This document shows positions 1 to 64,000 of a DNA stretch of 64,000 bases, in pieces. The DNA is from Rhodospirillales bacterium (GTDB lineage: Bacteria > Pseudomonadota > Alphaproteobacteria > CACIAM-22H2). The stretch lies in the NCBI GenBank assembly GCA_947445225.1, contig CANFCX010000002.1:26119-90118 (forward strand), given 5' to 3'. Numbering within the stretch: the first letter of the stretch is position 1; every line of letters starts with the position of its first letter. Both the position numbers and the translations under genes were made by a program. The notes below the pieces were generated by a model. The model worked only from the letters and a program-made list of their open reading frames with translations, searched no databases and had not been told where the DNA came from.

Positions 1-1
1 C

Positions 2-436
2 ATCCGGGCCTATTCCGGCGACATCGACTCGGGCCTGATCGCCGCTCGCGAAGGGCCGCGCGTCCTTGGCCGTTGGACCAGTAGTTTGCGCGATGCCCAA
101 AGTGCTTGCCCAGGCCATGTCGCCCTGATGTCGGCCCTCAAACGGGCGGCCTTCACCGATGACGGCCAGCTGTTGTTCGTCAACGCCGGCATCGATCCTA
201 CCCGCCCGCTTTCCGCCCAAAGCGACAGCTTTTGGTGGGGCGCGGGCGCGTTTAGCCGCATCAACGAACCTTATGCCGGTTATCGCCGGGTCGTGCGCGG
301 CTTCGATACCGCCCATGCCGGCCTTGTGGAGGGCCCGTTTACGGTCAGCCTCGACGGGGGCAGCGGGTTTGGCGGCCCGCTGCTGGCCGCCTGTTTTGCT
401 CCCGACGGCACCGTTATCGACCGGATCGAGGCTTAG
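2..436 (+). CDS. metallophosphoesterase family protein, C-terminal fragment (5-prime end outside window)
   Basis: Open frame continuous from window start to stop at 436; C-terminal residues resemble Ser/Thr phosphatase / ApaH-like metallophosphoesterases; weak assignment from memory only. Confidence 0.35.
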   Translation: MRAYSGDIDSGLIAAREGPRVLGRWTSSLRDAQSACPGHVALMSALKRAAFTDDGQLLFVNAGIDPTRPLSAQSDSFWWGAGAFSRINEPYAGYRRVVRGFDTAHAGLVEGPFTVSLDGGSGFGGPLLAACFAPDGTVIDRIEA

Positions 437-544
437 TCCGTAAGACCGGCGCGCACGTTCCAAGTGACCGGCGTCACTGCCGGGCGTGGTGTCCTTCGTC
501 GTATTCTCCGAGCGATCGGCAATTCGCGTTTCCGGATCGACCGG

Positions 545-1411
545 ATGGGTACCATGACTGCTTCCAGCCAAACTCGGCCGGCCTATTCGGGCCGCCGCAC
601 CCACGCTCCCCTACCCCCGCTCTTGTCCCGAGAGCGCGAGTTGGAGCTAACCCGCCGCTGGCGCGACGGCCGCGATCGCGGCGCACTGGCGGAGATTGTC
701 GCGGCGTTCGACCGATTGGTCCTATCGAATGCGCGGCGTTATCGAAATTACGGCTTGCCGCTCGACGATCTGGTGCAGGAAGGCCATGTTGGCCTGCTTC
801 AGGCTGCGGCGCGGTTTGAGCCCGAACGCGGACTTCGCTTCGCCACCTATGCGATCTGGTGGGTGCGGGCGGCGATTCAGGATTTCATCCTGCGGAACTG
901 GTCGGTGGTTCGCACCGGGACCACGGCGGCGCAGAAATCGCTCTTCTTCAATTTACGGCGGCTGCGGGCCCAGCTCGATCCCGAGGCGGAGCGCCTCTCG
1001 CCCGCGAGCCGGTTGGCGATCGCGCGACGGCTCGGCGTCACGATCGGGGACGTCGCCGACATGGAAGGGCGACTCGGCGGCTCGGACCACTCGCTTAATC
1101 GCAGGCTGGCCGAAGACGGCGGCGAGGAATGGCAGGACTTGCTGACCTGCCCGCGCCCGACGCCGGAGGAAGACGTCGGCGACCGTCGCGAGGCCGCGAG
1201 TCGCAGACTGTGGTTGACCCAGGCGCTCGGCGATCTGCCGCCGCGGGAACGGATGATCATCGACCACCGGCGTCTGCGCGAAGAGGAAACGACGCTGGAG
1301 GTCCTCGGGCGGAAACTGGGGGTCAGCAAGGAACGTATCCGCCAGCTCGAGGAACGCGCCATCCGCAAGCTCCGGCAAAACCTGCAGGAAAGGATCGCCG
1401 CCCAGGCCTGA
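545..1411 (+). CDS. rpoH: RNA polymerase sigma-32 factor RpoH
   Basis: Sigma-70 family regions 2-4 (DDLVQEGHVGLLQAAARF, YAIWWVRAAIQDF) and the RpoH-box-like segment QRKLFFNLRRL variant (QKSLFFNLRRL); ATG at 545 chosen inside ORF 464..1411. Confidence 0.85.
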   Translation: MGTMTASSQTRPAYSGRRTHAPLPPLLSRERELELTRRWRDGRDRGALAEIVAAFDRLVLSNARRYRNYGLPLDDLVQEGHVGLLQAAARFEPERGLRFATYAIWWVRAAIQDFILRNWSVVRTGTTAAQKSLFFNLRRLRAQLDPEAERLSPASRLAIARRLGVTIGDVADMEGRLGGSDHSLNRRLAEDGGEEWQDLLTCPRPTPEEDVGDRREAASRRLWLTQALGDLPPRERMIIDHRRLREEETTLEVLGRKLGVSKERIRQLEERAIRKLRQNLQERIAAQA

Positions 1412-1420
1412 TGCCCGCGG

Positions 1421-2233
1421 CTAAGGCGGCAACACCTCGACCTGCTCGGGGTGCGAAACTTCGATCGCCGGACCGTTCAATGACCCCAGCCAGCCCCGAA
1501 TTCTGACGCGGCTTCCGGCATAACTCTGGGGATCGACCCGCGCCGCCGTGAACAGCCGGCGGGCCGAAGACGGAATCGACGCCGTGAAGTCCGTGCGATA
1601 GTCCGGCCCGAAATTCAGATAGGTGCGGCCGCGGATGGTCTCGACCTTGAGAACGGTTCCTTCGACGATTTGAAACGTGTCGATCAAGCGCGCGGTTTCT
1701 TCGGGTTTCAGCACGCGATAATAATCGTCGCTCCACAGGCCGCGCCGCGCGGCGCGCGCCGCGCCTTCAATGGCGAGCATCTCGGCGGCCATGGCCCGAT
1801 TGTCGGCGAAGGTGTAGACGCGGGCGAACCCAAGCCGCAGCATCTCTCCCTGAACCCAAATCCCCGGCTGGCCGCGTGTTTGGCTCTCGAGATGGAGATG
1901 GGCAAGAGCGCGCCGGTACCGGTCCGCGCGCGCCCCGCCGAAGGAAAGCGTCAGCCGGCGCCCGAGCGTGAGGTCGCTGAGGGCGGTGCGCGCTTGTTCG
2001 GCCAACGGCCAGGTCGGAAAATTCGCGCGGCCGAGCGGCAATTTAGGCGCCTGAATGCCGACCAGGCGGATGGACCGCCCATCGGCCAGGACCAAAGTAT
2101 CGCCATCGACGATTTCACGCGCGGTGCCAGTGCCGTCTTGCACCAAGGACGCCGTCTCCACGGCGCTTGGCGGCGCGACGGCTAGGATGAGGCCGATCAC
2201 GACGGCCAGGGCGGGAGCAAGGCGACGTACCAT
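1421..2233 (-). CDS. thermonuclease (SNase-like) family protein with N-terminal signal peptide
   Basis: Hydrophobic N-terminus then staphylococcal-nuclease-like motifs (VVDGDTLVL, LVGIQAPKL, RADRYRRALAHL). Confidence 0.65.
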   Translation of the reverse strand: MVRRLAPALAVVIGLILAVAPPSAVETASLVQDGTGTAREIVDGDTLVLADGRSIRLVGIQAPKLPLGRANFPTWPLAEQARTALSDLTLGRRLTLSFGGARADRYRRALAHLHLESQTRGQPGIWVQGEMLRLGFARVYTFADNRAMAAEMLAIEGAARAARRGLWSDDYYRVLKPEETARLIDTFQIVEGTVLKVETIRGRTYLNFGPDYRTDFTASIPSSARRLFTAARVDPQSYAGSRVRIRGWLGSLNGPAIEVSHPEQVEVLPP

Positions 2234-2287
2234 GTTCCGCGATCCTAGACCAACCGGGCGCGTCGCGGCAAAAACGCGCCGAGGCGG

Positions 2288-3301
2288 TTGACGGAGGGCC
2301 GCAGCCTGTGGCGATGTTCAGTCATGGCGCCAAGGCAAGAGACCGGAATGGGTCGCACCGAGTTGTTCCCCCCCATAGAACCCAAGGTCAGCGGCCTTCT
2401 GCCCCTTGATTCCCGTCACAGCATGTATTGGGAAGAATGCGGCAATCCGCAGGGCCGGCCGGTTGTGTTCCTTCATGGCGGCCCGGGCGCAGGCGCCACA
2501 TCCGCCCATCGCCGTTTTTTCGATCCGGCCTATTGGCGCATCATCGTTTATGACCAACGCGGCGCCGGCCGCTCCGTGCCCCATGGCGACCTGGTCGACA
2601 ACACAACCCCGCATCTGGTCGCCGATCTCGAATTGCTGCGGCGCCATCGCGGCATCGATCGCTGGGTTCTCTTCGGCGGTTCGTGGGGCAGCACGCTGGC
2701 GCTCGCCTACGCCGAGACCCATGCCGAAAGGTGCCTCGGCCTGATCTTGCGCGGCATCTTTCTCGCCCGGCAGAAAGAGATCGATTGGTTCTTGCACGGC
2801 GTCAAGGCGGTGTTCCCGGAGGCGTGGCGCAGCTTCGCCGGGTTTCTGCCGGAGGCGGAGCGCGGCGACATCCTGCCCGCCTATTATCGGCGCCTGATCG
2901 ATCCCGACGAGGCCGTTCACATGCCCGCCGCCCGGAGCTGGAGCAGTTATGAGGGGGCTTGTTCATCGCTCCTCCCCAGCACCGATGTGGCCGCAAGCCT
3001 GGTGGAAGATCGCACCGCGCTCGGGTTGGCTTGGATCGAGGCCCATTATTTCATCAACGACGCCTTTCTTCCCGAAAACGCGCTCCTCGCCAATCTCCGC
3101 GGCATCCGCCACTTGCCAGCCACGATTGTCCAAGGACGCTACGACCTGATTTGCCCCGTCGTCACCGCCGATGAATTGGCGCGCGCCTGGCCGGAGGCCG
3201 ACTACGTCATCGTCCCCGATGCCGGGCATTCGGCCATGGAGCCGGGCATTCGGAGCGCCCTCGTCGGCGCCACCGAAAGGCTACAGAGTTTGCTACTATG
3301 A
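2288..3301 (+). CDS. pip: proline iminopeptidase (alpha/beta hydrolase)
   Basis: LYPPIEP-like N-terminus (LFPPIEP), HGGPGAG, GGSWGSTLALAYA nucleophile elbow; true start may be ATG at 2327 or 2348. Confidence 0.8.
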   Translation: MTEGRSLWRCSVMAPRQETGMGRTELFPPIEPKVSGLLPLDSRHSMYWEECGNPQGRPVVFLHGGPGAGATSAHRRFFDPAYWRIIVYDQRGAGRSVPHGDLVDNTTPHLVADLELLRRHRGIDRWVLFGGSWGSTLALAYAETHAERCLGLILRGIFLARQKEIDWFLHGVKAVFPEAWRSFAGFLPEAERGDILPAYYRRLIDPDEAVHMPAARSWSSYEGACSSLLPSTDVAASLVEDRTALGLAWIEAHYFINDAFLPENALLANLRGIRHLPATIVQGRYDLICPVVTADELARAWPEADYVIVPDAGHSAMEPGIRSALVGATERLQSLLL

Positions 3302-3349
3302 AAAGGGCGATCGGCCCGTGGCCGACGCTCACCATGTGGGAGGGACTAT

Positions 3350-3865
3350 ATGCGCGGAATCCGGCTAACCTTGGCGGTTGCGGTCTTGGTTCTTACCCTG
3401 GCGGTTGGCGGACAACGCGCGGCGGCCCAAGATCCCGCATTTCTTGTCATTGGCGCCGGCGGGTATGACGTCAACAAACAGGACAATACCGCGGCCGAGT
3501 TTTCGCTTCAGTACCGTTCCGACGTCGACCTTTGGATATTCCGACCGTTCGCCGGGCTGATGGCGACAACCGATTCGGCCGTGAACGTCTATGCAGGAAT
3601 CGGCATCGATCTTTTCTTCGGCAATCGCTGGGTCGTGCGACCGAGTTTCGCGCCCGGATTCTATGCCGAAGGCGACGGCAAGGACCTCGGCCACAGCGTG
3701 GAGTTTCGCTCCGGAGTCGAAATCGCGTATCGGTTCGACGATCGCGCCCGCCTCGGGCTCGAACTCTACCATCTGTCGAACGCCAGCATTGGCAGCCGCA
3801 ACCCCGGCGAGGAATCGCTTATTTTGACCTACGCCGTGCCGATTTCATCACTGTTCGGCCCCTGA
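3350..3865 (+). CDS. PagL-like lipid A 3-O-deacylase / acyloxyacyl hydrolase family outer-membrane protein
   Basis: Signal peptide, beta-barrel-like alternating pattern, conserved H-x-S-N (HLSNAS) near C-terminus as in PagL. Confidence 0.55.
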   Translation: MRGIRLTLAVAVLVLTLAVGGQRAAAQDPAFLVIGAGGYDVNKQDNTAAEFSLQYRSDVDLWIFRPFAGLMATTDSAVNVYAGIGIDLFFGNRWVVRPSFAPGFYAEGDGKDLGHSVEFRSGVEIAYRFDDRARLGLELYHLSNASIGSRNPGEESLILTYAVPISSLFGP

Positions 3866-3906
3866 TCGCCGCCGGCCTGGATTTTTTCCGCCGGGCGGGT
3901 GGCCCG

Positions 3907-4476
3907 TCAGCCGCCGGCGGGCCCGGGTGGGCTTGCCACTTCAACGGCAACGGCTTCCGGCCCTTTTTGCGCGTGAACGACACGCATCTTGACGGTCTGG
4001 CCAGGTGTCAGCCCGCTTAGGCCGGCATTGCGAAGAATGGTGATGTGCAAGAACACATCCTTGCCGCCATCGTTCGGCGAAACAAACCCATAACCCTTGA
4101 GGGCGCTGAACCATTTAACGACACCATCCATCGGTGTGCCGTCATCGGCCGCGGGCGCCGCGAACCTGGGCGCCGGAGCGTCCATCCGCGACCGCGGCGG
4201 CGGCGCCTGCGCCGTGCTCAAATCAACATCGAGGACACGGAGCACCTGGCGACCCTTCGGGCTCTGCCCAATTTCGGCGAGCAAGCCCGCACCTTCCGCC
4301 ACGGCCTCAAAACCGGCGAGCTTCAGCACCGATAGGTGAAGGAAGGCTTCGGATGAACCGTCGACCGGGGTCACGAATCCGAATCCCTTGGCGACGTTGA
4401 ACCATTTGACGGTGGCGCGAACGCGGGTCCCGTCCCCGTCGGCCCGAAAATCGGGCTGTTCGAATTGCCTTTGCAC
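3907..4476 (-). CDS. cold-shock protein with two tandem cold-shock domains
   Basis: Two copies of the CSD RNP motifs (VVKWFSALKGYGFVSP... and VKWFNVAKGFGFVTP...). Confidence 0.8.
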   Translation of the reverse strand: MQRQFEQPDFRADGDGTRVRATVKWFNVAKGFGFVTPVDGSSEAFLHLSVLKLAGFEAVAEGAGLLAEIGQSPKGRQVLRVLDVDLSTAQAPPPRSRMDAPAPRFAAPAADDGTPMDGVVKWFSALKGYGFVSPNDGGKDVFLHITILRNAGLSGLTPGQTVKMRVVHAQKGPEAVAVEVASPPGPAGG

Positions 4477-4635
4477 TGGAGCGATCCACTCGAAAGAAAT
4501 GCGTCAATATGACGCGCCCGCGCGCCGAGATTAGCACTCCTGCCGGGGCACGGACAATCGCCTTCGGCTCGCGACGCTCAGGCGATATCGGCGGTCTTCG
4601 TCGCCGGTACCCGCCGCCTAGCATGCAAACCGCAC

Positions 4636-5406
4636 CTAATAGCGGTTTAGGTTGTTGTAAACGGCATGGGCGATCGGCAGTAAATCGTCGCGTGGCAGCT
4701 TCCCGACCAGCGCATAGGCCAAAGCCCCGTCGAGCCAGAAGAAAACGGACGCGCCTTCACCCTGAACGAAACGGAAGGCGGTCTCCTGGGAACCGCCGCC
4801 CGGCGCCGCGGCATGATAGAGGGTGACGCGGTTCCCACGATCGTTTTCATACATCAATTGGCTGGCCGCGCTGCCATCGGCCGAAGGCAGCAACCTGCCC
4901 CCGACCAGCGTGTAGCCTTCGCCGTCGAGGCGGGGCGCCTTGATCGGATGGCCCATCCGTTTGGACAGCCATGTCACGAGATGATCCTGCTCATTGGCCG
5001 CCACCTCCACCGGATGACGGACCTCGCCGACATAAACGACATGCGCGGCCACGGCCTGGCGGGTGATGGCGAAGACCGGCTGGGTGGCGTCGAGATTGGC
5101 ACCGCGCAGAAACCAACCTCCAGCCAGGCCGGTCACGACCAGAGCCCCGCCCGCGGCAATTCGCGCGGCGCGAGACGCCCAATTTCGGCGAGGCGCCGCC
5201 CACTCGGTTGGAAAGGGCTCCGCCAGCAGCGGATCGTACAGCGCGTGGAGTTCCTGATTGATCCGGCGATACGCGGCAACCCGCTCCGCCTCCTCCGGTT
5301 TGGCCGCCATCAGGGCTTCGACCGCGGCCTTGCGAACCGGATCGAGCTGCCCGTCGACATAAGCGTGCAGCTCGGTTTCACCGATGGTTTCCGGCGTCTG
5401 CGTCAT
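4636..5406 (-). CDS. anti-sigma factor (zinc-finger/transmembrane type) partnered with the upstream ECF sigma
   Basis: N-terminal anti-sigma motif (LHAYVDGQLD), central hydrophobic segment, start overlaps ECF sigma stop by ATGA. Confidence 0.6.
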   Translation of the reverse strand: MTQTPETIGETELHAYVDGQLDPVRKAAVEALMAAKPEEAERVAAYRRINQELHALYDPLLAEPFPTEWAAPRRNWASRAARIAAGGALVVTGLAGGWFLRGANLDATQPVFAITRQAVAAHVVYVGEVRHPVEVAANEQDHLVTWLSKRMGHPIKAPRLDGEGYTLVGGRLLPSADGSAASQLMYENDRGNRVTLYHAAAPGGGSQETAFRFVQGEGASVFFWLDGALAYALVGKLPRDDLLPIAHAVYNNLNRY

Positions 5407-5948
5407 TTGATTCTCCGCAACGCCGGCACCATGGTCCCCGCCATGGTCACGCGCAGCTTTTCACGCCCGCGATGCAGCCGCGACATCACCGTGCCGACGG
5501 GTATATCGAGGATGGTCGCCGCGTCCTGGTAGCTCGACTCTTCGAGGCCGACCAGCAACACGACCGCGCGTTGGTCCTCCGGGAGCAAGGCCAGGGCGTC
5601 GGCGAGCGAGCGAATTTCGAGCCGGGCTTCCTGTGACGCCGGTGTCGAGGCACCCGCACCGGCATCGTCGAGCGATATCGGGTGGGGCTGGCGATGATCC
5701 TTGCGTCGGATGTTAGCGTGAAGGTTGTGCATGATCGTAAATAGCCACGTTCTCATATTGCTGCCGCGCCGCCAAAGGTGAAGGCGGCTCCAGGCGCGTT
5801 CCAGACAATCCTGGACGAGGTCTTCCGCCGCTTCGCGGTTCCGCATCAGCGCGATCGCGTATCGCCGCAAATGCGGAATCTGCTCGACGACTAGGCGACG
5901 CCGGTCCTCACTCACCCGTGACTGCTCCCCGGTCCGCCCGCCAAACAC
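5403..5948 (-). CDS. ECF-subfamily RNA polymerase sigma-70 factor
   Basis: Region 2 (DLVQDCLERAW, TWLFTIMHNL) and region 4 (YQDAATILDIPVGTVMSRLHRGR). Confidence 0.85.
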   Translation of the reverse strand: MFGGRTGEQSRVSEDRRRLVVEQIPHLRRYAIALMRNREAAEDLVQDCLERAWSRLHLWRRGSNMRTWLFTIMHNLHANIRRKDHRQPHPISLDDAGAGASTPASQEARLEIRSLADALALLPEDQRAVVLLVGLEESSYQDAATILDIPVGTVMSRLHRGREKLRVTMAGTMVPALRRIK

Positions 5949-6049
5949 GCCCTAGACATATAATACACCCGTGCGTCGTGGTTATTCCGGCTACCCACCA
6001 AATGGATGGACGTGCGGCGGCGAGGCTAACATGGCAATATCGCCCGGTC

Positions 6050-7297
6050 ATGTGGACCCGCTGGATCGCCACCGCACCCAATTCGCGCCGGACGATCATC
6101 GGGGTTGGGCTCGGCTTGGCGCTTGCCTCGGCCGCGCAGGGCCAACAGCCCGGAGAGCGATTCCGCATCGATCCGCGCGACCTGCCGGCGCCCTTTTCCA
6201 CCCCAAGCATCGCCAATCCGCCGATCGCGGTATCGCGCCCCGCCGGCGCCGGCTTGACCCTGCCACCGGGGTTTTCGGCGACGATCTTCGCCGAGCGCCT
6301 TGGTCATGCGCGTTGGATCGAGACCGCACCCAACGGCGATGTTTTTCTTGCCCAGCCGGATAATGGCGTCGTCACCCTGCTCCGCGACACCGATGGCGAT
6401 GGGCGGGCCGACATCAATGTTCCCTTCGTGCAGGGATTGCGTCAGCCGCACGGACTGGCCGTGCGCGCCGGTTATCTCTACGTCGCCGATGTCGATCGCG
6501 TCTGGCGCATTCCCTATCGCCCCGGCGAAACCAGACCCACCGGTCCGCGCGAGGCGGTGACACCCACGGGTGCCCTTGGCGATGGCGGCGGTCATTGGAC
6601 ACGGAACCTTGCCTTCAGCCCGGACGGCAGCCGCTTCTATGTGGCCATCGGCTCACGCGGCAATCTGGGGGAGGAAAACGAACCGCGCGCGACCGTGCAA
6701 GAATTCCGGTCCGACGGCAGCAGCCAACGCACCTTCGCGAGCGGTCTGCGCAACCCGGTCGGCATTGCATTCCGGCCGGGGTCCCCTGACCTCTACGTCG
6801 TCGTAAATGAACGCGACGGGCTGGGTGACGGTTTGGTTCCGGACTATCTCACGCGGGTTGAAAATGGCGGCTTCTACGGGTGGCCCTATGCGTATATTGG
6901 ACGCAACCCTCAGCCTCGCCTGGCCGAAAGACGGCCCGATCTGGTGGCGCGCAGCCTGGTTCCCGATGTGCTGTTTCGGAGCCACTCGGCGCCGCTGGGC
7001 CTGGCGTTCTACACCGGGACACAGTTCCCCGACGATTATCGCGGCGACGCGTTTGTTGCCTTTCACGGTTCCTGGAATGCGAGCCAGCCGACCGGTTACA
7101 TGATCGTTCGCGTACCCTTCACGAATGGACGCGCCTCCGGCCACTACGAGGCGTTCGCCACCGGTTTTGCCACGCTGGGCCCCGGCCGGGCTCGGGTTTG
7201 GGGCCGCCCGGTCGGCCTCGCGATCGCCGCCGATGGCAGCCTGCTCGCCGCCGACGATGTCGGCAACGTCGTCTGGCGTATTCAATACCGCCGTTAA
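6050..7297 (+). CDS. PQQ-dependent soluble aldose/sorbosone dehydrogenase family protein (signal peptide)
   Basis: Signal peptide then beta-propeller SGDH motifs (DTDGDGRAD, FRPGSPDLYVV, HGSWNAS); ATG 6050 chosen inside ORF 5918..7297. Confidence 0.7.
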   Translation: MWTRWIATAPNSRRTIIGVGLGLALASAAQGQQPGERFRIDPRDLPAPFSTPSIANPPIAVSRPAGAGLTLPPGFSATIFAERLGHARWIETAPNGDVFLAQPDNGVVTLLRDTDGDGRADINVPFVQGLRQPHGLAVRAGYLYVADVDRVWRIPYRPGETRPTGPREAVTPTGALGDGGGHWTRNLAFSPDGSRFYVAIGSRGNLGEENEPRATVQEFRSDGSSQRTFASGLRNPVGIAFRPGSPDLYVVVNERDGLGDGLVPDYLTRVENGGFYGWPYAYIGRNPQPRLAERRPDLVARSLVPDVLFRSHSAPLGLAFYTGTQFPDDYRGDAFVAFHGSWNASQPTGYMIVRVPFTNGRASGHYEAFATGFATLGPGRARVWGRPVGLAIAADGSLLAADDVGNVVWRIQYRR

Positions 7298-7356
7298 CCG
7301 ATCGTTAGTCACGGGGGCATACAACAGGGCGACGGCAATGACATGCGAGCGCCCGG

Positions 7357-7611
7357 ATGCAAATCCCACCCAGCTTTTCCGTCTTGGAAGCCCTGTCGCG
7401 ACACGTCGCGCCCGCCAATGGCGGGGCCCCGCGTCCGGCGCCGGTCAAACCGCAACCACCCACAACGGATGTCGCGCGAACTCAACCGCTGACGGCGACC
7501 AATACTCGTCTAGCGGCCGCGGCCCCAACCCAACCGGGGGCCAATAAACCGGTCGCAATTTCCCATCTGCCCACGGTTCCGCGCGGGAGCCTGCTGAACA
7601 TCCTCGTCTGA
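7357..7611 (+). CDS. hypothetical proline-rich small protein (doubtful)
   Basis: ORF only; no recognisable domain; low complexity. Confidence 0.15.
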   Translation: MQIPPSFSVLEALSRHVAPANGGAPRPAPVKPQPPTTDVARTQPLTATNTRLAAAAPTQPGANKPVAISHLPTVPRGSLLNILV

Positions 7612-7654
7612 TTCTTGGGGATAGGCGGGGCGGGCTTAAAGCCAAACCCTGTCG

Positions 7655-7692
7655 CCCAAAAAAGGAAGTCGGCGACCCATGGGGCCGCCGAC
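7655..7692 (-). terminator. candidate rho-independent terminator for the small KA-peptide gene
   Basis: Inverted repeat gtcggcga / ccgccgac (7668-7675 / 7685-7692) followed on the minus strand by TTTTTTG (plus-strand caaaaaa 7655-7661). Confidence 0.35.
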
Positions 7693-7771
7693 TGAAGCAG
7701 GCCGGGGGCAAATCGCGCCCGGACGCGATGGAGTCTTCAAACGGCCGTTAGGCCGGTGAAAACTCAACCAA

Positions 7772-7861
7772 CTACTTCTTCTTAGCGGTCTTTTTTGCGG
7801 CGGGCTTCTTCGCCACGGTCTTCTTCGCCGGTTTCTTTGCAGCAGCCTTCTTCACTGGCAT
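7772..7861 (-). CDS. 29-aa lysine/alanine-rich small basic peptide (MPVKKAAAKKPAKKTVAKKPAAKKTAKKK)
   Basis: Hand translation of minus strand; ATG 7861..7859 preceded 7 nt upstream by AGGAGG; TAG stop at 7774..7772; followed on minus strand by a hairpin plus T-run at 7692..7655; below 60-aa track cutoff. Confidence 0.35.
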   Translation of the reverse strand: MPVKKAAAKKPAKKTVAKKPAAKKTAKKK

Positions 7862-8212
7862 GTCATTGACCTCCTATTGGTCACACTAAGGACCGGGTCG
7901 GCTGAGGGTGGTGGCTGTCGGTACCGCGGAGCTTTTTCGCGGACTTGATCATCGCATGATGATCGGGCCACCCCTCGACCACTGCGCACAACGCGCAACC
8001 AGTCCTAGGCGGCAGAAGATCATGGCAATTCAACCCCCTGTCAAGAAAATTCAATATCCTGTAGGTGAGCTTTGCAAATCATCCAAATATTGCGTATGCC
8101 CCCAATGGTTGCGTACATGAAAATTATCTACACACGCCATGGTATGACACTTCCGCAGTGCGCCTGAGAGAACTGCACAAACTAGGCGATAGCGGAAAGA
8201 TCGTCATGCATC

Positions 8213-9160
8213 CTACGATTGCAGCGGTTCCGACAACAACCCCCGCGCAAATTCCACCGCATCGAACGGCCGAAAATCGTCCGCGCCTTCGCCGACGCCG
8301 ATAGCGCGCACTGGCAGCGAAAATTTTTCGGCCAACGCGACCAAGATGCCGCCGCGCGCCGATCCATCGAGCTTCGTCAAAACGAGTCCGCTGACGTCGA
8401 CCATGGCACGAAATGTCTCGACCTGAGCCAGCGCATTTTGGCCGATGGTGGCGTCGAGGATCAGCAGACATTCATGCGGCGCGGTTGGATCGGCCTTACG
8501 CAGGGCGCGCACGATCTTTTGCAATTCCGCCATCAGGTCGGCCTTGTTGTGAAGACGCCCCGCGGTGTCGATGAGCAGCAGATCGGCGTCGCGGCGACGG
8601 GCCTCTTCGAGAGCGTCATAAGCAAGAGACGCGGGATCGCCGCCTTCGGGGCCAACGATCACCGGACAGCCGACGCGTTCGCCCCACAGCCGCAATTGGC
8701 TGACCGCGGCGGCGCGGAAGGTGTCGCCGGCCGCCAGCACGACCCGTTTGCCTTCGGCGCCGAACAGCCGGGCGAGTTTGCCGACCGTCGTCGTCTTGCC
8801 GCCGCCATTGGCGCCGACGACGAGCACGACGAAGGGCCGGCGCGCGGGGTCGAGCACAAAGGGACGCGCCGCCGGTGCAAGACGGAGGGCGATTTCGTCG
8901 GCCAAAGCAGCGCGAACGTCGTCGGCCGTGACGCCACGGTCGAATCGCCGCGTCTTCAAGGCGGCAACCAGGGCCGCCGCCGTTCGCGGCCCCAAATCGG
9001 CGCCGACGAGCAACTCCTCCAGCCGATCGAGAGTGGCCTCATCGAGTTTGCCGCTGGTGAGCGCGGCGGCGATGCCTTCGACCAAACGCGAGGACGAGCG
9101 GCTCAACCCGGATTTGAGCCGAGCCAACCAGCCGCGGCCCTGGGCTGTCGTTTCGGTCAT
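8213..9160 (-). CDS. ftsY: signal recognition particle receptor FtsY
   Basis: SRP GTPase motifs (GANGGGKTTTVGKLA, DTAGR, TKLDGSARGG); start set to ATG 9160 (MTETTAQGRGWLARLKSGL). Confidence 0.85.
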   Translation of the reverse strand: MTETTAQGRGWLARLKSGLSRSSSRLVEGIAAALTSGKLDEATLDRLEELLVGADLGPRTAAALVAALKTRRFDRGVTADDVRAALADEIALRLAPAARPFVLDPARRPFVVLVVGANGGGKTTTVGKLARLFGAEGKRVVLAAGDTFRAAAVSQLRLWGERVGCPVIVGPEGGDPASLAYDALEEARRRDADLLLIDTAGRLHNKADLMAELQKIVRALRKADPTAPHECLLILDATIGQNALAQVETFRAMVDVSGLVLTKLDGSARGGILVALAEKFSLPVRAIGVGEGADDFRPFDAVEFARGLLSEPLQS

Positions 9161-9167
9161 GCCGCGA

Positions 9168-10406
9168 TCACGCCAGGATGCGGGCGCGTAGCTCTTCGCC
9201 GTCGATGGCCTCCAGGCGAGCCCTGACCAAGGCACCGACCGGCGTCTCGCGATCGACGCGGACGGGCGCGAAATGTTCGCTGCGCCCGAACGTCCCATCC
9301 TCGACCAGAACATCGGCGGTCGCGCCAACGAGGCCGGCAAGAAATCGCCGTCTCAACTCGGCGCCCTGCTCCCGCAATTGGGCGGCGCGTTCGCGCCGGA
9401 GCGCGACTGGAATCTGCGGCATCCGCGCGGCCGGAGTTCCGACTCGCGGCGAATAGGGAAAGACATGCAGAAAGGCGATGCCGCATTCGTCGAGCAACGA
9501 TCGCGTGCCCGCCGCCATCGCCTCGGTTTCCGTCGGAAAGCCGGCGATGAGATCGGCGCCGAAGGCGATATCGGGACGTACCGCGCGCAGGCGCCCGCAC
9601 AAACGTACGACGTCGGCGCGGCTGTGCCGGCGCTTCATGCGCTTGAGGATGAGATCGTCGCCGGATTGGAGGCTGAGATGGAGATGGGGCATCAGCCGGC
9701 CTTCTTCGGCGAACAGGCGAAACAGATCGTCATCCACTTCGGCCGGATCGACCGAGGACAGCCGAAGCCGGGCAAGCCCGGGAACCGCATCGAGCAAACC
9801 GCGGATCATGCCGCCAAGATGCGGGCGCTCCGGCAGATCGCCGCCATAGGAGGTCAAATCGACGCCGGTGAGAACGACCTCGCGATAACCGGCATCGACC
9901 AACGCCTTGAGTTCTTCGATGATGTGCGCCGGCGGCACGCTGCGGCTGGGTCCACGTCCGTAGGGAATGATGCAAAAGGTGCATCGGTGATCGCAGCCGT
10001 TCTGCACCTGAACGAAGGCGCGGACCCGTTCGCGAAAACCGGCGGCGAGATGCCCGGCGGTCTCGCGAACCGCCATGATGTCGCCGACGATCACCCGAGC
10101 CTCGGTGTCCGCGTAGCGTTCGGATAAGAATTTCTCGCTGTTGCCCAGGACGCGGTCGACCTCCGGCATCGCGGCGAAGGCGCCCGGATTGATCTGGGCG
10201 GCACAGCCGGTGACGACGATGCGGGCGTTCGGTCGTTCGCGCCGCAACCGGCGAATCGCCTGCCGCGCTTGCCGCTCGGCTTCCGCCGTGACGGCGCAAG
10301 TGTTGACGATGACAAGATCGTCGTGCCCGGCGGTGGCCGCGCGTATGGCCTCGGATTCATAAGCGTTGAGCCGGCAGCCGAAGGTGACGATCTCGGGACC
10401 GCTCAT
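9168..10406 (-). CDS. mtaB: tRNA t6A37 methylthiotransferase MtaB (MiaB-like radical SAM)
   Basis: N-terminal MTTase domain (TFGCRLNAYESE), radical SAM CxxxCxxC (CDHRCTFC), TRAM-like C-terminus; ATG 10406. Confidence 0.8.
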   Translation of the reverse strand: MSGPEIVTFGCRLNAYESEAIRAATAGHDDLVIVNTCAVTAEAERQARQAIRRLRRERPNARIVVTGCAAQINPGAFAAMPEVDRVLGNSEKFLSERYADTEARVIVGDIMAVRETAGHLAAGFRERVRAFVQVQNGCDHRCTFCIIPYGRGPSRSVPPAHIIEELKALVDAGYREVVLTGVDLTSYGGDLPERPHLGGMIRGLLDAVPGLARLRLSSVDPAEVDDDLFRLFAEEGRLMPHLHLSLQSGDDLILKRMKRRHSRADVVRLCGRLRAVRPDIAFGADLIAGFPTETEAMAAGTRSLLDECGIAFLHVFPYSPRVGTPAARMPQIPVALRRERAAQLREQGAELRRRFLAGLVGATADVLVEDGTFGRSEHFAPVRVDRETPVGALVRARLEAIDGEELRARILA

Positions 10407-11239
10407 GACAGCAACGCCCCGTCCATGATTCCGGTGAAGGCGATTGCGGCGGGTCCGGTCATCGTGACGTGTCCGTTGGGCAGCCACTCGATCGACAACT
10501 CACCGCCATCCAGGGCGACCGCGGCGCGGCGTCCCGAAAGACCGCGCCGATGGGCCGCGACAATCGCGGCGCAGGCGCCGCTGCCGCAGGCCCGGGTGAG
10601 GCCGGCGCCGCGTTCCCACACGCGCAGACGCACCCGGTCGGGGGCCAAGACCGTGGCCACGCCGACATTGGCCCGTTCGGGAAACAGGGCGTTGTGCTCC
10701 AGAACCGGTCCCAGGGTCGCGAGGTCCACCGCGTCGGCGTCGTCCACGAAGAAAACCATATGCGGGTTCCCCATGCTCACGGCGACCGGCTCCTTCAGGG
10801 GACCCAGCTCGATCGGCAGCCTTTCCGTGTCCATCGCGCGGGCCAGCGGAATGTCGCGCCACTCGGTTCGCGCCGGCCCCATATCCACGGCGATGCGTCC
10901 GCGATCGGCGCGCGCGGCCTCGAGTCGTCCGGCCGCGGTCTCGATGGAGACGTGGTCGAGACCGGATTCGGTCATCAGGAGTTGGGCGACGCAGCGTGTG
11001 GCGTTGCCGCAAGCGGCAACCTCGCCGCCATCGGCGTTGTGAATCCGCATGAAGGCGTCGGCCCGCCCGTTTCGTGGCTTTTCGATGACGATAAGCTGAT
11101 CGCAGCCGATCCCGGTATGGCGGTCGGCGATGTGTCGCGCCACGCGGTCATCCGGAGCAAATGGCTCGCCGCGAGCGTCAACGACGACAAAGTCGTTGCC
11201 GAGCCCATGCATCTTGAGAAAAGCCCGTCCGCTCGTCAT
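10403..11239 (-). CDS. dapF: diaminopimelate epimerase DapF
   Basis: MHGLGNDFVVVD and catalytic-Cys regions (CGNATRC); stop overlaps mtaB start (ATGA). Confidence 0.85.
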   Translation of the reverse strand: MTSGRAFLKMHGLGNDFVVVDARGEPFAPDDRVARHIADRHTGIGCDQLIVIEKPRNGRADAFMRIHNADGGEVAACGNATRCVAQLLMTESGLDHVSIETAAGRLEAARADRGRIAVDMGPARTEWRDIPLARAMDTERLPIELGPLKEPVAVSMGNPHMVFFVDDADAVDLATLGPVLEHNALFPERANVGVATVLAPDRVRLRVWERGAGLTRACGSGACAAIVAAHRRGLSGRRAAVALDGGELSIEWLPNGHVTMTGPAAIAFTGIMDGALLS

Positions 11240-11428
11240 TTCGGCTTATAGGGCGGCCTAAGTCCGCAAGTCCATAGGATTCGCCCTTCACCGCGAGGCC
11301 GCCAAATGCCGATCACATTGGCTCACTTCCCCGTGACCACCAGAGGAAATCGGCGTGGGCCACGTACATATAAGAGACACAGTCGCTTCGCCACCCCTGG
11401 CGGGCCGACATACCAATGCCGACATACA

Positions 11429-12226
11429 ATGAAGGTGAGCCCCATGTACGTACCTATCGCCGCTGCCGCGCTCGGACTCGTCGGGCTCGTGGGTGCCACG
11501 TGCCTCTCGGGGCTGGGAGTCGCCGGTGCGCCCTTGGTCGTGAAGCTCTATGGCGCGGCGGGCGCCGCTCCCGCCTTCGTCGAAGCCGCCGGAGCCTTCG
11601 CCAAGAAGGAGGATGGGCGGATCGAGATCGCAATCGCATCCGCCCATGGGGCCTTCCAGGCCGCCGCGGATGCCGATCTTCTTTTCGACGACGGGGAGAC
11701 GGCGTTGACCGATATCGCGGCCGCGCTGACCGCCAACTTGGCGCCGCGGCCGGCGATACCGCTCTTCGCGCGGCCGCCCTCCGTTGTCGTCAAGCCGGGC
11801 AACCCCGAAAACATTGCCACGGTGCGCGATCTGGCGCGGCCCGGCACGAACATCATGGTTGTATCGGGAGCCCATGATTGGTTGCAGGCATCCACGCCGA
11901 CCGATGCGGCGGATGCGGTTCTGCTCCGCGCCGTGCTCGACAATGTTGTCGCCGTCGCCCGGGATCGCAAAGAAGCCGAACAGCTGTGGGCGGCGAACAC
12001 CCACATCGACGTCTGGTTGAATTGGGGCGCCGGCAAGGTCGAGGAGAGCGAAGTCGCCGACATCTCGGGCGGCCTGCCGGAATCGCTGCACCGCGCGGCA
12101 AGTGTCATGTTCACCGATCTGGGTGAATCCAAGACCTTGGCACATTCCTTCGTCGCCTTCCTGGCGAGCCGGCAAGGGTCGTCGATCTTCGCCAAATGGG
12201 GTTGGCCATACACCCCGTCTGAATGA
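11429..12226 (+). CDS. periplasmic substrate-binding protein (ModA/sulfate-type solute-binding fold), signal peptide
   Basis: Signal peptide after ATG 11429, overall SBP-like composition; weak family assignment. Confidence 0.45.
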   Translation: MKVSPMYVPIAAAALGLVGLVGATCLSGLGVAGAPLVVKLYGAAGAAPAFVEAAGAFAKKEDGRIEIAIASAHGAFQAAADADLLFDDGETALTDIAAALTANLAPRPAIPLFARPPSVVVKPGNPENIATVRDLARPGTNIMVVSGAHDWLQASTPTDAADAVLLRAVLDNVVAVARDRKEAEQLWAANTHIDVWLNWGAGKVEESEVADISGGLPESLHRAASVMFTDLGESKTLAHSFVAFLASRQGSSIFAKWGWPYTPSE

Positions 12227-12414
12227 GTCGAACACCGGCGCCACCGCGCCCCGCCCGGCCGGGCGGGGTGGGTCGTGCTTGACGAAGCGGGGCGCGACTT
12301 CTAGATTTCGCCCGTCCACGCAGTTTGTGGCGATCCGAACCCCTTGAGGGTCCGCCGGTCCGCGAGTTTCGCGCACCGGCGTGTTTTCGTTTTTGGCAAG
12401 GCAGCGTCGCGACG

Positions 12415-13779
12415 ATGTTCGAATCCTTGACGGGAAAACTCGGCGAAGTCTTCGATCGCCTACGCAAGCGCGGGGCGTTGTCGGAGGCCGACGTCGACGC
12501 CGCGCTGCGCGAAGTGCGCGTTGCCCTGCTCGAGGCCGATGTCGCCCTGTCCGTGGTCAAGGATTTCACCGGACGCGTGCGCCTTGCCGCTGTCGGCCAG
12601 GACGTGATCCGGAGCGTTACGCCCGGCCAGATGGTGGTGAAGATCGTCCACGATCAGCTCGTCGAGCTGCTTGGCGGCGGTCAACCGGTCGATGAAGCCG
12701 GCATCAATCTGCGCGCCGCCGCTCCCGTGGTCGTCCTCATGGTCGGACTTCAAGGATCGGGCAAAACGACGACGACGGCCAAGATCGCGCTGCGCCTCAA
12801 GACCCGCGAACGCAAGAAGGTTTTGATGGCGTCGCTCGACACGCGGCGTCCGGCCGCGCAGGAGCAGCTCGCCGTTCTGGGAACCCAGGTGGACGTGGCG
12901 ACATTGCCGATCGTCGTCGGCGAGCAGCCCGAGGCGATCGCCCGCCGCGCCCTGGAAACCGCCCGGCGCGAAGGCTGCGACGTACTTTTGCTCGATACCG
13001 CCGGCCGTCTGCATATCGACGATGAGTTGATGGCGGAGGCGCGTGCCATCGGCGCGATTGCTGCGCCCACCGAGACACTTTTGGTTGTCGACGCCATGAC
13101 CGGGCAGGACGCGGTCAATTTGGCGCGGGCCTTCAATGAACAGCTCGGGGTTACCGGCATCGTCATGACCCGCGTTGATGGCGATGCGCGCGGCGGCGCG
13201 GCCCTGTCCATGCGGGCGGTGACCGGCCGGCCGATCAAATTGATCGGCACCGGCGAAAAGCCCGACGCACTCGAGATTTTCCAACCCGACCGCATCGCGT
13301 CCCGAATCCTCGGCATGGGCGACATCGTTGGCTTGGTCGAACGCGCCGCCGAAACCGTCGAACGCGACGAAGCCGAGAAAATCGCCCGCAAATTGCAAAA
13401 AGGCGAATTCGACCTCGACGATATGGCGTCGCAACTGCGCCAGATTCGCCGCATGGGCGGGTTGTCGGGGGTCATGGGTATGTTGCCGAGCATCGGTCAG
13501 ATCAAACAGAAGCTCGCCGGTGCCAAAGTCGATGAACGTGTCCTGCGGCGTCAGGAGGCGATCATCGGATCGATGACTCGGATTGAACGCCGCAACGTCA
13601 AATTGCTCAACGCCTCGCGTAAACGTCGCATTGCCGGCGGCTCGGGCACGTCCGTCGAAGACGTCAATCGGCTGATCAAGCAGTACATGGAGATGAGCCG
13701 GATCGTGAAGCAGGTCGGCCGCATGGGCCAAAAGGGATTGGCGCGCCAGGGCATGGCCGCCCTCATGCGGCGTCATTAG
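12415..13779 (+). CDS. ffh: signal recognition particle protein Ffh
   Basis: MFESLTGKLGEVFDRLRKRG N-domain, GTPase motifs (GLQGSGKTTT, DTAGR, TRVDGDARGGAALS), M-domain. Confidence 0.9.
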   Translation: MFESLTGKLGEVFDRLRKRGALSEADVDAALREVRVALLEADVALSVVKDFTGRVRLAAVGQDVIRSVTPGQMVVKIVHDQLVELLGGGQPVDEAGINLRAAAPVVVLMVGLQGSGKTTTTAKIALRLKTRERKKVLMASLDTRRPAAQEQLAVLGTQVDVATLPIVVGEQPEAIARRALETARREGCDVLLLDTAGRLHIDDELMAEARAIGAIAAPTETLLVVDAMTGQDAVNLARAFNEQLGVTGIVMTRVDGDARGGAALSMRAVTGRPIKLIGTGEKPDALEIFQPDRIASRILGMGDIVGLVERAAETVERDEAEKIARKLQKGEFDLDDMASQLRQIRRMGGLSGVMGMLPSIGQIKQKLAGAKVDERVLRRQEAIIGSMTRIERRNVKLLNASRKRRIAGGSGTSVEDVNRLIKQYMEMSRIVKQVGRMGQKGLARQGMAALMRRH

Positions 13780-13794
13780 GCCGGAGACCGCACC

Positions 13795-14175
13795 ATGATC
13801 GATCATCTCTCCGTCGGGGTCGCGAACTTGACCCGCAGCCGCGGCTTCTATGACAAGGTGCTGAAGACGCTGGGCTACAAACGCGAGCTCACCTTCCCCC
13901 ACGCCGTCGGTTACGGCCGCGAGGGCAAGCCGAGTTTCTGGCTCGGGCCGGCGACCGGGCGCGCAAAAGCCAAAGCGATGCCCGGCTTCCACGTCGCCTT
14001 TGTGGCCGCCGACCGCAAATCCGTGGATCGTTTCTACAAGGCCGCGATCGCGGCGGGCGCCAAGGACAACGGCAAGCCCGGCCCGCGGCCGCTCTACCAC
14101 GCAAACTACTACGGCGCTTTTGTTGTCGATCCCGACGGCCATCACATCGAGGCCGTCTGCCACCAGCCGGAATGA
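13795..14175 (+). CDS. VOC/glyoxalase-bleomycin resistance family protein
   Basis: [23 protein letters not shown] fold signature, 126 aa. Confidence 0.7.
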
Positions 14176-14209
14176 TGTCACTCCAACTAGAAATGAGGTC
14201 GAGACCGAC

Positions 14210-14572
14210 ATGGCTTTGAAAATTCGCATGAGCCGGGCCGGAGCCAAGAAACGGCCGTTCTACCGTATCGTCGTCGCCGATAGCCGTTGCCCAAGGGACG
14301 GACGCTTCATCGAAAAGCTCGGCACCTATAATCCGATGGTCGCCGACAACCATCCCGATCGCGTGACGCTGGACGCCGACCGCATCAAATATTGGCTGTC
14401 GGTCGGCGCCAAGCCGAGCGACCGTGTCGGCCGTTTCCTCGGGAAGGCCGGCCTGGTGCCGATGCCGACCTATGGCGAGAGCCCGAAAAAGAGCGCGCCC
14501 CGCAAGAAGACGCGCGAGCGCACCGAGGCCGCGGCCGCCGCGGCGCCGGCCAGCGGCGCACCCGCCGCCTAA
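14210..14572 (+). CDS. rpsP: 30S ribosomal protein S16 (C-terminally extended)
   Basis: [26 protein letters not shown] signature; ATG 14210 inside ORF 14000..14572. Confidence 0.9.
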
Positions 14573-14587
14573 ACGCCGGATCGGACG

Positions 14588-15184
14588 ATGGTCGCAGTGA
14601 AGCAGGACGGAACACCGACGCAGCCCATTTGCGTCGGCGTGATCGTGGGGCCGCACGGCGTGCGCGGCGCCGTGCGTGTCCAAAGCTTCACGTCCGACCC
14701 GGCCGCGATCGCCGCCTATCAACCCCTTTTCGATGAGTCGGGCTCGCGGCGCTTCGCGCTGAAGAAGCTGGCCGCGGCAAGGGGTGGGCTGGTCGCGGCG
14801 ATTCGGGGCGTCGAGGACCGCGACGCCGCCGCGGCTTTGGCGGGCACCCGCCTGTTTACCTCGCGCGACGCCCTGCCGAAACTGGCGGAGGAGGAATACT
14901 ACCAGGCCGATCTGATCGGATTGCGCGCGGAGTCCGACGACGGCCGCGTCTTGGGAACGGTCAAGGCTGTCCACGACCATGGCGGCGGGCCCTATCTCGA
15001 AATCGCCGGCGAAACATCCGAAATGATGATTCCCTTCGGTCGCCGGACGGTTCCGGTCGTCGATCTGGGCGGAGGACGCATCGTTGTCGATCCTCCGGCG
15101 GAAACCGACGATGACCCGGGTATCGAACAAGGCGGGCTTCGTCCGCCCATCCCTGCGAGCGGTCGATCCGCCGGTCGGGATTGA
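14588..15184 (+). CDS. rimM: 16S rRNA processing protein RimM
   Basis: [19 protein letters not shown]-terminus; conserved rpsP-rimM-trmD-rplS order. Confidence 0.85.
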
Positions 15185-15188
15185 TGGA

Positions 15189-15908
15189 ATGACCGAGACG
15201 GCAAGACTTCCCTGGTCGGCCACGGTGCTGACGTTGTTCCCGGAGATGTTTCCCGGGCCGCTCGGCCATTCCTTGGCCGGCCGCGCATTGGCCGATGGTC
15301 GTTGGGCGTTGGAGGCCGTGGACATTCGCGGCTTCGCCACCGACCGCCATCGCACGGTCGACGATTACCCATTTGGCGGCGGCCCGGGCATGGTGATGCG
15401 TCCCGACGTCATCGACGCCGCGCTCGCCTGGGCGGCCCAAAACGGCCCGGCGCGGCCAACGATCTGCCTGTCGCCGCGCGGCAACCTGCTGGCGCAGCGC
15501 CGCATCCGTGAGCTTGCCGAAGCCCCCGGCGTTGTCATGGTGTGCGGCCGTTTCGAGGGCATCGACGAACGGGTCATCGCCGCGCGCGGATTGGAAGAGG
15601 TGAGCCTCGGCGATTTCGTGCTGTCCGGCGGCGAACCGGCGGCGATCGCGCTGATCGACGCCTGCGTGCGGCTGTTGCCAGGTGTCATGGGGCAGGAGCA
15701 ATCGCTGGCGGAGGAAAGCTTCGAGCGCGGCCTCTTGGAATATCCGCACTACACGAGGCCCCAGATTTGGCAGGAAAGACCCGTGCCCGATGTGTTGGTC
15801 TCGGGTCACCATGAAAAAATCCGGGCCTGGCGCCTTAGTCAGGCCGAACAAATAACGCGCGAGCGGCGGCCCGATTTGTGGGCCCGCTATGTGGCTGCCC
15901 GCGCGTAG
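15189..15908 (+). CDS. trmD: tRNA (guanine37-N1)-methyltransferase TrmD
   Basis: [27 protein letters not shown] motifs; ATG 15189 just after rimM stop. Confidence 0.9.
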
Positions 15909-15931
15909 TGCATTCGCAGAAAGGACTAACC

Positions 15932-16369
15932 ATGAACGTCATCGAACAAATCGAAAAAGAACAGATCACCAAGCTGACGGCGCAACGCAAAGTGCCGAGC
16001 TTCCGACCGGGGGACACATTGAGGATCAGCGTCAAGGTGGTCGAAGGCACGCGCGAGCGCCTTCAGGCATTCGAGGGCGTGTGCATCGCGCGCCGCAACG
16101 CCGGACTCAATTCGTCCTTCACCGTGCGCAAAATCTCGTTCGGCGAGGGTGTTGAGCGCGTTTTCCCGCTTTATTCTCCCCGGATCGCAGACATCGAGGT
16201 CGTCCGCCTCGGCGATGTGCGCCGGGCCAAGCTGTATTACCTGCGCGGCCTGACCGGCAAGAAAGCGCGTATCGCCGAACGTGCGGCGACGGCCGCGGAT
16301 ATGCCGGAAGCCGAGCTGATTGCCGACGTCGCCCCGGTCGCTGCAGAGGCGGCCAAGGCGGATAAATGA
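15932..16369 (+). CDS. rplS: 50S ribosomal protein L19 (C-terminally extended)
   Basis: [12 protein letters not shown]..., [14 protein letters not shown] signature. Confidence 0.9.
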
Positions 16370-16401
16370 TCCACGAACCGGCTCGGTGACGCAGGAGCGA
16401 C

Positions 16402-17808
16402 ATGTCGAAGCCGCTCACCCTGTTCGACAAGATTTGGAACCACCATGTCGTTGATCGGCAGAAGGACGGTACGTGCCTCATCTACGTCGACCTCCACCTC
16501 ATTCACGAGGTCACCTCGCCGCAGGCTTTCGAGGGATTGCGTAGCGCCGGGCGGCCGGTGCGCCGTCCGGATCTGACACTCGCCGTCGCCGATCATAACG
16601 TCCCGACGACCGACCGCCGGTTCGGCATTACCGACCCGGAATCGCTTCTTCAGGTCGAAACGCTGGGGCAGAACTGCGCCGCTTTCGGCATCCGCTATTT
16701 CGACATGGGGGATATCAGGCAGGGCATCGTTCATATCGTGGGCCCGGAGCAGGGTTTGACCCAACCGGGCATGACCATCGTCTGCGGCGACAGCCATACC
16801 TCCACCCATGGCGCCTTCGGCGCGCTGGCCTTTGGCATCGGCACGTCCGAGGTCGAACATGTGCTGGCCACGCAAACCCTGATCCAGCGTCCGGCCTCGA
16901 ACATGCGCGTCACCGTATCGGGGCGGCGGGGAAAAGGCGTCGCGGCCAAGGATTTGATCTTGGGGATCATCGGCCAGATCGGAACGGCCGGCGGCACCGG
17001 ACATGTCATCGAATTTGCAGGCCAAGCGGTTGCCGAGCTGTCGATGGAAGGCCGCATGACCATGTGCAACATGTCGATCGAGGCCGGAGCGCGGGCGGGT
17101 TTGATCGCGCCGGATGAAAAGACCTTCGCCTATCTTCTCGGACGTCCGATGGCGCCGAAGGCCGGGGCCTGGGAAATGGCGCTCGCTTATTGGAAGACGC
17201 TGCCTTCCGATCCCGGGGCGATTTACGAGAGTGAGGTCACCCTGGATGCCGGCGCAATCGCGCCCCAGGTCACTTGGGGCACCAGCCCCCAAGACGTGGC
17301 CGCCATCGATGGAACGGTGCCCGATCCGGCCGACCAGGCCGATCCGCGCCGCCGGGAAGCCATGGAGCGCGCGCTGAGTTACATGGGGCTGGCGCCGGGC
17401 ATGAACCTTCGCGACATCCACATCGACACCGTGTTCATCGGTTCGTGCACGAATGCGCGCATCGAGGATCTGCGCGCCGCCGCCGCGGTCGTGAAGAACC
17501 GCCATGTGGCCGATTCGGTGCGGGCATTGGTGGTTCCCGGATCCGGCCTGGTCAAGAACCAGGCGGAAGCGGAGGGGCTCGATCGCATCTTCATCGATGC
17601 CGGATTTGAATGGCGCGAACCTGGCTGTTCGATGTGCCTGGCCATGAACGCCGACAAGTTGAAGCCCGGCGAGCGCTGCGCCTCGACCTCCAATCGCAAC
17701 TTCGAGGGACGGCAGGGACCGGGCGGACGCACCCATCTGATGAGCCCCGAAATGGCCGCCGCGGCCGCGCTGGCCGGCCGCCTCGCCGATGTGCGCGAGC
17801 TGGTGTAG
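16402..17808 (+). CDS. leuC: 3-isopropylmalate dehydratase large subunit LeuC
   Basis: [17 protein letters not shown], aconitase-family Cys ligand regions. Confidence 0.95.
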
Positions 17809-17842
17809 CGCCCGCTGACACGACGACAACAAGCGGACAGAC

Positions 17843-18454
17843 ATGCAAAAGTTTGACACGTTTTCCGGGGTGGCGGCCCCGCTGCAGATCGACAATGTCG
17901 ATACCGACAGGATCATTCCCGCTCGATTCCTGAAAACCATCAAGCGGAGCGGGCTCGGCACGGCTTTGCTCTATCCCCTGCGTTACCACGCCGACGGCAG
18001 CGAGAGGCCGGATTTTGTCCTCAACCAACCCCGCTACCGCAAGGCCGGCATCCTGATCGCGGGCGAGAATTTCGGTTGTGGATCGAGCCGGGAGCACGCG
18101 CCCTGGGCCCTGCTCGATTTCGGCATCCGTTGTGTCATCGCCGAAAGCTTCGCCGATATTTTCTATAACAACTGTTTCAAGAACGGCATTCTCCCGGTGG
18201 TCTTGCCCAAATCGGAAATCGCCCGCCTGACGGAGTGCGCCGAGCGCGGCGCCAACGCCGTTTTCACCATTGATTTGGCGAAACAGGAAATCACCGATCC
18301 CGACGGCAGGACGTTGACCTTCGAGATCGACCCTTTCCGGAAGCACTGCCTGCTCAACGGCCTGGACGATATCGGATTGACCCTGGAGAAGGCGCCCGCG
18401 ATCGCGACCTACGAACAGGCGGCGCGGCAAACTCAGCCTTGGCTGTTCAAGTGA
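17843..18454 (+). CDS. leuD: 3-isopropylmalate dehydratase small subunit LeuD
   Basis: [13 protein letters not shown] swivel-domain signature. Confidence 0.9.
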
Positions 18455-18459
18455 ACCCG

Positions 18460-19581
18460 ATGCCAGGCAAACGCAGGCTCCTGATCCTTGCCGGCGACGG
18501 CATCGGTCCGGAATCCATGCGGCAGGTTCGCCGCGTCATCGACTGGCTAAGTCGCAACCGCGCGGTCGATTTCGACATCGAGGAAGGTTTGGTCGGCGGC
18601 GCCGCTTACGACGTTCATGGCACGCCGCTCACCGATGCCACGCTCGACCGGGCGATGCGGGCCGACGCCGTGTTGTTTGGCGCCGTCGGCGGCCCGAAAT
18701 GGGATTCGGTGCCATTCGCCAAGAAGCCGGAGCGCGGCCTGCTGCGCCTGCGCAAGGATTTGGACCTATTCGCGAATCTGCGGCCGGCCTTCCTATTCGA
18801 CGCCTTGCTCGACGCCTCGACGCTTAAACCTGAAATCGTACGCGGCCTCGATCTCTTGATCGTCCGCGAGTTGACCGGTGGCGTCTATTTCGGCCTGCCC
18901 CGCGGCATCGAGACATTGCCAGACGGCAGCCGCCGCGGCGTGAATACCCAGGTCTACACGACCGCGGAAATCGACCGCGTGGCCCGCGTGGCCTTCGAGC
19001 TTGCCGGCAAACGCCGCGGGAAACTCTGCTCCGTGGAAAAAGCCAATGTCATGGAAAGCGGCCAGCTTTGGCGCGAGGAGGTGCAAAAGCTGCACGACTC
19101 CTCCTATCCGCGCATCGAATTGTCGCATATGTACGCCGACAACTGCGCCATGCAGCTCGTGCGGGCGCCGAAGCAATTCGACGTCATTCTCACCGATAAT
19201 CTGTTCGGCGACTTGCTCTCCGATTGCGCGGCAATGTTGACCGGCTCGCTCGGCATGTTGCCTTCGGCCTCGCTGGGCCAAGCCGACGGCTCGGGACGGC
19301 GCCGGGCGCTGTACGAACCCGTCCATGGCAGCGCCCCCGACATCGCGGGCAAGGACATCGCCAATCCGCTGGCCACGGTGTTGAGCTTCGCGATGATGCT
19401 GCGTTATTCGTTCGATCTCGAGGAAGACGCGAGGCTGGTCGAGCGTGCCGTCGAGGCCGCGCTGAACGCGGGCATACGCACGGCCGACATCATGCAACCG
19501 GGCAAGACACCGGTTTCAACGACCGGGATGGGTGACGCCGTATTAAGGGAACTTGACCGGCTTTCCGCCGAACCGACCTAA
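18460..19581 (+). CDS. leuB: 3-isopropylmalate dehydrogenase LeuB
   Basis: [18 protein letters not shown] signatures; ORF opens at 18439, ATG 18460 preferred. Confidence 0.9.
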
Positions 19582-20264
19582 GCGGCTTCCGGTTCGATCT
19601 TTTGATAGTCCCAAACCGAGGCGGGCGGCAGGTTGAGGATCGTCGTGCCCAACCGTTTGCCCGTGAGGCCGAGCCGGGCCTTGGGCAGAGGGGATACCGG
19701 CAAATACGTGAATTGCAGGAAGCGGCCGCCGGGCGCCAAGACCGAAAAGCATTCATCGACGATCCGCTTTTGAACGGAAAGCGGCAGGTTCACCATCGGA
19801 ATTCCGCAGATGACCGTGCCGATCCGGCCATGCCACGCCGCTGGCAACAATTGCGAGAGGTTGGTGGCGTCGCCATGGATGACTTGGAGACCGGTGAATT
19901 GCTTCCGCAGATACGCGGCCATTCTGCCGTCGATTTCCACGACGAACAGACGGTCGTTCGGGATCCCCGAGGCTCTCAGCGCTCGGGTCACGGCACCGGT
20001 CCCGGCGCCGAGCTCGATCACGGCCTGATCTTCACCGACCCTAACGTTTCTGGCGATCAAGCGCGCCAGCGCCGGGGAACTCGGCAGCACCGACCCGACC
20101 TTCAGGGGATTGGCGAGCCATCGCCGCAGAAACAACAGATCCGCGCCGCGTTTGGCTGGCTTGGCGGGGATATCGCCGATGCCAAGGCCAAAGGCATCGT
20201 TGAGCCGGGTGGCGACGGCGCCTCGCAACCTGCGGTGGAAGTGGCCGGATGGAGGATTGGGCAT
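19578..20264 (-). CDS. class I SAM-dependent methyltransferase (phospholipid N-methyltransferase/rRNA adenine dimethylase-like fold)
   Basis: Motif [13 protein letters not shown]; small (228 aa) MTase. Confidence 0.5.
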
Positions 20265-20427
20265 GGTGCTGAACCCCTGGGAAAGCGTGCGGCCTGGCTG
20301 TCAGACCGCGCGCCTGCCGCCCACCCCGCCATTGACGCAAGGAACCGGCAAGCGCACTTGCAATCGCCCCCCGATGAGGGGTAAGCAACGCGGTCTCGCT
20401 TGTCAAGCCAAACGGAGAACGAGGACC

Positions 20428-21453
20428 ATGGGTTACCGGGTTGCAGTGGTTGGAGCCACCGGCAATGTCGGCCGCGAAATGCTGACGACGCTCGCCGAAC
20501 GCAAGTTTCCCGTCGATGACGTCGTGGCGCTTGCGTCCGAGCGATCGGTCGGTTCGGAGATCTCGTTCGGCGAGGACAATGTATTAAAGGTCCGCGACCT
20601 CGCGAAATTCGATTTCAAGGGAATCGATATCGCGCTGTCCTCGCCGGGATCGAAAGTGTCCGCCGTCTTCGCGCCGAAGGCCGCCAAGGCGGGTTGCGTC
20701 GTCATCGATAATACGTCGCAATTCCGCATGGATCCCGACGTGCCGCTGGTCGTGCCCGAGGTCAACCCCCAGGCGATCGCCAATTACGGCCGGCGCAATA
20801 TTATTGCCAACCCCAATTGTTCCACCATCCAGATGGTGGTCGCTCTCAAACCCCTGCACGATCTCGCCCGAATCAAACGGGTGGTCGTGTCCACCTATCA
20901 ATCGACCTCGGGCGCGGGAAAAGACGCGATGGACGAGCTGTTCAGCCAAACCCGCGCGATATTCGTCAACGACAGAATCGAGCGCCACAAATTCACCAAG
21001 CAGATCGCCTTCAACGTCATCCCGCACATCGACGTATTCATGGAAGACGGCGCCACCAAGGAAGAATGGAAGATGCGGGTGGAAACGCGGAAGATTCTCG
21101 ATCCCGATATCGAGGTCATCGCCACCTGTGTTCGTGTGCCCGTGTTCATCGGCCACGCCGAATCGATCAACGTCGAATTCGCGCGGCCGATTTCGGCCGC
21201 GGAAGCGCGCGCCGCTCTCAAGAAGGCGCCCGGCATTTCGGTGGTCGACCAACGCGCCGACGAAGGTTATGTGACGCCGATCGAGGTGGCCGGCGAGGAC
21301 AATGTTTTTGTCAGCCGCATTCGGGAAGATCATACGGTACCGCACGGCCTCGCCTTGTGGGTGGTCGGCGATAACCTGCGCAAGGGCGCCGCGCTGAACG
21401 CGGTCCAGATCGCCGAACACCTCATCAAGAACTATATGCAACGCGCCGCCTGA
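20428..21453 (+). CDS. asd: aspartate-semialdehyde dehydrogenase Asd
   Basis: VAVVGATGNVGREML, catalytic NPNCSTI region; ATG 20428 inside ORF 20110..21453. Confidence 0.9.
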   Translation: MGYRVAVVGATGNVGREMLTTLAERKFPVDDVVALASERSVGSEISFGEDNVLKVRDLAKFDFKGIDIALSSPGSKVSAVFAPKAAKAGCVVIDNTSQFRMDPDVPLVVPEVNPQAIANYGRRNIIANPNCSTIQMVVALKPLHDLARIKRVVVSTYQSTSGAGKDAMDELFSQTRAIFVNDRIERHKFTKQIAFNVIPHIDVFMEDGATKEEWKMRVETRKILDPDIEVIATCVRVPVFIGHAESINVEFARPISAAEARAALKKAPGISVVDQRADEGYVTPIEVAGEDNVFVSRIREDHTVPHGLALWVVGDNLRKGAALNAVQIAEHLIKNYMQRAA

Positions 21454-21538
21454 CCTAAGGGCTCGCCGCCATTGGCCTTGTCCCTTGTCGCCAACACCTC
21501 CACCTGATACGACACGGGGAAACCTTTAAGGTCATTTC

Positions 21539-22201
21539 ATGCAGCAATCCGTGCGCATCGCACCGTCGATCTTGTCGGCTGATTTCGCCCGGCTTGGTGA
21601 AGAGGTACGCGCGGTAACCTCGGCGGGCGCGGACTACATCCATGTCGACGTCATGGACGGCCACTTCGTGCCCAACATCACGATCGGCCCGGGAGTCGTG
21701 AAGGCGCTGCGACCCCACACGAAGCTGGTTTTCGACGTCCATCTCATGATCGCCCCGGTCGACCCGTTTATCCGCGATTTCGCGGAGGCCGGCGCCGACA
21801 TCATCACGGTTCATCCGGAATCCGGTCCACATCTGCATCGCACGGTGCAACTCATCAAATCCCTGGGAAAGAAGGCGGGCGTATCGCTGAACCCGGCGAC
21901 CCCGGTGGAGGCGATCGATTTCATCCTTGGCGACATCGACCTTGTCCTGGTCATGTCGGTCAATCCGGGCTTCGGCGGTCAGGCCTTCATCGCCAGCCAA
22001 CTCGACAAAATTCGAGTTTTGCGCCGGCGCATCGATGCCCTGGGCCGGAATGTCGATCTAGAAGTCGATGGCGGAATCAATCTCGAGACCGCGCGCAGCG
22101 CCGCCGCCGCCGGCGCCGATGTTCTGGTTGCCGGCACCGCGACATTCGCCGGCGGCCCGAATGCCTACGCCGAAAACATTCGGCGCCTCAGGAACGGCTG
22201 A
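21539..22201 (+). CDS. rpe: ribulose-phosphate 3-epimerase
   Basis: [29 protein letters not shown] signatures. Confidence 0.9.
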
Positions 22202-22213
22202 ACGCCGGTCGGA

Positions 22214-23791
22214 ATGGAAGGCACCGCCGGGAAGGCGCCCCGTTCTCGCCCGCCCACGTTGATCGCGCGGCTGTCGCGGCTGTGGCGTGACTGGGCCACC
22301 GGCGCGGTTCCACGGCCGCATCGCATTGCCTCCAGCCCTTGGGCCGGCGACCCGAACCGTGACGCCCGAATTTTCCTCGAAGAAAAAGCCCGAGCCGAAG
22401 CCGACAATTCGGCTGGCGCCCGCTTCCATTCCTTTGAGTGGCTGAACGATTTGCGCGCGTCCGGGGACGCGGATGCGCGCGGCCTGGCTCTCGGCGAGAT
22501 TTCGTCCTGGATCGACCTCCATGGCGATCCTAGTACGGTTTCCTGGCGCGCCGACATTCTGGGCGCGCGCTTGACGTCATGGCTGCGCGCTTACGATTTT
22601 CTCAACCCCGACGCCGATCTCGACCTTCGTCTCCGCCGCAGTTTCGCCCGGCAACTCCTCCGTCTCGCGCGCAGCGCCGGCACCGGGCCCGACGGAGTCC
22701 CCCGCCTCCTCGCGATCAAGGGATTGGTCTTTGCCGGGGCCTGCCTGCCCGGGCGGGACGCCCTCCTCACCCGTGGTCTGACCCTGCTCGAGCGTGAGCT
22801 TGGACGCCAAATCTTGGTTGACGGCGGACATGTCGAACGTTCGCCGGCCGCCCAACTCGAAGCGCTGCGTGTTCTTGTCGAGCTGCGCGTCCTCTTGAGC
22901 GAATGCGGCATCGGCGCGCCCGAGGCCCTTCATCACGCCATCGACCGCGTTGCTCCGATGCTCCGCTTCTTTCGTCATGGCGATGGCGGCCTTGCCCTGT
23001 TCAACGACAGCGGCGAGGCGGACGGCACGGAGATCGACGCTGTTCTTGCGGCCAGCGAAGCCAAGGGCAAACCACCCGCCGCGGCGTCGCATCTGGGCTT
23101 CCAGCGCCTGAGCGCGGAGCGCACGCTGGTTATCTTCGATGCCGGCGCGCCGCCGCCACCGGGGCTTGATCGGAGAGCCCATGCCGGCACGCTCAGCTTC
23201 GAGATGAGTGCCGGCCGCGAACGCCTGATCGTCAATTGCGGGGCACGCGCGGATTCGTCCGCGTGGCGGACCGCCCAACGCGCCACCGCCGCCCACAGCA
23301 CCGTCGTGGTTGCCGACACCAATTCGTCGGAATTGCTCGCCGATGGCGGTCTCGGCCATCGGCCGGTGACCGTGGAATGCCAACGCGCCGAGGCCGATGA
23401 AAATATCTGGATCGAGGCCAGCCACGACGGGTACCGCACGTTTGGCGTCATCCACCATCGCCGGCTTTATCTTTCCGCAGCCGGCGACGATTTGCGCGGC
23501 GAGGACCGTCTGACGGGTACCGCGGGGCGGCCTTTTGCCCTCCGCTTCCACATCCATCCCGAGGTGCAGGTGTCGCTCGCGCAAAATGGCGCCATGGTGC
23601 TGTTGCGGCCGCCGCGCGGGCCGGGCTGGCGCCTTCAGGTCGCGGGCGGGCGGATCGGGCTCGCGGAAAGCGTCTATTTGGGCAAGGCCGGCAAACCCCG
23701 GCGTTGCGAACAGATCGTCGTCGACGGAACGATCGGAACCGACGGCGCGGCGGTGAAATGGGCCATCAAACGCCTTCCGACGAAGGCTTGA
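22214..23791 (+). CDS. heparinase II/III-like family protein
   Basis: Alpha/alpha-toroid plus beta-sandwich family signatures (HAGTLSFEMSAG, ILVDGGHVERSP); conserved neighbour of rpe in alphaproteobacteria from memory. Confidence 0.55.
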   Translation: MEGTAGKAPRSRPPTLIARLSRLWRDWATGAVPRPHRIASSPWAGDPNRDARIFLEEKARAEADNSAGARFHSFEWLNDLRASGDADARGLALGEISSWIDLHGDPSTVSWRADILGARLTSWLRAYDFLNPDADLDLRLRRSFARQLLRLARSAGTGPDGVPRLLAIKGLVFAGACLPGRDALLTRGLTLLERELGRQILVDGGHVERSPAAQLEALRVLVELRVLLSECGIGAPEALHHAIDRVAPMLRFFRHGDGGLALFNDSGEADGTEIDAVLAASEAKGKPPAAASHLGFQRLSAERTLVIFDAGAPPPPGLDRRAHAGTLSFEMSAGRERLIVNCGARADSSAWRTAQRATAAHSTVVVADTNSSELLADGGLGHRPVTVECQRAEADENIWIEASHDGYRTFGVIHHRRLYLSAAGDDLRGEDRLTGTAGRPFALRFHIHPEVQVSLAQNGAMVLLRPPRGPGWRLQVAGGRIGLAESVYLGKAGKPRRCEQIVVDGTIGTDGAAVKWAIKRLPTKA

Positions 23792-23890
23792 CCGCGGGAG
23801 ATCCCGGAAATCGCGCCAGGAAAGGCGTCGCGGCGCCTTGACGTTCATGCCATGAACGGGGTATCGTTCACGATCTGAACAAGGATACCC

Positions 23891-24520
23891 TTGGCGAAAT
23901 CACAGGCATCGACGGGCGCGGGCGACACCGAAATCACACTCGGTCTGCTCAATGCGGTCGAAAAAAACAGCGATCTCACGCAGCGATCGGCGTCCCGCGA
24001 TCTCGGTATCGCGCTGGGTCTGACGAACGCCTATCTGCGCCGCTGCGTCAGCAAGGGGCTGATCAAGGTCAGGCAAATTCCCCGGAAGCGTTATGCGTAT
24101 TATCTGACGCCCAAGGGATTCGCCGAAAAAAGCCGGCTGACCGCGGAATACCTGTCCTCGTCGTTCAATTTTTTTCGCAAGGCCCGCAGCCAGCTCTCGG
24201 AATTGTTCGTGTTGTGCGAACAACGAAACTGGCGCCGCATCGCCCTTTGGGGATCCAGCGAGTTGGCCGAAATCGCCACCTTATGCGCGCGCGAACATGG
24301 CGTCGTTCTGGTCGGCATCCAGGATTCGAGAAGTAAAGCCGACACTTTCGCCGGGCTGAAGGTGTCAAGGCTGCCAGGCCAGCTTGGCGCGGTCGATGCC
24401 GTCATCCTCACCGAAACGCGGGCGCCGCAGGCCGCCTTCGACGAAGCCGCGGCAACCTTCGATCCAGAACGGATCCTGACGCCCAATCTGCTGCGGCTCG
24501 CGCATGGACGGAACCGCTGA
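23891..24520 (+). CDS. putative winged-helix transcriptional regulator, first gene of glycan locus
   Basis: N-terminal wHTH-like segment (LTQRSASRDLGIALGLTNAYLRRCVSKGLIKV...YAYYLTPKG) plus C-terminal alpha/beta domain; family unassigned. Confidence 0.4.
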   Translation: MAKSQASTGAGDTEITLGLLNAVEKNSDLTQRSASRDLGIALGLTNAYLRRCVSKGLIKVRQIPRKRYAYYLTPKGFAEKSRLTAEYLSSSFNFFRKARSQLSELFVLCEQRNWRRIALWGSSELAEIATLCAREHGVVLVGIQDSRSKADTFAGLKVSRLPGQLGAVDAVILTETRAPQAAFDEAAATFDPERILTPNLLRLAHGRNR

Positions 24521-24521
24521 C

Positions 24522-25025
24522 ATGCGGCGATGGTACGTCGCCCACACCCAGCCGCGCGCCGAATCCCAGGCCGAAATGCATTTGCGCCGCCAGGAATTCG
24601 ACGTCTACCTGCCGCGCCACAAAAAACAGCGCCGGCATGCGGGCCGCGCGGAAATCGTCGCGGCACCGTTGTTTCCGGGCTATCTGTTCGTGGGCATCGA
24701 CATGGAGCGCCAGCGTTGGCGTTCCATCGATTCCACGGTCGGCGTTCACCGGCTGGTATCGGGCGGAGACGGACCGATTCCCGTGCCGCCGGAGGTGATC
24801 GAGGCGATCCGCGAGCGCGAGGATGATTGCGGCTTCGTGGTCCTCGGGCGGGGGACAACTTTCGCGAAGGGCGATCGGATACGCGTGGTCGCCGGAGCAT
24901 TGAGCGATCAAGTCGGGTTGTTTGACGACGGGTCCGATTCCCAGCGTGTTGTTGTCCTGCTTCAACTTCTCGGCCGCCCCGTGCGCGTGAGGCTTCCGCT
25001 CGACGCGGTGGCCGCCTGCGCCTAG
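24522..25025 (+). CDS. NusG-family paralog (RfaH/UpxY-like operon-specific antiterminator candidate)
   Basis: NGN domain signature WYVAHTQPRAE...LFPGYLFV and KOW-like C-terminus; ~168 aa; sits directly upstream of the glycan operon leader. Confidence 0.7.
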   Translation: MRRWYVAHTQPRAESQAEMHLRRQEFDVYLPRHKKQRRHAGRAEIVAAPLFPGYLFVGIDMERQRWRSIDSTVGVHRLVSGGDGPIPVPPEVIEAIREREDDCGFVVLGRGTTFAKGDRIRVVAGALSDQVGLFDDGSDSQRVVVLLQLLGRPVRVRLPLDAVAACA

Positions 25026-25124
25026 GCGTAATTGTTCCTGGCGCTCGCCCTCGGCGAGCCCAGTTTTCCGCGGCTTAGGGCGCGGTTGGAGTCAAGTTCC
25101 ACTGGGTGAAGGCTTTCACCCGGA

Positions 25125-25138
25125 CTGCGGTAGCTTTG
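25125..25138 (+). promoter_or_regulatory. ops-like element (ctGCGGTAGCtttg) in operon leader
   Basis: GCGGTAGC at 25127-25134 matches the 8 core positions of E. coli ops GGCGGTAGCGTG on the non-template strand, 32 nt upstream of the first biosynthetic ATG (25166). Confidence 0.45.
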
Positions 25139-25165
25139 CCGCGATCGTAAGGTTTCTTTCCCAAA

Positions 25166-25864
25166 ATGATCAGAGTTTTCATCGGTTACGATCCGCGCGA
25201 GGCGGCGGCGTTCAGCGTGCTCGTCCACAGCATCCACAAACGGGCGACCCAGCCGGTTTGTGTGGTGCCGCTGATGTTGACTCAGCTCGCCGGCACCCTC
25301 ACGCGGCCGCGTGAGAAACTGCAATCGTCGGATTTTTCGTTTTCCAGATTCCTCACGCCGCATCTTGCGGACTACCGCGGTTGGGCGATCTTCATGGATT
25401 GCGACATGATCATGCGCGAGGACATCGGCGCGTTGTGGAACCTCCGCGACGAACGTTTCGCGGTCATGGTCGTCAAACACGATCATGTTCCGTCCGAGAC
25501 CAAGAAATTTCTCGATGAGCCGCAGTCCAAATACGGCAAGAAGAACTGGTCGAGTGTCATGCTGTTCAATTGCGACCGGTGTCGGGCGTTGACACCGTCT
25601 TATGTCAACGCCGCGAGCGGCCTTGAACTCCACCAGTTCAAATGGCTCGGGGACGACTCCTTGATCGGCGAGCTGCCGTCGAAATGGAACCACCTGGTCG
25701 GAGTATCCGCGCCCCGACCCGATGCGGCGTTGGTCCACTACACGATCGGCGGACCCTATTTCGATGAATACCGGGATTGCGAATATTCGGCCGAGTGGTT
25801 CGCCGAACGCGACGACATGATGCGTTGCGACCAGCGGGCGACCGGCCCGGCGAAGCGGCCTTAG
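25166..25864 (+). CDS. nucleotide-diphospho-sugar transferase (GT-A-like, DxD) family protein
   Basis: DxD-like FMDCDMI motif, ~230 aa; weak family assignment. Confidence 0.45.
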   Translation: MIRVFIGYDPREAAAFSVLVHSIHKRATQPVCVVPLMLTQLAGTLTRPREKLQSSDFSFSRFLTPHLADYRGWAIFMDCDMIMREDIGALWNLRDERFAVMVVKHDHVPSETKKFLDEPQSKYGKKNWSSVMLFNCDRCRALTPSYVNAASGLELHQFKWLGDDSLIGELPSKWNHLVGVSAPRPDAALVHYTIGGPYFDEYRDCEYSAEWFAERDDMMRCDQRATGPAKRP

Positions 25865-27412
25865 GTGCTGGCCGTGAGCCCCGATACAGGTTTTCCGCCG
25901 GCCCTCGACGAAGCGACCGCGGCGCGGCGCTTCGCCAGCGTCGGGATAGAGGTGCGGGCGGTTTGGCGCGATCTCGCGCTCAAATTGGCGGAACGGCTAA
26001 AGCAGCGGTACGGGTCCAAGATCCATCTTTACGTTCGCAGCCCGGAGGAACTCCGAGCCTTTCAAAAGATGAACGCCGATGGCCGTTGGGACTCCGTATC
26101 CAACAACAATGTCATCCCCGAAGCCATGCGCGCGACCGGCCTGAACGACGCCGACGTCATTGCCCGCGCCCAAGAATTTGAAAAACAGACCGACACGACG
26201 ATTAACCTGATCGCCTGCGTCCACCGCCATTTCGGCCGCGGCTTCAGTCCGGGCAGCTTCCATTACCCGCGATCGCGGCACTATCAGGCGGTCAGCTACA
26301 TTCAGATGCTGCACGCACATAGCGAGCTGCTTGAATTCTGGCGCCGCGAGATCGAGGGCAAGGGCCTGACCCTGCTGCTCCAAGGCGACAAGGATGCGGC
26401 GATCATGGCCCGCGCCCATGGCATTCTCTATCGCCGTCTCGATACCACGCGCTACAAGAACTATTGGTACTGGACACCGAGCGAGTACTACTTCAACCCC
26501 GCCGTCGAGCCGGCCTATCACGCGATGACGTCGTGGCCGGAATCGGATCTCGGCGAGTCCTACACGCTTGCCACCGCAAAGAAGACTTGGTTCGCCAGCG
26601 ATTCGCTCGCCCTTACCTTGCGCCGCACCGCCATGGCGGCCCTTCGATATGGCTATTGGAAGTTACGGCGCTACCAAAAGGCCGATAGCTACGATTTCAG
26701 AGCCTTCGTGGCCTTCCCCATGCGTGAACATCTCGCCTTTCGGCGCATGACGGGAGCGCGCACCGTGCGGCTTGGTGATCTGGCCGGCCGACGGTTCGCC
26801 TATTTCCCGTTGCACAAGGAACCGGAAACGAGCCTCCAGCTGATGTCGCCGGAGCATTTCAATCAGCACGCCGCGATCCTTTCGATCGCCCGCGACTTGC
26901 CGGCCGGCGTGTTGCTCGCGATCAAGGAGAACATGTGGTCGCTCGGCCGCCGGCCCACCGACTTCTACGAACAAGTCGCCGACCTCAAGAATGTCGTGTT
27001 TCTCGATCTCCGCGAAAATGGCATCGATTGCGCGCGGCAGGCCGATTTCACCGTCACGATCACGGGCACGGCGGGATTCGAAGCCGCCGTGATGGGCAAG
27101 CCCGTTGTCACCTTTGGCCGCCACAACATGTACAGCGTGCTGCCTCACGTTATGACGGTCACCGACGAAAGGCAGATCAAGGGTTTCGTCGATCGGGCGA
27201 TCCACGGCGTCGATCCCGAAAAGGCGCGCAGCGATGGGGCCCGCTTCCTGGCGGCCGCGCTTGCTTGCTCTTTCGACATGAAAAACTTTGCCCTGAATAC
27301 GCGGACGCAGACCGCCCGCCTTCAGGATGACGCGGTCGAAAACGCTTATGCCGGGCTGATTACGAGCCTCGCCCTTCCCGAGACCAACCAGGTGGCGGCC
27401 TTGGCCGGATGA
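25865..27412 (+). CDS. capsule polysaccharide biosynthesis protein, KpsC/KpsS-like (Capsule_synth fold) candidate
   Basis: C-terminal motif TITGTAGFEAAVMGKPVVTFG resembles the NSTVGFEAL...GKPVV motif of KpsC/KpsS beta-Kdo transferases; from memory. Confidence 0.45.
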   Translation: MLAVSPDTGFPPALDEATAARRFASVGIEVRAVWRDLALKLAERLKQRYGSKIHLYVRSPEELRAFQKMNADGRWDSVSNNNVIPEAMRATGLNDADVIARAQEFEKQTDTTINLIACVHRHFGRGFSPGSFHYPRSRHYQAVSYIQMLHAHSELLEFWRREIEGKGLTLLLQGDKDAAIMARAHGILYRRLDTTRYKNYWYWTPSEYYFNPAVEPAYHAMTSWPESDLGESYTLATAKKTWFASDSLALTLRRTAMAALRYGYWKLRRYQKADSYDFRAFVAFPMREHLAFRRMTGARTVRLGDLAGRRFAYFPLHKEPETSLQLMSPEHFNQHAAILSIARDLPAGVLLAIKENMWSLGRRPTDFYEQVADLKNVVFLDLRENGIDCARQADFTVTITGTAGFEAAVMGKPVVTFGRHNMYSVLPHVMTVTDERQIKGFVDRAIHGVDPEKARSDGARFLAAALACSFDMKNFALNTRTQTARLQDDAVENAYAGLITSLALPETNQVAALAG

Positions 27413-28635
27413 CCCTGGAACTCGAATCCCCGCCGCCGGATGTCCGCCGGGCACCATCGCTCCACGACCGCATGCTCGCGAATTTCCGGTTGGCCCGCGA
27501 AAGTTATGTCCGGCACCATCGCAGCCGACATTGGGACCTTTTTCCGCCGGATTACGAGGCGCGGCTTGGCGACGAGAGTCTGTGGCCGGATTTCCGCCGC
27601 AATGGGCTGACCCGCGGGTTCGGCACCTCAAGGGGCGCGCCGGACACGCCCGACGATACGCTCGATTCGCGGGCGGCCGGCAAGTTGGTCGCGGCGTTCG
27701 ACGGGTTGGTCGGGATCACCGGCTTTGAGTTTGTCCGCGATTATCACGAGGCGCGCATCGGCCGCCCGGTGGCTCTGGAACACCGCGGTCTGCTGCTCGA
27801 TCGCAACGATTTGCGTCTGGTCCATGACACCTGGGAGATCGTGCGCCATCTCGGGCTGCCGGCGGATGCGGCGCCGACCTTCGTCGAAATCGGCGGCGGC
27901 CATGGCGGCCTCGTCGCCAAACTCAAACGGCGTTGGCCGCGTGCGCGGTGCATCATCCTCGACCTGCCGGAGGTCAACGCCGTTCAGACCCACTATCTTT
28001 CGACCGCCTTTCCTGGCGCTCGGTTGCTTCTTTATTCCGAGTTCCTGGCCGGCGGCGCCAAGGCGCTTTCAGGCGAGTTCGATTTCGCCATCCTGCCGGG
28101 CTGGACCGCCGATCAATTGCGCGACGAGTCGGCCGATCTGGTGATGAACACCCGGTCGATGCAGGAGATGAACCGCGAGACCATCGGGTTCTATTTCGAC
28201 CGGATTCATCGGTTCCTGCGGCCGGGCGGCCTGTTCTATTGCGTCAATCGCTATACCAAATCGACGGTCGGCGAGCCCATCCGCATTAAGGACTTCCCGT
28301 TCGATGACCGCTGGCACATTCAGGTATCGCGGCCGTCTTTCGACCAGCCTTGGATACATGAGTTGATCGCCGTTCGCTCGACAATGCCGGTCGTGCCGGC
28401 GCCAGCGAGCACACTTGCCGCGTTGCCCCCCTATCGTTTGGCCGATGTCGGGACCGGCTTGGCGACGGCGATCCGGCGGCTGTTCGCGATTATTTTCGGC
28501 GACCATCCCAACATCAATCCGGGCATTCCAGGCACCCTGCGCAACGCTCGCGTGGCGCTGGAGCGGGGTTTGGTGGCTTGGGTGCGCGGGCGCCCCGGTC
28601 TTCGGGCCGGCTTGAAGAAACTTCTGCGCCGCTGA
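27409..28635 (+). CDS. class I SAM-dependent methyltransferase (sugar O-methyltransferase-like)
   Basis: Motif I FVEIGGGHGGL and acidic motif II; ATGA overlap with upstream gene. Confidence 0.55.
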   Translation: MTLELESPPPDVRRAPSLHDRMLANFRLARESYVRHHRSRHWDLFPPDYEARLGDESLWPDFRRNGLTRGFGTSRGAPDTPDDTLDSRAAGKLVAAFDGLVGITGFEFVRDYHEARIGRPVALEHRGLLLDRNDLRLVHDTWEIVRHLGLPADAAPTFVEIGGGHGGLVAKLKRRWPRARCIILDLPEVNAVQTHYLSTAFPGARLLLYSEFLAGGAKALSGEFDFAILPGWTADQLRDESADLVMNTRSMQEMNRETIGFYFDRIHRFLRPGGLFYCVNRYTKSTVGEPIRIKDFPFDDRWHIQVSRPSFDQPWIHELIAVRSTMPVVPAPASTLAALPPYRLADVGTGLATAIRRLFAIIFGDHPNINPGIPGTLRNARVALERGLVAWVRGRPGLRAGLKKLLRR

Positions 28636-28647
28636 CGACGACAAAAC

Positions 28648-29946
28648 GTGCGCCCTCGCCTTGTCCTATTTTTCCTGTCGCCGCGGTTGATCGATTGCGA
28701 CAGCTACTTGCCCGTGGCGATGGAGATGAAGGCGCAGCTTCCCGATCTCGACATCCGGTTCGTTACCTTCAGCCGGGAAAACTACGATGATGTCCGCAGC
28801 AACCCCACTTTGGCGGCGGGCCTCGCCCGCTGTGGCACACTCGCCTGGGTCGGCGGCGAGGGGCCGGGCGGTCGGTTACGACGGTCGCTGCGTCGAATCC
28901 GCAAATTCGCGGAACTCGCCGCAAGCCTTATCCGGCGACCCGGGGCCATGCTCTTTCACGGGCGGCAGTATGTCGAACGCCCCTACCGCGCGCTGTTTTG
29001 GCTGAACCGCATGCTTGGCGGGCGCGGTTTCGTCCTGGCCAGGATCCGCATGGTTGACGAGGGGCACCATCCCCATCGGCTGAGCGAGTTCGAGGTCATG
29101 GGGTCGCGCCGACTCTCGTGGCTTGATCGCCTTCGCGGGCGCGAGAGCGACGGACTTGTGCACTACCACGACCGCCAGGAGATGTATCTCCGCTCTCTCG
29201 CGAAATTTGGACGCACAGACTGGCCGCGGCGCGCCAAAGTCGGGTTGCCCAGCGCCTTGCCTTCATGGCGGGCGCTTATCGCCGAGGCGGTGGAGACCGA
29301 ACGCCAAGCGCTCGCCGCCGCGGGCCGCAACGTGGACGAGATCTACAGTTTCTTTTCTGCCAAGGGTTACAGCTCCACCCATCTGCGCACGCCGGAGTCG
29401 GCGCAACGCACCTTCGACAACGTCGTGCGTAGTTTGACGACCCTGCGGCCGCGCGCGACGATTCTGCTTCGGCCCCATCCCCTGGCCCTGCGCGAACCTT
29501 GGTTCAAGGCGGCGTTGGAGGCGATCGGGAACCCCAATGTGGTTCTCAGCTACGCCCATCCCGAAGTCATGGTCGCCCTGTCGCGCCGTGCCTTGGTCAA
29601 CAATCCCACCAACATCCTGTTCACCACGCCCTTCGGCCGATTCATCGATTGCAGCGACTATCGCCCGTCACATTATGAGCAAGTCGGCGAGGCTTCGCTG
29701 GCGGAGGGATATGGCGTCGTGTTCGTCAACCCCGCCCGCGACGATTTCGCCCAGCGCCTCGAATGGGCGCTCGGCGAGGAGCCGTGGCAAGACGTGGCCG
29801 TCTTCGCCAAGCGGGAGCGACTGAGCCGCGACAATCCGCCCTCGATCGCCGAAATGCTGAACTGGTTCGAGGCGTCCATGCCAAACGCCGATCCCATCCC
29901 CTCGGGCATAAGCAACGCCGCTAGCAGTCCGGGGCAACGACCGTGA
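28648..29946 (+). CDS. hypothetical protein, possible GT-B-like/Capsule_synth-like transferase
   Basis: No firm motif; length and position in glycan operon. Confidence 0.3.
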   Translation: MRPRLVLFFLSPRLIDCDSYLPVAMEMKAQLPDLDIRFVTFSRENYDDVRSNPTLAAGLARCGTLAWVGGEGPGGRLRRSLRRIRKFAELAASLIRRPGAMLFHGRQYVERPYRALFWLNRMLGGRGFVLARIRMVDEGHHPHRLSEFEVMGSRRLSWLDRLRGRESDGLVHYHDRQEMYLRSLAKFGRTDWPRRAKVGLPSALPSWRALIAEAVETERQALAAAGRNVDEIYSFFSAKGYSSTHLRTPESAQRTFDNVVRSLTTLRPRATILLRPHPLALREPWFKAALEAIGNPNVVLSYAHPEVMVALSRRALVNNPTNILFTTPFGRFIDCSDYRPSHYEQVGEASLAEGYGVVFVNPARDDFAQRLEWALGEEPWQDVAVFAKRERLSRDNPPSIAEMLNWFEASMPNADPIPSGISNAASSPGQRP

Positions 29947-30665
29947 GCACCGGCGTTCTTTGCGTGATCCCGGCGCGCGGCGGGTCAAAAGGCCTGCCCC
30001 GGAAAAACGTCCTGCCCCTGGCCGGGCGGCCGCTAGTCGGCTACCCCATCGCGGCGGCGAAGGCGAGCGGCGTGTGCGATGCCATCTTCGTCACGACCGA
30101 CGACGAAGAAATCGCGGCGGTTGCCCGGGCCGAGGGCGCCGATGTGCCGTTCCTGCGGCCCGCCGATTTGGCCGGGGACCTGACGACGACGGAAGCCACG
30201 TTGCGCCACGCCTTGCTCGCCTATGAGTCCCATACCGGACGGCAATTCGACATTTGCGTCTTCCTGACGCCGACCGACATCTTTCGCAGCCCGGCCTGGA
30301 TTGCTCGCGCCGTGAACCTGCTGAAGGAACAGCCGAAACTCGAAAGCGCCTTCGCCGGTACCGCCACGCACAAGAATTACTGGGACCGCGAACCCGGCGG
30401 CGCCTGGGTTCGCGTCCTGCCCTGGATGCGCGACTACAGCTCGCGGCAGGTGCGCCGGAAAATCTATCGCGAGGACACCGGGCTCGCCTGCGCCAGCCGC
30501 GCCGATATCTGGCGCGGCGGACGGCGAATCGGCGACGTCGTTGAAATCATTCCCAACGACCTCCCCGAGACGGCGATCGACATCCATACCGCCTTCGACC
30601 TGTTCCTGGCGACCAAGGCGATCGAATATCTGCGCGCGCACCACCCCGAGCGCCTCCCCGTCTGA
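29943..30665 (+). CDS. acylneuraminate cytidylyltransferase family protein (CMP-ulosonic acid synthetase)
   Basis: N-terminal VIPARGGSKGLPRKN motif of NeuA/PseF/LegF family. Confidence 0.8.
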   Translation: MSTGVLCVIPARGGSKGLPRKNVLPLAGRPLVGYPIAAAKASGVCDAIFVTTDDEEIAAVARAEGADVPFLRPADLAGDLTTTEATLRHALLAYESHTGRQFDICVFLTPTDIFRSPAWIARAVNLLKEQPKLESAFAGTATHKNYWDREPGGAWVRVLPWMRDYSSRQVRRKIYREDTGLACASRADIWRGGRRIGDVVEIIPNDLPETAIDIHTAFDLFLATKAIEYLRAHHPERLPV

Positions 30666-32062
30666 TGGCAAAAACACCAACCGCGACTTCAGGCAACGAT
30701 GGACCTTTGGTCTCCATCATCGTACGCACAAAGAACGAGGAGCGCTGGATCGGTAGCTGCCTGCGCGCCATCCAACGCCAGACCTATCGCAATTACGAAA
30801 TTATCCTGGTCGATAACCTGTCGACCGACCAGACGGTGGCGAAGGCCGCGCCTTTCGGTGTCAAGCTGGTGCGAATCGACAAATTCCTGCCCGGCAAGTC
30901 CCTGAACGACGGCATCCGCGCCAGTCGTGGAGAGATTCTGGTCTGCCTTTCCGGGCACTGCATCCCGGTCAACGAGGTCTGGCTTGGCAATCTCGTCCGC
31001 AATCTCGGCGATTCAGACGTCGCGGGCGTTTATGGCCGTCAGGAGCCGTTGAGCTTTTCGTCCGATCTCGATAAACGCGACCTGCTCATTACATTTGGCC
31101 TCGACCGCAAAGTACAGGTCAGGGACAGCTTTTTTCACAACGCCAACAGCGCGATGCGGCGGGCGGTCTGGGATCGCTTTCCCTTCGACGAAACCGTGAC
31201 CAATATCGAGGATCGGGTGTGGGCGCGACAGGTCCTATCCGCGGGCATGAAGATCGTCTACGAGCCCGAAGCCAGCGTCTACCACTGGCACGGCATCCAT
31301 CAGGAGATGAATTCTGAGCGGGCGCGCAATGTCGTGCGCATCATGGAACAGATCGATGGTACCGAAAGGATCGGCGCCGGCCCCGATTCCGCCGACCTTC
31401 ACGTCGTGGCGATCGTGCCGAGCAAGGGCGAACCGCGCCGATTCAACAACGCGCCGCTCGCCCTGCCCACGCTACGCCACGCGCTGGCCGCCAAATACGT
31501 CAACCATGTATTTGTCGCCACCGACAATGACGAGATGGCGGCGGTGGCGCGATCCGCCGGCGCCGGCGTCATCATGCGGCCGCCGAGCCTGTCCGAAGAC
31601 TACGTTGATATCGTCGATGTGTTGCAATTCGCCTTGGAACGAATCGAGGCGCAGGGGACTGTCCCGGATTTGGTCGTCGCACTCGAGGAGACCCACCCCT
31701 TTCGCCCAATCGCCCTCGTGGATTCAATGATCGCCAAATTGGTGAAGGAAGGGATGGACAGCCTGGTGGCGGCCAAACGGGAGCCCCGCCGCGTGTGGCT
31801 GAGCGACGATGGCTCGATCCGAGATGCGGGAGAGGGCGGATTCATGCCGCGTCAGTTCAAACGCACCGTGGCGTTTATCGGGCTGTTCGGTCTCGCCTTC
31901 GTCACTCACCCCAGCCTGATCCGCAGCGGCAGCATGTTCGGCGGCAAGGCCGGCATCTACGAAATCGACGATCCCTTCTGCGGCATCGAAATCCGCAGCG
32001 AGGAGCATCTGAAAAAAGCCGGCCCGCTGTTCGAGGCGTGGTCCCGAGAGACCCGGCCGTGA
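30665..32062 (+). CDS. bifunctional fusion: N-terminal GT2 glycosyltransferase + C-terminal acylneuraminate-cytidylyltransferase-like domain
   Basis: N-term VSIIVRTKNEERWIGSCLRAIQRQTY...EIILVDN (GT2), C-term AIVPSKGEPRRFNNAPLA...ATDNDEMAAVARSAG (CTase). Confidence 0.65.
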   Translation: MAKTPTATSGNDGPLVSIIVRTKNEERWIGSCLRAIQRQTYRNYEIILVDNLSTDQTVAKAAPFGVKLVRIDKFLPGKSLNDGIRASRGEILVCLSGHCIPVNEVWLGNLVRNLGDSDVAGVYGRQEPLSFSSDLDKRDLLITFGLDRKVQVRDSFFHNANSAMRRAVWDRFPFDETVTNIEDRVWARQVLSAGMKIVYEPEASVYHWHGIHQEMNSERARNVVRIMEQIDGTERIGAGPDSADLHVVAIVPSKGEPRRFNNAPLALPTLRHALAAKYVNHVFVATDNDEMAAVARSAGAGVIMRPPSLSEDYVDIVDVLQFALERIEAQGTVPDLVVALEETHPFRPIALVDSMIAKLVKEGMDSLVAAKREPRRVWLSDDGSIRDAGEGGFMPRQFKRTVAFIGLFGLAFVTHPSLIRSGSMFGGKAGIYEIDDPFCGIEIRSEEHLKKAGPLFEAWSRETRP

Positions 32063-33150
32063 GTCGCCGGAGTTATCGCGCCGCGTTCATCGGCTGCGGC
32101 CGCGTGGCCGAGCACTATGTGCGCATTCTCACCAAGATCGATCCGGTCGATCGGCTTGCGATCGCCGCTTGCAGCGATCCGATCGAAGCTAAAGCGCGGT
32201 CGATCGGCGCCGCGCTTGGCGCCAAACCCTACGGCAATACCGCCCAAATGCTCGCCGAAACCCGGCCCGATCTGGCCATCGTGATGACGCCCAGCGGATA
32301 CCACTATGACCATGCCAAGCAGGCGCTGGAGGCCGGATGCCACGTTCTCGCGGAGAAACCGGTGACGATCATCCCCGGCCAGGCAGGTGAGCTTGCGACT
32401 CTCGCCCGCGCTCGCGGTTTGCTCTACGGCGGCGTATTCCAGAACCGGTACAATCCGGCGCTCCGAAAGCTGCGCGAAGCCGTCGATAAGGGACGCTTCG
32501 GCACCATCGTAACGGCCGCCATTCGCCTGCGCTGGTGCCGCACCCAGGATTATTACGAGGATGGGTGGCACGGCACCTGGGCCATGGATGGCGGTGTCAT
32601 CAACCAGCAGGCCATACATCATGTCGATGCGCTGAATTGGCTTTGCGGCCCGATCGAGGCTGTCTCCGCGTCGGCCGGCAACCGCCTGAACCGGCTGGAG
32701 GCGGAGGACACGATGGTGGCCGCCATCCGCTTTTCCAGCGGCGCGCTCGGCACCATCGAGGCGACGACCGCGGCGCGACCGGTGGATTTCGAAGCCTCGC
32801 TGAGCATCGTCGGTGAGAAGGGAATGGTCCAGGTCGGCGGCATCGCCCTCAACCATATCGATGTCTGGCGTTTCGTGGTGCCCGAAGCGGAAGACGCGGA
32901 GATTCCCGCCCGCTGGTCGCAAGAGGTGGAATTCGGCTACGGAGTCGGCCACGGTCCGCTGCTTCGGGATTGGGTGGCGGCGCTGGATGCTGGCGCCGTC
33001 GAGCCACCGATCCCGGCGATGCAGGCGGTCCAGGCCGTCGAGCTGGTGCACGCGCTCTACGCCAGCGTCGAGACCGGCAACTGGGTCCGACCGCGCGACA
33101 AGGCGCAATCCGCGCGACTGGGCATCGCGCCGAAATCAAGGGCATCATGA
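32059..33150 (+). CDS. Gfo/Idh/MocA family NAD(P)-dependent oxidoreductase
   Basis: AFIGCGRVAEHY Rossmann start, EKP motif (VLAEKPV); GTG 32059 overlaps upstream stop (GTGA). Confidence 0.8.
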   Translation: MSRRSYRAAFIGCGRVAEHYVRILTKIDPVDRLAIAACSDPIEAKARSIGAALGAKPYGNTAQMLAETRPDLAIVMTPSGYHYDHAKQALEAGCHVLAEKPVTIIPGQAGELATLARARGLLYGGVFQNRYNPALRKLREAVDKGRFGTIVTAAIRLRWCRTQDYYEDGWHGTWAMDGGVINQQAIHHVDALNWLCGPIEAVSASAGNRLNRLEAEDTMVAAIRFSSGALGTIEATTAARPVDFEASLSIVGEKGMVQVGGIALNHIDVWRFVVPEAEDAEIPARWSQEVEFGYGVGHGPLLRDWVAALDAGAVEPPIPAMQAVQAVELVHALYASVETGNWVRPRDKAQSARLGIAPKSRAS

Positions 33151-34043
33151 CCACGATTGAAAACAAGTTTCCCGGCAAGGATGTCTCCGACGATGACCTG
33201 CGCACGAAACTCAGGCTGACGGCGAAGGCCAATCCCGGACACAGGAGCCGATTCACCGTGGCCGGGGTTGAATTCGGCGGCGATCTCGTCCCCGTCTTCG
33301 CCGGCCCGAACATGGTCGAGTCCGAGAGCCTGATCGTCGATATCGCCAAAGCCGTCAAACGGGCGGGCGCTCATTTCCTGCGCGGCGGCGCCTTCAAGCC
33401 GCTGACGTTCCCCTATCGCAGCGCGAAATACGCCGAGACACGCGAAGAGGGAATTGCCTGGCTCGCTCGCGCCAAGGCGGTGGCGGGAATCCCGGTCATC
33501 ACCGAGATCATGGAAGAGAAGTACATACCGCTCGTCGCCGGAGTCGCCGACATCCTCCAGATCGGCGCCCGCAACATGCAGAACTATCCCTTGATCGTCG
33601 CCTGCGCGCGGACCGGCAAGCCGATCATGTTGAAACGCCATTTCGGCTGCTCGTTGCGCGATTGGCTGGGCGCGGCGGAATACATCCTGGCCGAGGGCAA
33701 TGAAAAGGTGATCCTGTGCGAGCGCGGCATCTCCGCACCGCACACGCACCGCGCCACCTCGCGCTTCCTCCTCGATCTTCAAGTCGTGCCGGCCGCGCAG
33801 GAAGTGACACATCTGCCGATCGTCGTTGATCCCAGCCACGCCACCTTTTGGCGGGCTTGGGTGGCGCCGATGGCTCTCGCCTCGGTCGCCGCCGGAGCCG
33901 ACGGCGTGATGATCGAAGTTCACCCCGATCCGCCCAACGCCGCGGTCGATCCCCTGCAACCCGTCGACTACGCCGAGTTCAAGGACATCATGGGCCGCAT
34001 GGACGCGGTCGCCCGCGCCGTCGGACGAAAAGTGCTGGCGTGA
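33147..34043 (+). CDS. DAHP synthetase I family protein (type I-beta DAHPS/KDOPS-like PEP aldolase) paralog
   Basis: [10 protein letters not shown] and [13 protein letters not shown] motifs match AroA(G)/T. maritima-type DAHPS; 298 aa; ATGA overlap with upstream gene. Confidence 0.75.
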
Positions 34044-34933
34044 CGGCGATCTCCGGACTGATCGAGAACAACGTAGCGTGGCAGCCGGGCAAGCCCTTCG
34101 CGGCGATCTTGGGCGCCAGCCCCTCAAAGGGGGCGCGGTCGCCTCGCCTTTGGAATGCAGCCTTCGCCGCGTGCGGCCGGGATTCAAGGATGGTGCCGTT
34201 CGACGTGACCGCGGCCAAACTGGCGGCTCTGCTGGAGGCCCTCGACCGCGATACCGATTTCCTCGGCGCGGCGATTGCCGTGCCGCATAAGGAGGCCGTG
34301 GCCCGGTGGCTCGGGGAGCGCGTCACTCCGGAAGCCGCGCGGATCGGAGCCGTGAACTGCCTCTTTCGGCGCGACGGACGCCTTTGGGGCACCAATACCG
34401 ATGGCGAGGCCGCCCGCGTCAGCCTGGAGCGAAGAGTTGGCGGGCTGTTGTCGGAGAAGCGTGTCCTCCTGCTCGGCCCCGGAGGCGCTGGCAAGGCAGT
34501 CGCGGCCTTCATCGTCGGCGGCTGCCGCGCGCTGTTTTTGGTCGGACGCGATGCCGAACGGACGCGCGCCTTCGCGGACAGGATCGGAGCGTCGTCCATT
34601 TCCGTCTCGGCACTCGATGCGCAATTGCCGGCGGTGGATGTGCTGGTCAACTGCACCAGCGTCGGCAGCGCCGCGGCCGGCACGGCGGAGCTTTCGCCGC
34701 TCTCCCCGGCCCAGATTGCGCGGCTTCCCGACCACGCCCTGGTCTTTGACATCATCTACGATCCCAGCCCGACTCGGCTTCTTGCCCTCGCGGCGGCGCG
34801 CGGCCTGGCCACGCTTGACGGGACCGAAATGAACCTCGAACAGGCGGCGCTCGCATTCGGCCATGCCGTTCCCGGCACTGGCACCGCCTCTGACATACAT
34901 GCGGCGATGGCGGCGGCGGCACGCCGCGCGTGA
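34040..34933 (+). CDS. shikimate/quinate 5-dehydrogenase (AroE) family protein
   Basis: SPxxxNAAF-like (SPRLWNAAF), GTNTDG and Rossmann LLLGPGGAGKAV motifs; GTG 34040 overlaps upstream stop (GTGA). Confidence 0.75.
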   Translation: MTAISGLIENNVAWQPGKPFAAILGASPSKGARSPRLWNAAFAACGRDSRMVPFDVTAAKLAALLEALDRDTDFLGAAIAVPHKEAVARWLGERVTPEAARIGAVNCLFRRDGRLWGTNTDGEAARVSLERRVGGLLSEKRVLLLGPGGAGKAVAAFIVGGCRALFLVGRDAERTRAFADRIGASSISVSALDAQLPAVDVLVNCTSVGSAAAGTAELSPLSPAQIARLPDHALVFDIIYDPSPTRLLALAAARGLATLDGTEMNLEQAALAFGHAVPGTGTASDIHAAMAAAARRA

Positions 34934-34967
34934 ACGCCGTCCCGGCGACAACCTCACGGATGGGGAC

Positions 34968-35810
34968 ATGCGCAAAATACTGAAGAGAATATTGATGGCG
35001 CTCGGGCTGTTCCCGATCGTCCTGGCCTTCCTCGACAAAGTCAAAAAGCCATTTCGGCGCACCGTGAACAAATGGCTGCTTTGGACCACAAGGCTGCGGG
35101 GCGGCAGCTACACCGATTTCTACGAGCGGATGATGGACCGCCGCGCCCGCGGCGCCTGGACCGGCAAATCGGGCGCGGCCGTTACCGGCACGCCCGAAGA
35201 GCGGAGGCGCCAGTTCGCCCCGGACTATTTCGCAACCCATGGCTGGATTACACCGGCGACGGTCTTCCTGGACTATGGCTGCGGCGGGGGGGCCACCGGA
35301 GTCAATTTCATCCGCCACCTGGACGCCGGCCGCTACACCGGCGCCGACATCTCAAGCGAATGCCTCGAACGTGCGCGCGGCTGGGTTGCCACATGCGGTC
35401 TTTCGGACAAGAACCCGAATTTCGTTCATTTGAGCCGCGGTTCGCTTGCCGGGCTGGCCGGGAAGAAGTTCGACGTCATCTACGCGCAAGATGTCGTCGT
35501 GCATATGCCGCCCGAGGCGGTTCGACAATTGATCCGCGACATGGCCGAATTTATGCACGAACGAAGTGTATTCCTGCTGACGTTCACCTATGCGGACTCC
35601 GATTGCGAATACCAAAACGACAACGTCAATTGGCACCACAACCCGCGATTCTTTATCGATGCGATCGAAGGGACGCCGCTCGATTGCGAGGAAGTTCGCG
35701 AGTGGGCCACCGCGGGCTACAAGCCAACCGTGCCCATCCGCATGGCCCGCTTCCGTTTGCGGTCGGGCGCGGCGAGTCACGAGCCCCGGGCGGCGGCGAC
35801 GCAGGGATAG
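34968..35810 (+). CDS. class I SAM-dependent methyltransferase
   Basis: Motif I LDYGCGGGATG; ATG 34968 inside ORF 34863..35810. Confidence 0.6.
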   Translation: MRKILKRILMALGLFPIVLAFLDKVKKPFRRTVNKWLLWTTRLRGGSYTDFYERMMDRRARGAWTGKSGAAVTGTPEERRRQFAPDYFATHGWITPATVFLDYGCGGGATGVNFIRHLDAGRYTGADISSECLERARGWVATCGLSDKNPNFVHLSRGSLAGLAGKKFDVIYAQDVVVHMPPEAVRQLIRDMAEFMHERSVFLLTFTYADSDCEYQNDNVNWHHNPRFFIDAIEGTPLDCEEVREWATAGYKPTVPIRMARFRLRSGAASHEPRAAATQG

Positions 35811-35816
35811 GCACAC

Positions 35817-36752
35817 ATGGACGCGCAAGCCAAAATCAAACCGCGCCGCACACCGGTCCAAGAAATGATGTTCATTTACGGTCTGCGCGCGGGCTTGCCC
35901 TTTCCGGCGATCAAGGTCGCCGCGGAGGCTCTGGACGTTGCGCGCCGCCCGTTGGATTGCTGGCATCGCCGCGCCGTCGCCCGATCGGTGTCGGCCGGTT
36001 CGTCGCGGCGGAACCACATTCCCCGGGCGAAGGGATTTGAGTTCATCGATTCCACGATCGTCCCGGAGATCGCGGCGCTGGTTTCCGCCGGGCAGGCGCT
36101 TTACGCCGAACGCGCGCGTTCCGTGCCCCAGGATGGGGCGCAGCCTTTCTACGACATCCTAACTGCGCGCGACATTCTCGACCAAAAGGCATTTCTCGAC
36201 GCGGCCTTGTCGCCGGCGATGGTCGAGATCGCCGCGGGCTATTTCGGCACGATGCCACGGCTGCAAAACCTAATGCTCTGTGTCTCGCCAGGCCGTCCCG
36301 CCTCGGCCCAAAGCGAACTGTTCCATTTGGATAAACCAAACGTTGGATTCCTGCAGGCCTTCGTCAACGTGCTCGATGTGGGGCCGGAAAACGGTCCGCT
36401 AACCTTTCTGCCCGCCGATGTTACCGCCCGCGTTCGCAGCGCCACCGGTTATGACCGCCGCTCGTTTTCCGGCGATACACGTCTCCGCGACGAAGAGGTG
36501 TTTCAGCATTGCCGTCACGAGGACGCCGTCGCCCTGGTCGGTCCGGCCGGGCACGGCGCCTTCGTCGACACGTCGAATTGCCTGCATTTCGGCTCTCGAT
36601 GCCGCGGCGGTGTTCGCGTCGTTTGTATTATTCAATACGCCCCGGCGCATAAATGTCGCCCGTCCTTTTCCGGGCGTTTCGACGGTCATCGATTCGGCGG
36701 CGATCCGATCCGGAGTCTCTTGCTCGACGGCGCGAGGCCGCGGTCCGAGTGA
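35817..36752 (+). CDS. phytanoyl-CoA dioxygenase (PhyH) family Fe(II)/2-oxoglutarate oxygenase candidate
   Basis: H-x-D facial triad candidate (FHLDKP), ENGPLTFLP motif. Confidence 0.45.
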   Translation: MDAQAKIKPRRTPVQEMMFIYGLRAGLPFPAIKVAAEALDVARRPLDCWHRRAVARSVSAGSSRRNHIPRAKGFEFIDSTIVPEIAALVSAGQALYAERARSVPQDGAQPFYDILTARDILDQKAFLDAALSPAMVEIAAGYFGTMPRLQNLMLCVSPGRPASAQSELFHLDKPNVGFLQAFVNVLDVGPENGPLTFLPADVTARVRSATGYDRRSFSGDTRLRDEEVFQHCRHEDAVALVGPAGHGAFVDTSNCLHFGSRCRGGVRVVCIIQYAPAHKCRPSFSGRFDGHRFGGDPIRSLLLDGARPRSE

Positions 36753-38581
36753 CGGATTTGGGTTACAAGGACGCCATCCGCGCCGCACCGCGAGTCGGCT
36801 TCACGCGCCGCCGTGTCGCGATATTGCTGGTGTTACAGGTTGGCGCGGTCGCCTTCGAGGGCCTCGGCATTTCCATGCTGCTGCCTGTGTTCCAATTCAT
36901 GCAGGCCGGCGAGGCCATCGGCCCGCTCGCCGACAGCACGTTTTGGCGCTGGATCATCTCGGCGCACGAGGCCCTCGGCCTCGGGGTCAGCCTGGTGACC
37001 CTGCTGGCCGCGAGTTTCGCCGGAATTCTCTTTCGCCAGGCCTTCGTCTACGCGCGCATGATCTATGAGGCCCGGGTCAATGAGTCCTCCATCCAATCGC
37101 TGCGCAATCTCGGGTTTCGCCGCTATTTGACCGCGCGCGTCACCGCGCAGGAAGACGTTCGGCTCGGCGCCGTGGTTAACGACCTGGTCGTCGAAGCCCC
37201 GCGTGCCGTCGCCGCGGTGATGTGTGTGGTACGCGTCGCGGGCGGCACCATCCTGATGGCCTTCTACGCCGGATTGCTGACCCTGCTGTCGCCCTGGATG
37301 ACGCTTGCCTCTTCGATCGTCTTCGGGGCCGCCATCGGCATGCTCCGCCGCCTGCTCGGTCAAAGCCGGGAGGCCAGTCAACGGATCAGCGAATCCAGCC
37401 GCACCGTAGCCACCTTCCTCGCCGAGCGATTGAAGGCCGTGCGCCTCATTCGTTTATCCGGCACCCAAGCCGGCGAGATCGCCCGCATGGAAATGTTGAC
37501 GCTGCGACAGGCTAAAAGGGCCGTGCATTTCCAATCGCTGGGGGCGAGCATCAACACCTTGATGGAGCCGGTGGTCGTGGCCTTCAGCTTCGTCATGCTG
37601 TACGTGGCGACAACCGTTGCCGCGATGCCGCTCGAATCGATCGGGCTATTTCTGTTGATCCTGCTGCGTTTGCTCCCGGCCGTGACCGAGATGGTGAAGA
37701 TGCACCACGTCGTTCTGGGTTTCTCGGCGAGTCTGCGGGCCGTCGAACAAAGGCTGGCCGCCCTCGAATCGGCCCGCGAAGACAAAGGCGGGGAACTCAG
37801 CTTCAGCGGGCTGCGGCGGGCGATTCGCTTCAACGGCGTGACGTTCGATTACGGTCTGGGAACGGAAGTACCGGCGCTGCACGACATTTCCCTCGACATC
37901 CCCGCCGGTCAAATGACGGCGTTGGTCGGACCTTCTGGCAGCGGCAAGTCGACCTTGATCGACCTTCTGCCGCGCCTCCGCGATCCGACCGGCGGTGCGA
38001 TTTCGATCGATGGCGCGGTGCTCACCGAATTCGCGCTCGATTCCCTGCGCGCGGGCATCGCCTATGTGTCGCAGAGTCCCCAGATATTCGACGTTCTGGT
38101 CGCCGAGCACATCCGATACGGCAACCCGAAGGCCACGGATGACGAAGTGCGTGCCGCCGCCCAACTCGCGGGCGCGGCGGAGTTCATCGAGAAGTTGCCG
38201 AAGGGCTACGACACAGCACTTGGCGAAGATGGGCACCGGCTTTCCGGCGGCCAGCGCCAGCGTCTGGACCTCGCTCGCGCGCTCGCACGCCGCTCCCCCG
38301 TCCTTATCCTCGACGAGCCCACCAGCCAACTTGACGCCGACGCCGAGGTCAAGTTCCGAGAGGCGCTGCGCCGCATCCGGCGGGAAACGTCGACGACCAT
38401 CGTCGTGATTGCCCATCGCCTATCGACCGTTGCCGATGCCGATCAGATCATAGTCCTCGACGGCGGCCGACTCATCGCCATCGGCACACATGAGGCCCTG
38501 CTTCGCCGGGGTGGTTGGTATGCCGAGGCCTTTGCCAAACAGACGGCCGGCGCGGCCCCGCTTAACGCCACGGGAACATGA
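36749..38581 (+). CDS. ABC transporter, fused permease/ATP-binding (MsbA/PglK-like type I exporter)
   Basis: Six TM helices then Walker A GPSGSGKST, signature LSGGQRQRLDLARAL, Walker B ILDEPTS; GTG 36749 (GTGA overlap). Confidence 0.85.
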   Translation: MTDLGYKDAIRAAPRVGFTRRRVAILLVLQVGAVAFEGLGISMLLPVFQFMQAGEAIGPLADSTFWRWIISAHEALGLGVSLVTLLAASFAGILFRQAFVYARMIYEARVNESSIQSLRNLGFRRYLTARVTAQEDVRLGAVVNDLVVEAPRAVAAVMCVVRVAGGTILMAFYAGLLTLLSPWMTLASSIVFGAAIGMLRRLLGQSREASQRISESSRTVATFLAERLKAVRLIRLSGTQAGEIARMEMLTLRQAKRAVHFQSLGASINTLMEPVVVAFSFVMLYVATTVAAMPLESIGLFLLILLRLLPAVTEMVKMHHVVLGFSASLRAVEQRLAALESAREDKGGELSFSGLRRAIRFNGVTFDYGLGTEVPALHDISLDIPAGQMTALVGPSGSGKSTLIDLLPRLRDPTGGAISIDGAVLTEFALDSLRAGIAYVSQSPQIFDVLVAEHIRYGNPKATDDEVRAAAQLAGAAEFIEKLPKGYDTALGEDGHRLSGGQRQRLDLARALARRSPVLILDEPTSQLDADAEVKFREALRRIRRETSTTIVVIAHRLSTVADADQIIVLDGGRLIAIGTHEALLRRGGWYAEAFAKQTAGAAPLNATGT

Positions 38582-39402
38582 ACGACGATGCCGAATCCAC
38601 GAATCGGGATAGCGTCATTCGGGTGGCCGTGCTTACGACCGACACGCCGCACCACCGATATTATCTTCGCCGCCTGTGGAACGAGGCGCCGCAGGGTGTC
38701 GAATTCGTTCTCGCGCTTTTCGAGACCAGGCCCTATCCGTGGGGCCGCAATGCCAAGCGACATTTGCGCCAGACCATGCCGAATCTATGGCGCGGCCTTG
38801 CGCTCAACCCCTATTTCCAGCCCCTATCCTTCGCCCGCGCCCAGGCCGAGTTCGAAAATTCGCACTTCTTCCCCGATGGCGATAGCAGCCTTCCCAAATC
38901 CCTCCCGGTCAGAAAAGTCCGATCCGTCAACGATGACGACGCGGCGGTCGCACTTGCCGAGGCAGCGCCGGACCTTCAACTGGTCTATGGCACCGGCGTG
39001 GTCAAGGCACGGACCTTCGATGGGCCGCCGCTCGGCACGGTCAACGCTCATGGCGGAAAATTGCCGGCCTATCGCGGCCTCGACACCAATCTATGGGCGG
39101 TGCTTGAGGGGCGACCCCAGGATATGACCGTGACCCTCCACGGCATCGATGCCGGAATCGATACCGGCCAGATTTACGCCGCCGAGCCCATCGGCCGCAT
39201 CAAGGGCATGAACGCCGTTAATCTGCGCTGTCATACCGCGATCTTGTGCACACGCATGACCATCGATTTGCTCGCGCGTTTTGCCGCCGGCACCGCCAGA
39301 GCGGAGCCACAGACGGGCGAAGGCCGCTACTTCGGTCCGATGCCGTGGCTTCTCAGGCAGCGCGCCGGCCGGCTGCTGCGCGCCTATGCGGAGTCGCCAT
39401 GA
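38578..39402 (+). CDS. formyltransferase family protein (Fmt/PurN-like N-terminal domain)
   Basis: NAHGGKLPAYRGLD catalytic motif of N10-formyl-THF-dependent formyltransferases. Confidence 0.7.
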   Translation: MNDDAESTNRDSVIRVAVLTTDTPHHRYYLRRLWNEAPQGVEFVLALFETRPYPWGRNAKRHLRQTMPNLWRGLALNPYFQPLSFARAQAEFENSHFFPDGDSSLPKSLPVRKVRSVNDDDAAVALAEAAPDLQLVYGTGVVKARTFDGPPLGTVNAHGGKLPAYRGLDTNLWAVLEGRPQDMTVTLHGIDAGIDTGQIYAAEPIGRIKGMNAVNLRCHTAILCTRMTIDLLARFAAGTARAEPQTGEGRYFGPMPWLLRQRAGRLLRAYAESP

Positions 39403-40349
39403 TCGCCGACCCGCCCGGCCGCTACTTCGTACTGCTCTATCACGGCGTTCATGCCGATGATCTCGAACTCGGCCACCGCAATAGTTCGGGAAAACATGTG
39501 CCGCGCTCGCGTTTTGCCGCCGAGATGCGGCATTTGGCCGCGAACCGCCCGGTCGTGCGCTTGAGCGACATCGCCGCCGCCCATCGCGGCGAGCGCGACC
39601 TGCCGGCGGGTGCGGTCGCCGTCACCTTCGACGACGGCTTCTACAACAATCTCGCCGAGGCGCTGCCTGTTCTTGAGAAATTCGGCGTCCCCGCGACCTT
39701 CTATCTCGCGACCGGATTCATCGGCACCGGCCGCGCGATTTGGACCGACCGGTTAGAGGCAGCGATTGTGCAGACCAAACGCGACCGGCTGACTCTTGTT
39801 TTAAGCGGCGTGGAGACGCGTTTTCCCCTGACCGACAGACAATCCCGCCTAACCGCCCTATCCGCGGTCAAACGTGCCTGCAAAGGCCTGCCCAACGCCG
39901 ACAAGGACATCGTGGTGGCCGAGGTCGAAGCGCAGCTACAGGCTCAAGCCGACCCCAATCACCCGCTTTATCGCTTCCTCGATTGGGACGACGTGCGGAC
40001 GATGAACCGATCCCCCGTTGTCGATTTCGGCGCGCACACCGTGGACCATGTTTCGCTGGCGAAAGTGCCCAGGGCGGAGATGCGGCGGCAAATCGACGAC
40101 TCGGTGGCGGCTCTGGAAAGCGCATTGCAGCATCGCTGCACGTTGTTTTCCTACCCCGAGGGGCAGGCCGACGATTACGACGACCATGTCATCGGCCATC
40201 TGCGCGAACGCGGCTTCGATCACGCGCCGAGCGCCATGGCGGGGTCCAACGATCTTGGAATCACCAACCCCTTCCATATCCGCCGCGACATGGTCGGGTT
40301 CGAGAACCGGCCCTATCCATTCATGCCCCAACCGAAGAACGCGGCATGA
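39399..40349 (+). CDS. polysaccharide deacetylase (NodB homology domain)
   Basis: VTFDDGF and His-ligand motifs; ATGA overlap both ends. Confidence 0.75.
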   Translation: MIADPPGRYFVLLYHGVHADDLELGHRNSSGKHVPRSRFAAEMRHLAANRPVVRLSDIAAAHRGERDLPAGAVAVTFDDGFYNNLAEALPVLEKFGVPATFYLATGFIGTGRAIWTDRLEAAIVQTKRDRLTLVLSGVETRFPLTDRQSRLTALSAVKRACKGLPNADKDIVVAEVEAQLQAQADPNHPLYRFLDWDDVRTMNRSPVVDFGAHTVDHVSLAKVPRAEMRRQIDDSVAALESALQHRCTLFSYPEGQADDYDDHVIGHLRERGFDHAPSAMAGSNDLGITNPFHIRRDMVGFENRPYPFMPQPKNAA

Positions 40350-41362
40350 TCCTGTTCGGTCGCGATCTTGATAAGGATGTGGCCGTGGTCGCCGAAATCG
40401 GCGTCAACCACGAAGGCAACGTCGATGTGGCCTCCCGCATCCTTGCCGCCGCCGCGAAGGCCGGGGCCGATGCGGTCAAGCTGCAAAGTTACACGCCCGA
40501 GCGTTACACCTCCGCTTCGGACGCCGAACGTTTTGCCCGAGTCTCGCGCGTCGCCCTCGACATCGCCGCCCACGACCGCCTGGCAGCGGAGGCCAAGGCA
40601 ATCGGCATTCCCTTGTTTTCGACACCGCTTTCCGAAGATTGGGTCCAGCCGATCGCGGAATTCGCTCCGGCCATCAAGATCGCGAGCGGCGATCTGACGT
40701 TCGAGACCGTGATCCGCGCCGCCGCCCGCACCGGCAAGCCGGTCCTCCTCTCGACCGGCTGCGGTGTCGTCGATGAAATCGACCGGGCCGTGGGTTGGGT
40801 GCGCGACGAGGTTGGTCCGAAGGCATTGAACGAAAGGTTGGTTCTGCTGCATTGCGTGTCCGGCTATCCCACGCCCATTGAGCAGGCCAATGTGCGCGCC
40901 GTGCCTTTCCTGAAGGCACGGTACGGCCTGCCGGTCGGCTACTCCAACCATGTCATCGGGTCCGAGGCCGTGCTGGCCGCCGCGGCTTTGGGGGCGGCGG
41001 TTATCGAGGTCCACGTTACCGATGCCAATCTGCGGGAGACGAGCAGCTTCCGCGATCACCGTCTGTCGTTCACCGGGCCGGAACTGGCGGCGCTCATCCA
41101 ATCCATCCGGGGCGTGAAATCCGCGCTGGGCGATGCGGCGAAGACCGTGCAGGCGGCGGAGGCCGGGAATCGAGACGCAATCCGCAAGGGGATCGTCGCC
41201 AAACACGACCTTGCCGCGGGTGTCGTGTTGACCGATGACGATCTGCTCTATGCGCGCCCGGCAACACAGTTCCTCGCCGCCGAACGTCCGACACTTATCG
41301 GCCGGCGTTTGCTGCGCGCCTTGCGCCGGGGTGAGATCGTTCCGCGGGACGCGGTGAAATAA
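40346..41362 (+). CDS. N-acetylneuraminate synthase family protein (NeuB/LegI/PseI-type) with SAF domain
   Basis: VVAEIGVNHEGN...KAGADAVKLQ N-terminus and C-terminal SAF-like domain. Confidence 0.85.
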   Translation: MILFGRDLDKDVAVVAEIGVNHEGNVDVASRILAAAAKAGADAVKLQSYTPERYTSASDAERFARVSRVALDIAAHDRLAAEAKAIGIPLFSTPLSEDWVQPIAEFAPAIKIASGDLTFETVIRAAARTGKPVLLSTGCGVVDEIDRAVGWVRDEVGPKALNERLVLLHCVSGYPTPIEQANVRAVPFLKARYGLPVGYSNHVIGSEAVLAAAALGAAVIEVHVTDANLRETSSFRDHRLSFTGPELAALIQSIRGVKSALGDAAKTVQAAEAGNRDAIRKGIVAKHDLAAGVVLTDDDLLYARPATQFLAAERPTLIGRRLLRALRRGEIVPRDAVK

Positions 41363-41365
41363 TCC

Positions 41366-43192
41366 ATGTGCGGCATTGCCGGCGCCATCCATAGAAGCCC
41401 GCTCGATGATAAGCGCATCGCCGCGACCTTCGCCGCGATGAAGAACCGCGGACCCGATGGCAGCGGCGTCCATCGCGGCACATTGGGCGGCTTTTCCGTG
41501 ACGCTGCTCCACACGCGACTTGCCATCATCGATCTCGATCCGCGCGCCAATCAGCCCTTCATTCGCGGCAACCTCGTGCTCATCTACAACGGCGAAATCT
41601 ACAATTACGTCGAGCTGCGCGCGGAGTTGGAGGGGCTTGGACACCGCTTCACGACGACATCGGATACCGAGGTCATCGTCGAGGCATGGCGGGAGTGGGG
41701 AAAGGCGTCGTTCGACCGCTTCGAGGGGATGTGGGCCTTCGCCCTTCTCGATACGGCCAAGGATCGTTTGATCCTGTCGCGCGACCGCTTCGGCGAAAAG
41801 CCGCTTTATTTCATGCGCCATGACGGCGCGTTGTATTTCGCTTCCGAGGTGAAATTTCTCGAGGCGCTTTCGGGTCATCGGCCCGCCGCCAATCTTCGCC
41901 AGGTGCGGCGCTACCTCGTTAATGGCTACAAGTCGTTATACAAGGGACAAGACACCTTCTTCGACGGCGTCGGCGCGTTGCCGGCCTCTACCTTCGCCGA
42001 GATGGCCGGTCCGGATTTGCCCATGCCCCGCCGCTATTGGCGACTGGAATACGCCCCACAGGCAATGTCGGCGCCTGACGCCGCCGATGGCGTGCGCGCA
42101 CGTTTGACGCGAGCCGTCGAAATCAGGCTGCGCGCGGACGTCCCGGTTGCCTTCTGCCTGTCCGGCGGCATCGATTCGGGAACCCTGGCGGCCCTGGCCG
42201 TCAAACATTTCGGCGCCCGCCTACATGCCTTTTCGATCATTGACGGCGACGCCCGCTACAACGAAAGCGCCAATATCGCGACCGTGGTCGAGGATCTCGG
42301 CTGCGAGCATCATATCGTCCACACATCGACCGAGGGTTTCCTCGATCGCCTTGACGCGCAAATCGCCTATCACGACGCCCCGGTGGCGACGATCACCTAT
42401 TACCTGCACGCGTTCCTGTCGCAGGCGATCGCGGCGCGCGGCTATAAGGTGGCGATCTCGGGCACGGCCGCCGACGAACTCTTCACCGGCTATTACGACC
42501 ACTACGCCTTCTGGCTGGCCGAACAGCGCGACCGCAACGATTTCCCGCATGTCCTCGACGAATGGCGCAAGAGTTATGGCGCCTTTGTCCAGAACCCGTT
42601 GCTCCAAGATCCCCTCCGTTTCGTCGCCGAGCCCTGCGCGCGCGACCATATTTTCCTGAACGCGGACTTCTTTTCTTCCCTGTTGCGCGATCCCTTCGAC
42701 GAACCCTTCGCGGAGGCGGCCTATAGCGGCAATTTGCTGCGGAACCGGATGCTGAACGAACTCCAACACGAATCCATCCCGGTGATCCTCGGCGAGGACG
42801 ACATGAATTCGATGGAATATTCCATCGAGAACCGTTCGCCCTATCTCGACCGCGATCTGGCGGAGTTCGCTTATCGGATTCCCAACGCGCACCTGATTCG
42901 CGACGGCTTCGTCAAATGGCCGCTGCGCGAAGCCGGGGCCGGAAGCCTGCATGACCGCGTGCGCCTGGACCGGCGCAAGCGGGGATTCAATGCTTCCATC
43001 GAATCGCTGCTCGACCGCCGCGATCCGCGGGTTCGGGAGCGCCTGCTCGCCCCCGGTCCAATTTTCGACGTGGTTGATCGCAAGCGTTTTCTCGAATTCT
43101 TCGACGCCGACATGACCGACAACAGTTTCTCGAAATTCCTGTTCAGTTTCGTTTCGGCGCGCCTGTTCCTCGATCGCCGAGCAGCGGCTTGA
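41366..43192 (+). CDS. asparagine synthetase B-type glutamine amidotransferase (copy 1)
   Basis: MCGIAG nucleophile, PP-loop CLSGGIDS. Confidence 0.85.
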   Translation: MCGIAGAIHRSPLDDKRIAATFAAMKNRGPDGSGVHRGTLGGFSVTLLHTRLAIIDLDPRANQPFIRGNLVLIYNGEIYNYVELRAELEGLGHRFTTTSDTEVIVEAWREWGKASFDRFEGMWAFALLDTAKDRLILSRDRFGEKPLYFMRHDGALYFASEVKFLEALSGHRPAANLRQVRRYLVNGYKSLYKGQDTFFDGVGALPASTFAEMAGPDLPMPRRYWRLEYAPQAMSAPDAADGVRARLTRAVEIRLRADVPVAFCLSGGIDSGTLAALAVKHFGARLHAFSIIDGDARYNESANIATVVEDLGCEHHIVHTSTEGFLDRLDAQIAYHDAPVATITYYLHAFLSQAIAARGYKVAISGTAADELFTGYYDHYAFWLAEQRDRNDFPHVLDEWRKSYGAFVQNPLLQDPLRFVAEPCARDHIFLNADFFSSLLRDPFDEPFAEAAYSGNLLRNRMLNELQHESIPVILGEDDMNSMEYSIENRSPYLDRDLAEFAYRIPNAHLIRDGFVKWPLREAGAGSLHDRVRLDRRKRGFNASIESLLDRRDPRVRERLLAPGPIFDVVDRKRFLEFFDADMTDNSFSKFLFSFVSARLFLDRRAAA

Positions 43193-43809
43193 CGGCGACG
43201 ATCGCCATCGTGGACTACGGACTGGGCAACCTTACGTCGGTGGCCGGGGCGGTCGAACGGCTTGGTTTCTTACCCAGGCTTGCCGCCGACCCCGCCGCGC
43301 TGGAAACCGCCGACAAATTTATCCTGCCGGGGGTTGGCGCCTTCGGCGATGGAATGGCCGAGCTGCATCGGCGCGGCCTCGCCGACGCGCTGAACCGACT
43401 GGTTCTGGGGGCGGGCAGGCCGATCCTGGGCATTTGCCTGGGCGCTCAACTGCTCGCCCGCGGCAGCGCCGAGTTCGGCGATCACCGCGGCCTGGGGTGG
43501 CTGGACGCCGAGGTTGTTCGCATCGACCCAGCGGACACGAACCTGCGCGTCCCCCATGTCGGATGGAACGAGTTGCGCCGGAAACGCGATAGCGTGTTGT
43601 TCAAGAACGTCCCCGACGACGCGCTTTTCTACTACGTCCATAGTTTTCACATTTGCGGCGACCGCGACGTCATCACCGGCGAGACCGATTACGGCGGCCC
43701 GGTGACGGCGACGGTCGAGAAGGGGCGCATTTACGGAACCCAATTTCATCCCGAAAAGAGCCAGCGCCACGGCCTCACCGTCTTGCGCAATTTCCTCGAA
43801 GAGGGCTGA
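43189..43809 (+). CDS. HisH-like glutamine amidotransferase subunit (WbuY-type)
   Basis: IAIVDYGLGNL, GICLGAQLL catalytic Cys, HPE; TTG start overlapping upstream stop. Confidence 0.85.
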   Translation: MTATIAIVDYGLGNLTSVAGAVERLGFLPRLAADPAALETADKFILPGVGAFGDGMAELHRRGLADALNRLVLGAGRPILGICLGAQLLARGSAEFGDHRGLGWLDAEVVRIDPADTNLRVPHVGWNELRRKRDSVLFKNVPDDALFYYVHSFHICGDRDVITGETDYGGPVTATVEKGRIYGTQFHPEKSQRHGLTVLRNFLEEG

Positions 43810-43817
43810 GGAGGGTC

Positions 43818-44564
43818 GTGTTACGCAAACGCCTGGTGACCGTCCTCACCTTCAACGACGGGGTCTTGTTCCGGACGAAGGATTTCCTGCCGGACTATCG
43901 CTATACGCTCAATTTCGTGGATGCGTGGTCGGTGGACGAAATCGTTGTCCTCGATGTCACGCGGCCGGGCAGCGGCCAGCGGGCCAATTTTCTCGAGGTC
44001 GTGCGCCGTTTCGCCGGTAAGTGTTTCGTGCCGCTGGCCGCCGGCGGTGGCCTTCGCCATCTCGATGACGTGCGCGAGATGATGGGCATCGGCGCGGACA
44101 AAGTCGTGGTCAATTCCGCCGCGATTCGGCGGCCGGAATTCATTACCGAAATCGCGCGGGCCTACGGCGCGCAATGTGTTGTCGTCTGCATCGACGCCAG
44201 AAAGCGCGCCGAGGGCGGCTATGAAGTATTCGCGGATTTCGCGTCCTCCCCCACCGGCCTGACACCGGAAAATTGGGCACAGGAGGCGGTGCGGCGGGGA
44301 GCCGGTGAGATTCTTATCCAGGCCGTGGACCGCGATGGGTCGCTCGAGGGTTATGATCTCGAACTCTGCCGGGCGGTCGCCGATGCGGTCGACGTACCGG
44401 TCCTGATCCTCGGCGGCGCCGGCCAATGGCAGCACTTCGTCGAGGGATTCCGGGAGGCCCGCGCCTCCGCCGTGTGCACCCAAAACATCTACCACTTCAC
44501 CGAGACCGCGATCAAAAGCGCGAAGACCTTTCTTACCAAAGCCGGAATCGAAATCCGCCCATGA
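43818..44564 (+). CDS. HisF-like cyclase subunit (WbuZ-type)
   Basis: (beta/alpha)8 HisF signatures (VPLAAGGG, DKVVVNSAA); GTG 43818 preceded by GAGGAGGG. Confidence 0.85.
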   Translation: MLRKRLVTVLTFNDGVLFRTKDFLPDYRYTLNFVDAWSVDEIVVLDVTRPGSGQRANFLEVVRRFAGKCFVPLAAGGGLRHLDDVREMMGIGADKVVVNSAAIRRPEFITEIARAYGAQCVVVCIDARKRAEGGYEVFADFASSPTGLTPENWAQEAVRRGAGEILIQAVDRDGSLEGYDLELCRAVADAVDVPVLILGGAGQWQHFVEGFREARASAVCTQNIYHFTETAIKSAKTFLTKAGIEIRP

Positions 44565-44587
44565 TGTCGTTCACCATCGAGTAGGCA

Positions 44588-45697
44588 ATGTTCCAGTTCT
44601 GCAAAAAATGTCTGATGCCGTCGAGCAGGCCCCGTATCGGCTTTAATCCCGAGGGGATATGCAACGGTTGCCTCAATGCCGAAGAAAAGAACCATGTGGA
44701 TTGGGGGGCCAGGGGCCAGGAATTCCTGGATCTCATCGCCGCCTATAAATCCACGGATGGTAGTTGGGATTGTGTCGTGCCGTGGAGCGGCGGCAAGGAT
44801 TCAAGCGCGATCGCATGGCGGCTGAAATTCGACTACGGCCTTAATCCGCTACTCGTCACGTTTTCGCCGATGATCCCCTCCGAGATCGGGCAACACAATC
44901 GCGAACAGATGCTGAAGGCTGGATTCGACCACCTTCTCGTCCGGCCGAATCAGAAAGTAGCGCGCCACCTCGCCCATCGCTTTTTCGTCGAGCGTGGCAA
45001 CCCCAAGGTGGCCTGGGACGCCGGCGTTAATACGATCCCCTTGCAGGTCGCCGTGCGGTATCGCATCCCGCTGGTCTTTTACGCCGAACATGGCGAAAGC
45101 GAATATGGCGGCAAGGTCCGCAACGAAGAGTCGAAAAAAATTCGCGACTTCACCGAAGTCATCGAACATCAGATCGGCGACGATCCGCGCAACTGGGTCG
45201 ATGACAAGATCGGGGCCGGCGATCTCAACCCCTATCACTATCCCGACCGCGACGCCGTCGCCGCCGTGGGCGTGAAGGCGCTCTATTTCGCCTACTTCCA
45301 CCGATGGGACGTGGTGTCCAATTACGAACTCATCGCCGAAAAGATCGACTTCAAGACCGTTCCCTGGGGCCGCAGCGAAGGCACGTTCACGAGTTTCGAC
45401 AGCCTCGACGACAAGATCGACGACCTCTATTACTACCTTCAATTCATCAAATTCGGATTTGGCCGAGCCGTGCGCGACGCCAGCCGGCAAATCCAAAACG
45501 GCCGCCTGACCCGCGCCCAAGGTCTGGACCTAGCCCAACGTTATGACGGCGAGTTCCCTGGGGAACATATCGATGCCACGCTCGAATTCCTGGGCCTCGG
45601 CCGCGGCGAGTTCGAGCACATCGTCGATCTTCATCGCAATCCCGAAATCTGGACGATTCAAGGCAATGAATGGCATTTGCGCAACCCGTTGCGTTAA
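44588..45697 (+). CDS. N-acetyl sugar amidotransferase (WbuX/PseA-like, PP-loop)
   Basis: N-terminal CxxC...CxxC (CKKCLMP...CNGCLN) and PP-loop VPWSGGKDSS typical of TIGR03573-type proteins. Confidence 0.8.
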   Translation: MFQFCKKCLMPSSRPRIGFNPEGICNGCLNAEEKNHVDWGARGQEFLDLIAAYKSTDGSWDCVVPWSGGKDSSAIAWRLKFDYGLNPLLVTFSPMIPSEIGQHNREQMLKAGFDHLLVRPNQKVARHLAHRFFVERGNPKVAWDAGVNTIPLQVAVRYRIPLVFYAEHGESEYGGKVRNEESKKIRDFTEVIEHQIGDDPRNWVDDKIGAGDLNPYHYPDRDAVAAVGVKALYFAYFHRWDVVSNYELIAEKIDFKTVPWGRSEGTFTSFDSLDDKIDDLYYYLQFIKFGFGRAVRDASRQIQNGRLTRAQGLDLAQRYDGEFPGEHIDATLEFLGLGRGEFEHIVDLHRNPEIWTIQGNEWHLRNPLR

Positions 45698-45720
45698 TTC
45701 GACATTGAGAAAGGCCGAGG

Positions 45721-46596
45721 ATGCCGAACGTTAAGCACACGAATTTTCCCTGCGACCTATGCGGCGCCGACCGACCGGTCGAGGTACCGCATAGCCGCGA
45801 ATACACCGGCGACCAGCCCATCCACATCTGTGGCCAATGTGGGTTTGTCTATGTTCGCAGCCGGCGATCGGCCAAGGACATCGCGGCGTCCTGGTCCGAC
45901 GACATCTTCGGCGAGGGGTACACGGCCCGCATCCCGGCGGTGACCGCCCGGCTGACCTTTGTCGCCGCCTTTCTCGACGAACAAATCGGGCTGAAGGGCA
46001 AGACGTTATGCGACATCGGCGGCGGCGAGGGTGAATTTCTCCGCATCGCCGGTGGGCAGCCCTATGGCGCCCGTACCTTCGGGATCGAGCCGTCGCCGGC
46101 CAATTGCGCCCGGCTTCAAGAGCTTGGCATCGAACATTTCAACGGCACGATCGAGGATTATCGGGATCGGCCGGAAGGGCAAAAACGTCGCTTCGACGTC
46201 GTCACCATCATGTGGACGCTGGAAAATTGCCAGTCCTGCCGCGCCATGCTCGACGCCGCTCATGACGTGCTCGCCGATGGCGGTCACATCCTGGTGGCCA
46301 CGGGCAGCCGCCTGCTCGTGCCGTTCAAGAAGCCGCTGCACTATTATTTGAGCAAGAACCCGGCCGACACCCATTGCTTCCGGTTCAGCGCCAATTCCTT
46401 GCGCGGAATTCTCGCCGTTTCCGGCTTTGCTCCCGTCGCCATCAATCGTTATGTCGATCAGGACTGGCTGGTCGTGGTCGCACGCAAGGAGGCCAAGGGT
46501 AAATCGATCCCCTGGCAAGGGGACGATCCCAAGGCGATGTCGGATTTCTTCGAACGCTGGCACCGCGACACCCAAACCCATTTCCGAGACATTTGA
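45721..46596 (+). CDS. class I SAM-dependent methyltransferase with N-terminal Zn-ribbon
   Basis: CDLCGA...CGQCGF Zn-ribbon then motif I LCDIGGGEGEF. Confidence 0.55.
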   Translation: MPNVKHTNFPCDLCGADRPVEVPHSREYTGDQPIHICGQCGFVYVRSRRSAKDIAASWSDDIFGEGYTARIPAVTARLTFVAAFLDEQIGLKGKTLCDIGGGEGEFLRIAGGQPYGARTFGIEPSPANCARLQELGIEHFNGTIEDYRDRPEGQKRRFDVVTIMWTLENCQSCRAMLDAAHDVLADGGHILVATGSRLLVPFKKPLHYYLSKNPADTHCFRFSANSLRGILAVSGFAPVAINRYVDQDWLVVVARKEAKGKSIPWQGDDPKAMSDFFERWHRDTQTHFRDI

Positions 46597-47684
46597 CGGC
46601 CGCCCCCATGCCCCAAATCCCCTATGACAGCTTCGTGGCGCCGCTCGCCGGCCAGCGCATCCTTCTGGTCGGCGGCGCCGGTTTCATCGGACACAATTTG
46701 GCCCTGGCGCTTCGTCGCGCCAATGCCGAGGTCATGGTCGCCGACAATCTGGTGGTCAACAACCTGATCGCCAATGTCGGCGACCCGGCGCTCGATCCCC
46801 TGCGCCGGCAGATGTATCTCGACTTTCTGCTCGACCGGTTCAGCCTGATGCGCGATGCCGGCGTGTTGATCCGCAATGCCGACGCCCGCAACTTGACCGA
46901 TGTCACGCGCCTCTTCGATGAATTCAAACCCAACAAGGTCGTTCAATTGGCGGCCATCGCCAGCGCCGTCGATGCCCGCAAGGATCCAGGCCTTTGTTTC
47001 GACCTTCAACTCCTCACCCTTCGCAATGTGCTGGAATTGTGCCGTCGCGGCGGTGACCTGATCGAGGTGATGTTTCTTAGCTCCAGTACCGTCTACGGCG
47101 ATTTCGAGACGCCGACCGTGGATGAGGCCACCCGCCCCCAGCCCCGCGGCATCTATGCGAACGCGAAATACATGGGCGAAAGACTGGTTCGCACTTATGC
47201 CGACCAACATGGCATCGCCTGCGTCGTGGTTCGTCCCAGCGCGCTGTATGGCGAACGTTGCATCAGCGGGCGCGTCTCCCAGGCCTTCATTGAAAACGCG
47301 CTTTCGGGGAAACCGTTGTTGCTCGAGGGCGGCGGCGATGGCCGGCTCGATTTCACCTATATCGAGGACCTGGTGCAGGGCATGGCGCGGGCGCTCTCGC
47401 TTAAAAAGCGCCCGGGTTACACGAACACGTTCAATCTGACCTTCGGCAACGCGCGCACCATCGCCGAGCTTGCGGCCATCGTTAAGAGCGTCGTGCCAAC
47501 GGCGAGGCTGGAGGAGAGACCGCGCGCCGCCGACAAACCGGTGCGCGGCACGCTGTCGACCAAGAAGGCCGAAGAGGAGTTGGGCTTCAAGGCTGGGTGG
47601 GCTCTGGAAACTGGGTATAGGCAATATTGCGAGTGGTACGCGGATCAATGGCAACGCACGGTCGCGCGGCGGAACCACGGTTGA
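46593..47684 (+). CDS. NAD-dependent epimerase/dehydratase (extended SDR) family protein
   Basis: ILLVGGAGFIGHNL Rossmann, YxxxK (YANAKYMGE); TTG 46593 or ATG 46608. Confidence 0.8.
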   Translation: MTAAPMPQIPYDSFVAPLAGQRILLVGGAGFIGHNLALALRRANAEVMVADNLVVNNLIANVGDPALDPLRRQMYLDFLLDRFSLMRDAGVLIRNADARNLTDVTRLFDEFKPNKVVQLAAIASAVDARKDPGLCFDLQLLTLRNVLELCRRGGDLIEVMFLSSSTVYGDFETPTVDEATRPQPRGIYANAKYMGERLVRTYADQHGIACVVVRPSALYGERCISGRVSQAFIENALSGKPLLLEGGGDGRLDFTYIEDLVQGMARALSLKKRPGYTNTFNLTFGNARTIAELAAIVKSVVPTARLEERPRAADKPVRGTLSTKKAEEELGFKAGWALETGYRQYCEWYADQWQRTVARRNHG

Positions 47685-49273
47685 CCGCGATCCCGCGACG
47701 CGTGAATGAGGCGGCACGGGCTGTCGCCTTCGACTTGGAGGCGATGGAACGCGACCCGGCGTGGCGCGAAAGCGTGGCGTGGCCGCTGTCGCCGGTGGAA
47801 ATCGCGTCCACTGTCGATGCACTTACGCAACGGTGGCTCGAATTCCTCGATACCCTTCGCGACGAGGGCCACCGTGACGTCGCGGTGCTGGCGGGATTGA
47901 CCCTCGTCGCAACCGCCGGCTGGTTGGCGGAGTCCGCCCTCGCCGTGACTCGCGAAGAACATGCCGGAATTCGCCTTCGCGGCGGCCCTGCCGAACTGCC
48001 CTGGCTACGCGGCGAAGTGGACACGCCGCCGCGCGCGGCTGGTCTTTCCCGCATCAAACCGCCTTCCGTACCGAAATACGCCGCCATTCGGCGCGCGCTA
48101 CGCACGGCCAGTTGGACCGCGCCGTGGCGCCTGCCGCGCGCCCTGCTGGCACCGCGCGCGACCGCGATAAGCCACAACCCGATGTTGGCGACGGCGGCGC
48201 GGCGTTTTCCGGGCGGCGTCGGGTTTAGGCATGCGGAGAGTCTGCTTCTCGACGTCCGCTCGCGGACGGTCGAACCGCTGTTCGCCGTTGGTGAACTGGC
48301 GGCGGCGGCTGCCGCGGCGCTCGCCCGGATCGGCGGACTCGGCGACATCGTCCGCCGGCGTCTCGAGCGGCTCGTCTTGGACCAGGCGCAAAGCCTGTTT
48401 GAGCAGGCAGCCCGCGACCTGGCGGCGATTCGCCAGATCCGCCTTCCCGAAATCCTGTGGTCGGGGACCGGGGGGTATTGGCCGGCGCGGGCCGCGGGGC
48501 TGGAGGTTCTGCGACGCGGCGGCGAGGTTGTCCGCTTCGATCATGGCGGCACCTTCGGCATGTTGGCCAAACTTGAGGACACCGCCCAACGTGAATTTAC
48601 CGCGGCCGGCCGTTACGTCGTGGCCACGGAAGCCGTGGCCGCCATCGCAGGGCTGGCACACCCCGAACGTATGGTGCCGTGGCGAAGCTGTCGGATCGAG
48701 GGCGCCGGTGGCGATCCGGCCTTCGCCGCCGTTCCGATTGCACCGCGGCCGGCGAAAGTCGGGCGGCGGCTGGCCGTCTACGCCCCGACATTACTCCGTG
48801 GCTACCGGCAACTGCCCCAACCCTGGCTTGCCGATCCGATCTATCTCGACTGGCAGTTGCGTTTGGCCGAAATGTTGAAGGCCTCACCGGTCGATGTCTT
48901 GTGCAAGCCGCATCCCGAGGGGCTCCTGCGCGGTCGGCCCCATCCCCTCGCCGCGGTCGCCGACACCACCTATGTCCCGTTTGAAGACGTGATCGACACC
49001 GCCGATGTCTTCGTTTTCGACTTCGCCTCGACGACCGCCTTTTGGAAGGCGCTGTGCACCGACCGGCCCGTGGTCTTCATCGACATGGGCATGGCCCCGT
49101 TCGCGGCGCCGGTCGCGGCGATGATCGCGCGCCGCTGCCGAGTCATTTCCGCGAAAATGGACGAAAGAAATCGGCCGATCGTCGATGCCTCGGCATTTGG
49201 CGAGGCCGTGGCCGGAGGTCCAGGACGCGCGGACCCTTCGGACTTCCGCCGCCTGTTGGCCGGAGAGACATGA
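47648..49273 (+). CDS. hypothetical protein, possible Capsule_synth-like transferase
   Basis: C-terminal FDFASTTAFWKALCTDRPVVFID segment reminiscent of KpsC/S motif; start ATG 47648 or TTG 47681. Confidence 0.3.
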   Translation: MATHGRAAEPRLTAIPRRVNEAARAVAFDLEAMERDPAWRESVAWPLSPVEIASTVDALTQRWLEFLDTLRDEGHRDVAVLAGLTLVATAGWLAESALAVTREEHAGIRLRGGPAELPWLRGEVDTPPRAAGLSRIKPPSVPKYAAIRRALRTASWTAPWRLPRALLAPRATAISHNPMLATAARRFPGGVGFRHAESLLLDVRSRTVEPLFAVGELAAAAAAALARIGGLGDIVRRRLERLVLDQAQSLFEQAARDLAAIRQIRLPEILWSGTGGYWPARAAGLEVLRRGGEVVRFDHGGTFGMLAKLEDTAQREFTAAGRYVVATEAVAAIAGLAHPERMVPWRSCRIEGAGGDPAFAAVPIAPRPAKVGRRLAVYAPTLLRGYRQLPQPWLADPIYLDWQLRLAEMLKASPVDVLCKPHPEGLLRGRPHPLAAVADTTYVPFEDVIDTADVFVFDFASTTAFWKALCTDRPVVFIDMGMAPFAAPVAAMIARRCRVISAKMDERNRPIVDASAFGEAVAGGPGRADPSDFRRLLAGET

Positions 49274-50955
49274 CCGCGCAAATCGCCCGACCCGCCGTCC
49301 CCGCCGCCACGTTTGTCGACATTGAAGACGGCTACGGTTGGCGGCGGACGCGCCATGGCACGATGGTGCTGTGGACCAAGGGCTACGTCCATGGGCAGTC
49401 GGCGGAATCTCTGGCGCGCGCTTTTTCCGATGCCGGCGCGGACAAACTCGAATCCGTCTTGCTCTCGCTCCACGGCCATTTTGCTCTTGTCGCCGAGACG
49501 CCGGAGTGGGCCTTGGCCGCCGTCGATCGGGTTCGCAGCATTCCGCTGTTCGTGACGGAAGGTTCCAACGGCCCGATCGTCGGTGACAATGCCTTGCGCT
49601 TGCAGGGAAGACTTCGTCCATCGCCCGAGTTCGTCGATCGCGAAGCGGCCCTGCTTCTGGGAATGTCCGGATACACGCTGGGCGCCAAAACCTTGGACCG
49701 CCGCATCGACCAGGTCGAGCCCGGCCATTTTCTATTCATACGCGGCCAGGCGGTTCCTCATCAGAAGCGCTACCACGCCTGGGTGCCTTGGAAGAGCGGC
49801 GCCGGTACGCCGGCAAAGACGACAGGCCAACTTGCCGACGTAACGCTCGGCGTGTTGGAGCGGATGGCCGCCTCGGTGGGCGACCGCCCAATTGTGGTGC
49901 CGCTCAGCGCGGGGTTGGATTCGCGCCTGGTCGTTTCCGGCCTCCATCGACTCGGTGTTCGGGACGTGCGGTGTTTTTCCTACGGACTCCCCGGAAATTA
50001 CGAGGCCGAAGCGGGGCGGAGCATCGCCGACCGGCTGGGCTATCCGTGGACATTCATTCACCTCGACCCGAAAATCCAGCGTGAGGTCTTCGCCTCGGCC
50101 GACAACCAGGCCTATGTCCGTTTTGCCGACACCCTGGCCGCGGTTCCATTCCAGCAGGATTTCCACGCCGTACGCAGCCTCCGCGATTCCGGCTGGCTGC
50201 CGAAGGACGCGGTGCTGGTTAATGGCCAGACTGGCGATTTCATTGCCGGCAATCATATCCCCGTGGCGCTGCGGCGGGCGCGATCCGAACTCGACGCCGA
50301 TTCTCGCTGGCGCCTTATTATCGACGGGCTCGTCGCCAAACATTACAGCCTGTGGGGGTTTCTCAAGACGCGGGAGAATTTGGCTCTGGTCGAAGGGCGC
50401 CTGCGCGAGGACATCGCCGCGGCCGGCGGCGCTCTTGGCGATCCCCAGACCGACCACGGGCTTTTCGAGGTGTCGGAATTCCGCAATCGCCAGTGCAAAT
50501 ACGTGATTGGCGGCCAACGCATTTACGAATACCTGGGTTTCGATTGGCGGCTGCCGTTGTGGGACAACGACTATTTGGACTTTTGGGCGGAGGCTCCACT
50601 CGCGGCCAAGGCGGGGCAGTCGCTCTACCGCCGCATGCTCGAAGAACAGAATTGGGGCGGCGTCTGGCAGGGCTGGACCTTTCCGCGGCGTGTCTCACCA
50701 GCTTGGCTCGCGCCGATGCGCCTGGCCGCCAAGGCCGCGTTCTTGCCGCTGGGACGCAAGCGATGGCATCGATTCGAACGCGCGCACTTCGCTTATTGGA
50801 TGGACGTCGTCGCCAATTACGCGATTGCACCCTATGCCCGCGTGCGACGGGATCGCCGCGATCACCGCAACGCTATTTCCTGGCATGTCGAAGCCTATTT
50901 GGCCGCCAAGGGCCTCGGCCTCGACGGACGGGAGATCGAGGCCGAATGCGCGTGA
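49270..50955 (+). CDS. asparagine-synthetase-related amidoligase lacking the N-terminal Cys nucleophile
   Basis: PP-loop VVPLSAGLDSRLV, AsnB-like GHFALV region, but protein starts MTAQ (no Cys2). Confidence 0.5.
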   Translation: MTAQIARPAVPAATFVDIEDGYGWRRTRHGTMVLWTKGYVHGQSAESLARAFSDAGADKLESVLLSLHGHFALVAETPEWALAAVDRVRSIPLFVTEGSNGPIVGDNALRLQGRLRPSPEFVDREAALLLGMSGYTLGAKTLDRRIDQVEPGHFLFIRGQAVPHQKRYHAWVPWKSGAGTPAKTTGQLADVTLGVLERMAASVGDRPIVVPLSAGLDSRLVVSGLHRLGVRDVRCFSYGLPGNYEAEAGRSIADRLGYPWTFIHLDPKIQREVFASADNQAYVRFADTLAAVPFQQDFHAVRSLRDSGWLPKDAVLVNGQTGDFIAGNHIPVALRRARSELDADSRWRLIIDGLVAKHYSLWGFLKTRENLALVEGRLREDIAAAGGALGDPQTDHGLFEVSEFRNRQCKYVIGGQRIYEYLGFDWRLPLWDNDYLDFWAEAPLAAKAGQSLYRRMLEEQNWGGVWQGWTFPRRVSPAWLAPMRLAAKAAFLPLGRKRWHRFERAHFAYWMDVVANYAIAPYARVRRDRRDHRNAISWHVEAYLAAKGLGLDGREIEAECA

Positions 50956-52214
50956 TGGTCGTCTCCCGGCTGTTCTCCGGCTTCTCCGATTCACTAACGA
51001 CGGGCACCTGGCGGCCGAAGGGCCAGCCGGCGATCTATAAGCTGCTGGAAGCCCTCGCCGCCGCGCCCGACATCGACCTGATCTCCGTCTTCGGTTGTAA
51101 GGACGAAACCGCGGGAAAACGATTCGCCGGGCGGCGATGGGCCAATGTCGATCGCCTGGGTGTCTGCGCCATCCTGCCCTATCGGCGGCGCCGCGGGCTC
51201 GCCGCGGTGGGGCTGGACACGGCGTGGCGCGAAATCACCCATGCCGCGCGTTGTCTGTGGCTCTACCTACGCCACCGTCCCGACGTCATCTATTTCACCA
51301 ATGCCAATTTCGCCATTGCCGCGCTTTTCGCGCGCCTTGGATTGGGCCGCGTCATCCTGCGGTTCATGGGCATGTTTCCAGCGGAGCAGGCATTGGCGCT
51401 ATCCCGCGGCGGTTTCGTTCGCTGGCTCTATGCTGCACCCTTCGACCACGTCGTCTGCACGCAGGAAGGCAGCGGCGCCGAATGGTACCTGCCGCGTTTG
51501 CTGCGGCCCTCGGTCCCGCTCTCGATTCTCCTGAACGGTGTGGACCGGGACCGGCCAAGCCCGGAACAGGTCGAGACACTACGCGCCAGCCTTGGGCTGA
51601 CGCGGCGACCGACAATCCTTTTTGTCGGCCGTCTGGAGACCATGAAGGGTTGCGTGGAATTTCTCGATGCGGCGCTCCTTGTCCTCAAGGAGCGGCCGGG
51701 TGCCGGCCAGTTCGTGATCGCCGGTTCGGGCAGCCTCAAGGACACGCTGCTTCGGCGTCTTGAGGATGCCGGCCGCCCCGGCGATATCCATCTTCTAGAC
51801 GGCCTGCCGCATGACTCGATGCCCGCCGTCTACGCGACCTGCGATATCTATGTCTCGCTCAACAAACATGGCAATTTGAGCAACGCCAATCTGGAGGCGC
51901 TCGCAGCCGGCAAATGTCTGGTCGTGCTGGAGGGCGATCCGGCGGCCCATATCGATCAGATCACGGAGTCGCTGCTACCCCGGGAATGCGCAAGGCGCGT
52001 TTCTCGCGCCGACATATCCCGAAATCTCGCCGACACACTCATCACATTGCTCGACCGCCCCGAACAGGCCGCCGCCCACGCCGCCGCCGCGCGGCGGCTC
52101 GCCGATAAGATCTTGATCGGCTGGGACGAGCGTGTGAGTCAGGAAATTTCCATCATTCTCGGTTCCTTCAACACAAAGGCTTCATGTACGTCATCGGCAT
52201 CAGTTCCGGCCTGA
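50955..52214 (+). CDS. glycosyltransferase family 4 (GT-B)
   Basis: GT4 C-terminal E-x7-E-like region (NLEALAAGKCLVV); start TGATG overlap. Confidence 0.65.
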   Translation: MVVSRLFSGFSDSLTTGTWRPKGQPAIYKLLEALAAAPDIDLISVFGCKDETAGKRFAGRRWANVDRLGVCAILPYRRRRGLAAVGLDTAWREITHAARCLWLYLRHRPDVIYFTNANFAIAALFARLGLGRVILRFMGMFPAEQALALSRGGFVRWLYAAPFDHVVCTQEGSGAEWYLPRLLRPSVPLSILLNGVDRDRPSPEQVETLRASLGLTRRPTILFVGRLETMKGCVEFLDAALLVLKERPGAGQFVIAGSGSLKDTLLRRLEDAGRPGDIHLLDGLPHDSMPAVYATCDIYVSLNKHGNLSNANLEALAAGKCLVVLEGDPAAHIDQITESLLPRECARRVSRADISRNLADTLITLLDRPEQAAAHAAAARRLADKILIGWDERVSQEISIILGSFNTKASCTSSASVPA

Positions 52215-53830
52215 AACACGGTCACCACGACGGCGGCGCCGTGCTCCTGCGAGACGGCGAGTTAATCGCGGCCAGCGAGGAGGAGCGGTTCACGCTCGCC
52301 AAACACGCTCGCGGGGAGCTGCCGCGCGGCGCCATCCGCTTCTGCCTCAAGAAGGCCGGCATCACGATGCGCGAGGTCGATTGGGTGTGTTCGCCGCTCA
52401 AATCATATCCGCACTATGCCCAGCGTCTGACCGATTATTTCGCCTTCAATTTCGGCCACAGCCCGAAAATTGAACTCTACGACCACCACCTCTGCCACGC
52501 GGCCAGCACCTATTACGGCTCCGGCTTCGACGAAGCCGGTGTCTTGTGCGTCGATTTCTCGGGGGATTCGAGTTCGGGCCTCGCCATCCATGGCCGGGGA
52601 ACGACGATGTCCGAGGTTGTCCGCTTCGAACGCCACAACAGCCTCGGCCTGTTCTATGGGATGTTGACGCAATACCTTGGGTTCTCCATGACCCATGACG
52701 AATACAAGGTCATGGGTCTTGCCTCCTACGGCACGCCGCGATTCCTGGAAGCCTTCGACCGCATCCTCCGTCCCGAAGGCTTCGGCTTCGTACTCGAGCG
52801 TGGCTATGACAAGCGGCTGCGCGATGCGCCGATATACACGACGGATTTTTCGACGCGACAGGAACGCATATTCACCGAATTGCTCGAAGAGGTTCTTGGG
52901 CCCCGCCGTATGCCCGGCGAAAAACTCGACGACCGCTTCCGCGATATCGCCGCGAGCGGTCAAAAGCGATTGGAGGAAATCGGCGTTCATCTCGCCCGCA
53001 CGCTGGTCCAACGCACGGGCTGTACCGATCTGTGCCTGGCCGGCGGCGTCGCCCTGAACTGCAAGATGAACATGGAGATTTGGCGGGAGGCTGGAATCCG
53101 CCGCCTCTATGTCCCGCCGGTCCCGCATGATGCCGGGGTCGCTTTGGGCGCGGCCATGCTGAAGAGCGTTGAACATGGGCATCCCATCGCGCCGCTCACC
53201 CATGCCTATTGGGGACCGGAGTATTCACCGGACGAAATCCGCCGGACGCTAGTTCAGGTCGGCGCGCGTTTTTCCGAGTGCCGCGACCCGACCGAAGCCG
53301 CCGCCGCCGATTTGCTCGCGCAACGGACCGTGGGCTGGTTTCAGGGACGCATGGAATTCGGTCCGCGCGCCCTCGGCAACCGATCCATCCTCGCCGACCC
53401 ACGCAGCACGGCGATGAAAGATCGCATCAACGCCACCATCAAATACCGTGAGGAATTCCGGCCCTTTTGCCCGTCGGTTCTTCCGGCCGCGCAGTCCGAC
53501 TATTTCGAGAACAGCTTTGACGCGCCGTTCATGGTCGTAACCTTTCCGGCACGGCCAGGGACCGCGGACATCTTGCCCGCCGTCACCCATGTCGACAACA
53601 CCGCGCGCATTCAAAGTGTCAGCGCCCAACACAATCCGCTGTTCCATCGCCTGATCGAGACGTTCGCCGAGCAGGGCGGCGTTCCGGTGGTCCTTAACAC
53701 CAGCCTCAACATCAATGAACAGCCGACGGTCAACGCCCCGCTCGAAGCGCTGCACACCTATTTCTGCAGTGGCCTTGACGTGCTCTACCTCGGCCCATTC
53801 CGTTTGGAGAAAATCCGCGATGAAGCCTGA
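52184..53830 (+). CDS. carbamoyltransferase (NodU/CmcH family)
   Basis: MYVIGISSGLKHGHHDGGAVLL Kae1/YgjD-like N-domain and C-terminal YrdC-like carbamoyltransferase domain. Confidence 0.85.
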   Translation: MYVIGISSGLKHGHHDGGAVLLRDGELIAASEEERFTLAKHARGELPRGAIRFCLKKAGITMREVDWVCSPLKSYPHYAQRLTDYFAFNFGHSPKIELYDHHLCHAASTYYGSGFDEAGVLCVDFSGDSSSGLAIHGRGTTMSEVVRFERHNSLGLFYGMLTQYLGFSMTHDEYKVMGLASYGTPRFLEAFDRILRPEGFGFVLERGYDKRLRDAPIYTTDFSTRQERIFTELLEEVLGPRRMPGEKLDDRFRDIAASGQKRLEEIGVHLARTLVQRTGCTDLCLAGGVALNCKMNMEIWREAGIRRLYVPPVPHDAGVALGAAMLKSVEHGHPIAPLTHAYWGPEYSPDEIRRTLVQVGARFSECRDPTEAAAADLLAQRTVGWFQGRMEFGPRALGNRSILADPRSTAMKDRINATIKYREEFRPFCPSVLPAAQSDYFENSFDAPFMVVTFPARPGTADILPAVTHVDNTARIQSVSAQHNPLFHRLIETFAEQGGVPVVLNTSLNINEQPTVNAPLEALHTYFCSGLDVLYLGPFRLEKIRDEA

Positions 53831-54866
53831 TACCGACCGGAGCGGCCGTTATCAGCCGCGCATCGACCTGAACGGCGCCACCGTCCTGATCACCGGCGGG
53901 AGCGGATCGTTCGGCCGGCATTTTGTGCGCGCCGTGCTCAAACATTGGCGGCCCGAGCGCCTCATCGTCTTTTCCCGCGACGAGATGAAACAATACGAAA
54001 TGCAGGGCGATCCAACGATCGGCGCGGGCGACCCGATGCGTTATTTCATCGGCGATGTCCGCGATTCCGATCGCCTGGAGATGGCCATGCGCGGGGTCGA
54101 CTACGTCATCCACGCCGCCGCGCTGAAACAGGTGCCGACGGCCGAATACAATCCCTTCGAGTGCATCCGCACCAACGTCTTGGGCGCGGAGAACGTGGTG
54201 AAGGCGGCACTCCGCACCGGCGTGAAGCGGGTCGTGGCGCTTTCCACCGACAAGGCGGTCAACCCGATCAATTTGTACGGGGCGAGCAAACTCGCCTCCG
54301 ACAAGATTTTCGTCGCGGCCAACCATTTGAGCGGCCGGGCCGGCGCGCATTTTTGCGTCGTGCGTTACGGCAATGTGCTGGGGTCTCGGGGCAGCGTCGT
54401 CCCCCTGTTCCGGACTCTCGCGGCCACGGGCGCCGGAGACGTGCCGATCACCGACCCCCGCATGACGCGGTTTTGGATCACGCTCGACCAGGGGGTTGAT
54501 TTCGTTCTGTCCGCCCTCGCCGCGATGCAGGCCGGGGAAATCTTCGTGCCCAAAATCCCCAGCGTCCTCATCACAGACCTGGCCGAAGCGATGCTTCCCG
54601 GCCGCGTTCAACGAACCGTCGGCATTCGTCCGGGCGAGAAGCTGCACGAAGTCATGGTCACCGAGGACGATGCCCGCACGACCGTCGAACTCGAAGACCG
54701 CTTTGTTATCGAACCTTCACTCAAGTTCTGGCGGTCCGAATCATTGGCCGATCGCGGCGCCAAGCGGGTTGCCGAGGGTTTTCGATACGCCAGCGACACC
54801 AACCCCGAGTGGCTCGACGCGGTTTCGCTCCGCCGCGTTCTCATCGAAAATGGACTGCTTGCCTAA
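53820..54866 (+). CDS. UDP-N-acetylglucosamine 4,6-dehydratase (PseB/FlaA1/CapE-like)
   Basis: VLITGGSGSFGRHF, YxxxK (YGASKLASD), conserved PseB-family segments. Confidence 0.85.
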   Translation: MKPDTDRSGRYQPRIDLNGATVLITGGSGSFGRHFVRAVLKHWRPERLIVFSRDEMKQYEMQGDPTIGAGDPMRYFIGDVRDSDRLEMAMRGVDYVIHAAALKQVPTAEYNPFECIRTNVLGAENVVKAALRTGVKRVVALSTDKAVNPINLYGASKLASDKIFVAANHLSGRAGAHFCVVRYGNVLGSRGSVVPLFRTLAATGAGDVPITDPRMTRFWITLDQGVDFVLSALAAMQAGEIFVPKIPSVLITDLAEAMLPGRVQRTVGIRPGEKLHEVMVTEDDARTTVELEDRFVIEPSLKFWRSESLADRGAKRVAEGFRYASDTNPEWLDAVSLRRVLIENGLLA

Positions 54867-54868
54867 CC

Positions 54869-55708
54869 ATGCGCCCGACATTGGTCACGGGCGTCACCGG
54901 CCTGCTTGGCCCCTATCTGATCGAGACGATGACAAGCCGGGGCAAGGTCGTGGGCACCGGTGGACGCGGCGGGGAAATCCCATGCGACCTGACCGATGCC
55001 CGGGCTACGCGTCGGATGGTGGAATCGGTCGATCCCGGCATTGTCATTCATTCGGCCGCGCTCAGCCTGGTCGATGAATGCGAAGGGAACCCGGCGCGCG
55101 CGGCCGCCCTCAACCGCGACGCGACGCGTAATCTGGTGTCGGCTCTGGCCCCGGATACCAAACTCGTCGCGATCTCGACGGATCAGGTTTATGCGGATAC
55201 GGACGGACCGCATCCCGAGGACAACACCGGCCCCGTCAACACTTATGGCCTCAGCAAGCTCGACAGCGAACGCGAGGCCATGGCGCATCCGGGCGCATTG
55301 ATCGTTCGCACGAATTTCTTCGGCCCGTCGCGCACGCCCGGACGACAGAGCCTTTCGGACTGGATCGCGGCAAATTTGGCTGAACGCCACCCGATCACCC
55401 TGTTTTTGGACTCCCTTTATTCGCCGCTGCAAATGGATACCGTCGCGGCGCTGATCGCCGAGGCCTTGGACAGAAACCTTTCGGGCATTTTCAATTTTGG
55501 CAGCCGCGCGGGGATGTCGAAGCGGGATTTCGGCTTTGCCGTCGCCCGGCGCCTCGGATTGGCGACCGACAGCGCGGCCTCCGGCTACGCACGAGACATT
55601 CCGGGCCGCGCCCGGCGGGCGCGCGACCTGCGCATGGATGTGAGCCGCCTGGAATCGGCTCTCGGACGGCGCCTCCCCACACTTCGAGAAGAGATCGACA
55701 GACTATGA
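54869..55708 (+). CDS. RmlD-like (dTDP-4-dehydrorhamnose reductase family) NAD(P)-dependent 4-ketoreductase
   Basis: LVTGVTGLLG, YGLSKLDSE YxxxK; 280 aa; immediately downstream of PseB-like gene. Confidence 0.7.
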   Translation: MRPTLVTGVTGLLGPYLIETMTSRGKVVGTGGRGGEIPCDLTDARATRRMVESVDPGIVIHSAALSLVDECEGNPARAAALNRDATRNLVSALAPDTKLVAISTDQVYADTDGPHPEDNTGPVNTYGLSKLDSEREAMAHPGALIVRTNFFGPSRTPGRQSLSDWIAANLAERHPITLFLDSLYSPLQMDTVAALIAEALDRNLSGIFNFGSRAGMSKRDFGFAVARRLGLATDSAASGYARDIPGRARRARDLRMDVSRLESALGRRLPTLREEIDRL

Positions 55709-56775
55709 GCCGGGAATTCACGATAGGCCGCCACCGCGTGGGTGGCCGCAACCCCACCTATTTCATCGCCGACATCGCCGCCAATCACGATGGCGATCTC
55801 GAGCGCGCGAAGCGGCTGATACGGCTGTGCGCGGAAGCCGGCGCCAGCGCCGCGAAGTTCCAGAATTTCAGGGCCGAAACCATCGTTTCCGACTATGGCT
55901 TCAAGGCGCTGGGCGGACAGAAATCGCACCAGGCCAATTGGGCAAAGAGCGTCTTCGATGTTTATGCCGATGCGTCCTTGCCGGTGGCGTGGACCGAGAC
56001 GTTGAAGGCCACCTGCAACGCGGCCGGAATCGATTATTTCACCGCGCCCTACGACCTCGACCTGATCGACCGACTCGGGCCCCATGTCTGCGCCTGGAAA
56101 CTGGGCTCTGGCGACGTGACCTGGCACGAATCGATCGAGCGCATGGCGAAGGACGGCAAACCCCTCATTATCGCCACCGGCGCCTCGACCATGCCCGAGG
56201 TCCGCGCCGCGATGGCGGCCGCCCGAAAATATTGCAACGACATCGTGCTGATGCAATGCAACACCAACTACACGGCGTCGCTTGAGAATTTCCAGCACGC
56301 CAACCTGAAGGTCCTCACGGCCTTCGCGGCCGAATTTCCGGACGTCATCCTCGGTCTTTCCGATCATACGCCCGGTCACGCTACGGTGCTCGGCGCCGTC
56401 GCCCTCGGGGCGAGGGCCATCGAGAAACACTTCACCGACGATTGCGAACGCACGGGTCCCGATCACAAATTTTCGATGGATCCTCGCACCTGGCGCGAGA
56501 TGGTGGATCGCACGCGCGAACTGGAAGCCGCACTCGGCGATGGGATCAAGAAGGTCGAAGACAACGAAGCCGAAACCGTGGTCCTGCAACGCCGCGCCAT
56601 TCGGGCGGCACGGGCGATCCCACGCGGTCGCAAGATCGGGGCGACCGATCTCGTCGTGCTGCGTCCGTGCCCGGCGGACGGGTTACCCCCGTACCGAAAG
56701 GCCGAACTGATCGGCCGCGTCGCCCGTCGCGCCATCGAGGCCGGCGATTGCGTGCGGCTGGCCGACGTCGAATGA
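55705..56775 (+). CDS. N-acetylneuraminate synthase family protein (NeuB/PseI-type) with SAF domain, copy 2
   Basis: PTYFIADIAANHDGDLERAKRLI...AKFQNF; C-terminal SAF domain. Confidence 0.85.
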   Translation: MSREFTIGRHRVGGRNPTYFIADIAANHDGDLERAKRLIRLCAEAGASAAKFQNFRAETIVSDYGFKALGGQKSHQANWAKSVFDVYADASLPVAWTETLKATCNAAGIDYFTAPYDLDLIDRLGPHVCAWKLGSGDVTWHESIERMAKDGKPLIIATGASTMPEVRAAMAAARKYCNDIVLMQCNTNYTASLENFQHANLKVLTAFAAEFPDVILGLSDHTPGHATVLGAVALGARAIEKHFTDDCERTGPDHKFSMDPRTWREMVDRTRELEAALGDGIKKVEDNEAETVVLQRRAIRAARAIPRGRKIGATDLVVLRPCPADGLPPYRKAELIGRVARRAIEAGDCVRLADVE

Positions 56776-57428
56776 AAGCCGGGATCGTCATCCCCGCGCT
56801 GAACGAGGAAAAAACCATCGTCGAAGTCGTGCGCAGCGTCCGCCCCTATGGCGAGGTGATCGTCGTCGATGACGGCTCCAGCGACGCCACGGCGGCGCTG
56901 GCCGAGACGGCGGGCGCCATTGTCGTCCGGCACGCGGCCAATCGCGGCTATGACGGCGCGCTCGCCAGCGGCTTCGCGCGGGCGGCGTCCTTGAACTTCG
57001 ATGCGGCCTTGTCTTTCGACGCGGACGGGCAACACGATCCCACCGTGATCGCGCGTATGTTGACCCCAATCGCCGCCGGGCAAGCGGATCTGGTGCTCGG
57101 AGCACGGCCGCACCCCGCCCGACCCTCCGAATGGCTGTTCGATCTTTATGCGCGCACCCGATTCGGCGTTCCCGACATCTTGTGCGGCCTCAAGGCATTT
57201 TCGGCATCGGTCTATCGCGCCCATGGCGCGGCGGCGGAAAGGCGATCGATCAATACGGCCATGGCTCTGGCCGCGATCCGCGCGGGCCGCCGTTGGGCAA
57301 ACGTCGCCGTACCGATCCGGCCGCGCGACGGACAACCCCGATTCGGCTCGGCCCTGCGGGCGAACTGGCGGATCGTCAAGGCGCTAGGCGGCGCCGTCGC
57401 CGATGATTTCGGCGGCAGGCCGGCATGA
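56772..57428 (+). CDS. glycosyltransferase family 2 (small, DPM1-like)
   Basis: VIPALNEEKTI...VIVVDDGSSD GT2 N-terminus. Confidence 0.6.
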   Translation: MKAGIVIPALNEEKTIVEVVRSVRPYGEVIVVDDGSSDATAALAETAGAIVVRHAANRGYDGALASGFARAASLNFDAALSFDADGQHDPTVIARMLTPIAAGQADLVLGARPHPARPSEWLFDLYARTRFGVPDILCGLKAFSASVYRAHGAAAERRSINTAMALAAIRAGRRWANVAVPIRPRDGQPRFGSALRANWRIVKALGGAVADDFGGRPA

Positions 57429-58180
57429 CCAACGTCGTTGCCGTAATCCAGGCGCGGATGACGTCCACGCGTTTGCCGGGGAAGGTTCTCATGCCCTTGG
57501 CCGGCGCCCCGCTTCTGACCCGCATGATCGAGCGCGTGCGCCGCATCCGCGGGCTCGATCGAATCTGCGTCGCCATTCCCGAAGGCGCGGCGCATGACCC
57601 GATTGCCGAACTGGTCCGTGGGTTGGGGGATGTGACGCTGGTGCGCGGCCCGGAGGACGACGTCTTGCGCCGCACGGCGATGGCCGCGACGGCGTGCCGC
57701 GCGGATATCGTCGTTCGGTTGACCTCGGACTGCCCGATGATCGCCCCCGATGTTTGCGCTGTGGTTATCGCGATGCGGCAGGCGACCGGCACGCCCTATG
57801 CGCGAACCGCGTTCGCAAGCGGCTATCCCCTCGGCTTCGATACCGAAGTCGTCCGCGCGGACGCCTTGGCGGAGGCGGATCGGGAAGCCGTGGATCCCTA
57901 TGAGCGCGAACACGTCACACCCTTCCTGTGGCGCCGCCCGGAGCGTTATCCCTGTGTCTTCCTCGATCGCCGCCCAACGCGGCGCGATTGGCGGCTGGTG
58001 GTCGACACCGCCCAGGATCTGGAACTGGCGAGGAACGTCTTCGACGCTCTCTATTCGACGCGCCCGGCCTTTGGCTTCGCCGACATCGAAGCATTATTCG
58101 CGGCCAGGCCGGAGCTGCTCGACATCAACCGCGCCACGGCGCAAAACCCCTATCGCGGACTTCCGCAGGACGCACCATGA
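57425..58180 (+). CDS. cytidylyltransferase (PseF/SpsF-like CMP-nonulosonic acid synthetase)
   Basis: VIQARMTSTRLPGKVL motif characteristic of PseF/SpsF-type cytidylyltransferases. Confidence 0.8.
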   Translation: MTNVVAVIQARMTSTRLPGKVLMPLAGAPLLTRMIERVRRIRGLDRICVAIPEGAAHDPIAELVRGLGDVTLVRGPEDDVLRRTAMAATACRADIVVRLTSDCPMIAPDVCAVVIAMRQATGTPYARTAFASGYPLGFDTEVVRADALAEADREAVDPYEREHVTPFLWRRPERYPCVFLDRRPTRRDWRLVVDTAQDLELARNVFDALYSTRPAFGFADIEALFAARPELLDINRATAQNPYRGLPQDAP

Positions 58181-58809
58181 CACTCGGCGAAAAACAACTC
58201 GGCATCTGGCGCGGCGATTTCGGCAACGCGTATATCGAGCGCAACCAGGCAACCGCGGAACGTGTCAGACAGCGCGTCGCGGCTTTTGCTTCGATCCTGC
58301 CCCACCTCGCCGGTGCGCCGGCGGCGTCGATTCTCGAGGTCGGCGCCAATATCGGGCTCAACCTGCGCGCCCTCGCCGGCCTTACCGGAGCCGTGCTCCA
58401 CGCCGTGGAGCCAAACCGCCAAGCCCGCGAGATCTTGATTGCGGAATCCGTCTTGCCGGTCGAGCGCGTTCATGACGCCACGGCGGCGGCGTTGCCGATG
58501 GCGGATGCCTCGTTTGACCTCGTTTTCACCTCGACGGTGTTGATCCATGTACCGGACGAGGCGCTCGCCGCGGCCATGCGGGAGATTCATCGCGTCAGCC
58601 GGCGCTGGATCCTCTGCATGGAGTATTTCTCCCCGGTGGCGCAGACCATCACCTATCGCGGGCATGGCGACCTGCTGTTCAAACGCGACTATGGCGGACT
58701 TTGGCTCGACGGCTTTCCCGACCTTGAATACGTCGCCGATGGATTTTTCTGGAAGCGGACAACCGGGCTGGACGACGTCAATTGGTGGTTGTTTCGGAAA
58801 TCCCATTGA
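58177..58809 (+). CDS. pseudaminic-acid-biosynthesis-associated methylase-like SAM methyltransferase
   Basis: ~210 aa MTase, motif I ILEVGANIGLNL; resembles TIGR03587-type methylases from memory. Confidence 0.55.
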   Translation: MTLGEKQLGIWRGDFGNAYIERNQATAERVRQRVAAFASILPHLAGAPAASILEVGANIGLNLRALAGLTGAVLHAVEPNRQAREILIAESVLPVERVHDATAAALPMADASFDLVFTSTVLIHVPDEALAAAMREIHRVSRRWILCMEYFSPVAQTITYRGHGDLLFKRDYGGLWLDGFPDLEYVADGFFWKRTTGLDDVNWWLFRKSH

Positions 58810-59945
58810 CCGCGCCGACCGCAGCGGCCCGAAGCGGGAGGGAACCGCTTCGGGTTTTATTTTTTCTGCCCGACCTCGATCTGGGTGGCGCGCAACGGAC
58901 GGTCGTCAACTTGGTCAACAATCTGCCGCGAGCCGGTGTCGTGCCGATGCTGGCCGTGGCGCGGGCCGATGGACCAGCTCGCGAGTGGCTTGCGAAAGAT
59001 ATCAGCTTCGTCGATTTAGCCGCGGGCCGGTTGCGTGGCGCGGCCCTACCCCTCAGGCGTTTGATCACCGCGACTCGTCCAGACCTTGTTTTCGCGACCA
59101 TCGCACACGCCAATGTCGTCGCGACGTTGGCGACACTCGGGCTTTCACACCGGCCGGCTATCGTGTTGCGCGAGACCAACAGCCATCGCCATCGTCCCGA
59201 TCTGTCTTGGGCCAGCCGCGTGGCGATCGCCTGGGCCTATCGCCGCGCCGATGCCGTGGTGGCGCTTTCGAGCGGAGTCGGCCGCGAATTGACGGAATCC
59301 TACGGTCTCGATCCGAGGCGGGTCGTCACCATTCACAATCCGGTCGAGGTCGAACACATCGCCGCGAACGCGCGCACCGCCATTCGGCCATGGACAGCCG
59401 ACGCACCCGTGGTGATCGGGCTCGGGCGATTGGTCGCGCAGAAGGGTTTCGATCTTCTTCTCCGTGCTTTCGCGGCGGCGGCGCCGGACAATGCTCGGCT
59501 GGTCATCATCGGCGACGGCCCCGACCGCGGCGCCCTTCAACACCTTGCCGGCGAACTCCGCATCGAAGGCCGCGTCGGGATACGGACCAGCGTCGAGAAC
59601 ATCGCTCCCTGGCTGACCCACGCCGCCATGTTCGTCTTGTCGTCGCGTTGGGAGGGTTTCGGTCATGTCATCGTCGAGGCCATGGCCTGCGGCACTCCCG
59701 TGATCGCCGCGGATTGCCCATACGGTCCCGCCGACATCGTCCGCCATGATCGGGACGGGTTGCTGGTTCCGGCAACCCTCGGTGGACTGACCGACGGCAT
59801 GAAAAAGCTATTCGGCGATCCTGCCTTGGCCAGGCGCCTGGGGGCGGCGGCGGTCGAGTCTTCGCGCCGCTTCTCCGCCGACCGTATCGCCGCCCGTTAT
59901 GCGGACCTGTTCCATCGCCTTTGTGCCGCGAAGGAAGCCGCGTGA
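58782..59945 (+). CDS. glycosyltransferase family 4
   Basis: GT4 signatures (GRLVAQKGFDLLL, SRWEGFGHVIVEAMACGTPVIA); start uncertain (TTG 58806 possible). Confidence 0.7.
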   Translation: MVVVSEIPLTAPTAAARSGREPLRVLFFLPDLDLGGAQRTVVNLVNNLPRAGVVPMLAVARADGPAREWLAKDISFVDLAAGRLRGAALPLRRLITATRPDLVFATIAHANVVATLATLGLSHRPAIVLRETNSHRHRPDLSWASRVAIAWAYRRADAVVALSSGVGRELTESYGLDPRRVVTIHNPVEVEHIAANARTAIRPWTADAPVVIGLGRLVAQKGFDLLLRAFAAAAPDNARLVIIGDGPDRGALQHLAGELRIEGRVGIRTSVENIAPWLTHAAMFVLSSRWEGFGHVIVEAMACGTPVIAADCPYGPADIVRHDRDGLLVPATLGGLTDGMKKLFGDPALARRLGAAAVESSRRFSADRIAARYADLFHRLCAAKEAA

Positions 59946-61042
59946 GCACCGACCGTCGTATCCTGCATGTCATCACCGACCTCGATGTCGGCGGCGCCGA
60001 GAACATGCTGGCGACACTTCTTGAGGCAAGGCGGCCGAACGCACCCAAGGCTTCCGTGGTCAGCCTGACACCCGCCGGTCCCCTCGCCGAACGTATCGCC
60101 CACGCGGGTGTACCCGTCGCGGATCTGGGAATTGCCGGCGCGGGAGCGATTCTCCCCGGACTTTGGAGGCTCGCCGCCCATATTCGCTCGTGGAAGCCGC
60201 ACGCCATTCAAGGCTGGATGTATCACGGCAATCTCGCGGCGACCGTCGCCCTCGGTCTTTCCGGGCGACGCCGCGGGACCGGGCTCTACTGGGGCATTCG
60301 TTGCTCCGACATGGATCTCAGCCGATATGACCGGCAGTTGCGGTTGATCGTGCGGGCCGGAGCCCGCCTCTCCCACTTGCCCGACGCCATCGTTGCGAAT
60401 TCAGAGGCCGGCCGGACGACACATGAACGACTGGGCTACCAGGCACAGCGGTTTGACGTGATCGACAACGGCATCGACACCGAACGATTTCGCCCGGACC
60501 CCAGGGCACGGGCAGAGTTGCGGTCGTCTCTCGGCCTCGCCGAGGGAATGCCCGTGCTGATCCATGTTGCTCGCCGCGACCCGATGAAGGATCACGAAAC
60601 GATGCTCGCGAGTTTGGCCCAGTTGCCCGGGACCGCATTGCTGGTCGTCGGTTTGGGCACGGAGACGCTCCCCGAACGTGCCGGGCTTCATCGACTCGGG
60701 CGACGCGACGACGTCGCGCGCGTGTTGGCCGCCTCGGACCTGGTGGTTTCGTCCTCGGCTTTCGGCGAAGGTTTTCCGAGCGCGATCGCGGAGGGCATGG
60801 CCGCTGGGTTGCCGGCGGTCGCCACGGACGTCGGTGATTCCGCGCGCATCATTGGCGGGACCGGCCGAGTCGTGCCACCATCCGATCCGGTGGCGATGAG
60901 TGCCGCCATCGCCGGGCTCCTGAAGGAGGGACCGGAATCATTGGCCAAACGCGGCATCGCCGCTCGCCGACGGATCGAAGAGAATTTTTCCGTGGCCCGC
61001 GCCGCCGCCGCCTTCGACGCGCTCCACCTGGGTTTGACCTAA
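59942..61042 (+). CDS. glycosyltransferase family 4
   Basis: GT4 signatures (SSAFGEGFPSAIAEGMAAGLPAVATD); GTG 59942 (GTGA overlap). Confidence 0.75.
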   Translation: MSTDRRILHVITDLDVGGAENMLATLLEARRPNAPKASVVSLTPAGPLAERIAHAGVPVADLGIAGAGAILPGLWRLAAHIRSWKPHAIQGWMYHGNLAATVALGLSGRRRGTGLYWGIRCSDMDLSRYDRQLRLIVRAGARLSHLPDAIVANSEAGRTTHERLGYQAQRFDVIDNGIDTERFRPDPRARAELRSSLGLAEGMPVLIHVARRDPMKDHETMLASLAQLPGTALLVVGLGTETLPERAGLHRLGRRDDVARVLAASDLVVSSSAFGEGFPSAIAEGMAAGLPAVATDVGDSARIIGGTGRVVPPSDPVAMSAAIAGLLKEGPESLAKRGIAARRRIEENFSVARAAAAFDALHLGLT

Positions 61043-61044
61043 CC

Positions 61045-62949
61045 ATGTGCGGCATCGCCGGACTCGTCGATCTCGGCGGCATCAACCGGGCCATTGTGGC
61101 GCCGCGCTTGTCGGCGGCACTGGATCGCCTGAAGCGACGCGGCCCGGACGGCGAAGGAACCTGGTTCGACGAGCGTGCCGCTTTCGGCCATCGCCGGCTG
61201 GCCATTATCGACCTTACTCAAGCAGCGGCCCAACCGATGGCCGCCCATGGTTTCGTCGTCACCTATAATGGCGAAGTCTATAATTTCTCCGCGCTGCGCG
61301 AGGAGCTTGCGGCGCGCGGCCATCGCTTTCAGACCCAATCCGACACCGAAATCCTGCTTGCGGGTTGGCGCGAATGGGGCGAAGGCCTTCTCGACCGGAT
61401 TTCCGCCATGTTCGCCTTCGCCCTGTGGGATCCGGAAAAGGGCGAGTTGATCCTGGCGCGCGACCGCTTCGGCAAGAAGCCTCTATTGTTTCACCACGAC
61501 GGCAGGCGGCTGGCCTTTGCCTCCGATCTGATCGCCCTCGAAAAACTCGCGGGTGCCCAATTCCCCATCGATCCGGAGGCGTTGCGCCTCTATTTCGCCT
61601 TGCGCTTCGTCCCCGAGTCTCGATCGATCGCGGCCGGGGTTACCAAGCTTCCGCCGGGGCATCTTGTCCGATTCTCCGCGACCGGGATGAGCATTACGCG
61701 ATGGTATCGGCCGGAGAGAACCGCCGCGCCTGTCTTTGCCACGGAAGACGAAGCCGGGTCCGCGTTGAGGCGCCATTTGAAGACCGCGGTTGCGGATCGT
61801 TTGGTGGCCGATGTTCCGGTCGGCGCGTTTCTTTCCGGGGGCATCGATTCGTCCATCATCGCCGCGCTGATGGCCGAACGGGGTGGCACGGTGCGTACCT
61901 TTACCGTGGGTTTCGCCGACGCTCCCGAATATTACGAAGAAAGACCCGCGGCACAGGTGGTCGCCAACCATCTCGGCACCAAACACACCGAAATCGCGGT
62001 TTCGGCGAACGACGCATTGGCGGCTCTGCCGGAGGTGTTCGCCGGGCTCGATGAACCCTTTGCCGACAGCTCGGCGGTGCCGACCTATCTCGTTTCGCGA
62101 GCGACTCGCCAGCATGTGACGGTTGCCCTGTCGGGCGATGGCGCCGATGAAGTGTTTGGTGGCTATCGCCGTTATCAGGGCGAGTTGTATGCGGAGAGGT
62201 ATCGCCGCCTGCCGCGTTGGCTGCGAAAAAATGTCATCGAAACCCTGGTCGGCCTTCTGCCCGAGAGCAAGGACAATCCGGTGCTGGAGGCGAGCCGGCG
62301 GATCAAGCGTTTTGCCGCCCATGCCGGAAAGACCGCGACCGAGCGGCAGGCGGGCTGGGCGCGATCGCTGAACGAAGACGAACTCGACGCGTTGCTGGTC
62401 TCACCGGCGCCGACGGCGCCGACCGTGGAGGCGCTGGTCGGACAACTCCGCGAAGGCCAATCCGGAAGCGACCCGATCAATGTCATGCTGGGCACGGAAA
62501 TCGCGTTCGGCCTGCCCGGCGACATGCTGGTGAAGGTTGACCGCATGAGCATGGCCAACGGACTCGAAGTCAGATGCCCGTATTTGGATCACCACGTCAT
62601 CGAATGCGCCGCGGCGATGCCCGGCGGCTTCAAGCTGGCACCCGGCCTCGGCAAACGCATCCTTCGCCGTGCCTTCGCGGACGTTCTTCCGGCATCGGTC
62701 TTCGCGCGCCCCAAGAAAGGCTTCGAGTTGCCGGTCGCCGCGTGGTTGACCGGCGATCTGGCGGACGGCTTGCGGCGCGCCATCGATCCGGCGCGGCTCA
62801 AGCGCCAGGGTTTGTTTAGGCCGGAACCACCACAGCGCTGGCTGGCCGACCTAAAATCCGGCCGCCGCGATACGGCCTGGACCTTGTGGACACTGCTCGC
62901 CTTTCAGTCCTGGGCCGAGGCGCATGGCCGGCCGGAGGCGCACGCGTGA
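61045..62949 (+). CDS. asparagine synthetase B-type glutamine amidotransferase (copy 2)
   Basis: MCGIAG, PP-loop FLSGGIDSS. Confidence 0.85.
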   Translation: MCGIAGLVDLGGINRAIVAPRLSAALDRLKRRGPDGEGTWFDERAAFGHRRLAIIDLTQAAAQPMAAHGFVVTYNGEVYNFSALREELAARGHRFQTQSDTEILLAGWREWGEGLLDRISAMFAFALWDPEKGELILARDRFGKKPLLFHHDGRRLAFASDLIALEKLAGAQFPIDPEALRLYFALRFVPESRSIAAGVTKLPPGHLVRFSATGMSITRWYRPERTAAPVFATEDEAGSALRRHLKTAVADRLVADVPVGAFLSGGIDSSIIAALMAERGGTVRTFTVGFADAPEYYEERPAAQVVANHLGTKHTEIAVSANDALAALPEVFAGLDEPFADSSAVPTYLVSRATRQHVTVALSGDGADEVFGGYRRYQGELYAERYRRLPRWLRKNVIETLVGLLPESKDNPVLEASRRIKRFAAHAGKTATERQAGWARSLNEDELDALLVSPAPTAPTVEALVGQLREGQSGSDPINVMLGTEIAFGLPGDMLVKVDRMSMANGLEVRCPYLDHHVIECAAAMPGGFKLAPGLGKRILRRAFADVLPASVFARPKKGFELPVAAWLTGDLADGLRRAIDPARLKRQGLFRPEPPQRWLADLKSGRRDTAWTLWTLLAFQSWAEAHGRPEAHA

Positions 62950-64000
62950 AAATCTGCCAGCTCTGCGCCGTCGATTTCACGTTGCACACCTTTCTCTTGC
63001 CGCTGATGCGCGGCATGCGGGAGGCGGGGCATGAGGTCGTCGGCGTTTGTGCCGACGGACCACTTCTGGCGGGCGTGCGGGCGCAAGGATTCACCGTCGA
63101 GACCGTTCCTTTCGTCCGCGGCTACAAACCCTTGGCCCATCTCCGCGCCTTCCGCGCCTTGGTGCGGATATTTCGCCGCGAAAACTTCGACCTTGTTCAT
63201 ACCCATACACCGATCGGTGCCTTGATCGGCCGTCTGGCCGCCGCCTGGGCCGGCGTGCCGCGAATCGTTTATACCGCCCATGGCTTCTACTTCCACGACC
63301 GCATGCCTCTGTGGAAGCGGGCCTTGTTCATGGCGCTTGAATTCGTTCCGGGCCGCTTCACCGACATTCTGTTCACGCAGTCGGCGGAGGACGCGGCCAC
63401 CGCCCGACAATTCCGCCTGTGCCGCGGTGGGATCGTCGAGGCGATCGGCAATGGCGCCGATCCCGCGCGGTTCCACCCGGTGGCCGATGGCGATCGCGAG
63501 CGTAACGCTCTGCGCCGGCAGCTCGACACGCCTGACGAGGCCGTGGTCATCGTCACCGTGGGAAGGCTGGTCGCCGAAAAGGGTTATCCCGAACTTTTCA
63601 CGGCGATGCGCGAGGTGAACGCGATTTTATGGGCGGTCGGCGAAAGGTTGCCGAGCGACCATGCGGCAGGCATCGAGGCGGCGATCGAGACGGCGCAATC
63701 CGATCCCAATCGCCGGGTTCGCCTGCTTGGCTACCGCCCGGACATTCCCCATTTGCTGAGGGCCGCCGACATCTTCGTGCTGGCATCCCATCGCGAGGGC
63801 ATGCCCCGTTCGATCATCGAGGCCATGTTTACCGGCTTGCCCGTCGTGGCCACCGATATTCGCGGCTGCCGCGAAGAGGTTGCCGCGGAGTCGACCGGAA
63901 TTCTGGTGCCGGTCGAAGACCGGCCCGCGTTGGCGGCAGCCCTGAACCGGCTTGTCGTGGACCGGAGCCTGCGGGCGCGCATGGGTGCGGCCGGACGAGA
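62946..64000 (+). CDS. glycosyltransferase family 4, 3-prime truncated by window end
   Basis: Hand-read frame from GTG 62946 (GTGA overlap): VKICQLCAVDFTLHTFLLPL... with GT4 C-domain (ASHREGMPRSIIEAMFTGLPVVATD); no stop before 64000. Confidence 0.7.
   Translation, partial: MKICQLCAVDFTLHTFLLPLMRGMREAGHEVVGVCADGPLLAGVRAQGFTVETVPFVRGYKPLAHLRAFRALVRIFRRENFDLVHTHTPIGALIGRLAAAWAGVPRIVYTAHGFYFHDRMPLWKRALFMALEFVPGRFTDILFTQSAEDAATARQFRLCRGGIVEAIGNGADPARFHPVADGDRERNALRRQLDTPDEAVVIVTVGRLVAEKGYPELFTAMREVNAILWAVGERLPSDHAAGIEAAIETAQSDPNRRVRLLGYRPDIPHLLRAADIFVLASHREGMPRSIIEAMFTGLPVVATDIRGCREEVAAESTGILVPVEDRPALAAALNRLVVDRSLRARMGAAGR

Follow-up and report, generated by a model that had tools for sequence, protein, structure and literature searches.

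Does an ops-like motif that lies between the gene of a NusG paralog and a long run of polysaccharide genes act as a loading site for that paralog, or is it one of the chance matches to be expected of an 8-mer? The question concerns three features of the window, by which the whole 64-kb stretch of DNA that was analysed is meant:

24522..25025, + strand: gene of an RfaH-like NusG paralog of 167 aa, with its ATG at 24522 (a longer open reading frame starts at 24504)
25126..25137, + strand: ops-type element TGCGGTAGCTTT, with the core GCGGTAGC at 25127-25134, read on the non-template strand
25166..62949, + strand: polysaccharide and nonulosonic-acid gene array, approximately 30 co-directional genes over about 37.8 kb

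The earlier note had placed the motif in a 140-nt gap between the stop codon of the NusG-family gene (25025) and the ATG of the next open reading frame (25166), and both the place and the gap were confirmed: ctGCGGTAGCtttg occupies positions 25125-25138 of the + strand, and 31 nt separate the 3' end of the 8-mer from the first biosynthetic ATG. The claim that all eight core positions are matched held as well, GCGGTAGC being identical to positions 2-9 of the E. coli ops GGCGGTAGCGTG. Over the E. coli 12-mer, 9 of 12 positions are identical, with the window copy carrying T at ops1, ops10 and ops11 (of which ops11 is a match) and T at ops12, where E. coli has G. The consensus pause in ops comprises G at -10 (ops2), a pyrimidine at -1 (ops11) and G at +1 (ops12), and in E. 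coli the G12C substitution abolishes the U11 pause but not recruitment in vitro (PMC5995543). The window copy presents G, T and T at these positions, and the missing +1 G may make for a weak canonical pause here.

Within the window, the 8-mer was not found above chance, with 3 occurrences on both strands compared to 1.64 expected and with 24 of 100 shuffles reaching 3 copies. The other two copies, at 18033 and 63730 and both on the minus strand, look like chance, and were rejected as second copies of the element as they score nothing with the covariance model. Because the 8-mer alone was not significant within the window, comparative data were used, comprising 80 species-level loci that each encode a relative of the RfaH-like protein. 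In these 80 loci, 53 copies of GCGGTAGC were found on the coding strand 19-119 nt past the rfaH-like stop codon, as compared to the 0.24 expected within 130 nt past the stop from the rest of the loci (Poisson P ~1e-103); conservation in orthologous leaders, which the earlier note had proposed as a check, was thereby borne out. A strong match to the covariance model was obtained in 58 of the 80 loci, and its only real match in the window spans both the ops-type element and a hairpin upstream of it:

25090..25146, + strand: covariance-model match (hairpin and ops) to model R1, 48.6 bits, E 8e-12
25102..25123, + strand: conserved hairpin, with the 5' arm CTGGGTGAA at 25102-25110, the loop GGCT and the 3' arm TTCACCCGG at 25115-25123

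The unit conserved among the related loci is CCGGGTGA-loop-TCACCCGGAnTGCGGTAGCnTGG, a hairpin at fixed spacing from ops, and the sequence flanking it is otherwise unconserved. As judged from these sequences, the argument that GCGGTAGC is not an accident of composition is positional and comparative, and does not lie in its frequency within the window. The copy numbers in the window could be taken to mean that its 8-mer is a functionless chance match, but this reading is refuted by the enrichment over the 80 loci, the E-value of the model match and the lack of conservation in the flanks, and we give it virtually no credence.

The family consensus of the ops segment, TGCGGTAGCGTG, agrees with E. 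coli ops at 11 of 12 positions, the exception being position 1, where the family has T and E. coli G. The pause positions are kept in most copies, ops2 being G in 88/88 sites, ops11 T in 83/88 (T or C in 85/88) and ops12 G in 76/88. As for membership of the ops type, the leader of the presumed target operon carries a GGCGGTAGnnTG-type sequence, read on the non-template strand. No copy of the element was detected within 4 kb of rfaH in 21 of the 80 loci, and no alternative motif was apparent in these; many of them have a convergent gene after rfaH, and in one (L016) the copy has apparently decayed. Presence, position, strand, conservation and co-occurrence of the parts were read directly from the loci.

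The hairpin contains an invariant TCACCC (25116-25121 in the window), identical in 88/88 sites and without any variation in its spacing to ops. In the window the structure folds with -13.7 kcal/mol (z -2.4), and at 54 of 57 related sites CACC forms the 3' arm of the minimum-energy hairpin. Paired cells amounted to 81%, compared to 33-51% when the partners were slid as a control, and the basal pair covaries (CG 38, UA 19, UG 15, GC 3). At three variable core pairs, G-U outnumbered A-C by 44 to 3, an excess that is specific to the plus strand and puts the hairpin on the transcribed sense strand. Across the family the hairpin has 8-10 bp, followed by 1-3 nt and then ops, with an arm spacing of mostly 6-8 nt (outliers 0 to 12). 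The 3' arm is kept invariant even at sites where the 5' arm has degenerated, which speaks for recognition by sequence and not by pairing alone and suggests that the arm is a second recognition determinant. Unsupervised RNAalifold on a MAFFT alignment missed the hairpin and returned only a trivial 3-bp helix; the support comes from folds of single sequences, from pair counts compared to slid controls and from an alignment based on a model, which leans towards structure.

Known RNA families did not account for the element, as no Rfam family matched the window at the gathering threshold or at E up to 10, and the only Rfam match listed (Ms_IGR-8, 12.9 bits) was discarded as noise. This includes the JUMPstart family RF01707, whose gathering threshold is 35 bits; the best-scoring relative (L041) reached 11.9 bits with this model, as compared to 62.4 bits for the E. 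coli positive control, and in the reverse test the covariance model of the element gave the E. coli element 4.4 bits. The hairpin sequence is indeed unrelated to that of the enteric JUMPStart. The layout is alike, however: RF01707 consists of a 5-bp hairpin, 1 nt and ops, and here, as in enterics, the hairpin ends 1-3 nt 5' of an 11-/12-nt non-template ops with the identical GCGGTAGC core and a T-G pause dinucleotide, located tens of nucleotides 5' of the gene that opens a long polysaccharide operon. A 14-codon GTG open reading frame (25106-25150) that spans hairpin and ops was considered as a leader peptide and rejected, its frame relative to ops not being conserved because the loop length differs between loci.

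The protein encoded 5' of the element resembles enteric RfaH most closely in both sequence and structure, in agreement with the locus-encoded NusG paralog of the earlier note. Public assemblies call the 167-aa form, which matches Pfam NusG with 86.5 bits. Among the NCBIfam models RfaH (TIGR01955) matches best, at 130 bits where the cut-off is 144.5; PRK09014 reaches 84 bits where 124 are required, the best match among solved structures is E. coli RfaH (E 2e-12), and homologs carry the JGI name "transcriptional antiterminator RfaH". The protein fails the cut-offs of the NCBIfam models for UpxY (NF033644, 82.1 bits, cut-off 100) and LoaP (NF033641, 56.2 bits, cut-off 125), and both scores are below that for RfaH.

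In E. coli RfaH, a pocket of H20, R23 and Q24 holds the flipped T6 of ops, and F56 is needed for polymerase binding (PMC5995543, PMC7593976). The window protein has Q10, H20, R23, Q24 and V73 at the ops-pocket positions, retaining three of the five E. coli residues (H20, R23 and Q24), and F56 is retained as well. A comparison of 96 homologs showed H20 in 82 of them, R23 in 85 and Q24 in all 96, with K10 replaced by H, Q or R and R73 by I, V or F. Four side chains make contact with ops in E. coli, and the loss of two of these, K10 and R73, counts against an RfaH/ops reading. Further differences from E. coli RfaH concern E48, which is not conserved (A in 68 of the 96 homologs), and the HTT motif, in place of which the clade has an invariant R-W-R motif of its own. 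The AlphaFold model (pLDDT 87.5) has an all-beta barrel as C-terminal domain, and aligns over its full length with both NusG and "fully recruited RfaH" (8PHK), while its alignment with autoinhibited RfaH (2OUG, 8PFG) extends through the N-terminal domain only. The autoinhibited, fold-switching alpha-helical C-terminal domain (E48, I93, F130) is absent from the model, and the C-terminal domain is hence predicted to be a beta barrel and not the autoinhibited form. The lack of a predicted autoinhibited state removes the rationale that applies in E. coli, where ops opens the protein.

The genes downstream of the element fit the long biosynthetic operon of the earlier note, with about 38 kb of co-directional polysaccharide genes that probably form a single transcription unit, presumed to be the target of the element, and that may continue past the window end. 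Their Pfam assignments include GT8-like, capsule-synthesis, methyltransferase, cytidylyltransferase, GFO/IDH/MocA, KDO8P-synthase-like and (twice) NeuB domains, together with Asn-synthase-like, HisF-like, carbamoyltransferase, ABC-transporter, PseB-like and (twice) GT4 domains. Nucleotide-sugar and polysaccharide genes lie 3' of the element in rfaH-adjacent and orphan copies alike; orphan copies head polysaccharide genes with no rfaH adjacent, and in one locus (L057) the element heads a divergent operon. In the metagenome pattern scan, approximately half of the rfaH-less matches were chance matches inside coding sequence, and the matches were re-filtered with the covariance model. The earlier note had suggested a dedicated antitermination switch, and its RfaH/ops reading is supported by these results; the word "dedicated" is too strong, since the element also heads polysaccharide genes without an adjacent rfaH.

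Upstream of the RfaH-like gene, a further set of features was found:

23838..23867, + strand: putative cassette promoter, -35 TTGACG at 23838-23843, 18-nt spacer, -10 TATCGT at 23862-23867
23843..23880, no strand assigned: two palindromes GTTCR-N5-YGAAY, IR1 at 23843-23857 and IR2 at 23866-23880
23891..24520, + strand: gene of a MarR-like regulator of 209 aa (Pfam HTH_24; NCBIfam MarR_EPS 63.7 bits)

The putative promoter is the only sigma-70-like site in 23500-25600, and TTGACGTTCA-N5-YGAAC followed by TA at the -10 position recurs in 71 of 73 related loci. IR1 lies within the promoter spacer and IR2 over the -10/start region; they are the only occurrences of the palindrome in the window, and exactly two copies are located upstream of the MarR-like gene in 63 of the 73 related loci, with GTTCA-N5-TGAAC as the family form. 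The MarR-like protein, which scores below the MarR_EPS cut-off of 88, has a winged helix-turn-helix and a long helix, with a small C-terminal domain that is Rossmann-like (AlphaFold model, mean pLDDT 86), and a homolog is encoded directly 5' of rfaH in 71 of the 80 loci. The palindromes are probably the operator to which this regulator would bind. The order of the cassette, as annotated from sequence, is promoter with palindromes, MarR-like gene, RfaH-like gene, hairpin and ops, and variable polysaccharide genes; this larger unit, with the invariant TCACCC arm, the MarR-like gene and its operator, had escaped the earlier note.

The spacer between rfaH and the element was considered with regard to the transcription start, and contains one further structure, directly 3' of the rfaH-like stop codon:

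25038..25067, + strand: terminator-like GC-rich hairpin (25038-25063) followed by TTTT, from the leader RNA fold

Similar structures were found in 9 of 54 related spacers, compared to 2.7 +/- 1.5 in shuffles. An obligatory terminator after rfaH was dropped on account of this low number, and the hairpin may be a partial attenuator; if it were efficient, a further, undetected promoter would be needed, a point that counts against the reading preferred here. The distance from stop codon to conserved hairpin has a median of 39 nt, and a consensus scan for a promoter between rfaH and ops gave none, nor any conserved position 5' of the hairpin. The conserved promoter 5' of the MarR-like gene and the absence of one in the rfaH-ops spacer argue for a start site upstream of ops.

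Taken together, we put at roughly 0.78 the probability that the segment 25102-25137 corresponds, in Alphaproteobacteria, to the enteric JUMPStart/ops and is a transcribed leader signal, with the ops-type element probably serving the RfaH-like protein as pause and loading site. We infer that the element is transcribed, and pausing, binding and antitermination would proceed in the following manner. Transcription would start at about 23870 at the conserved promoter, gated by the MarR-like protein on the two GTTCA-N5-TGAAC palindromes, and would continue across the MarR-like and RfaH-like genes. On reaching the hairpin and ops, RNA polymerase would pause at the consensus pause of ops with GCGGTAGC exposed in the open bubble. 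The hairpin would have its base about 12-13 nt upstream of the pause position and probably prolongs or positions this pause. The RfaH-like protein would then bind the exposed DNA and the polymerase, displacing NusG, and enable the polymerase to withstand both pausing and Rho termination over the array of about 38 kb. Ribosome recruitment by the RfaH-like protein is a possible extra role.

A different explanation is that the signal is read mainly as RNA, through the hairpin with its UCACCC arm and a single-stranded GCGGUAGC tail, by the RfaH-like protein or by another RNA-binding factor, with DNA-level ops recognition being secondary or absent. LoaP-type paralogs require an RNA hairpin in the leader, and the RfaH-like protein could act on the leader RNA in the same way; the sense-strand hairpin with its G-U excess, the 3' arm that stays invariant where the 5' arm is degenerate and the missing E. 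coli DNA contacts K10 and R73 all fit this explanation. The core, however, equals the E. coli DNA ops at 8/8 positions, with the pause positions likewise conserved, the T6 pocket of H20, R23 and Q24 is kept, and the enteric JUMPStart, hairpin included, acts via non-template DNA (PMC5995543). We regard recognition mainly at the RNA level as unlikely.

Still less probable, in our view, is that the inverted repeat GGGTGA...TCACCC serves as a duplex-DNA operator or promoter element for a regulator, MarR-like or other, with an incidental likeness to ops. Such inverted repeats are often used by dimeric regulators, a MarR-like gene is nearby in most loci and the element lies just 5' of the first biosynthetic gene. 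The MarR-like gene, however, owns a different and strongly conserved palindrome, for which reason the hairpin was ruled out as its operator, and GGGTGA/TCACCC is absent from the promoter region of that gene. A duplex-DNA operator is hard to reconcile with an arm spacing that varies, which is ill suited to a rigid dimer, and with the tolerance of G-U on one strand only; moreover, no -35/-10 pattern was found at a fixed distance, and the 12 nt 3' of the repeat reproduce ops and its pause positions over 88 sites.

With the JUMPStart/ops counterpart as the preferred reading, the arrangement can be compared to other specialised NusG paralogs. LoaP (Bacillus), UpxY (Bacteroides) and TaA (Myxococcus) are likewise encoded in their target clusters, which are long secondary-metabolite or polysaccharide operons, and act with a leader signal, although these signals are not ops; that of LoaP includes an RNA hairpin. 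E. coli rfaH is unlinked to its targets and monocistronic (PMC7593976), whereas here the factor gene is immediately 5' and co-oriented, beside a MarR-like regulator. The IncX3 conjugative plasmids also encode an RfaH-like factor, PrfaH, in cis; its gene is transcribed together with the long operon that it targets, and the factor is recruited at an ops-like site within that operon (PMC11880322). The differences are that ops lies 5' of the prfaH start codon in the plasmids and 3' of the factor gene here, that the hosts differ, and that type IV secretion and H-NS take the places held here by polysaccharide and the MarR-like protein. The predicted monomorphic RfaH homologs next to long operons (Tabilo-Agurto et al. 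2026, preprint, PMC13015549) and CL4 (Wang et al. 2020, PMC7593976) share with the window protein a predicted beta-barrel C-terminal domain, the replacement of E48 by A and an adjoining long envelope-polysaccharide operon. In E. coli RfaH, E48A brings about freedom from ops dependence (PMC13015549 / PMC7593976). These two studies described proteins and gene neighbourhoods, reported no conserved ops or hairpin beside such genes, and called the modes of recruitment outside E. coli unknown (PMC13015549, PMC7593976). A literature search of open-access papers and bioRxiv returned nothing relevant, which is weak evidence of novelty.

A possible, though rather doubtful, interpretation is that this clade stands, in evolution, between NusG and the fold-switching enteric RfaH, with an open factor that reads a bipartite signal, perhaps the UCACCC hairpin arm (as RNA or upstream DNA, perhaps via R-W-R) together with the non-template ops. 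It suggests a factor that is constitutively open and still sequence-targeted, loaded in most cases only tens of nucleotides past its own stop codon, so that the newly made protein would meet the very polymerase that transcribed its gene. If this were true, ops recognition would be older than autoinhibition, and there would be a concrete mechanism by which NusG paralogs encoded in cis are recruited.

RfaH/ops is the textbook case of factor recruitment by the non-template DNA strand. The mechanism of RfaH-type recruitment is known only for E. coli, and reviews describe the modes of other specialised NusG paralogs, above all of the target-adjacent ones, as unknown (PMC7593976). The locus described here appears to carry an alphaproteobacterial version of RfaH/ops in a self-contained regulatory cassette, undescribed so far, in which the ops core is that of E. 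coli despite the difference in two of the four contact side chains and no predicted autoinhibition. For a large clade of Alphaproteobacteria, with Bradyrhizobium, Nitrobacter, Afipia and Rhodopseudomonas as well as many aquatic and soil lineages among its members, it offers a candidate signal that is defined and widely conserved. The compact cassette is a candidate for reuse in the expression of long gene clusters in Alphaproteobacteria, and the element may serve as an annotation marker for the starts of O-antigen and capsule operons in these genomes.

The leader in question reads ...cacccggaCTGCGGTAGCTTTGccgcg... on the + strand and occupies a 140-nt gap between the stop codon of an upstream open reading frame (25025) and the ATG of the next long + strand frame (25166). 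It carries the 8-mer GCGGTAGC, identical to positions 2–9 of the E. coli ops element GGCGGTAGCGTG, and 9 of the 12 ops positions match, the window having T at positions 1, 10 and 12. The position, gap and core match described in the earlier note were thus borne out by the window coordinates and by comparison with E. coli ops. The features of the region are as follows:

23838–23843, + strand: predicted promoter -35 element TTGACG, followed by an 18-nt spacer
23862–23867, + strand: predicted promoter -10 element TATCGT
23843–23857 and 23866–23880: palindromes GTTCR-N5-YGAAY, the only two in the whole window
23891–24520, + strand: MarR-like winged-helix gene, 209 aa
24522–25025, + strand: rfaH-like gene, 167 aa
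25038–25067, + strand: GC-rich hairpin resembling a terminator, ending in UUUU, immediately 3' of the rfaH-like stop codon
25102–25123, + strand: hairpin CUGGGUGAA-GGCU-UUCACCCGG, -13.7 kcal/mol, z -2.4
25125–25138, + strand: ops-like element ctGCGGTAGCtttg
25127–25134, + strand: ops core 8-mer GCGGTAGC

The number of 8-mers in the window, 3 on both strands against 1.64 expected, was reached in 24 of 100 shuffles and is unremarkable, so the claim for an ops element must rest on position and comparison. The other two copies, at 18033–18040 and 63730–63737 (minus strand), were rejected as chance occurrences, neither scoring with the covariance model R1, built on the hairpin and ops together; the former lies on the minus strand opposite a + strand leuD-like frame (17843–18454). 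In the predicted fold of the window RNA, ops pairs with a downstream UGCCGCG (25126–25143), a pairing that the near relative L001 has in weaker form and that is not kept across the family.

For the comparison, 20 homologs were aligned and the alignment was used to fetch 80 loci, one genome per species, mostly from Alphaproteobacteria (Bradyrhizobium, Nitrobacter, Afipia, Pseudolabrys, Rhodospirillaceae and Xanthobacteraceae; 48–58% protein identity). Conservation of the motif in orthologous leaders, on which the earlier note had made its claim depend, was clear: 53 copies of GCGGTAGC lay on the same strand within 130 nt downstream of the rfaH-like stop (median 64 nt, range 19–119), where the rate elsewhere in those loci predicts 0.24 (Poisson P ~1e-103). 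Block alignment of the related loci revealed no conservation in the flanks on either side, so the conservation of the block reflects selection and not recent common descent. The window sequence corresponds to a metagenome contig, and its RfaH-like protein is 96% identical to that of a Lake Baikal Rhodospirillaceae genome bin (L001). Three loci with the full cassette are labelled as Candidatus Acidiferrales, Candidatus Udaeobacter and Actinomycetota bins (L018, L063 and L080); these are probably mis-binned alphaproteobacterial contigs rather than evidence of horizontal transfer. In another locus, L016, the sequence TCACCCGGcacacGCGGTAag downstream of rfaH (~4575–4600) is a degenerate copy that carries 2 additional bases and differs at two core positions; it seems to be an element in decay.

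Conservation extends well beyond the 8-mer of the earlier note. When sites were aligned by the 8-mer, the surrounding block had the form CCGGGTGA-loop-TCACCCGGAnTGCGGTAGCnTGGnAAA, in which the arms GGGTGA and TCACCC form a stem-loop. R1 matched strongly in 58 of the 80 loci and found a single site in the window (25090–25146, 48.6 bits, E 8e-12), with no second copy in the 64 kb. In a model-based alignment of 88 sites, TCACCC was invariant, as was its spacing to GCGGTAGC. Position 11 of ops was T in 83 sites and position 12 was G in 76, giving a family consensus, TGCGGTAGCGTG, identical to E. coli ops at all but one of the 12 positions; it retains all three of the consensus-pause positions described in ops (PMC5995543). 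The window copy and L001 have T at ops position 12, and the window's R1 score is mid-range for the family.

Several observations support the hairpin. At 54 of 57 genome-derived sites the minimum-energy hairpin had CACC as its 3' arm, and 81% of cells in the 88-site alignment were paired, compared to 33–51% when partners were slid by 1–3 columns, though this alignment is biased towards the structure. The basal core pair covaries (CG 38, UA 19, UG 15, GC 3), the six inner pairs being invariant and hence uninformative on structure, and the spacing between arms is 6–8 nt in 78 of 88 sites (outliers 0–12). RNAalifold on a plain MAFFT alignment did not recover the hairpin. At the three variable core pairs G-U exceeded A-C by 44 to 3, which assigns the structure to the + strand, as RNA or non-template DNA, and not to a symmetric duplex site. 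Decay of the 5' arm (loci L028, L029 and L054) leaves the 3' arm unchanged, so the 3' arm is apparently recognised through its sequence in addition to its pairing. Within 25104–25121, the 5' arm includes GGUGA and the 3' arm UCACC, which we take to resemble an extended Shine-Dalgarno sequence and the 16S rRNA 3' tail, respectively, possibly by coincidence.

The nearest known element is the enteric JUMPStart, modelled in Rfam RF01707 as a 5-bp hairpin, 1 nt and then ops. It shares layout and hairpin-to-ops spacing with the window element, but outside ops the two have no sequence in common. While RF01707 scored 62.4 bits on the E. coli galF/O-antigen leader (positive control), it found no match in the window and gave 11.9 bits at the best alphaproteobacterial site; the E. 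coli element scored 4.4 bits with R1. The window element may accordingly be regarded as a JUMPStart analogue in function, outside RF01707 as modelled. A cis-encoded RfaH-like factor with an ops in its own operon is known from IncX3 plasmids (PrfaH), where ops precedes the factor gene, whereas in the window it follows it (PMC11880322).

The product of the upstream frame belongs to the NusG family. Its best NCBIfam model was RfaH (TIGR01955, 130 bits, below the curated cut-off of 144.5), with the UpxY, NusG and LoaP models all scoring lower, and its best solved-structure match was E. coli RfaH, with a gapless alignment of the first 100 residues. E. coli numbering from this alignment was used to compare 96 homologs. 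At residues 65–67 (window 24714–24722), R-W-R takes the place of the HTT motif through which E. coli RfaH touches the polymerase beta gate loop; its W is present in all 96, which marks it as a signature of the clade. H20 (82), R23 (85), Q24 (96), F56 (95) and T72 (96) were kept, while K10 was replaced by H, Q or R, R73 by I, V or F, and E48 by A in 68 homologs. In E. coli RfaH, ops is contacted by K10, H20, R23 and R73, the flipped-T6 pocket is formed by H20, R23, Q24 and R73, and E48 is required for autoinhibition (PMC5995543; PMC7593976). An AlphaFold model from the 96-sequence alignment (pLDDT 87.5) had an all-beta C-terminal domain, and Foldseek matched it at full length to NusG and fully recruited RfaH (8PHK, 6C6S), and through the N-terminal domain only to autoinhibited RfaH (2OUG, 8PFG). 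The protein is thus predicted to fit the "monomorphic" RfaH homologs, which according to a 2026 preprint lie beside long operons; the preprint reports no ops sites next to them (PMC13015549).

In 71 of 80 loci the gene immediately before rfaH is a homolog of the MarR-like gene; in the window the two frames overlap. Upstream of the MarR-like gene, TTGACGTTCA-N5-YGAAC followed by TA 18 nt after TTGACG was found in 71 of 73 loci, a pattern that reads as a -35/-10 promoter whose spacer contains a GTTCA-N5-TGAAC palindrome. A further copy of the palindrome occurred in 63 of 73 loci, downstream of -10 in Rhodospirillales-type loci and upstream of -35 in Bradyrhizobium-type loci. The C-terminal half of the MarR-like protein (~100 aa; family of >6000 members at E up to 1e-8) had no Pfam or solved-structure sequence match. 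In its AlphaFold model (pLDDT 86) a long helix leads into a small alpha/beta domain of Rossmann-like fold, which suggests a regulator sensing a ligand, perhaps a nucleotide or nucleotide-sugar. The simplest reading is that one transcript would run from the promoter through both regulator genes, hairpin and ops into the polysaccharide genes. The hairpin at 25038–25067 resembles a weak intrinsic terminator that would separate the regulator genes from ops. Between rfaH stop and conserved hairpin (median 39 nt) the related loci have no conserved position; terminator-like structures, seen only in relatives with long spacers, occurred in 9 of 54 spacers against 2.7 expected, a mild enrichment in the longer ones that makes partial attenuation possible.

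All plausible genes from 25166 at least as far as 62949 lie on the + strand. This array, a polysaccharide and nonulosonic-acid cluster of ~38 kb, encodes glycosyltransferases, methyltransferases, CMP-sugar cytidylyltransferases, two NeuB-type synthases, a PseB-like dehydratase, a carbamoyltransferase, amidotransferases and an ABC transporter. Its two NeuB-family synthases, three CMP-sugar cytidylyltransferase domains, KDO8P-synthase-like gene, shikimate-dehydrogenase-like gene and HisF-like gene (noted at 39740–41362 and 55705–56775) suggest that the cluster makes several acids of the nonulosonic or ulosonic type, at least two, bearing amidino or other modifications. The first biosynthetic gene is preceded (25139–25165) by only a weak Shine-Dalgarno-like AAGG at an unfavourable spacing, 13 nt from the ATG, reminiscent of those E. 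coli RfaH targets that depend on RfaH for ribosome recruitment. Across loci, the element is most often followed first by a gene for a nucleotide-sugar dehydratase/epimerase, a GFO/IDH/MocA oxidoreductase or a transporter; in one locus (L057) the element heads a divergent operon, and in three (L046, L069 and L080) it lies 2.4–3.4 kb from rfaH. A metagenome scan for TCACCCGNNNTGCGGTAGC returned 120 stretches, with rfaH adjacent in 49 of the 91 having enough upstream sequence. Many remaining matches were chance hits inside genes, and at least 11 sites that lack an adjacent rfaH and precede capsule, sugar-transferase and epimerase genes scored 32–56 bits with R1. This makes it probable that the factor is diffusible and serves several polysaccharide leaders, the 38-kb array being its linked target but not necessarily its only one. 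The antitermination switch proposed in the earlier note is supported by the conserved ops and RfaH-like gene, while "dedicated" has to be softened.

All parts exist, are conserved and co-occur in the order and orientation described. By extension from E. coli, RNA polymerase would pause at ops, the N-terminal domain of the RfaH-like factor would bind the exposed GCGGTAGC and the polymerase, and the factor would then suppress pausing and Rho termination across the operon. The hairpin base, ~12–13 nt behind ops U11 as in JUMPStart, could act from the RNA exit channel to stabilise the pause or set its position. More speculatively, the invariant UCACCC may be a second recognition determinant, and an ops just after the factor's own stop codon may favour loading in cis.

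Ops-like signals for RfaH homologs are what a specialist would expect, and a full-text search for RfaH, ops and Alphaproteobacteria matched only Wang et al. (PMC7593976). Four features are not in the searched literature: an ops core that is kept across classes although contact residues have changed, a factor predicted to lack autoinhibition, the invariant hairpin arm, and the full cassette of promoter/operator, MarR-like and RfaH-like genes, hairpin and ops. Together they open the way to direct tests of how cis-encoded NusG paralogs are recruited.

Follow-up and report, generated by a model that had tools for sequence, protein, structure and literature searches.

We propose that the 64,000-nucleotide stretch of DNA analysed here (the window) encodes a fusion in which a GT2 glycosyltransferase carries a pseudo-cytidylyltransferase that docks on its active paralogue, or holds the CMP-sugar made by it, as part of an ulosonic-acid cassette, a reading to which we give an even chance of being right. 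The intact stand-alone cytidylyltransferase (CTase) encoded upstream would activate the sugar, while the fused pseudo-CTase would stand in for one of the two protomers of the CTase, normally a homodimer, or would at least bind its CMP-sugar product, and would thereby tether the GT2 to the source of its labile donor. The pair of CTase and GT2-pseudo-CTase, which occurs in hundreds of bacterial lineages, probably marks an uncharacterised acidic surface sugar pathway.

The gene pair and its distribution

The genes and domains at the centre of the analysis are as follows.

28648..29946, forward strand: GT-B-fold protein by predicted structure, 432 aa
29943..30665, forward strand: stand-alone CTase, 240 aa, GTG start, Pfam CTP_transf_3, NeuA/PseF-like
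30665..32062, forward strand: fusion of GT2 and CTP_transf_3 domains, 465 aa, ATG start
30704..31309, forward strand: GT2 (GT-A fold) domain, residues ~14-215 of the fusion, Pfam PF00535
31394..32059, forward strand: CTase-like C-terminal domain (C-domain), residues ~244-465 of the fusion, CTP_transf_3

A preliminary description of this DNA had placed a stand-alone CTase ahead of a GT2-CTase-like fusion, and Pfam matches in both open reading frames bear this out. The first matches CTP_transf_3 over residues 7-179 (E=1.7e-19), and the domain boundaries in the second are given by Glycos_transf_2 (PF00535) at residues 17-168 (E=1e-23) and CTP_transf_3 at residues 259-367 (E=6e-9; 36.5 bits against a cut-off of 22.6), the latter match covering profile positions 20-122 only. 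The motifs quoted earlier, IVPSKG... and ATDNDE, are present in the fusion, and its AlphaFold model has two well-folded domains with a low-confidence linker at residues 225-239. The junction of the two genes, described as ATGA, is in fact TGATG, in which the stop codon TGA (30663-30665) and the start codon ATG (30665-30667) have one base in common; an ATGA overlap occurs at 33147.

The fusion is real and is not the frameshift artefact that had been considered, since four contigs, which come from three metagenome samples (ENA), carry the identical 465-aa reading frame, relatives are encoded in 215 of 185,579 reference species genomes, and 480 representatives of 50%-identity clusters match it at E<=1e-30. 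At the three places shown for the identical protein the gene order is the same as far as the contigs extend. Nor is the architecture unusual, as had been supposed: it is common, and the family is large, widespread and uncharacterised, with at least 120 clusters (90% identity) of 448-497 aa among the best matches listed, most of them with both Pfam domains. Of the 50 loci whose flanks are long enough, 46 have the CTase as well as the fusion, usually with the CTase 680-740 nt ahead of the start of the fusion on the same strand, and about 35 times immediately upstream on that strand; in the other four (L005, L056, L059 and L063) no CTase was found within 10 kb of the fusion.

The stand-alone CTase and its fused paralogue

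Both CTase-like proteins were compared with CMP-sialic acid, CMP-pseudaminic acid and CMP-Kdn synthetases (N. meningitidis 1EYR, V. cholerae 6IFD, A. caviae 9FTB/9FTC, PpNeuA 9T4Z and mouse 1QWJ), and both share the fold of these enzymes as well as the cytosine-contacting arginine and the trans-acting arginine of the dimerisation arm. The profile of the stand-alone family scores 92-128 bits on them (128 on the CMP-Pse synthetase 9ftb, 126 on VcCMAS 6ifd). The C-domain reaches TM 0.75-0.84 to 6ifd, 9ftc, 9t4z, 1eyr and 1qwj, with 0.78-0.84 (target-normalised) over 218-232 aligned columns of the whole CMP-sialic-acid synthetase 6ifd, a match well above chance level, and has the full CMP-ulosonate-synthetase fold, dimerisation arm included.

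Assignment of the stand-alone gene to the NeuA/PseF family holds in the broad sense; its 119 bits against the PseF cut-off of 205.7 (NCBIfam) mark it as divergent and NeuA/PseF-like, not as a PseF orthologue. All 16 family sequences have R12, G13, G14, S15, K16, G17, K21, N22, R72, R168 and Q169, and 14 of the 16 keep D213. Because its CTP loop is intact, this protein is probably an active CMP-sugar synthetase, although it departs from the characterised enzymes at two canonical positions, with Thr or Ala at Q104 and His (H215) at D211, so that its activity, too, is something that we infer. Its sugar pocket is also altered (Y179 to Ala, F192 to Arg).

The second CTase domain described earlier stands as a fold but has largely lost its catalytic residues. 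Relative to NeuA 9ftb, its P-loop has a deletion of ~8 residues; throughout the family, in 189 of 189 database members, this CTP-binding loop lacks its K21/N22 portion owing to a deletion of 6-8 residues, and the short loop recurs in all 80 genome loci. When 30 family sequences were mapped column by column onto NmCSS, G17-N22 was deleted in 30/30, Q104 was replaced by Glu in 28/30 (E341 in the window), D209 by Glu in 27/30 (E442) and D211 by Arg in 26/30 (R444). The catalytic definition of the characterised synthetases thus fails here, in which K21A abolishes activity (PMC6580227), D211A lowers kcat 15,000-fold and Q104E, Q104L or Q104N lowers it 800- to 20,000-fold, Q104E being severely impaired in NmCSS (PMC2901514, PMC6580227). 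The C-domain is therefore a probable pseudo-cytidylyltransferase, and the fusion probably does not activate a sugar itself. It is a paralogue of the upstream CTase: the HMM of the stand-alone family scores 103 bits on it (positions 27-235) and 54 bits on the CTase at 57425, which makes the upstream CTase family its closest relative within the window.

The arginines that the C-domain has kept are consistent with binding. R305 (equivalent to R71, the cytosine contact) and R396 (equivalent to R165, trans-acting) are retained in 30/30, T343, P345, F346 and R347 are also conserved, and a basic residue and Gly occupy the R12/G13 positions, often with Ser-Arg at S15/K16. Active sites of this CTase class span the dimer interface, and in characterised enzymes the trans-acting arginine corresponding to R396 enters the active site of the partner protomer and binds the sugar carboxylate (PMC6580227). 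We infer a heterodimer of the stand-alone CTase and the C-domain, which could equally homodimerise.

It is rather improbable that the fusion is bifunctional, with an active C-terminal CTase handing its CMP-sugar to the GT2 in the same chain and the upstream CTase serving a different sugar. Both Pfam domains exceed their cut-offs, the CTase fold is complete, the residues just listed are conserved, and E341, E342 and E442, acidic residues that are new and invariant, could form a Mg2+ site like that of KdsB, whose ligands are described (PMC2901514), and so allow residual or altered catalysis. Against this stand the loss of the K21/N22 segment in every member examined and the Arg and Glu at D211 and Q104; moreover, the leftover loop residues are variable, whereas the loop of the paralogue is invariant, the C-domain evolves faster than any other part of the cassette, and a self-sufficient fusion would have no need of the intact CTase that is nearly always there. 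The earlier proposal that the fusion channels a freshly activated sugar to transfer survives in part: given an architecture that is real, conserved and functionally linked, coupling of activation to transfer is reasonable, but activation by the fusion itself is improbable with the catalytic residues lost, and any channelling is more likely between the upstream CTase and the fusion than inside one polypeptide.

Joining of a CTP_transf_3 domain to another pathway-related domain in one polypeptide is familiar from vertebrate CMAS, with its C-terminal phosphatase-like domain, and from NeuA of E. coli K1 or GBS, with its O-acetylesterase domain. In those fusions the CTase part is active, whereas here it is degenerate and its partner is a glycosyltransferase. 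Pairs of inactive and active paralogues are another parallel, for instance GMPPA with GMPPB and, in plant ADP-glucose pyrophosphorylase, the large with the small subunit. The T. brucei AdoMetDC prozyme is likewise a catalytically inactive paralogue that partners an active enzyme (PMC5201418). As in such pairs, a degenerate copy of an oligomeric enzyme stands beside an active one, with ligand and interface residues kept and catalytic ones lost; unlike in them, the degenerate copy is covalently fused to the downstream GT2, an arrangement that points to tethering or hand-off and not to allosteric control.

The GT2 domain and its donor

The GT2 domain resembles the inverting GT-A enzymes of CAZy GT2 with which it was compared (PcManGT 6YV7, K4CP 2Z86, PmHS2 8VH8, SpsA and WrtF 9OMH) in its PF00535 match, GT-A fold, nucleotide-binding Asp after strand 2 and general-base D183, and structure comparison gave PmHS2, K4CP, PcManGT, 6p61 and WrtF as fold matches. 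It differs from them in an invariant Ser-Gly/Ala-His-Cys at the position of the DxD motif (S96-G97-H98-C99 here) and in its CTase-like C-terminal domain, where CAZy GT2s usually have helical or membrane-associated extensions. The SGH aligns with the DAD of PcManGT 6yv7, and D183 with D223, the general base of that enzyme (PMC12595478); S96, H98, C99 and D183 are invariant in 30/30 fusion sequences. Some GT2 enzymes whose DxD is degenerate are known to work without metal, and WrtF and its relatives have degenerate DxD motifs; the SGH variant is not described in the paper that covers them (PMC12595478). With metal-free enzymes of this kind on record, and D183 and many other residues invariant, the GT2 domain is probably active. 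Absence of the DxD would fit CMP as the donor nucleotide, a monophosphate, for which no metal is needed to stabilise a diphosphate leaving group. The lineage is also tied to ulosonic acids, as SGH-type GT2 domains have been fused independently to NeuB/SAF domains (P0254, P0264 and P0208).

A different division of labour, which we regard as unlikely, would make the C-domain a mere oligomerisation scaffold or product sensor, the GT2 using an NDP-sugar and another enzyme transferring the CMP-ulosonate. Inactive nucleotidyltransferase paralogues can bind nucleotide-sugar products, and the cytosine- and carboxylate-binding arginines kept without catalytic residues fit binding without turnover. The invariant H98, H207 and H209 could make a DxH-like metal site, which would suit an ordinary diphosphate donor. 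Bacterial transferases that use CMP-Kdo or CMP-sialate usually have a GT-B fold, and the enzyme in question could be the GT-B protein at 28648, whose gene immediately precedes the CTase gene and is translationally coupled to it by a 4-nt overlap (GTGA, at 29943), or the KpsC/KpsS-like protein at 25865, which has a weak Capsule_synth match (Pfam). Neither can be a general partner, as both are missing from nearly all other CTase-fusion loci, and the NeuB/SAF fusions link the GT2 lineage itself to ulosonic-acid chemistry.

Equally improbable to us as in-chain activation is that the GT2, instead of being a glycan-specific transferase, serves as a pathway enzyme whose substrate is conserved and either small or universal, for instance by loading the ulosonic acid onto polyprenyl phosphate, glycosylating a small acid acceptor or hydrolysing a nucleotide-sugar precursor, as do the glycosyltransferase-fold enzymes PseG and NeuC in nonulosonic-acid pathways. 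Its median identity of 66%, against 59% for the active CTase, would be odd for a transferase with variable acceptors; it belongs to a conserved core with the CTase and the Gfo/Idh/MocA gene while flanking transferases vary; and in NCBIfam it comes nearest to small-molecule GT2s (MftF with 56 bits, arsenosugar-type TIGR04283 and GpgS). Those similarities are all weak, far below cut-offs, neither membrane segments nor lipid-carrier signatures were identified, and the inverting-type general base is compatible with ordinary transfer.

A conserved cassette and its surroundings

The favoured reading, a GT2 tethered to its CTase, also draws on a conserved gene order of CTase, fusion, Gfo/Idh/MocA, DAHP-synthase-like and shikimate-dehydrogenase-like genes, the last three being:

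32059..33150, forward strand: Gfo/Idh/MocA oxidoreductase, 363 aa (Pfam)
33147..34043, forward strand: class I-beta DAHP-synthase-type PEP-aldolase, 298 aa (TIGR01361)
34190..34933, forward strand: shikimate-dehydrogenase-like oxidoreductase, 247 aa (Pfam Shikimate_dh_N and Shikimate_DH)

The Gfo/Idh/MocA gene shares a true 4-nt overlap (GTGA, at 32059) with the fusion and another (ATGA, at 33147) with the PEP-aldolase gene. It is present in 60 of 80 loci, every time on the same strand, as the third of the core trio, and resembles the IolG-like and UDP-GlcNAc 3-dehydrogenase-like NCBIfam models, both under their cut-offs. The PEP-aldolase exceeds the TIGR01361 cut-off (280 bits against 267.75) and is the probable ulosonate-forming condensing enzyme. 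The shikimate-dehydrogenase-like gene (146.7 bits on the AroE model, under the cut-off of 200.2) closes the five-gene cassette; it occurs in 24 loci, its median offset being +3353.

This translationally coupled, conserved cassette suggests an undescribed ulosonic-acid pathway, in which PEP condensation would yield a 3-deoxy-2-ulosonic acid that would be tailored through oxidoreduction, CMP-activated and moved to a conserved acceptor, all within a large locus for surface glycans in an uncultured, Rhodospirillales-like alphaproteobacterium. It parallels the Kdo pathway (the KDO8P synthase KdsA, the phosphatase KdsC, the CMP-Kdo synthetase KdsB and Kdo transferases) in combining a PEP-dependent class I aldolase of the DAHPS/KDO8PS superfamily, a CTP_transf_3 activator and a transferase. 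In contrast to that pathway, its condensing enzyme scores as a class I-beta DAHP synthase, KDO8P-synthase models giving only ~95 bits; there are two additional oxidoreductases; its candidate transferase has a GT-A rather than a GT-B fold; and no KdsC-like or otherwise recognisable phosphatase that would free the ulosonic acid from a DAHP-type product is found in the cassette.

Over 23 window-type loci from several phyla, including Prochlorococcus, SAR11, Actinomycetota and Alphaproteobacteria, median identities are 73% for the DAHP synthase, 66% for the GT2 domain, 59% for the stand-alone CTase, 52% for Gfo/Idh/MocA, 45% for the shikimate-dehydrogenase-like protein and 40% for the C-domain. 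The GT2 domain is thus the better conserved half of the fusion, and constraint on the C-domain, the least conserved cassette element, appears relaxed. In remoter relatives the CTase signal of the C-terminal half becomes marginal, while the GT2 half still shows S[GA]HC and FFHNANS.

Elsewhere in the window, the GT-B protein at 28648 is locus-specific and lies outside the conserved core, with a homologue only in L003 among the 80 loci and only 20 in 5.8 billion proteins. It matches no Pfam or NCBIfam family, and its AF2 model (pLDDT 87, pTM 0.87) retrieved generic GT-B glycosyltransferases, UDP-GlcNAc 2-epimerases and the polysialyltransferase 5wcn with Foldseek (TM 0.45-0.59). Together with the 25865 protein it is another candidate transferase nearby. 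A six-frame scan of the 64 kb with two family HMMs gave three CTase domains (29943, the C-terminal half of the fusion and 57425) where four had been counted; the one at 57425, previously called PseF-type, has no PseF match at E<=1e-5, and its best NCBIfam matches are weak ones to KdsB-subfamily models.

Reading frames, junctions and prevalence of the fusion

The preliminary description placed a stand-alone cytidylyltransferase (CTase) directly ahead of a protein joining a GT2 glycosyltransferase domain to a second CTase domain. Both open reading frames are present, and Pfam confirms the domains in each:

29943..30665, + strand: stand-alone CTase, 240 aa; CTP_transf_3 (PF02348), E=1.7e-19, 70.9 bits against a gathering cut-off of 22.6
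30665..32062, + strand, residues 17-168: N-terminal half of the fusion; Glycos_transf_2 (PF00535), E=1e-23, 84.5 bits against 23.3
30665..32062, + strand, residues 259-367 of 465 aa: C-terminal half of the fusion; CTP_transf_3, E=6e-9, 36.5 bits against 22.6

Several details needed revision. Instead of the four CTase domains first counted, a six-frame scan with two HMMs yields only three in the window, namely the 29943 gene, the C-terminal half of the fusion and the gene at 57425. The last of these had been called PseF-type, but has no PseF match at E<=1e-5 and only weak matches to KdsB-subfamily models in NCBIfam. For the stand-alone CTase, PseF (TIGR03584) is the nearest NCBIfam model, at 119.1 bits, under the curated cut-off of 205.7 and over residues 6-140 only. 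The junction between CTase and fusion, given as ATGA, is actually TGATG with a one-base overlap; as the neighbouring junctions have 4-nt overlaps (GTGA at 29943, GTGA at 32059 and ATGA at 33147), five consecutive genes are translationally coupled.

A frameshift or assembly artefact merging two genes, raised at the outset as a possible explanation, is ruled out: the 465-aa protein is called identically on four metagenome contigs from three ENA samples, with the gene order around it kept to each contig's end in the three places shown, and it has hundreds of full-length homologues. Nor is the architecture unusual, as had been thought, since the same fusion was found across many genomes when searched for. 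In a word-indexed search the relatives, 448-497 aa long and at 51-71% identity, fell into at least 120 clusters (90% identity), most with both Pfam domains, and an exhaustive phmmer search over 1.84 billion representatives gave 480 matches at E<=1e-30, mostly full-length and down to ~32% identity. Among 185,579 reference species genomes, 215 encode a relative, the carriers including Alphaproteobacteria (SAR11, Roseibium, Rhizobium-like and Rhodospirillaceae members), Prochlorococcus, Planctomycetota, Omnitrophota, Desulfobacterota, Actinomycetota, Acidobacteriota and CPR lineages. Cultured organisms are among the carriers (Roseibium sp. MMSF_3544, Denitromonas iodatirespirans IR-12), which makes experiments feasible. 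The window itself stems from an uncultured alphaproteobacterium, with a LeuC that shares 97% identity with that of a 'Rhodospirillaceae bacterium' MAG.

The domain architecture is already displayed in databases, and some relatives have been labelled 'CMP-N-acetylneuraminic acid synthetase/GT2 family glycosyltransferase' by JGI; the fusion itself is therefore no discovery. What is new is that its CTase-like half is systematically degenerate, that an intact paralogue systematically accompanies it, and that the pair lies in a conserved, horizontally spread cassette around a DAHP-synthase-type aldolase. A full-text literature search turned up no paper describing either the fusion or the cassette, nor any on a glycan pathway combining DAHP synthase and CTase.

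A degenerate cytidylyltransferase-like domain and its intact partner

In Foldseek the C-terminal half of the fusion (hereafter the C-domain) matches CMP-sialic-acid, CMP-Pse and CMP-Kdn synthetases over their entire chains, at target-normalised TM scores of 0.75-0.84 to five solved structures. Its CTP_transf_3 match spans only positions 20-122 of the 217 in the profile, so that the N-terminal nucleotide loop is missed. Benchmark residues for this family come from experiments on the N. meningitidis, E. coli and V. cholerae enzymes (PMC2901514, PMC6580227). In the numbering of the N. meningitidis CMP-sialic acid synthetase, the P-loop residues of importance are R12, S15, K16, K21 and N22, and K21A is inactive; Q104E/L/N cut kcat 800- to 20,000-fold; R165 works in trans from the partner protomer, and R165A is inactive or nearly so; D209 and D211 are the Mg2+ ligands, and D211A cuts kcat 15,000-fold (PMC2901514, PMC6580227).

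We aligned four solved enzymes jointly with 16 stand-alone CTases and 30 fusion C-domains, and the two groups of domains separated clearly. All 30 C-domains keep a basic residue and Gly at R12/G13 and then carry a deletion of 6-8 residues that takes out G17-N22, the K21/N22 segment included. Q104 is replaced by E341 (28/30), and so are both Mg2+ ligands, D209 by E442 (27/30) and D211 by R444 (26/30). The same short loop occurs in all 80 genome loci and in 189/189 database members, none of which restores more than three residues, and it is equally degenerate in loci without a neighbouring CTase. No ancestral or exceptional member with an intact P-loop was found (0/189). Retained and invariant (30/30) are the cytosine-contacting R71 (R305) and the trans-acting R165 (R396). 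In remoter relatives the CTase-like half is marginal or undetectable, and the GT2 motifs S[GA]HC and FFHNANS are still present.

The C-domain is probably not a conventional cytidylyltransferase. Because its fold and the two Arg residues, cytidine-contacting and trans-acting, persist without the triphosphate-handling and catalytic residues, it would qualify as a pseudo-cytidylyltransferase. If the overall reading proposed below holds, the labels 'glycosyltransferase' and 'CMP-N-acetylneuraminic acid synthetase' on the several hundred sequence clusters of this family rest on mistaken grounds, and database entries would have to be corrected.

The stand-alone CTase has an intact CTP-binding P-loop, IPARGGSKGLPRKN, all of which is invariant in the family, the positions of R12, S15, K16, K21 and N22 included (16/16). 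The trans-acting pair R165/Q166 is kept as R168 and Q169 in all 16, and R71 as R72. At the remaining benchmark positions D209 corresponds to D213 (14/16), D211 is replaced by H215 (14/16) and Q104 by T or A, changes for which D112 may compensate. Scored with an HMM of the stand-alone family, the C-domain reaches 103 bits along almost the full length and the 57425 CTase only 54 bits, which makes the stand-alone CTase and the C-domain each other's closest paralogues in the window.

The pairing extends well beyond this genome. De novo clustering of every ORF of the 80 loci plus the window placed the stand-alone CTase family in 64/80 loci, always on the same strand and at a median offset of -718 nt, and the Gfo/Idh/MocA family in 60/80. 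Where there was enough flank, an intact CTase was detected by HMM within 10 kb of the fusion in 46 of 50 loci, directly upstream about 35 times. In three SAR11/marine alphaproteobacterial loci, L022 (ORF start ~10005), L040 (~8251) and L041 (~2145), the stand-alone CTase lies inside an ORF of ~580 aa and is thus fused to another domain.

These observations bear on the proposal, made in the preliminary description, that the fusion is truly bifunctional with an active cytidylyltransferase in its C-domain. New invariant acidic residues (E341, E342 and E442) could make a KdsB-like metal site; the P-loop deletion is universal, however, and an intact CTase is nearly always present alongside, so that we consider this explanation distinctly unlikely.

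The GT2 half and a possible hand-off of the CMP-sugar

An AlphaFold model of the fusion, built on a 30-sequence family alignment (pLDDT 81), has two folded domains joined by a low-confidence linker at residues 225-239. The N-terminal half matches the GT2 GT-A structures PmHS2, K4CP and PcManGT in Foldseek and is the better conserved half of the fusion in the family alignment. The metal-binding DxD motif, expected between strand 4 and strand 1', is absent, and Ser-Gly/Ala-His-Cys stands there instead: a PDB profile alignment sets S96-G97-H98 opposite D-A-D of PcManGT, S96 and H98 are invariant (30/30), and S[GA]HC is kept even in remote relatives. The general base is retained as D183 in an NIED motif, also invariant in the family alignment and equivalent to D223 of PcManGT, which together with D191 of SpsA marks the conserved base position of inverting GT-A enzymes (D223 in PMC12595478). 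Since GT2 enzymes with a degenerate DxD and metal-independent catalysis are on record (PMC12595478), loss of the motif does not mean that the enzyme is inactive. Placing the domain in a characterised subfamily failed, all NCBIfam matches being far under their cut-offs (best MftF, 56 bits vs 280). GT2 domains of the same SGH type are separately fused, C-terminal to NeuB/SAF (sialic-acid-synthase-type) domains, in proteins of 500-503 aa (P0254, P0264) and 337 aa (P0208) from the phmmer search; these constitute a Rosetta-stone-type link of this GT2 lineage to ulosonic-acid biosynthesis.

CMP-ulosonate synthetases are obligate dimers, and the dimerisation arm of one protomer completes the active site of the other (PMC6580227). 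We propose that the intact stand-alone CTase makes the CMP-sugar, and that the pseudo-CTase C-domain either stands in for a CTase protomer in the dimer or binds the finished CMP-sugar; under either role the GT2 would be kept at the source of a hydrolytically labile donor. A DxD-less GT2 would fit a donor with a monophosphate nucleotide. This overall reading, a GT2 and pseudo-CTase paired with an active stand-alone CTase for docking or for holding the CMP-sugar, seems to us about evenly balanced between right and wrong. If it is true, a pseudo-nucleotidyltransferase has been recruited as a docking or hand-off domain of a glycosyltransferase, one solution for CMP-ulosonic acids, which are prone to hydrolysis. 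Conservation of the GT2 half, high across phyla, would favour a conserved acceptor over a strain-specific glycan; that the GT2 instead serves within the pathway, with a small or universal molecule as its substrate, appears rather improbable.

The conserved cassette and the surrounding glycan locus

In ~25 loci the order CTase, fusion, Gfo/Idh/MocA gene, DAHP-synthase-like gene and shikimate-dehydrogenase-like (SDH-like) gene is kept with near-constant spacing, and it was found in Alphaproteobacteria, SAR11, Prochlorococcus, Actinomycetota, Acidobacteriota and one betaproteobacterium. Compared with the window, the 23 loci of its type show median identities of 73% (DAHP-synthase-like protein), 66% (GT2 half), 59% (stand-alone CTase), 52% (Gfo protein), 45% (SDH-like protein) and 40% (C-domain), which makes the CTase-like half the least constrained piece of the cassette.

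Gene 33147 passes the class I-beta DAHP synthase model TIGR01361 (280.0 bits vs a cut-off of 267.75) and reaches ~95 bits on KDO8P-synthase models with cut-offs of 242-314. It lies in a glycan cassette, and neither DHQ synthase nor dehydratase was found among its conserved neighbours. The product of gene 34190 does not reach the AroE model TIGR00507 (146.7 bits vs 200.2) and on these scores is classed as a member of the shikimate dehydrogenase superfamily, not an AroE equivalog; the Gfo gene at 32059 is under its equivalog cut-offs.

Mainly in Planctomycetota, Omnitrophota and Desulfobacterota the cassette takes a second form, mutually exclusive with the DAHP-synthase type (L007-L012, L015, L018, L023, L024, L028 and similar loci). 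Here a Ldh_2-family dehydrogenase (337 bits) and a Pfam-blank protein of ~640 aa, directly downstream of the fusion, replace the DAHP-synthase-like and SDH-like genes; the CTase has a KdsB-like loop, IPARMGSTRL, and B12-binding and SPASM radical-SAM enzymes are often present. Given two mutually exclusive variants, the invariant core is CTase, fusion and Gfo.

The cassette flags an uncharacterised acidic-sugar pathway for surface glycans of the abundant marine SAR11 and Prochlorococcus and of many uncultured phyla, and surface glycans of such bacteria matter for recognition by phages and grazers. Its DAHP-synthase-type condensing enzyme is a testable candidate route to C7 ulosonic acids, a gap stated in a 2012 review, in which the activated form of Dha, a member of the C7 ulosonic/ulosaric class, and C7 biosynthesis were reported as unidentified (PMC3355719). 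In its most far-reaching form, the proposal would be that the five genes constitute an undescribed route to a CMP-activated C7 3-deoxy-2-ulosonic or ulosaric acid via DAHP-type condensation, that an asymmetric CTase:pseudo-CTase heterodimer passes the labile CMP-sugar to a metal-independent, DxD-less GT2, the first CMP-sugar-using GT2, and that horizontal transfer has carried the cassette into SAR11, Prochlorococcus, Roseibium and many other phyla; taken as a whole, we regard this as a long shot. Dha as the specific product was set aside as low-probability speculation, DAHP having the arabino and Dha the lyxo configuration, with no C7-oxidising enzyme evident.

The cassette is embedded in a glycan locus of ~40 kb that contains a PseB equivalog, two NeuB genes, the third CTase, WbuX/HisH/AsnB amidotransferases, a carbamoyltransferase, methyltransferases and an ABC exporter. 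Other features of the window are:

22214-23791, + strand: heparinase II/III-like protein (PF07940, 232 bits)
23891-25025, + strand: winged-helix HTH protein and NusG paralogue, the first genes of the long glycan cluster on the plus strand
25865-27412, + strand: protein of 515 aa that matches Capsule_synth (KpsC/KpsS-type) only marginally (21.1 bits vs cut-off 20)
27409-28635, + strand: NanM-type sugar O-methyltransferase, next after the 25865 protein (100 bits vs cut-off 44)
28648-29946, + strand: putative orphan glycosyltransferase-like protein, 432 aa, of no Pfam or NCBIfam family, translationally coupled to the stand-alone CTase
56772-57424, + strand: GT2, 217 aa, resembling the polyprenyl-phosphate glycosyltransferases PpgS and AglJ (76 bits, under cut-offs)
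57425-58180, + strand: third CTase, directly downstream of the 217-aa GT2, a second, unfused GT2/CTase adjacency

Two of these proteins matter for a further explanation, in which the C-domain is a scaffold or sensor, the GT2 works on an ordinary NDP-sugar and another enzyme transfers the CMP-sugar. The 28648 protein, with only 20 homologues in 5.8 billion proteins, is modelled confidently as GT-B (pTM 0.87) with no close structural relative (best TM ~0.5-0.6), and on this model it looks like an orphan glycosyltransferase-like family; the 25865 protein could, from its weak Capsule_synth match, be a beta-Kdo-type ulosonic-acid transferase. Either would suit such a division of labour, yet both are missing from nearly all other loci, and we judge the explanation unlikely. 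Among the Pfam-blank neighbours (25865, 28648, 25166 and 35817 of the window; comp9 and comp19 of other loci) no sequence kinship was found, bar a weak comp9-comp19 profile match (81.8% probability).

Three plus-strand stretches (39740-41362, 41366-45697 and 49042-53830) hold the second NeuB/SAF gene, amidotransferases (AsnB-like, HisH-like and WbuX; acetamidino-type sugar modification), another AsnB-like gene and a carbamoyltransferase; at least two ulosonic/nonulosonic acid pathways and heavy sugar tailoring are thus combined in one locus. The pair of 217-aa GT2 and third CTase is preceded by the PseB equivalog (53715), an RmlD-like gene and a NeuB gene (55705). The HTH/NusG pair may be a dedicated antitermination system for the ~40-kb operon, and the heparinase-like gene at 22214 directly precedes the glycan cluster, flanked by housekeeping genes (rpe, asd, leuBCD, ffh) on one side and by this pair on the other.

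Follow-up and report, generated by a model that had tools for sequence, protein, structure and literature searches.

Gene content of the locus

Five adjacent genes on the + strand form the subject of this analysis; they lie within the window, the whole 64 kb stretch of DNA that was analysed. A stand-alone cytidylyltransferase (29943..30665; PF02348, CTP_transf_3) is followed by a fusion of a GT2 domain with a cytidylyltransferase fold (30665..32062; PF00535 and PF02348), a Gfo/Idh/MocA oxidoreductase (32059..33150; PF01408/PF02894/PF22725), an aldolase with the fold of type I-beta DAHP synthase (DAHPS) (33147..34043; PF00793, TIGR01361), and an AroE-like protein with the shikimate-dehydrogenase fold (34040..34933; PF08501 and PF01488). 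The GTG start of the Gfo gene at 32059 shares GTGA with the stop of the preceding gene, the ATG of the aldolase at 33147 overlaps the Gfo stop through ATGA, and the GTG of the AroE-like gene at 34040 overlaps the aldolase stop through GTGA. For the last three genes, the coordinates, strand, overlaps, motifs and family assignments given in a preliminary description are all confirmed.

The surrounding region is a pseudaminic-acid-type glycan locus with a PseB equivalog, two paralogous NeuB-type synthases (40346-41362 and 55705-56775), and amidino, formyl, methyl and carbamoyl tailoring genes. The aldolase had been proposed as a third PEP-condensing enzyme in this glycan locus besides the two of NeuB type, and this is supported. 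It had also been proposed that the arrangement does not belong to the shikimate pathway; in agreement, Pfam scans of the approximately 55 ORFs of the whole 64 kb found no aroB, aroD/Q, aroK, aroA or aroC.

The aldolase and its active site

In profile searches, the aldolase matches PF00793 at 181.6 bits and TIGR01361 at 279.9 bits against a cut-off of 267.75. TIGR01361 is a DAHPS equivalog-domain model, and passing it counts against a new function. The enzyme is not a KdsA: with KDO8P synthase (KDO8PS) models it scores 95-97 bits, far below their cut-offs of 242-314, and neither kdsC nor kdsD is found near its gene.

The protein contains the motifs GPNMVESE and LRGGAFKP. Residue-by-residue alignment to the DAHPS structures 1VS1, 1ZCO, 4C1K and 4GRS reveals four changes: GPC(S)VE becomes GPNMVE, KPRTSPY becomes KPLTFPYR plus three amino acids, ERGIRTFE is altered (the family form has ERGxxxxHTHR for ERGIR), and SHPAGRR becomes SHATFWR. 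The PEP-binding residues LRGG, KP, IGxR and LKR are retained. The cassette-aldolase signature is invariant in 20 homologues and absent from 76 canonical enzymes. The metal-ligand Cys is replaced by Asn in 114 of the 122 clade members with a readable residue, and the other 8, which are basal, are of the Cys type; canonical enzymes keep the Cys in 76 of 76 cases and KPR in 75 of 76. Asn at the position of the metal-binding Cys is the hallmark of metal-free KDO8PS (PMC3052366), and the same replacement suggests that the aldolase is probably metal-independent.

KPRT is replaced by KPL(T/S)F in all cassette-aldolase members (125/125), and the loop is three residues longer. With Leu in every family member in place of the KPRT Arg, which holds the phosphate of erythrose-4-P, and with a remodelled loop, DAHP is a doubtful product. 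The lengthened beta2-alpha2 loop carries invariant Arg91, Lys94 and Arg99, which might recreate a phosphate site, and a phosphorylated substrate, even erythrose-4-P, could thus be used.

The cassette aldolases form a monophyletic clade apart from canonical I-beta DAHPS in 100 of 100 neighbor-joining bootstraps, with approximately 44% identity between the clade and canonical I-beta DAHPS and 61% inside the clade. Judged from these features, the aldolase is predicted to be a PEP-dependent, type I-beta DAHPS-derived enzyme with a remodelled aldose site that serves as the chain-building ulosonic-acid synthase of the cassette.

The cytidylyltransferases

Both cytidylyltransferase folds are far nearer to the CMP-nonulosonate synthetases (NeuA, PseF, CMP-Kdn) than to KdsB. 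The stand-alone protein matches PF02348 at 70.9 bits and the PseF model at 119 bits, compared to 29-40 bits for the KdsB models. Its top PDB matches are of the NeuA/CMP-Pse synthetase type (9FTB, 90.7 bits), with KdsB at approximately 32 bits, and 50 homologues encoded in cassette loci retain its canonical P-loop, IPARGGSKGLPRKN. It is predicted to be a CMP-nonulosonate synthetase-type (NeuA/PseF-like) enzyme that activates an ulosonic acid.

The fusion protein (PF00535, 84.5 bits; PF02348, 36.5 bits) has 3461 homologues at E<=1e-20. Its GT2-like GT-A domain lacks the DXD motif and has LSGHC instead; at this position, a 37-sequence alignment shows no variation in S96, H98 and C99. The C-terminal domain has a complete cytidylyltransferase fold with a shortened P-loop (IPx[RK]G), of which variants are seen. 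In an AF2 model (pLDDT 82), the TM scores of this domain are 0.80-0.84 with CMP-Neu5Ac synthetase (6IFD), 0.80 with CMP-Kdn synthetase (9T4Z), and 0.63-0.66 with KdsB. The role of the fusion is uncertain; transferase, nucleotide-sugar hydrolase and second activating enzyme are candidates.

The two oxidoreductases

The Gfo protein matches all three Pfam Gfo domains, and its closest PDB entries are 3Q2K (227 bits, E 3e-66, 36.6% identity over 333 aa) and 3Q2I, compared to approximately 70 bits for the next-best structure. The PDB records call these entries just “oxidoreductase” or “dehydrogenase”; we take both to be the UDP-GlcNAcA 3-dehydrogenase WlbA (Thoden & Holden 2011). The Lys of EKP and the His of HxxD align with 3Q2K, and the Gfo enzyme is predicted to carry out NAD(P)-dependent oxidation of a sugar hydroxyl to a ketone.

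The AroE-like protein matches PF08501 at 54.3 bits and PF01488 at 33.6 bits and falls under the cut-off of all 17 NCBIfam AroE/YdiB models (best 154.3 vs 252). Its sequence contains GTNTDG and SPRLWNAAF, and its catalytic Lys/Asp dyad is intact. Among 70 cassette-linked homologues, the elements PyKe, N, NTDg, Y and MN..QA are conserved, while gARSP.lWN is found where canonical enzymes have HSxSP..HN, and the Thr of T-x-P-H-K is changed to Ala. PDB matches include 5-ketofructose reductase (7COK, 94 bits). The protein is predicted to be an NAD(P)H keto-sugar(-acid) reductase or dehydrogenase. The homologues support its long GTG start: they are 298-301 aa long and span 97-100% of the protein. The public gene call, at 247 aa, is too short.

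Conservation of the cassette

A motif scan of metagenomes yielded 118 loci with a GC content of 22-73%, and all members are metagenomic. Partner counts were restricted to the 17 loci with at least 3 kb of readable flank on both sides. Near the aldolase, these contain the Gfo gene in 17/17, the AroE-like gene in 16/17, the GT2-cytidylyltransferase fusion in 15/17 and the stand-alone cytidylyltransferase in 12/17. The loci retain the members but differ in gene order. Chance does not account for the arrangement, as over 100 independent loci have these genes together. That the five functions form a conserved cassette is a new result of this analysis; no paper describing the five-gene cassette was found in the searchable literature.

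All five functions occur together in the loci L001, L002 and L005. In the deep branch L182, the aldolase is only 47% identical, yet CTP_transf_3, GT2, Gfo, DAHP_synth_1 and Shikimate_dh_N are consecutive; its AroE-like gene is present at an identity undetectable by tblastn. The aldolase is the best-conserved member of the cassette, at approximately 70% identity over the full GC range. The preliminary description had tied it functionally to the Gfo protein, the AroE-like protein and the cytidylyltransferases, and this link is borne out by their co-occurrence in very divergent loci and by the family-wide changes in the active site.

Most cassette loci are glycan loci with ABC exporter, PseB, DegT and epimerase genes. 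L002, however, is a stand-alone four-gene version that lies outside a large glycan locus, beside regulatory and metabolic genes, and no NeuB or PseB was found within 10 kb of it. The clade is found in MAGs assigned to different phyla, and this distribution, with the spread in GC, is typical of mobile glycan cassettes. The cassette is widespread in uncultured aquatic bacteria.

Proposed role and alternative explanations

From the observed folds, family-specific substitutions, clade separation and co-occurrence, we infer the following substrates, product and order of steps. With modest confidence, the cassette most likely makes and CMP-activates a 3-deoxy-2-ulosonic acid, an acidic sugar, for a surface glycan. 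This would be a new route to ulosonic acids, one that needs neither KdsA nor the NeuB-type synthases. The aldolase would join PEP to an aldose that is bound unlike erythrose-4-P, probably without a metal, giving an alpha-keto sugar acid. The Gfo enzyme would oxidise one hydroxyl and the AroE-fold enzyme would re-reduce the ketone, resulting in net epimerisation or redox tailoring, and the cytidylyltransferase would make the CMP-sugar.

The redox pair could act once the condensation is complete, with the acid either free or CMP-linked, in the manner of ElaA and ElaC, whose substrate is CMP-legionaminic acid. On chemical grounds, a 4-keto CMP-ulosonate would tend to lose CMP, which weakens the C4 version of this variant. 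In another variant, the redox pair would tailor an NDP-hexose and the DXD-less GT2 domain would free the aldose, which would then be condensed and CMP-activated; in other pathways, free aldoses are released by PseG and NeuC. No recurring phosphatase, KdsC-like or other, was found in the cassette loci, which would suit a non-phosphorylated aldose but could equally reflect use of a housekeeping phosphatase.

Four other explanations have to be weighed. The aldolase may still make DAHP or a similar phosphate of 7 or 8 carbons, so that the product is a Kdo-, DAH- or Dha-like C7/C8 acid. The nearness of its fold to DAHPS, the Cys retained in the basal members, and the potential of Arg91, Lys94 and Arg99 to bind phosphate are consistent with this, but it is unlikely given the family-wide loss of KPRT, the lack of a recurring phosphatase, the NeuA/PseF-like character of the cytidylyltransferases, and the fact that no dehydrogenase stands out for making the C7 carboxylate of Dha. 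The preliminary description is partly supported: the non-shikimate setting in a glycan locus and the linkage of the genes stand, while its specific Kdo- or Dha-like product is not supported or is left open, with the Arg of KPRT lost, the loop remodelled and the cytidylyltransferases unlike KdsB. More improbable still is that the Gfo, AroE-like and cytidylyltransferase proteins epimerise nonulosonic acids made by NeuB and that the aldolase is unrelated. ElaABC and EpaAB provide precedents, and the window holds the two NeuB genes and the PseB equivalog. However, the most conserved member is the aldolase itself, it nearly never occurs without the Gfo/AroE-like pair, NeuB lies within 3 kb of it in just 1/17 well-flanked loci, and L002 has neither NeuB nor PseB nearby.

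It is less probable again that the cassette makes a non-glycan small molecule, either a glycosylated sugar-acid osmolyte or an aminoshikimate- or cyclitol-type metabolite. AHBA clusters do combine the same three folds, Gfo (RifL), DAHPS (RifH) and SDH (RifI); the relatives of the GT2 domain include glucosyl-3-phosphoglycerate synthase, and L002 stands alone beside regulatory and metabolic genes. Against this, dehydroquinate synthase, dehydratase and AHBA synthase are absent from the window and do not recur across the cassette loci, CMP-type activation indicates ulosonic acids, and the majority of loci are glycan loci. Finally, it is highly improbable that the two proteins serve the housekeeping shikimate pathway from within a glycan operon, the aldolase as DAHP synthase and the AroE-like protein as shikimate dehydrogenase of the cell. 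The aldolase does pass the I-beta DAHPS model, and the AroE-like protein has both Pfam shikimate-dehydrogenase domains with intact catalytic residues. But the metal-ligand Cys and the erythrose-4-P Arg, nearly always kept in canonical enzymes, are replaced across the clade; the AroE-like protein fails 17/17 models and has an altered substrate motif; further aro genes are missing from the 64 kb; and cytidylyltransferase, GT2 and Gfo genes invariably accompany both, in loci with the spread of mobile glycan cassettes. Moreover, the DAHP synthase of many Alphaproteobacteria is a class II enzyme.

Comparison with known systems

The proposed ulosonic-acid synthase belongs to the same TIM-barrel family as type I-beta DAHPS (AroF/AroA(G): A. 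pernix 1VS1, P. furiosus 1ZCO, T. maritima 1RZM), with 41-51% identity. It shares their PEP-binding residues, the metal-site His, Glu and Asp, and the TIGR01361 match. It differs in its separate clade, in the changes Cys to Asn, KPRT(S) to KPL(T/S)F, ERGIR to ERGxxxxHTHR and GRR to FW(R), in its longer loop, and in an N-terminal extension of 35 aa that is conserved. Genes of the aro set never accompany it; its linkage is always to glycan and cytidylyltransferase genes. In KDO8P synthase of the metal-independent kind (KdsA, E. coli type), Asn likewise takes the place of the metal-binding Cys, with His, Glu and Asp unchanged (PMC3052366). There too, Cys and Asn forms occur inside one family, and CMP activation of the product is expected in both. 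However, the cassette aldolase lacks the KANRS motif, and the cassette lacks kdsC, kdsD and a KdsB-like cytidylyltransferase.

The NeuB/PseI/LegI pathways follow the same scheme, in which an aldose and PEP yield an ulosonic acid and then a CMP-sugar, with the same type of cytidylyltransferase and in the same type of locus; in the window, the cassette lies near PseB and the two NeuB genes. The condensing enzyme of the cassette is nevertheless of another family: it lacks a SAF domain and gives no more than a faint match to PF03102. Among known structures, the Gfo protein is by far closest to the presumed WlbA entries, with which its catalytic Lys and His align, but the cassette lacks the WlbC aminotransferase and the WlbB acetyltransferase. 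The 5-ketofructose reductase 7COK, of the shikimate-dehydrogenase family, demonstrates that an AroE fold can reduce a keto-sugar, though it is a distant relative of the AroE-like protein and acts on a free ketohexose outside any glycan context.

The same gene logic, in which CTP_transf_3 and Gfo/Idh/MocA proteins work on an ulosonic acid together with a second reductase that uses NAD(P)H, is found in the CMP-nonulosonate 8-epimerisation systems ElaABC of Acinetobacter and EpaAB of Vibrio (PMC13656337, PMC12053666). ElaB (CTP_transf_3), ElaA (Gfo/Idh/MocA) and ElaC (reductase) epimerise CMP-Leg5,7Ac2 at C8 (PMC13656337), and EpaA/EpaB bring about the same epimerisation for pseudaminic acid (PMC12053666). 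Their second reductase is an SDR or AKR, while that of the cassette has the shikimate-dehydrogenase fold, and the cassette has its own DAHPS-derived synthase rather than relying on NeuB or LegI.

Gene layout and surroundings

The trio of genes considered here lies on the plus strand and encodes a Gfo/Idh/MocA oxidoreductase (32059-33150, 363 aa), an aldolase of the DAHP_synth_1 type (33147-34043, 298 aa; Pfam PF00793, 181.6 bits) and an AroE-like protein with a shikimate-dehydrogenase fold (34040-34933, 297 aa), all three assigned with Pfam and NCBIfam. Directly upstream and translationally coupled to it are a CTP_transf_3 gene (29943-30665), encoding a stand-alone cytidylyltransferase, and a GT2+CTP_transf_3 fusion (30665-32062). 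The trio's open reading frames, first called from the bare sequence, are real in position and strand, with the start/stop overlaps GTGA, ATGA and GTGA, and they contain all of the aldolase and AroE-like motifs quoted in the preliminary description. That description's view of a non-shikimate arrangement holds as well, as aroB, aroD/Q, aroK, aroA and aroC are absent throughout the 64-kb window. The two NeuB-type synthases that it placed in the same locus were both located, at 40346-41362 and 55705-56775; they score 243 and 262 bits against 400 and do not reach the NeuB/PseI equivalog cut-offs.

The window comes from an alphaproteobacterium-like metagenome contig (ENA ERZ27280192). A housekeeping block (ffh, rimM, trmD, leuCDB, asd, rpe, ftsY, dapF and a PhyR-type sigma domain) extends to about 22 kb and is followed by a glycan locus of about 40 kb on the plus strand, with a heparinase II/III-like protein (22214-23791; PF07940, 231.8 bits) encoded between the two. 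The locus contains a NusG paralogue, a KpsS/C-like protein, a NanM-like O-methyltransferase, an ABC exporter, a formyltransferase, a deacetylase, AsnB, HisH and WbuZ-like amidino genes, a carbamoyltransferase, a PseB equivalog (510 bits against a cut-off of 408), the two NeuB-type synthases, a third cytidylyltransferase and GT4 genes. At the head of this operon, an HTH_24 regulator and the NusG paralogue (23891-25025; PF02357, 86.5 bits) suggest antitermination of the RfaH/UpxY type; scans near the operon and the NusG paralogue for the ops/JUMPstart-like GGCGGTAG, promoters and terminators gave nothing above chance.

Several other genes of the locus bear on surface glycans. A 515-aa protein (25865-27412) has a weak match (21.1 bits, barely above cut-off) to Capsule_synth, the KpsS/KpsC family of CMP-Kdo-dependent transferases, and is therefore a candidate CMP-ulosonic-acid transferase. 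The AsnB-type amidotransferase, HisH (214 bits) and WbuZ/HisF2-like protein (224 bits, below cut-off) at 41366-44564 form the known "glycosyl amidation" trio, which makes acetamidino modification of the locus's nonulosonic acids probable. The PseB equivalog adjoins one NeuB gene and is followed by an RmlD-like reductase, and the usual PseC/PseH/PseG set is not there. Four open reading frames of the coupled operon, encoding 311-548 aa (28648-29946, 35817-36752, 44588-45697 and 47627-49273), have no Pfam match at E=5, with the sole exception of a faint DUF7411 match (E 0.011) in that at 44588-45697; the one at 28648-29946 overlaps the stand-alone cytidylyltransferase gene by 4 bp.

Sequence features of the aldolase

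The aldolase passes the type I-beta DAHP synthase model TIGR01361 (279.9 against a cut-off of 267.75) and falls slightly below the cut-off of NF006421 (319.1 against 335). Residue-level alignment with the solved I-beta DAHP synthases 1VS1, 4GRS, 4C1K and 1ZCO reveals four changes. AGPCSVES becomes AGPNMVES, which replaces the metal-ligand Cys with Asn. KPRTSPY becomes KPLTFPYR with three extra residues, and loses the Arg and Ser that hold the erythrose-4-P phosphate in DAHP synthase structures. ERGIRTFE gives way to an 11-residue stretch through insertion of three residues, and SHPAGRR to SHATFWR, with the gain of two aromatic residues. This signature is invariant in 20 homologues. The Cys-His-Glu-Asp metal site is changed only at Cys, with His, Glu and Asp retained. 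In the PEP site, LRGG, KP, IG(A/S/T)R and LKR are invariant in the same 20 homologues, and the second Arg of ERGIR is gone; the Arg of an inserted HTHR may substitute for it.

These changes define a family that is distinct from canonical I-beta enzymes. All 125 family members carry KPL(T/S)FPYR with a loop three residues longer, and at the Cys position 114 of the 122 readable sequences have Asn and 8 have Cys, while 3 more are unreadable. By comparison, 76 canonical I-beta controls from diverse phyla, which share 41-51% identity with the window protein, have Cys in every case and KPR in 75. In a neighbor-joining tree of a subsample (35 family and 30 canonical sequences), the two sets were split in 100 of 100 bootstraps, with the Cys-type members basal. 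Family sequences are 61% identical to one another and canonical sequences 59.5%, but identity across the two sets is 44%.

The basal minority that keeps Cys (GPC[AT][VI]E; loci L008, L115, L119, L120, L148, L155, L195 and L208) already has KPLTFPYR and the cassette neighbors, so the change at the aldose site appears to have preceded loss of the metal ligand. Replacement of Cys by Asn at the metal site is the established mark of KDO8P synthases that work without a metal (PMC3052366), and the family thus appears to have repeated this transition; the Asn is common to both, but the scaffold here is that of a DAHP synthase. The first 35 residues of the aldolase (window 33147-33250) form a conserved N-terminal extension, ENKFPGKD...D..L...H..F, in which N6, P9, G10, K11 and D12 are invariant and which unadorned canonical I-beta enzymes do not have.

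Its residues, then, set the aldolase apart from canonical DAHP synthases, and its context argues against a DAHP-forming role in aromatic amino-acid synthesis because there are no aro genes in 64 kb. Nor is the protein KdsA: the KDO8P synthase models give 95-97 bits against cut-offs of 242-314 (NF003543, 97.5 against 242; TIGR01362, 95.3 against 314), and no gene resembling KdsC or KdsD was found.

The AroE-like protein

The AroE-like protein falls below the cut-offs of all 17 shikimate/quinate dehydrogenase models of NCBIfam, with best scores of 154.3 against 252 (NF001319) and 146.9 against 200.2 (TIGR00507). It retains PHKE with the catalytic Lys, NTDG with the Asp and the Rossmann motif GPGGAGKA, all of them conserved across 70 cassette-linked homologues, and it also keeps the Asn, Tyr and Gln positions. 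Alignment of the protein with 2EGG and 1NVT shows that HSxSP..HN, the shikimate-binding motif, is replaced by gARSP.lWN and the Thr before the catalytic Lys by Ala; both replacements are conserved in the same 70 homologues. The version from L182, a deep-branching locus, has KSP..WN and MN..QA in common with the window protein. PDB relatives include the 5-ketofructose reductase 7COK (94 bits), so that accommodation of keto-sugars by the AroE fold has a precedent. The public AroE-like gene call (247 aa; window 34040-34186, L085 11044) starts about 50 codons late, and the GTG at 34040 is where the alignment with homologues of 298-301 aa begins.

The Gfo protein, cytidylyltransferases and GT2 domain

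The closest structures to the Gfo protein are 3Q2K and 3Q2I (227 and 219 bits, 36.6% identity), followed by a next best of about 70 bits. The Lys of EKP and the catalytic His align with these two structures, which have generic PDB titles and which we take to be WlbA UDP-GlcNAcA 3-dehydrogenases. A single-sequence AF2 model of the Gfo protein has a pLDDT of 34.

The stand-alone cytidylyltransferase (29943) has the P-loop IPARGGSKGLPRKN, of the canonical IPARGGSKG..KN type. Its score with the PseF model is 119 bits, short of the 205.7 set for the equivalog; 9FTB gives 90.7 bits and KdsB models only 29-40 bits, a pattern that marks it as PseF/NeuA-like and not KdsB-like. The AF2 model of the fusion protein (pLDDT 82) consists of a GT-A domain and a complete CMP-nonulosonate-synthetase fold, the latter closer to CMP-Neu5Ac and CMP-Kdn synthetases (TM 0.80-0.84) than to KdsB (0.63-0.66). 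The P-loop of this fused domain is shortened to IPx[RK]G, which makes its predicted activity uncertain. A reading of the domain as dead was dropped since most homologues keep IPx[RK]G. In the GT2 domain, LSGHC (residues 95-99, window 30950-30965), placed by motif position, occupies the DXD site, and its S96, H98 and C99 are invariant in 37 fusion-protein homologues; the stand-alone GT2 of L182 has EDD there.

Conservation of the cassette

The trio belongs to a conserved five-gene cassette that also includes the stand-alone cytidylyltransferase and the GT2-CTP fusion. A homologue search with the aldolase gave at least 8000 candidates; the best 120 are 73-82% identical to it and nearly all metagenomic, with a single near-duplicate at 99%. 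When metagenome DNA was scanned with FKPL[TS]FPYR, a peptide specific to the family, at least 120 loci matched, and 118 of those listed encode the aldolase. Among the 17 loci with at least 3 kb on both sides of the aldolase, tblastn found the Gfo protein in 17, the AroE-like protein in 16, the GT2-CTP fusion in 15, the stand-alone cytidylyltransferase in 12 and a nearby NeuB in only 1.

Gene order varies while membership does not. The commonest order is CTP, GT2-CTP, Gfo, aldolase, AroE-like, and another is Gfo, AroE-like, CTP, aldolase, GT2-CTP. On a 4.8-Mb contig (ERZ26167216 ctg495904), GT2-CTP, Gfo, aldolase, AroE-like and CTP are consecutive. In the metagenome-assembled genome GCA_028281495.1 (L002), the cassette is a stand-alone set of four genes in the order Gfo, GT2-CTP, aldolase and AroE-like, and it is not within a large glycan locus. 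At L182, where the aldolase is only 47% identical, Pfam identified FMN_dh, CTP_transf_3, GT2, Gfo/Idh/MocA, DAHP_synth_1 and Shikimate_dh_N genes in succession, followed by an ABC exporter and PseB; recovery of the partners in so diverged a locus means that some apparent exceptions are mere detection failures.

Cassette loci range from 22 to 73% GC (median 33%), with aldolases still about 70% identical to the window protein. The few named genomes with the family are labeled Nisaea, Alphaproteobacteria, Ilumatobacteraceae and Acidobacteriota. In a scan of genome contigs with the aldolase alignment, only four of the matches listed (L005-L008) are family members. The rest were dominated by canonical DAHP synthases sharing the pattern QIG[STA]RNMQ, 76 of which served as the canonical controls, and the distribution among named species is consequently poorly sampled. 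The family motif was not matched in viral contigs, and the PLSDB plasmids gave only canonical aroF-type matches, all below 60% identity, and no family member. De novo clustering of the open reading frames neighboring the cassette yielded no recurrent phosphatase; after the cassette members, the most frequent neighbors are an SDR epimerase, an ABC exporter, a DegT aminotransferase and a radical-SAM protein. A NodU/CmcH-type carbamoyltransferase is found in the window (52184-53830), in L002 (5147-6964, divergent, beside the cassette), and in L089 and L153, which hints at O-carbamoylation of the cassette product. A literature search found no description of this gene combination.

Proposed pathway and alternatives

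Of the readings considered, the one with the most support is synthesis and activation of a 3-deoxy-2-ulosonic acid by the cassette. The aldolase would condense PEP with an aldose, the Gfo and AroE-fold pair would oxidize and then re-reduce the sugar, resulting in epimerization or redox tailoring, and the NeuA/PseF-type enzyme would form the CMP-sugar. The redox steps might follow condensation. Alternatively, they might act on an NDP-hexose, from which the DXD-less GT2 domain would free the aldose, as PseG and NeuC do in their own pathways, with condensation and activation coming afterward. This second order would explain why a GT2-type protein is constant in a sugar-synthesis cassette, why the Gfo enzyme resembles a UDP-sugar dehydrogenase, and why no phosphatase recurs in the loci. 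By inference only, a pyranose ulosonic acid can be regarded as an oxa-analogue of quinate, as both contain C(OH)(COOH), CH2 and CHOH; the AroE fold would then be a natural scaffold for an ulosonate C4 dehydrogenase/reductase.

Other functions fit these genes less well. A housekeeping shikimate role for the aldolase and AroE-like protein is unlikely given the active-site changes in both, the failed AroE cut-offs, and the genomic context and distribution. Membership in an AHBA- or cyclitol-type pathway was rejected because the ring-forming enzymes are missing, with no DHQ synthase, dehydratase or AHBA synthase in the window or among the recurrent neighbors of the loci. If the redox pair were purely a nonulosonic-acid (NulO) epimerase, its tight linkage to the aldolase and the NeuB-free cassette of L002 would be left unexplained. 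The preliminary description proposed a C7 or C8 acid resembling DAH, Kdo or Dha; such a product is less probable, though conceivable if the new Arg91, Lys94 and Arg99 of the aldolase rebuild a phosphate site.

Implications and comparison with known systems

Ulosonic acids such as Kdo and sialic, pseudaminic and legionaminic acids shape how phages and hosts recognize bacterial surfaces. To our knowledge, every known route to them uses KdsA or NeuB-type synthases. What would be new here is an ulosonic-acid biosynthesis cassette assembled from newly recruited enzyme families. A bolder and rather doubtful extension is that the aldolases, as metal-independent descendants of DAHP synthase, arose independently as a third class of synthase for glycan ulosonic acids, whose product, a CMP-activated keto-acid sugar, lies outside the known Kdo (C8) and Neu, Pse, Leg and Kdn (C9) sets. 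The same tentative proposal holds that the chain length or configuration is new, that the SDH fold was recruited as an ulosonate ketoreductase, and that the sugar is common on abundant uncultured marine and freshwater bacteria.

If true, a synthase that descends from DAHP synthase and brings its own partners for redox and activation would provide a new entry to ulosonic-acid chemistry and a second case in the superfamily, after KDO8P synthase, of metal loss through Cys-to-Asn replacement. The AroE fold would likewise gain a new role. These genes are presently annotated as "3-deoxy-7-phosphoheptulonate synthase" and "shikimate dehydrogenase", and as a result aromatic-amino-acid capacity is overpredicted in metagenome-assembled genomes. 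With more than 100 loci among the matches listed, many on AT-rich aquatic contigs, the sugar may be ecologically common. Magnetospirillum gryphiswaldense reportedly contains CMP-activated C10 alpha-keto acids of unassigned origin (bioRxiv 10.64898/2026.04.20.719630), which could illustrate the type of product possible; they are cited as illustration only.

Parallels lie in the tailoring of activated nonulosonic acids. CMP-Leg5,7Ac2 undergoes 8-epimerization through the combined action of ElaB (CTP_transf_3), ElaA (Gfo/Idh/MocA) and the reductase ElaC (PMC13656337), and EpaA and EpaB perform the same conversion for pseudaminic acid (PMC12053666). The window and most of the loci likewise have adjacent genes for a CTP_transf_3 protein, a Gfo/Idh/MocA dehydrogenase and another NAD(P)H reductase. 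At the level of gene families, these systems are a direct precedent for the logic of the cassette; the ElaABC reductase is an SDR, and that of the cassette has the SDH fold.
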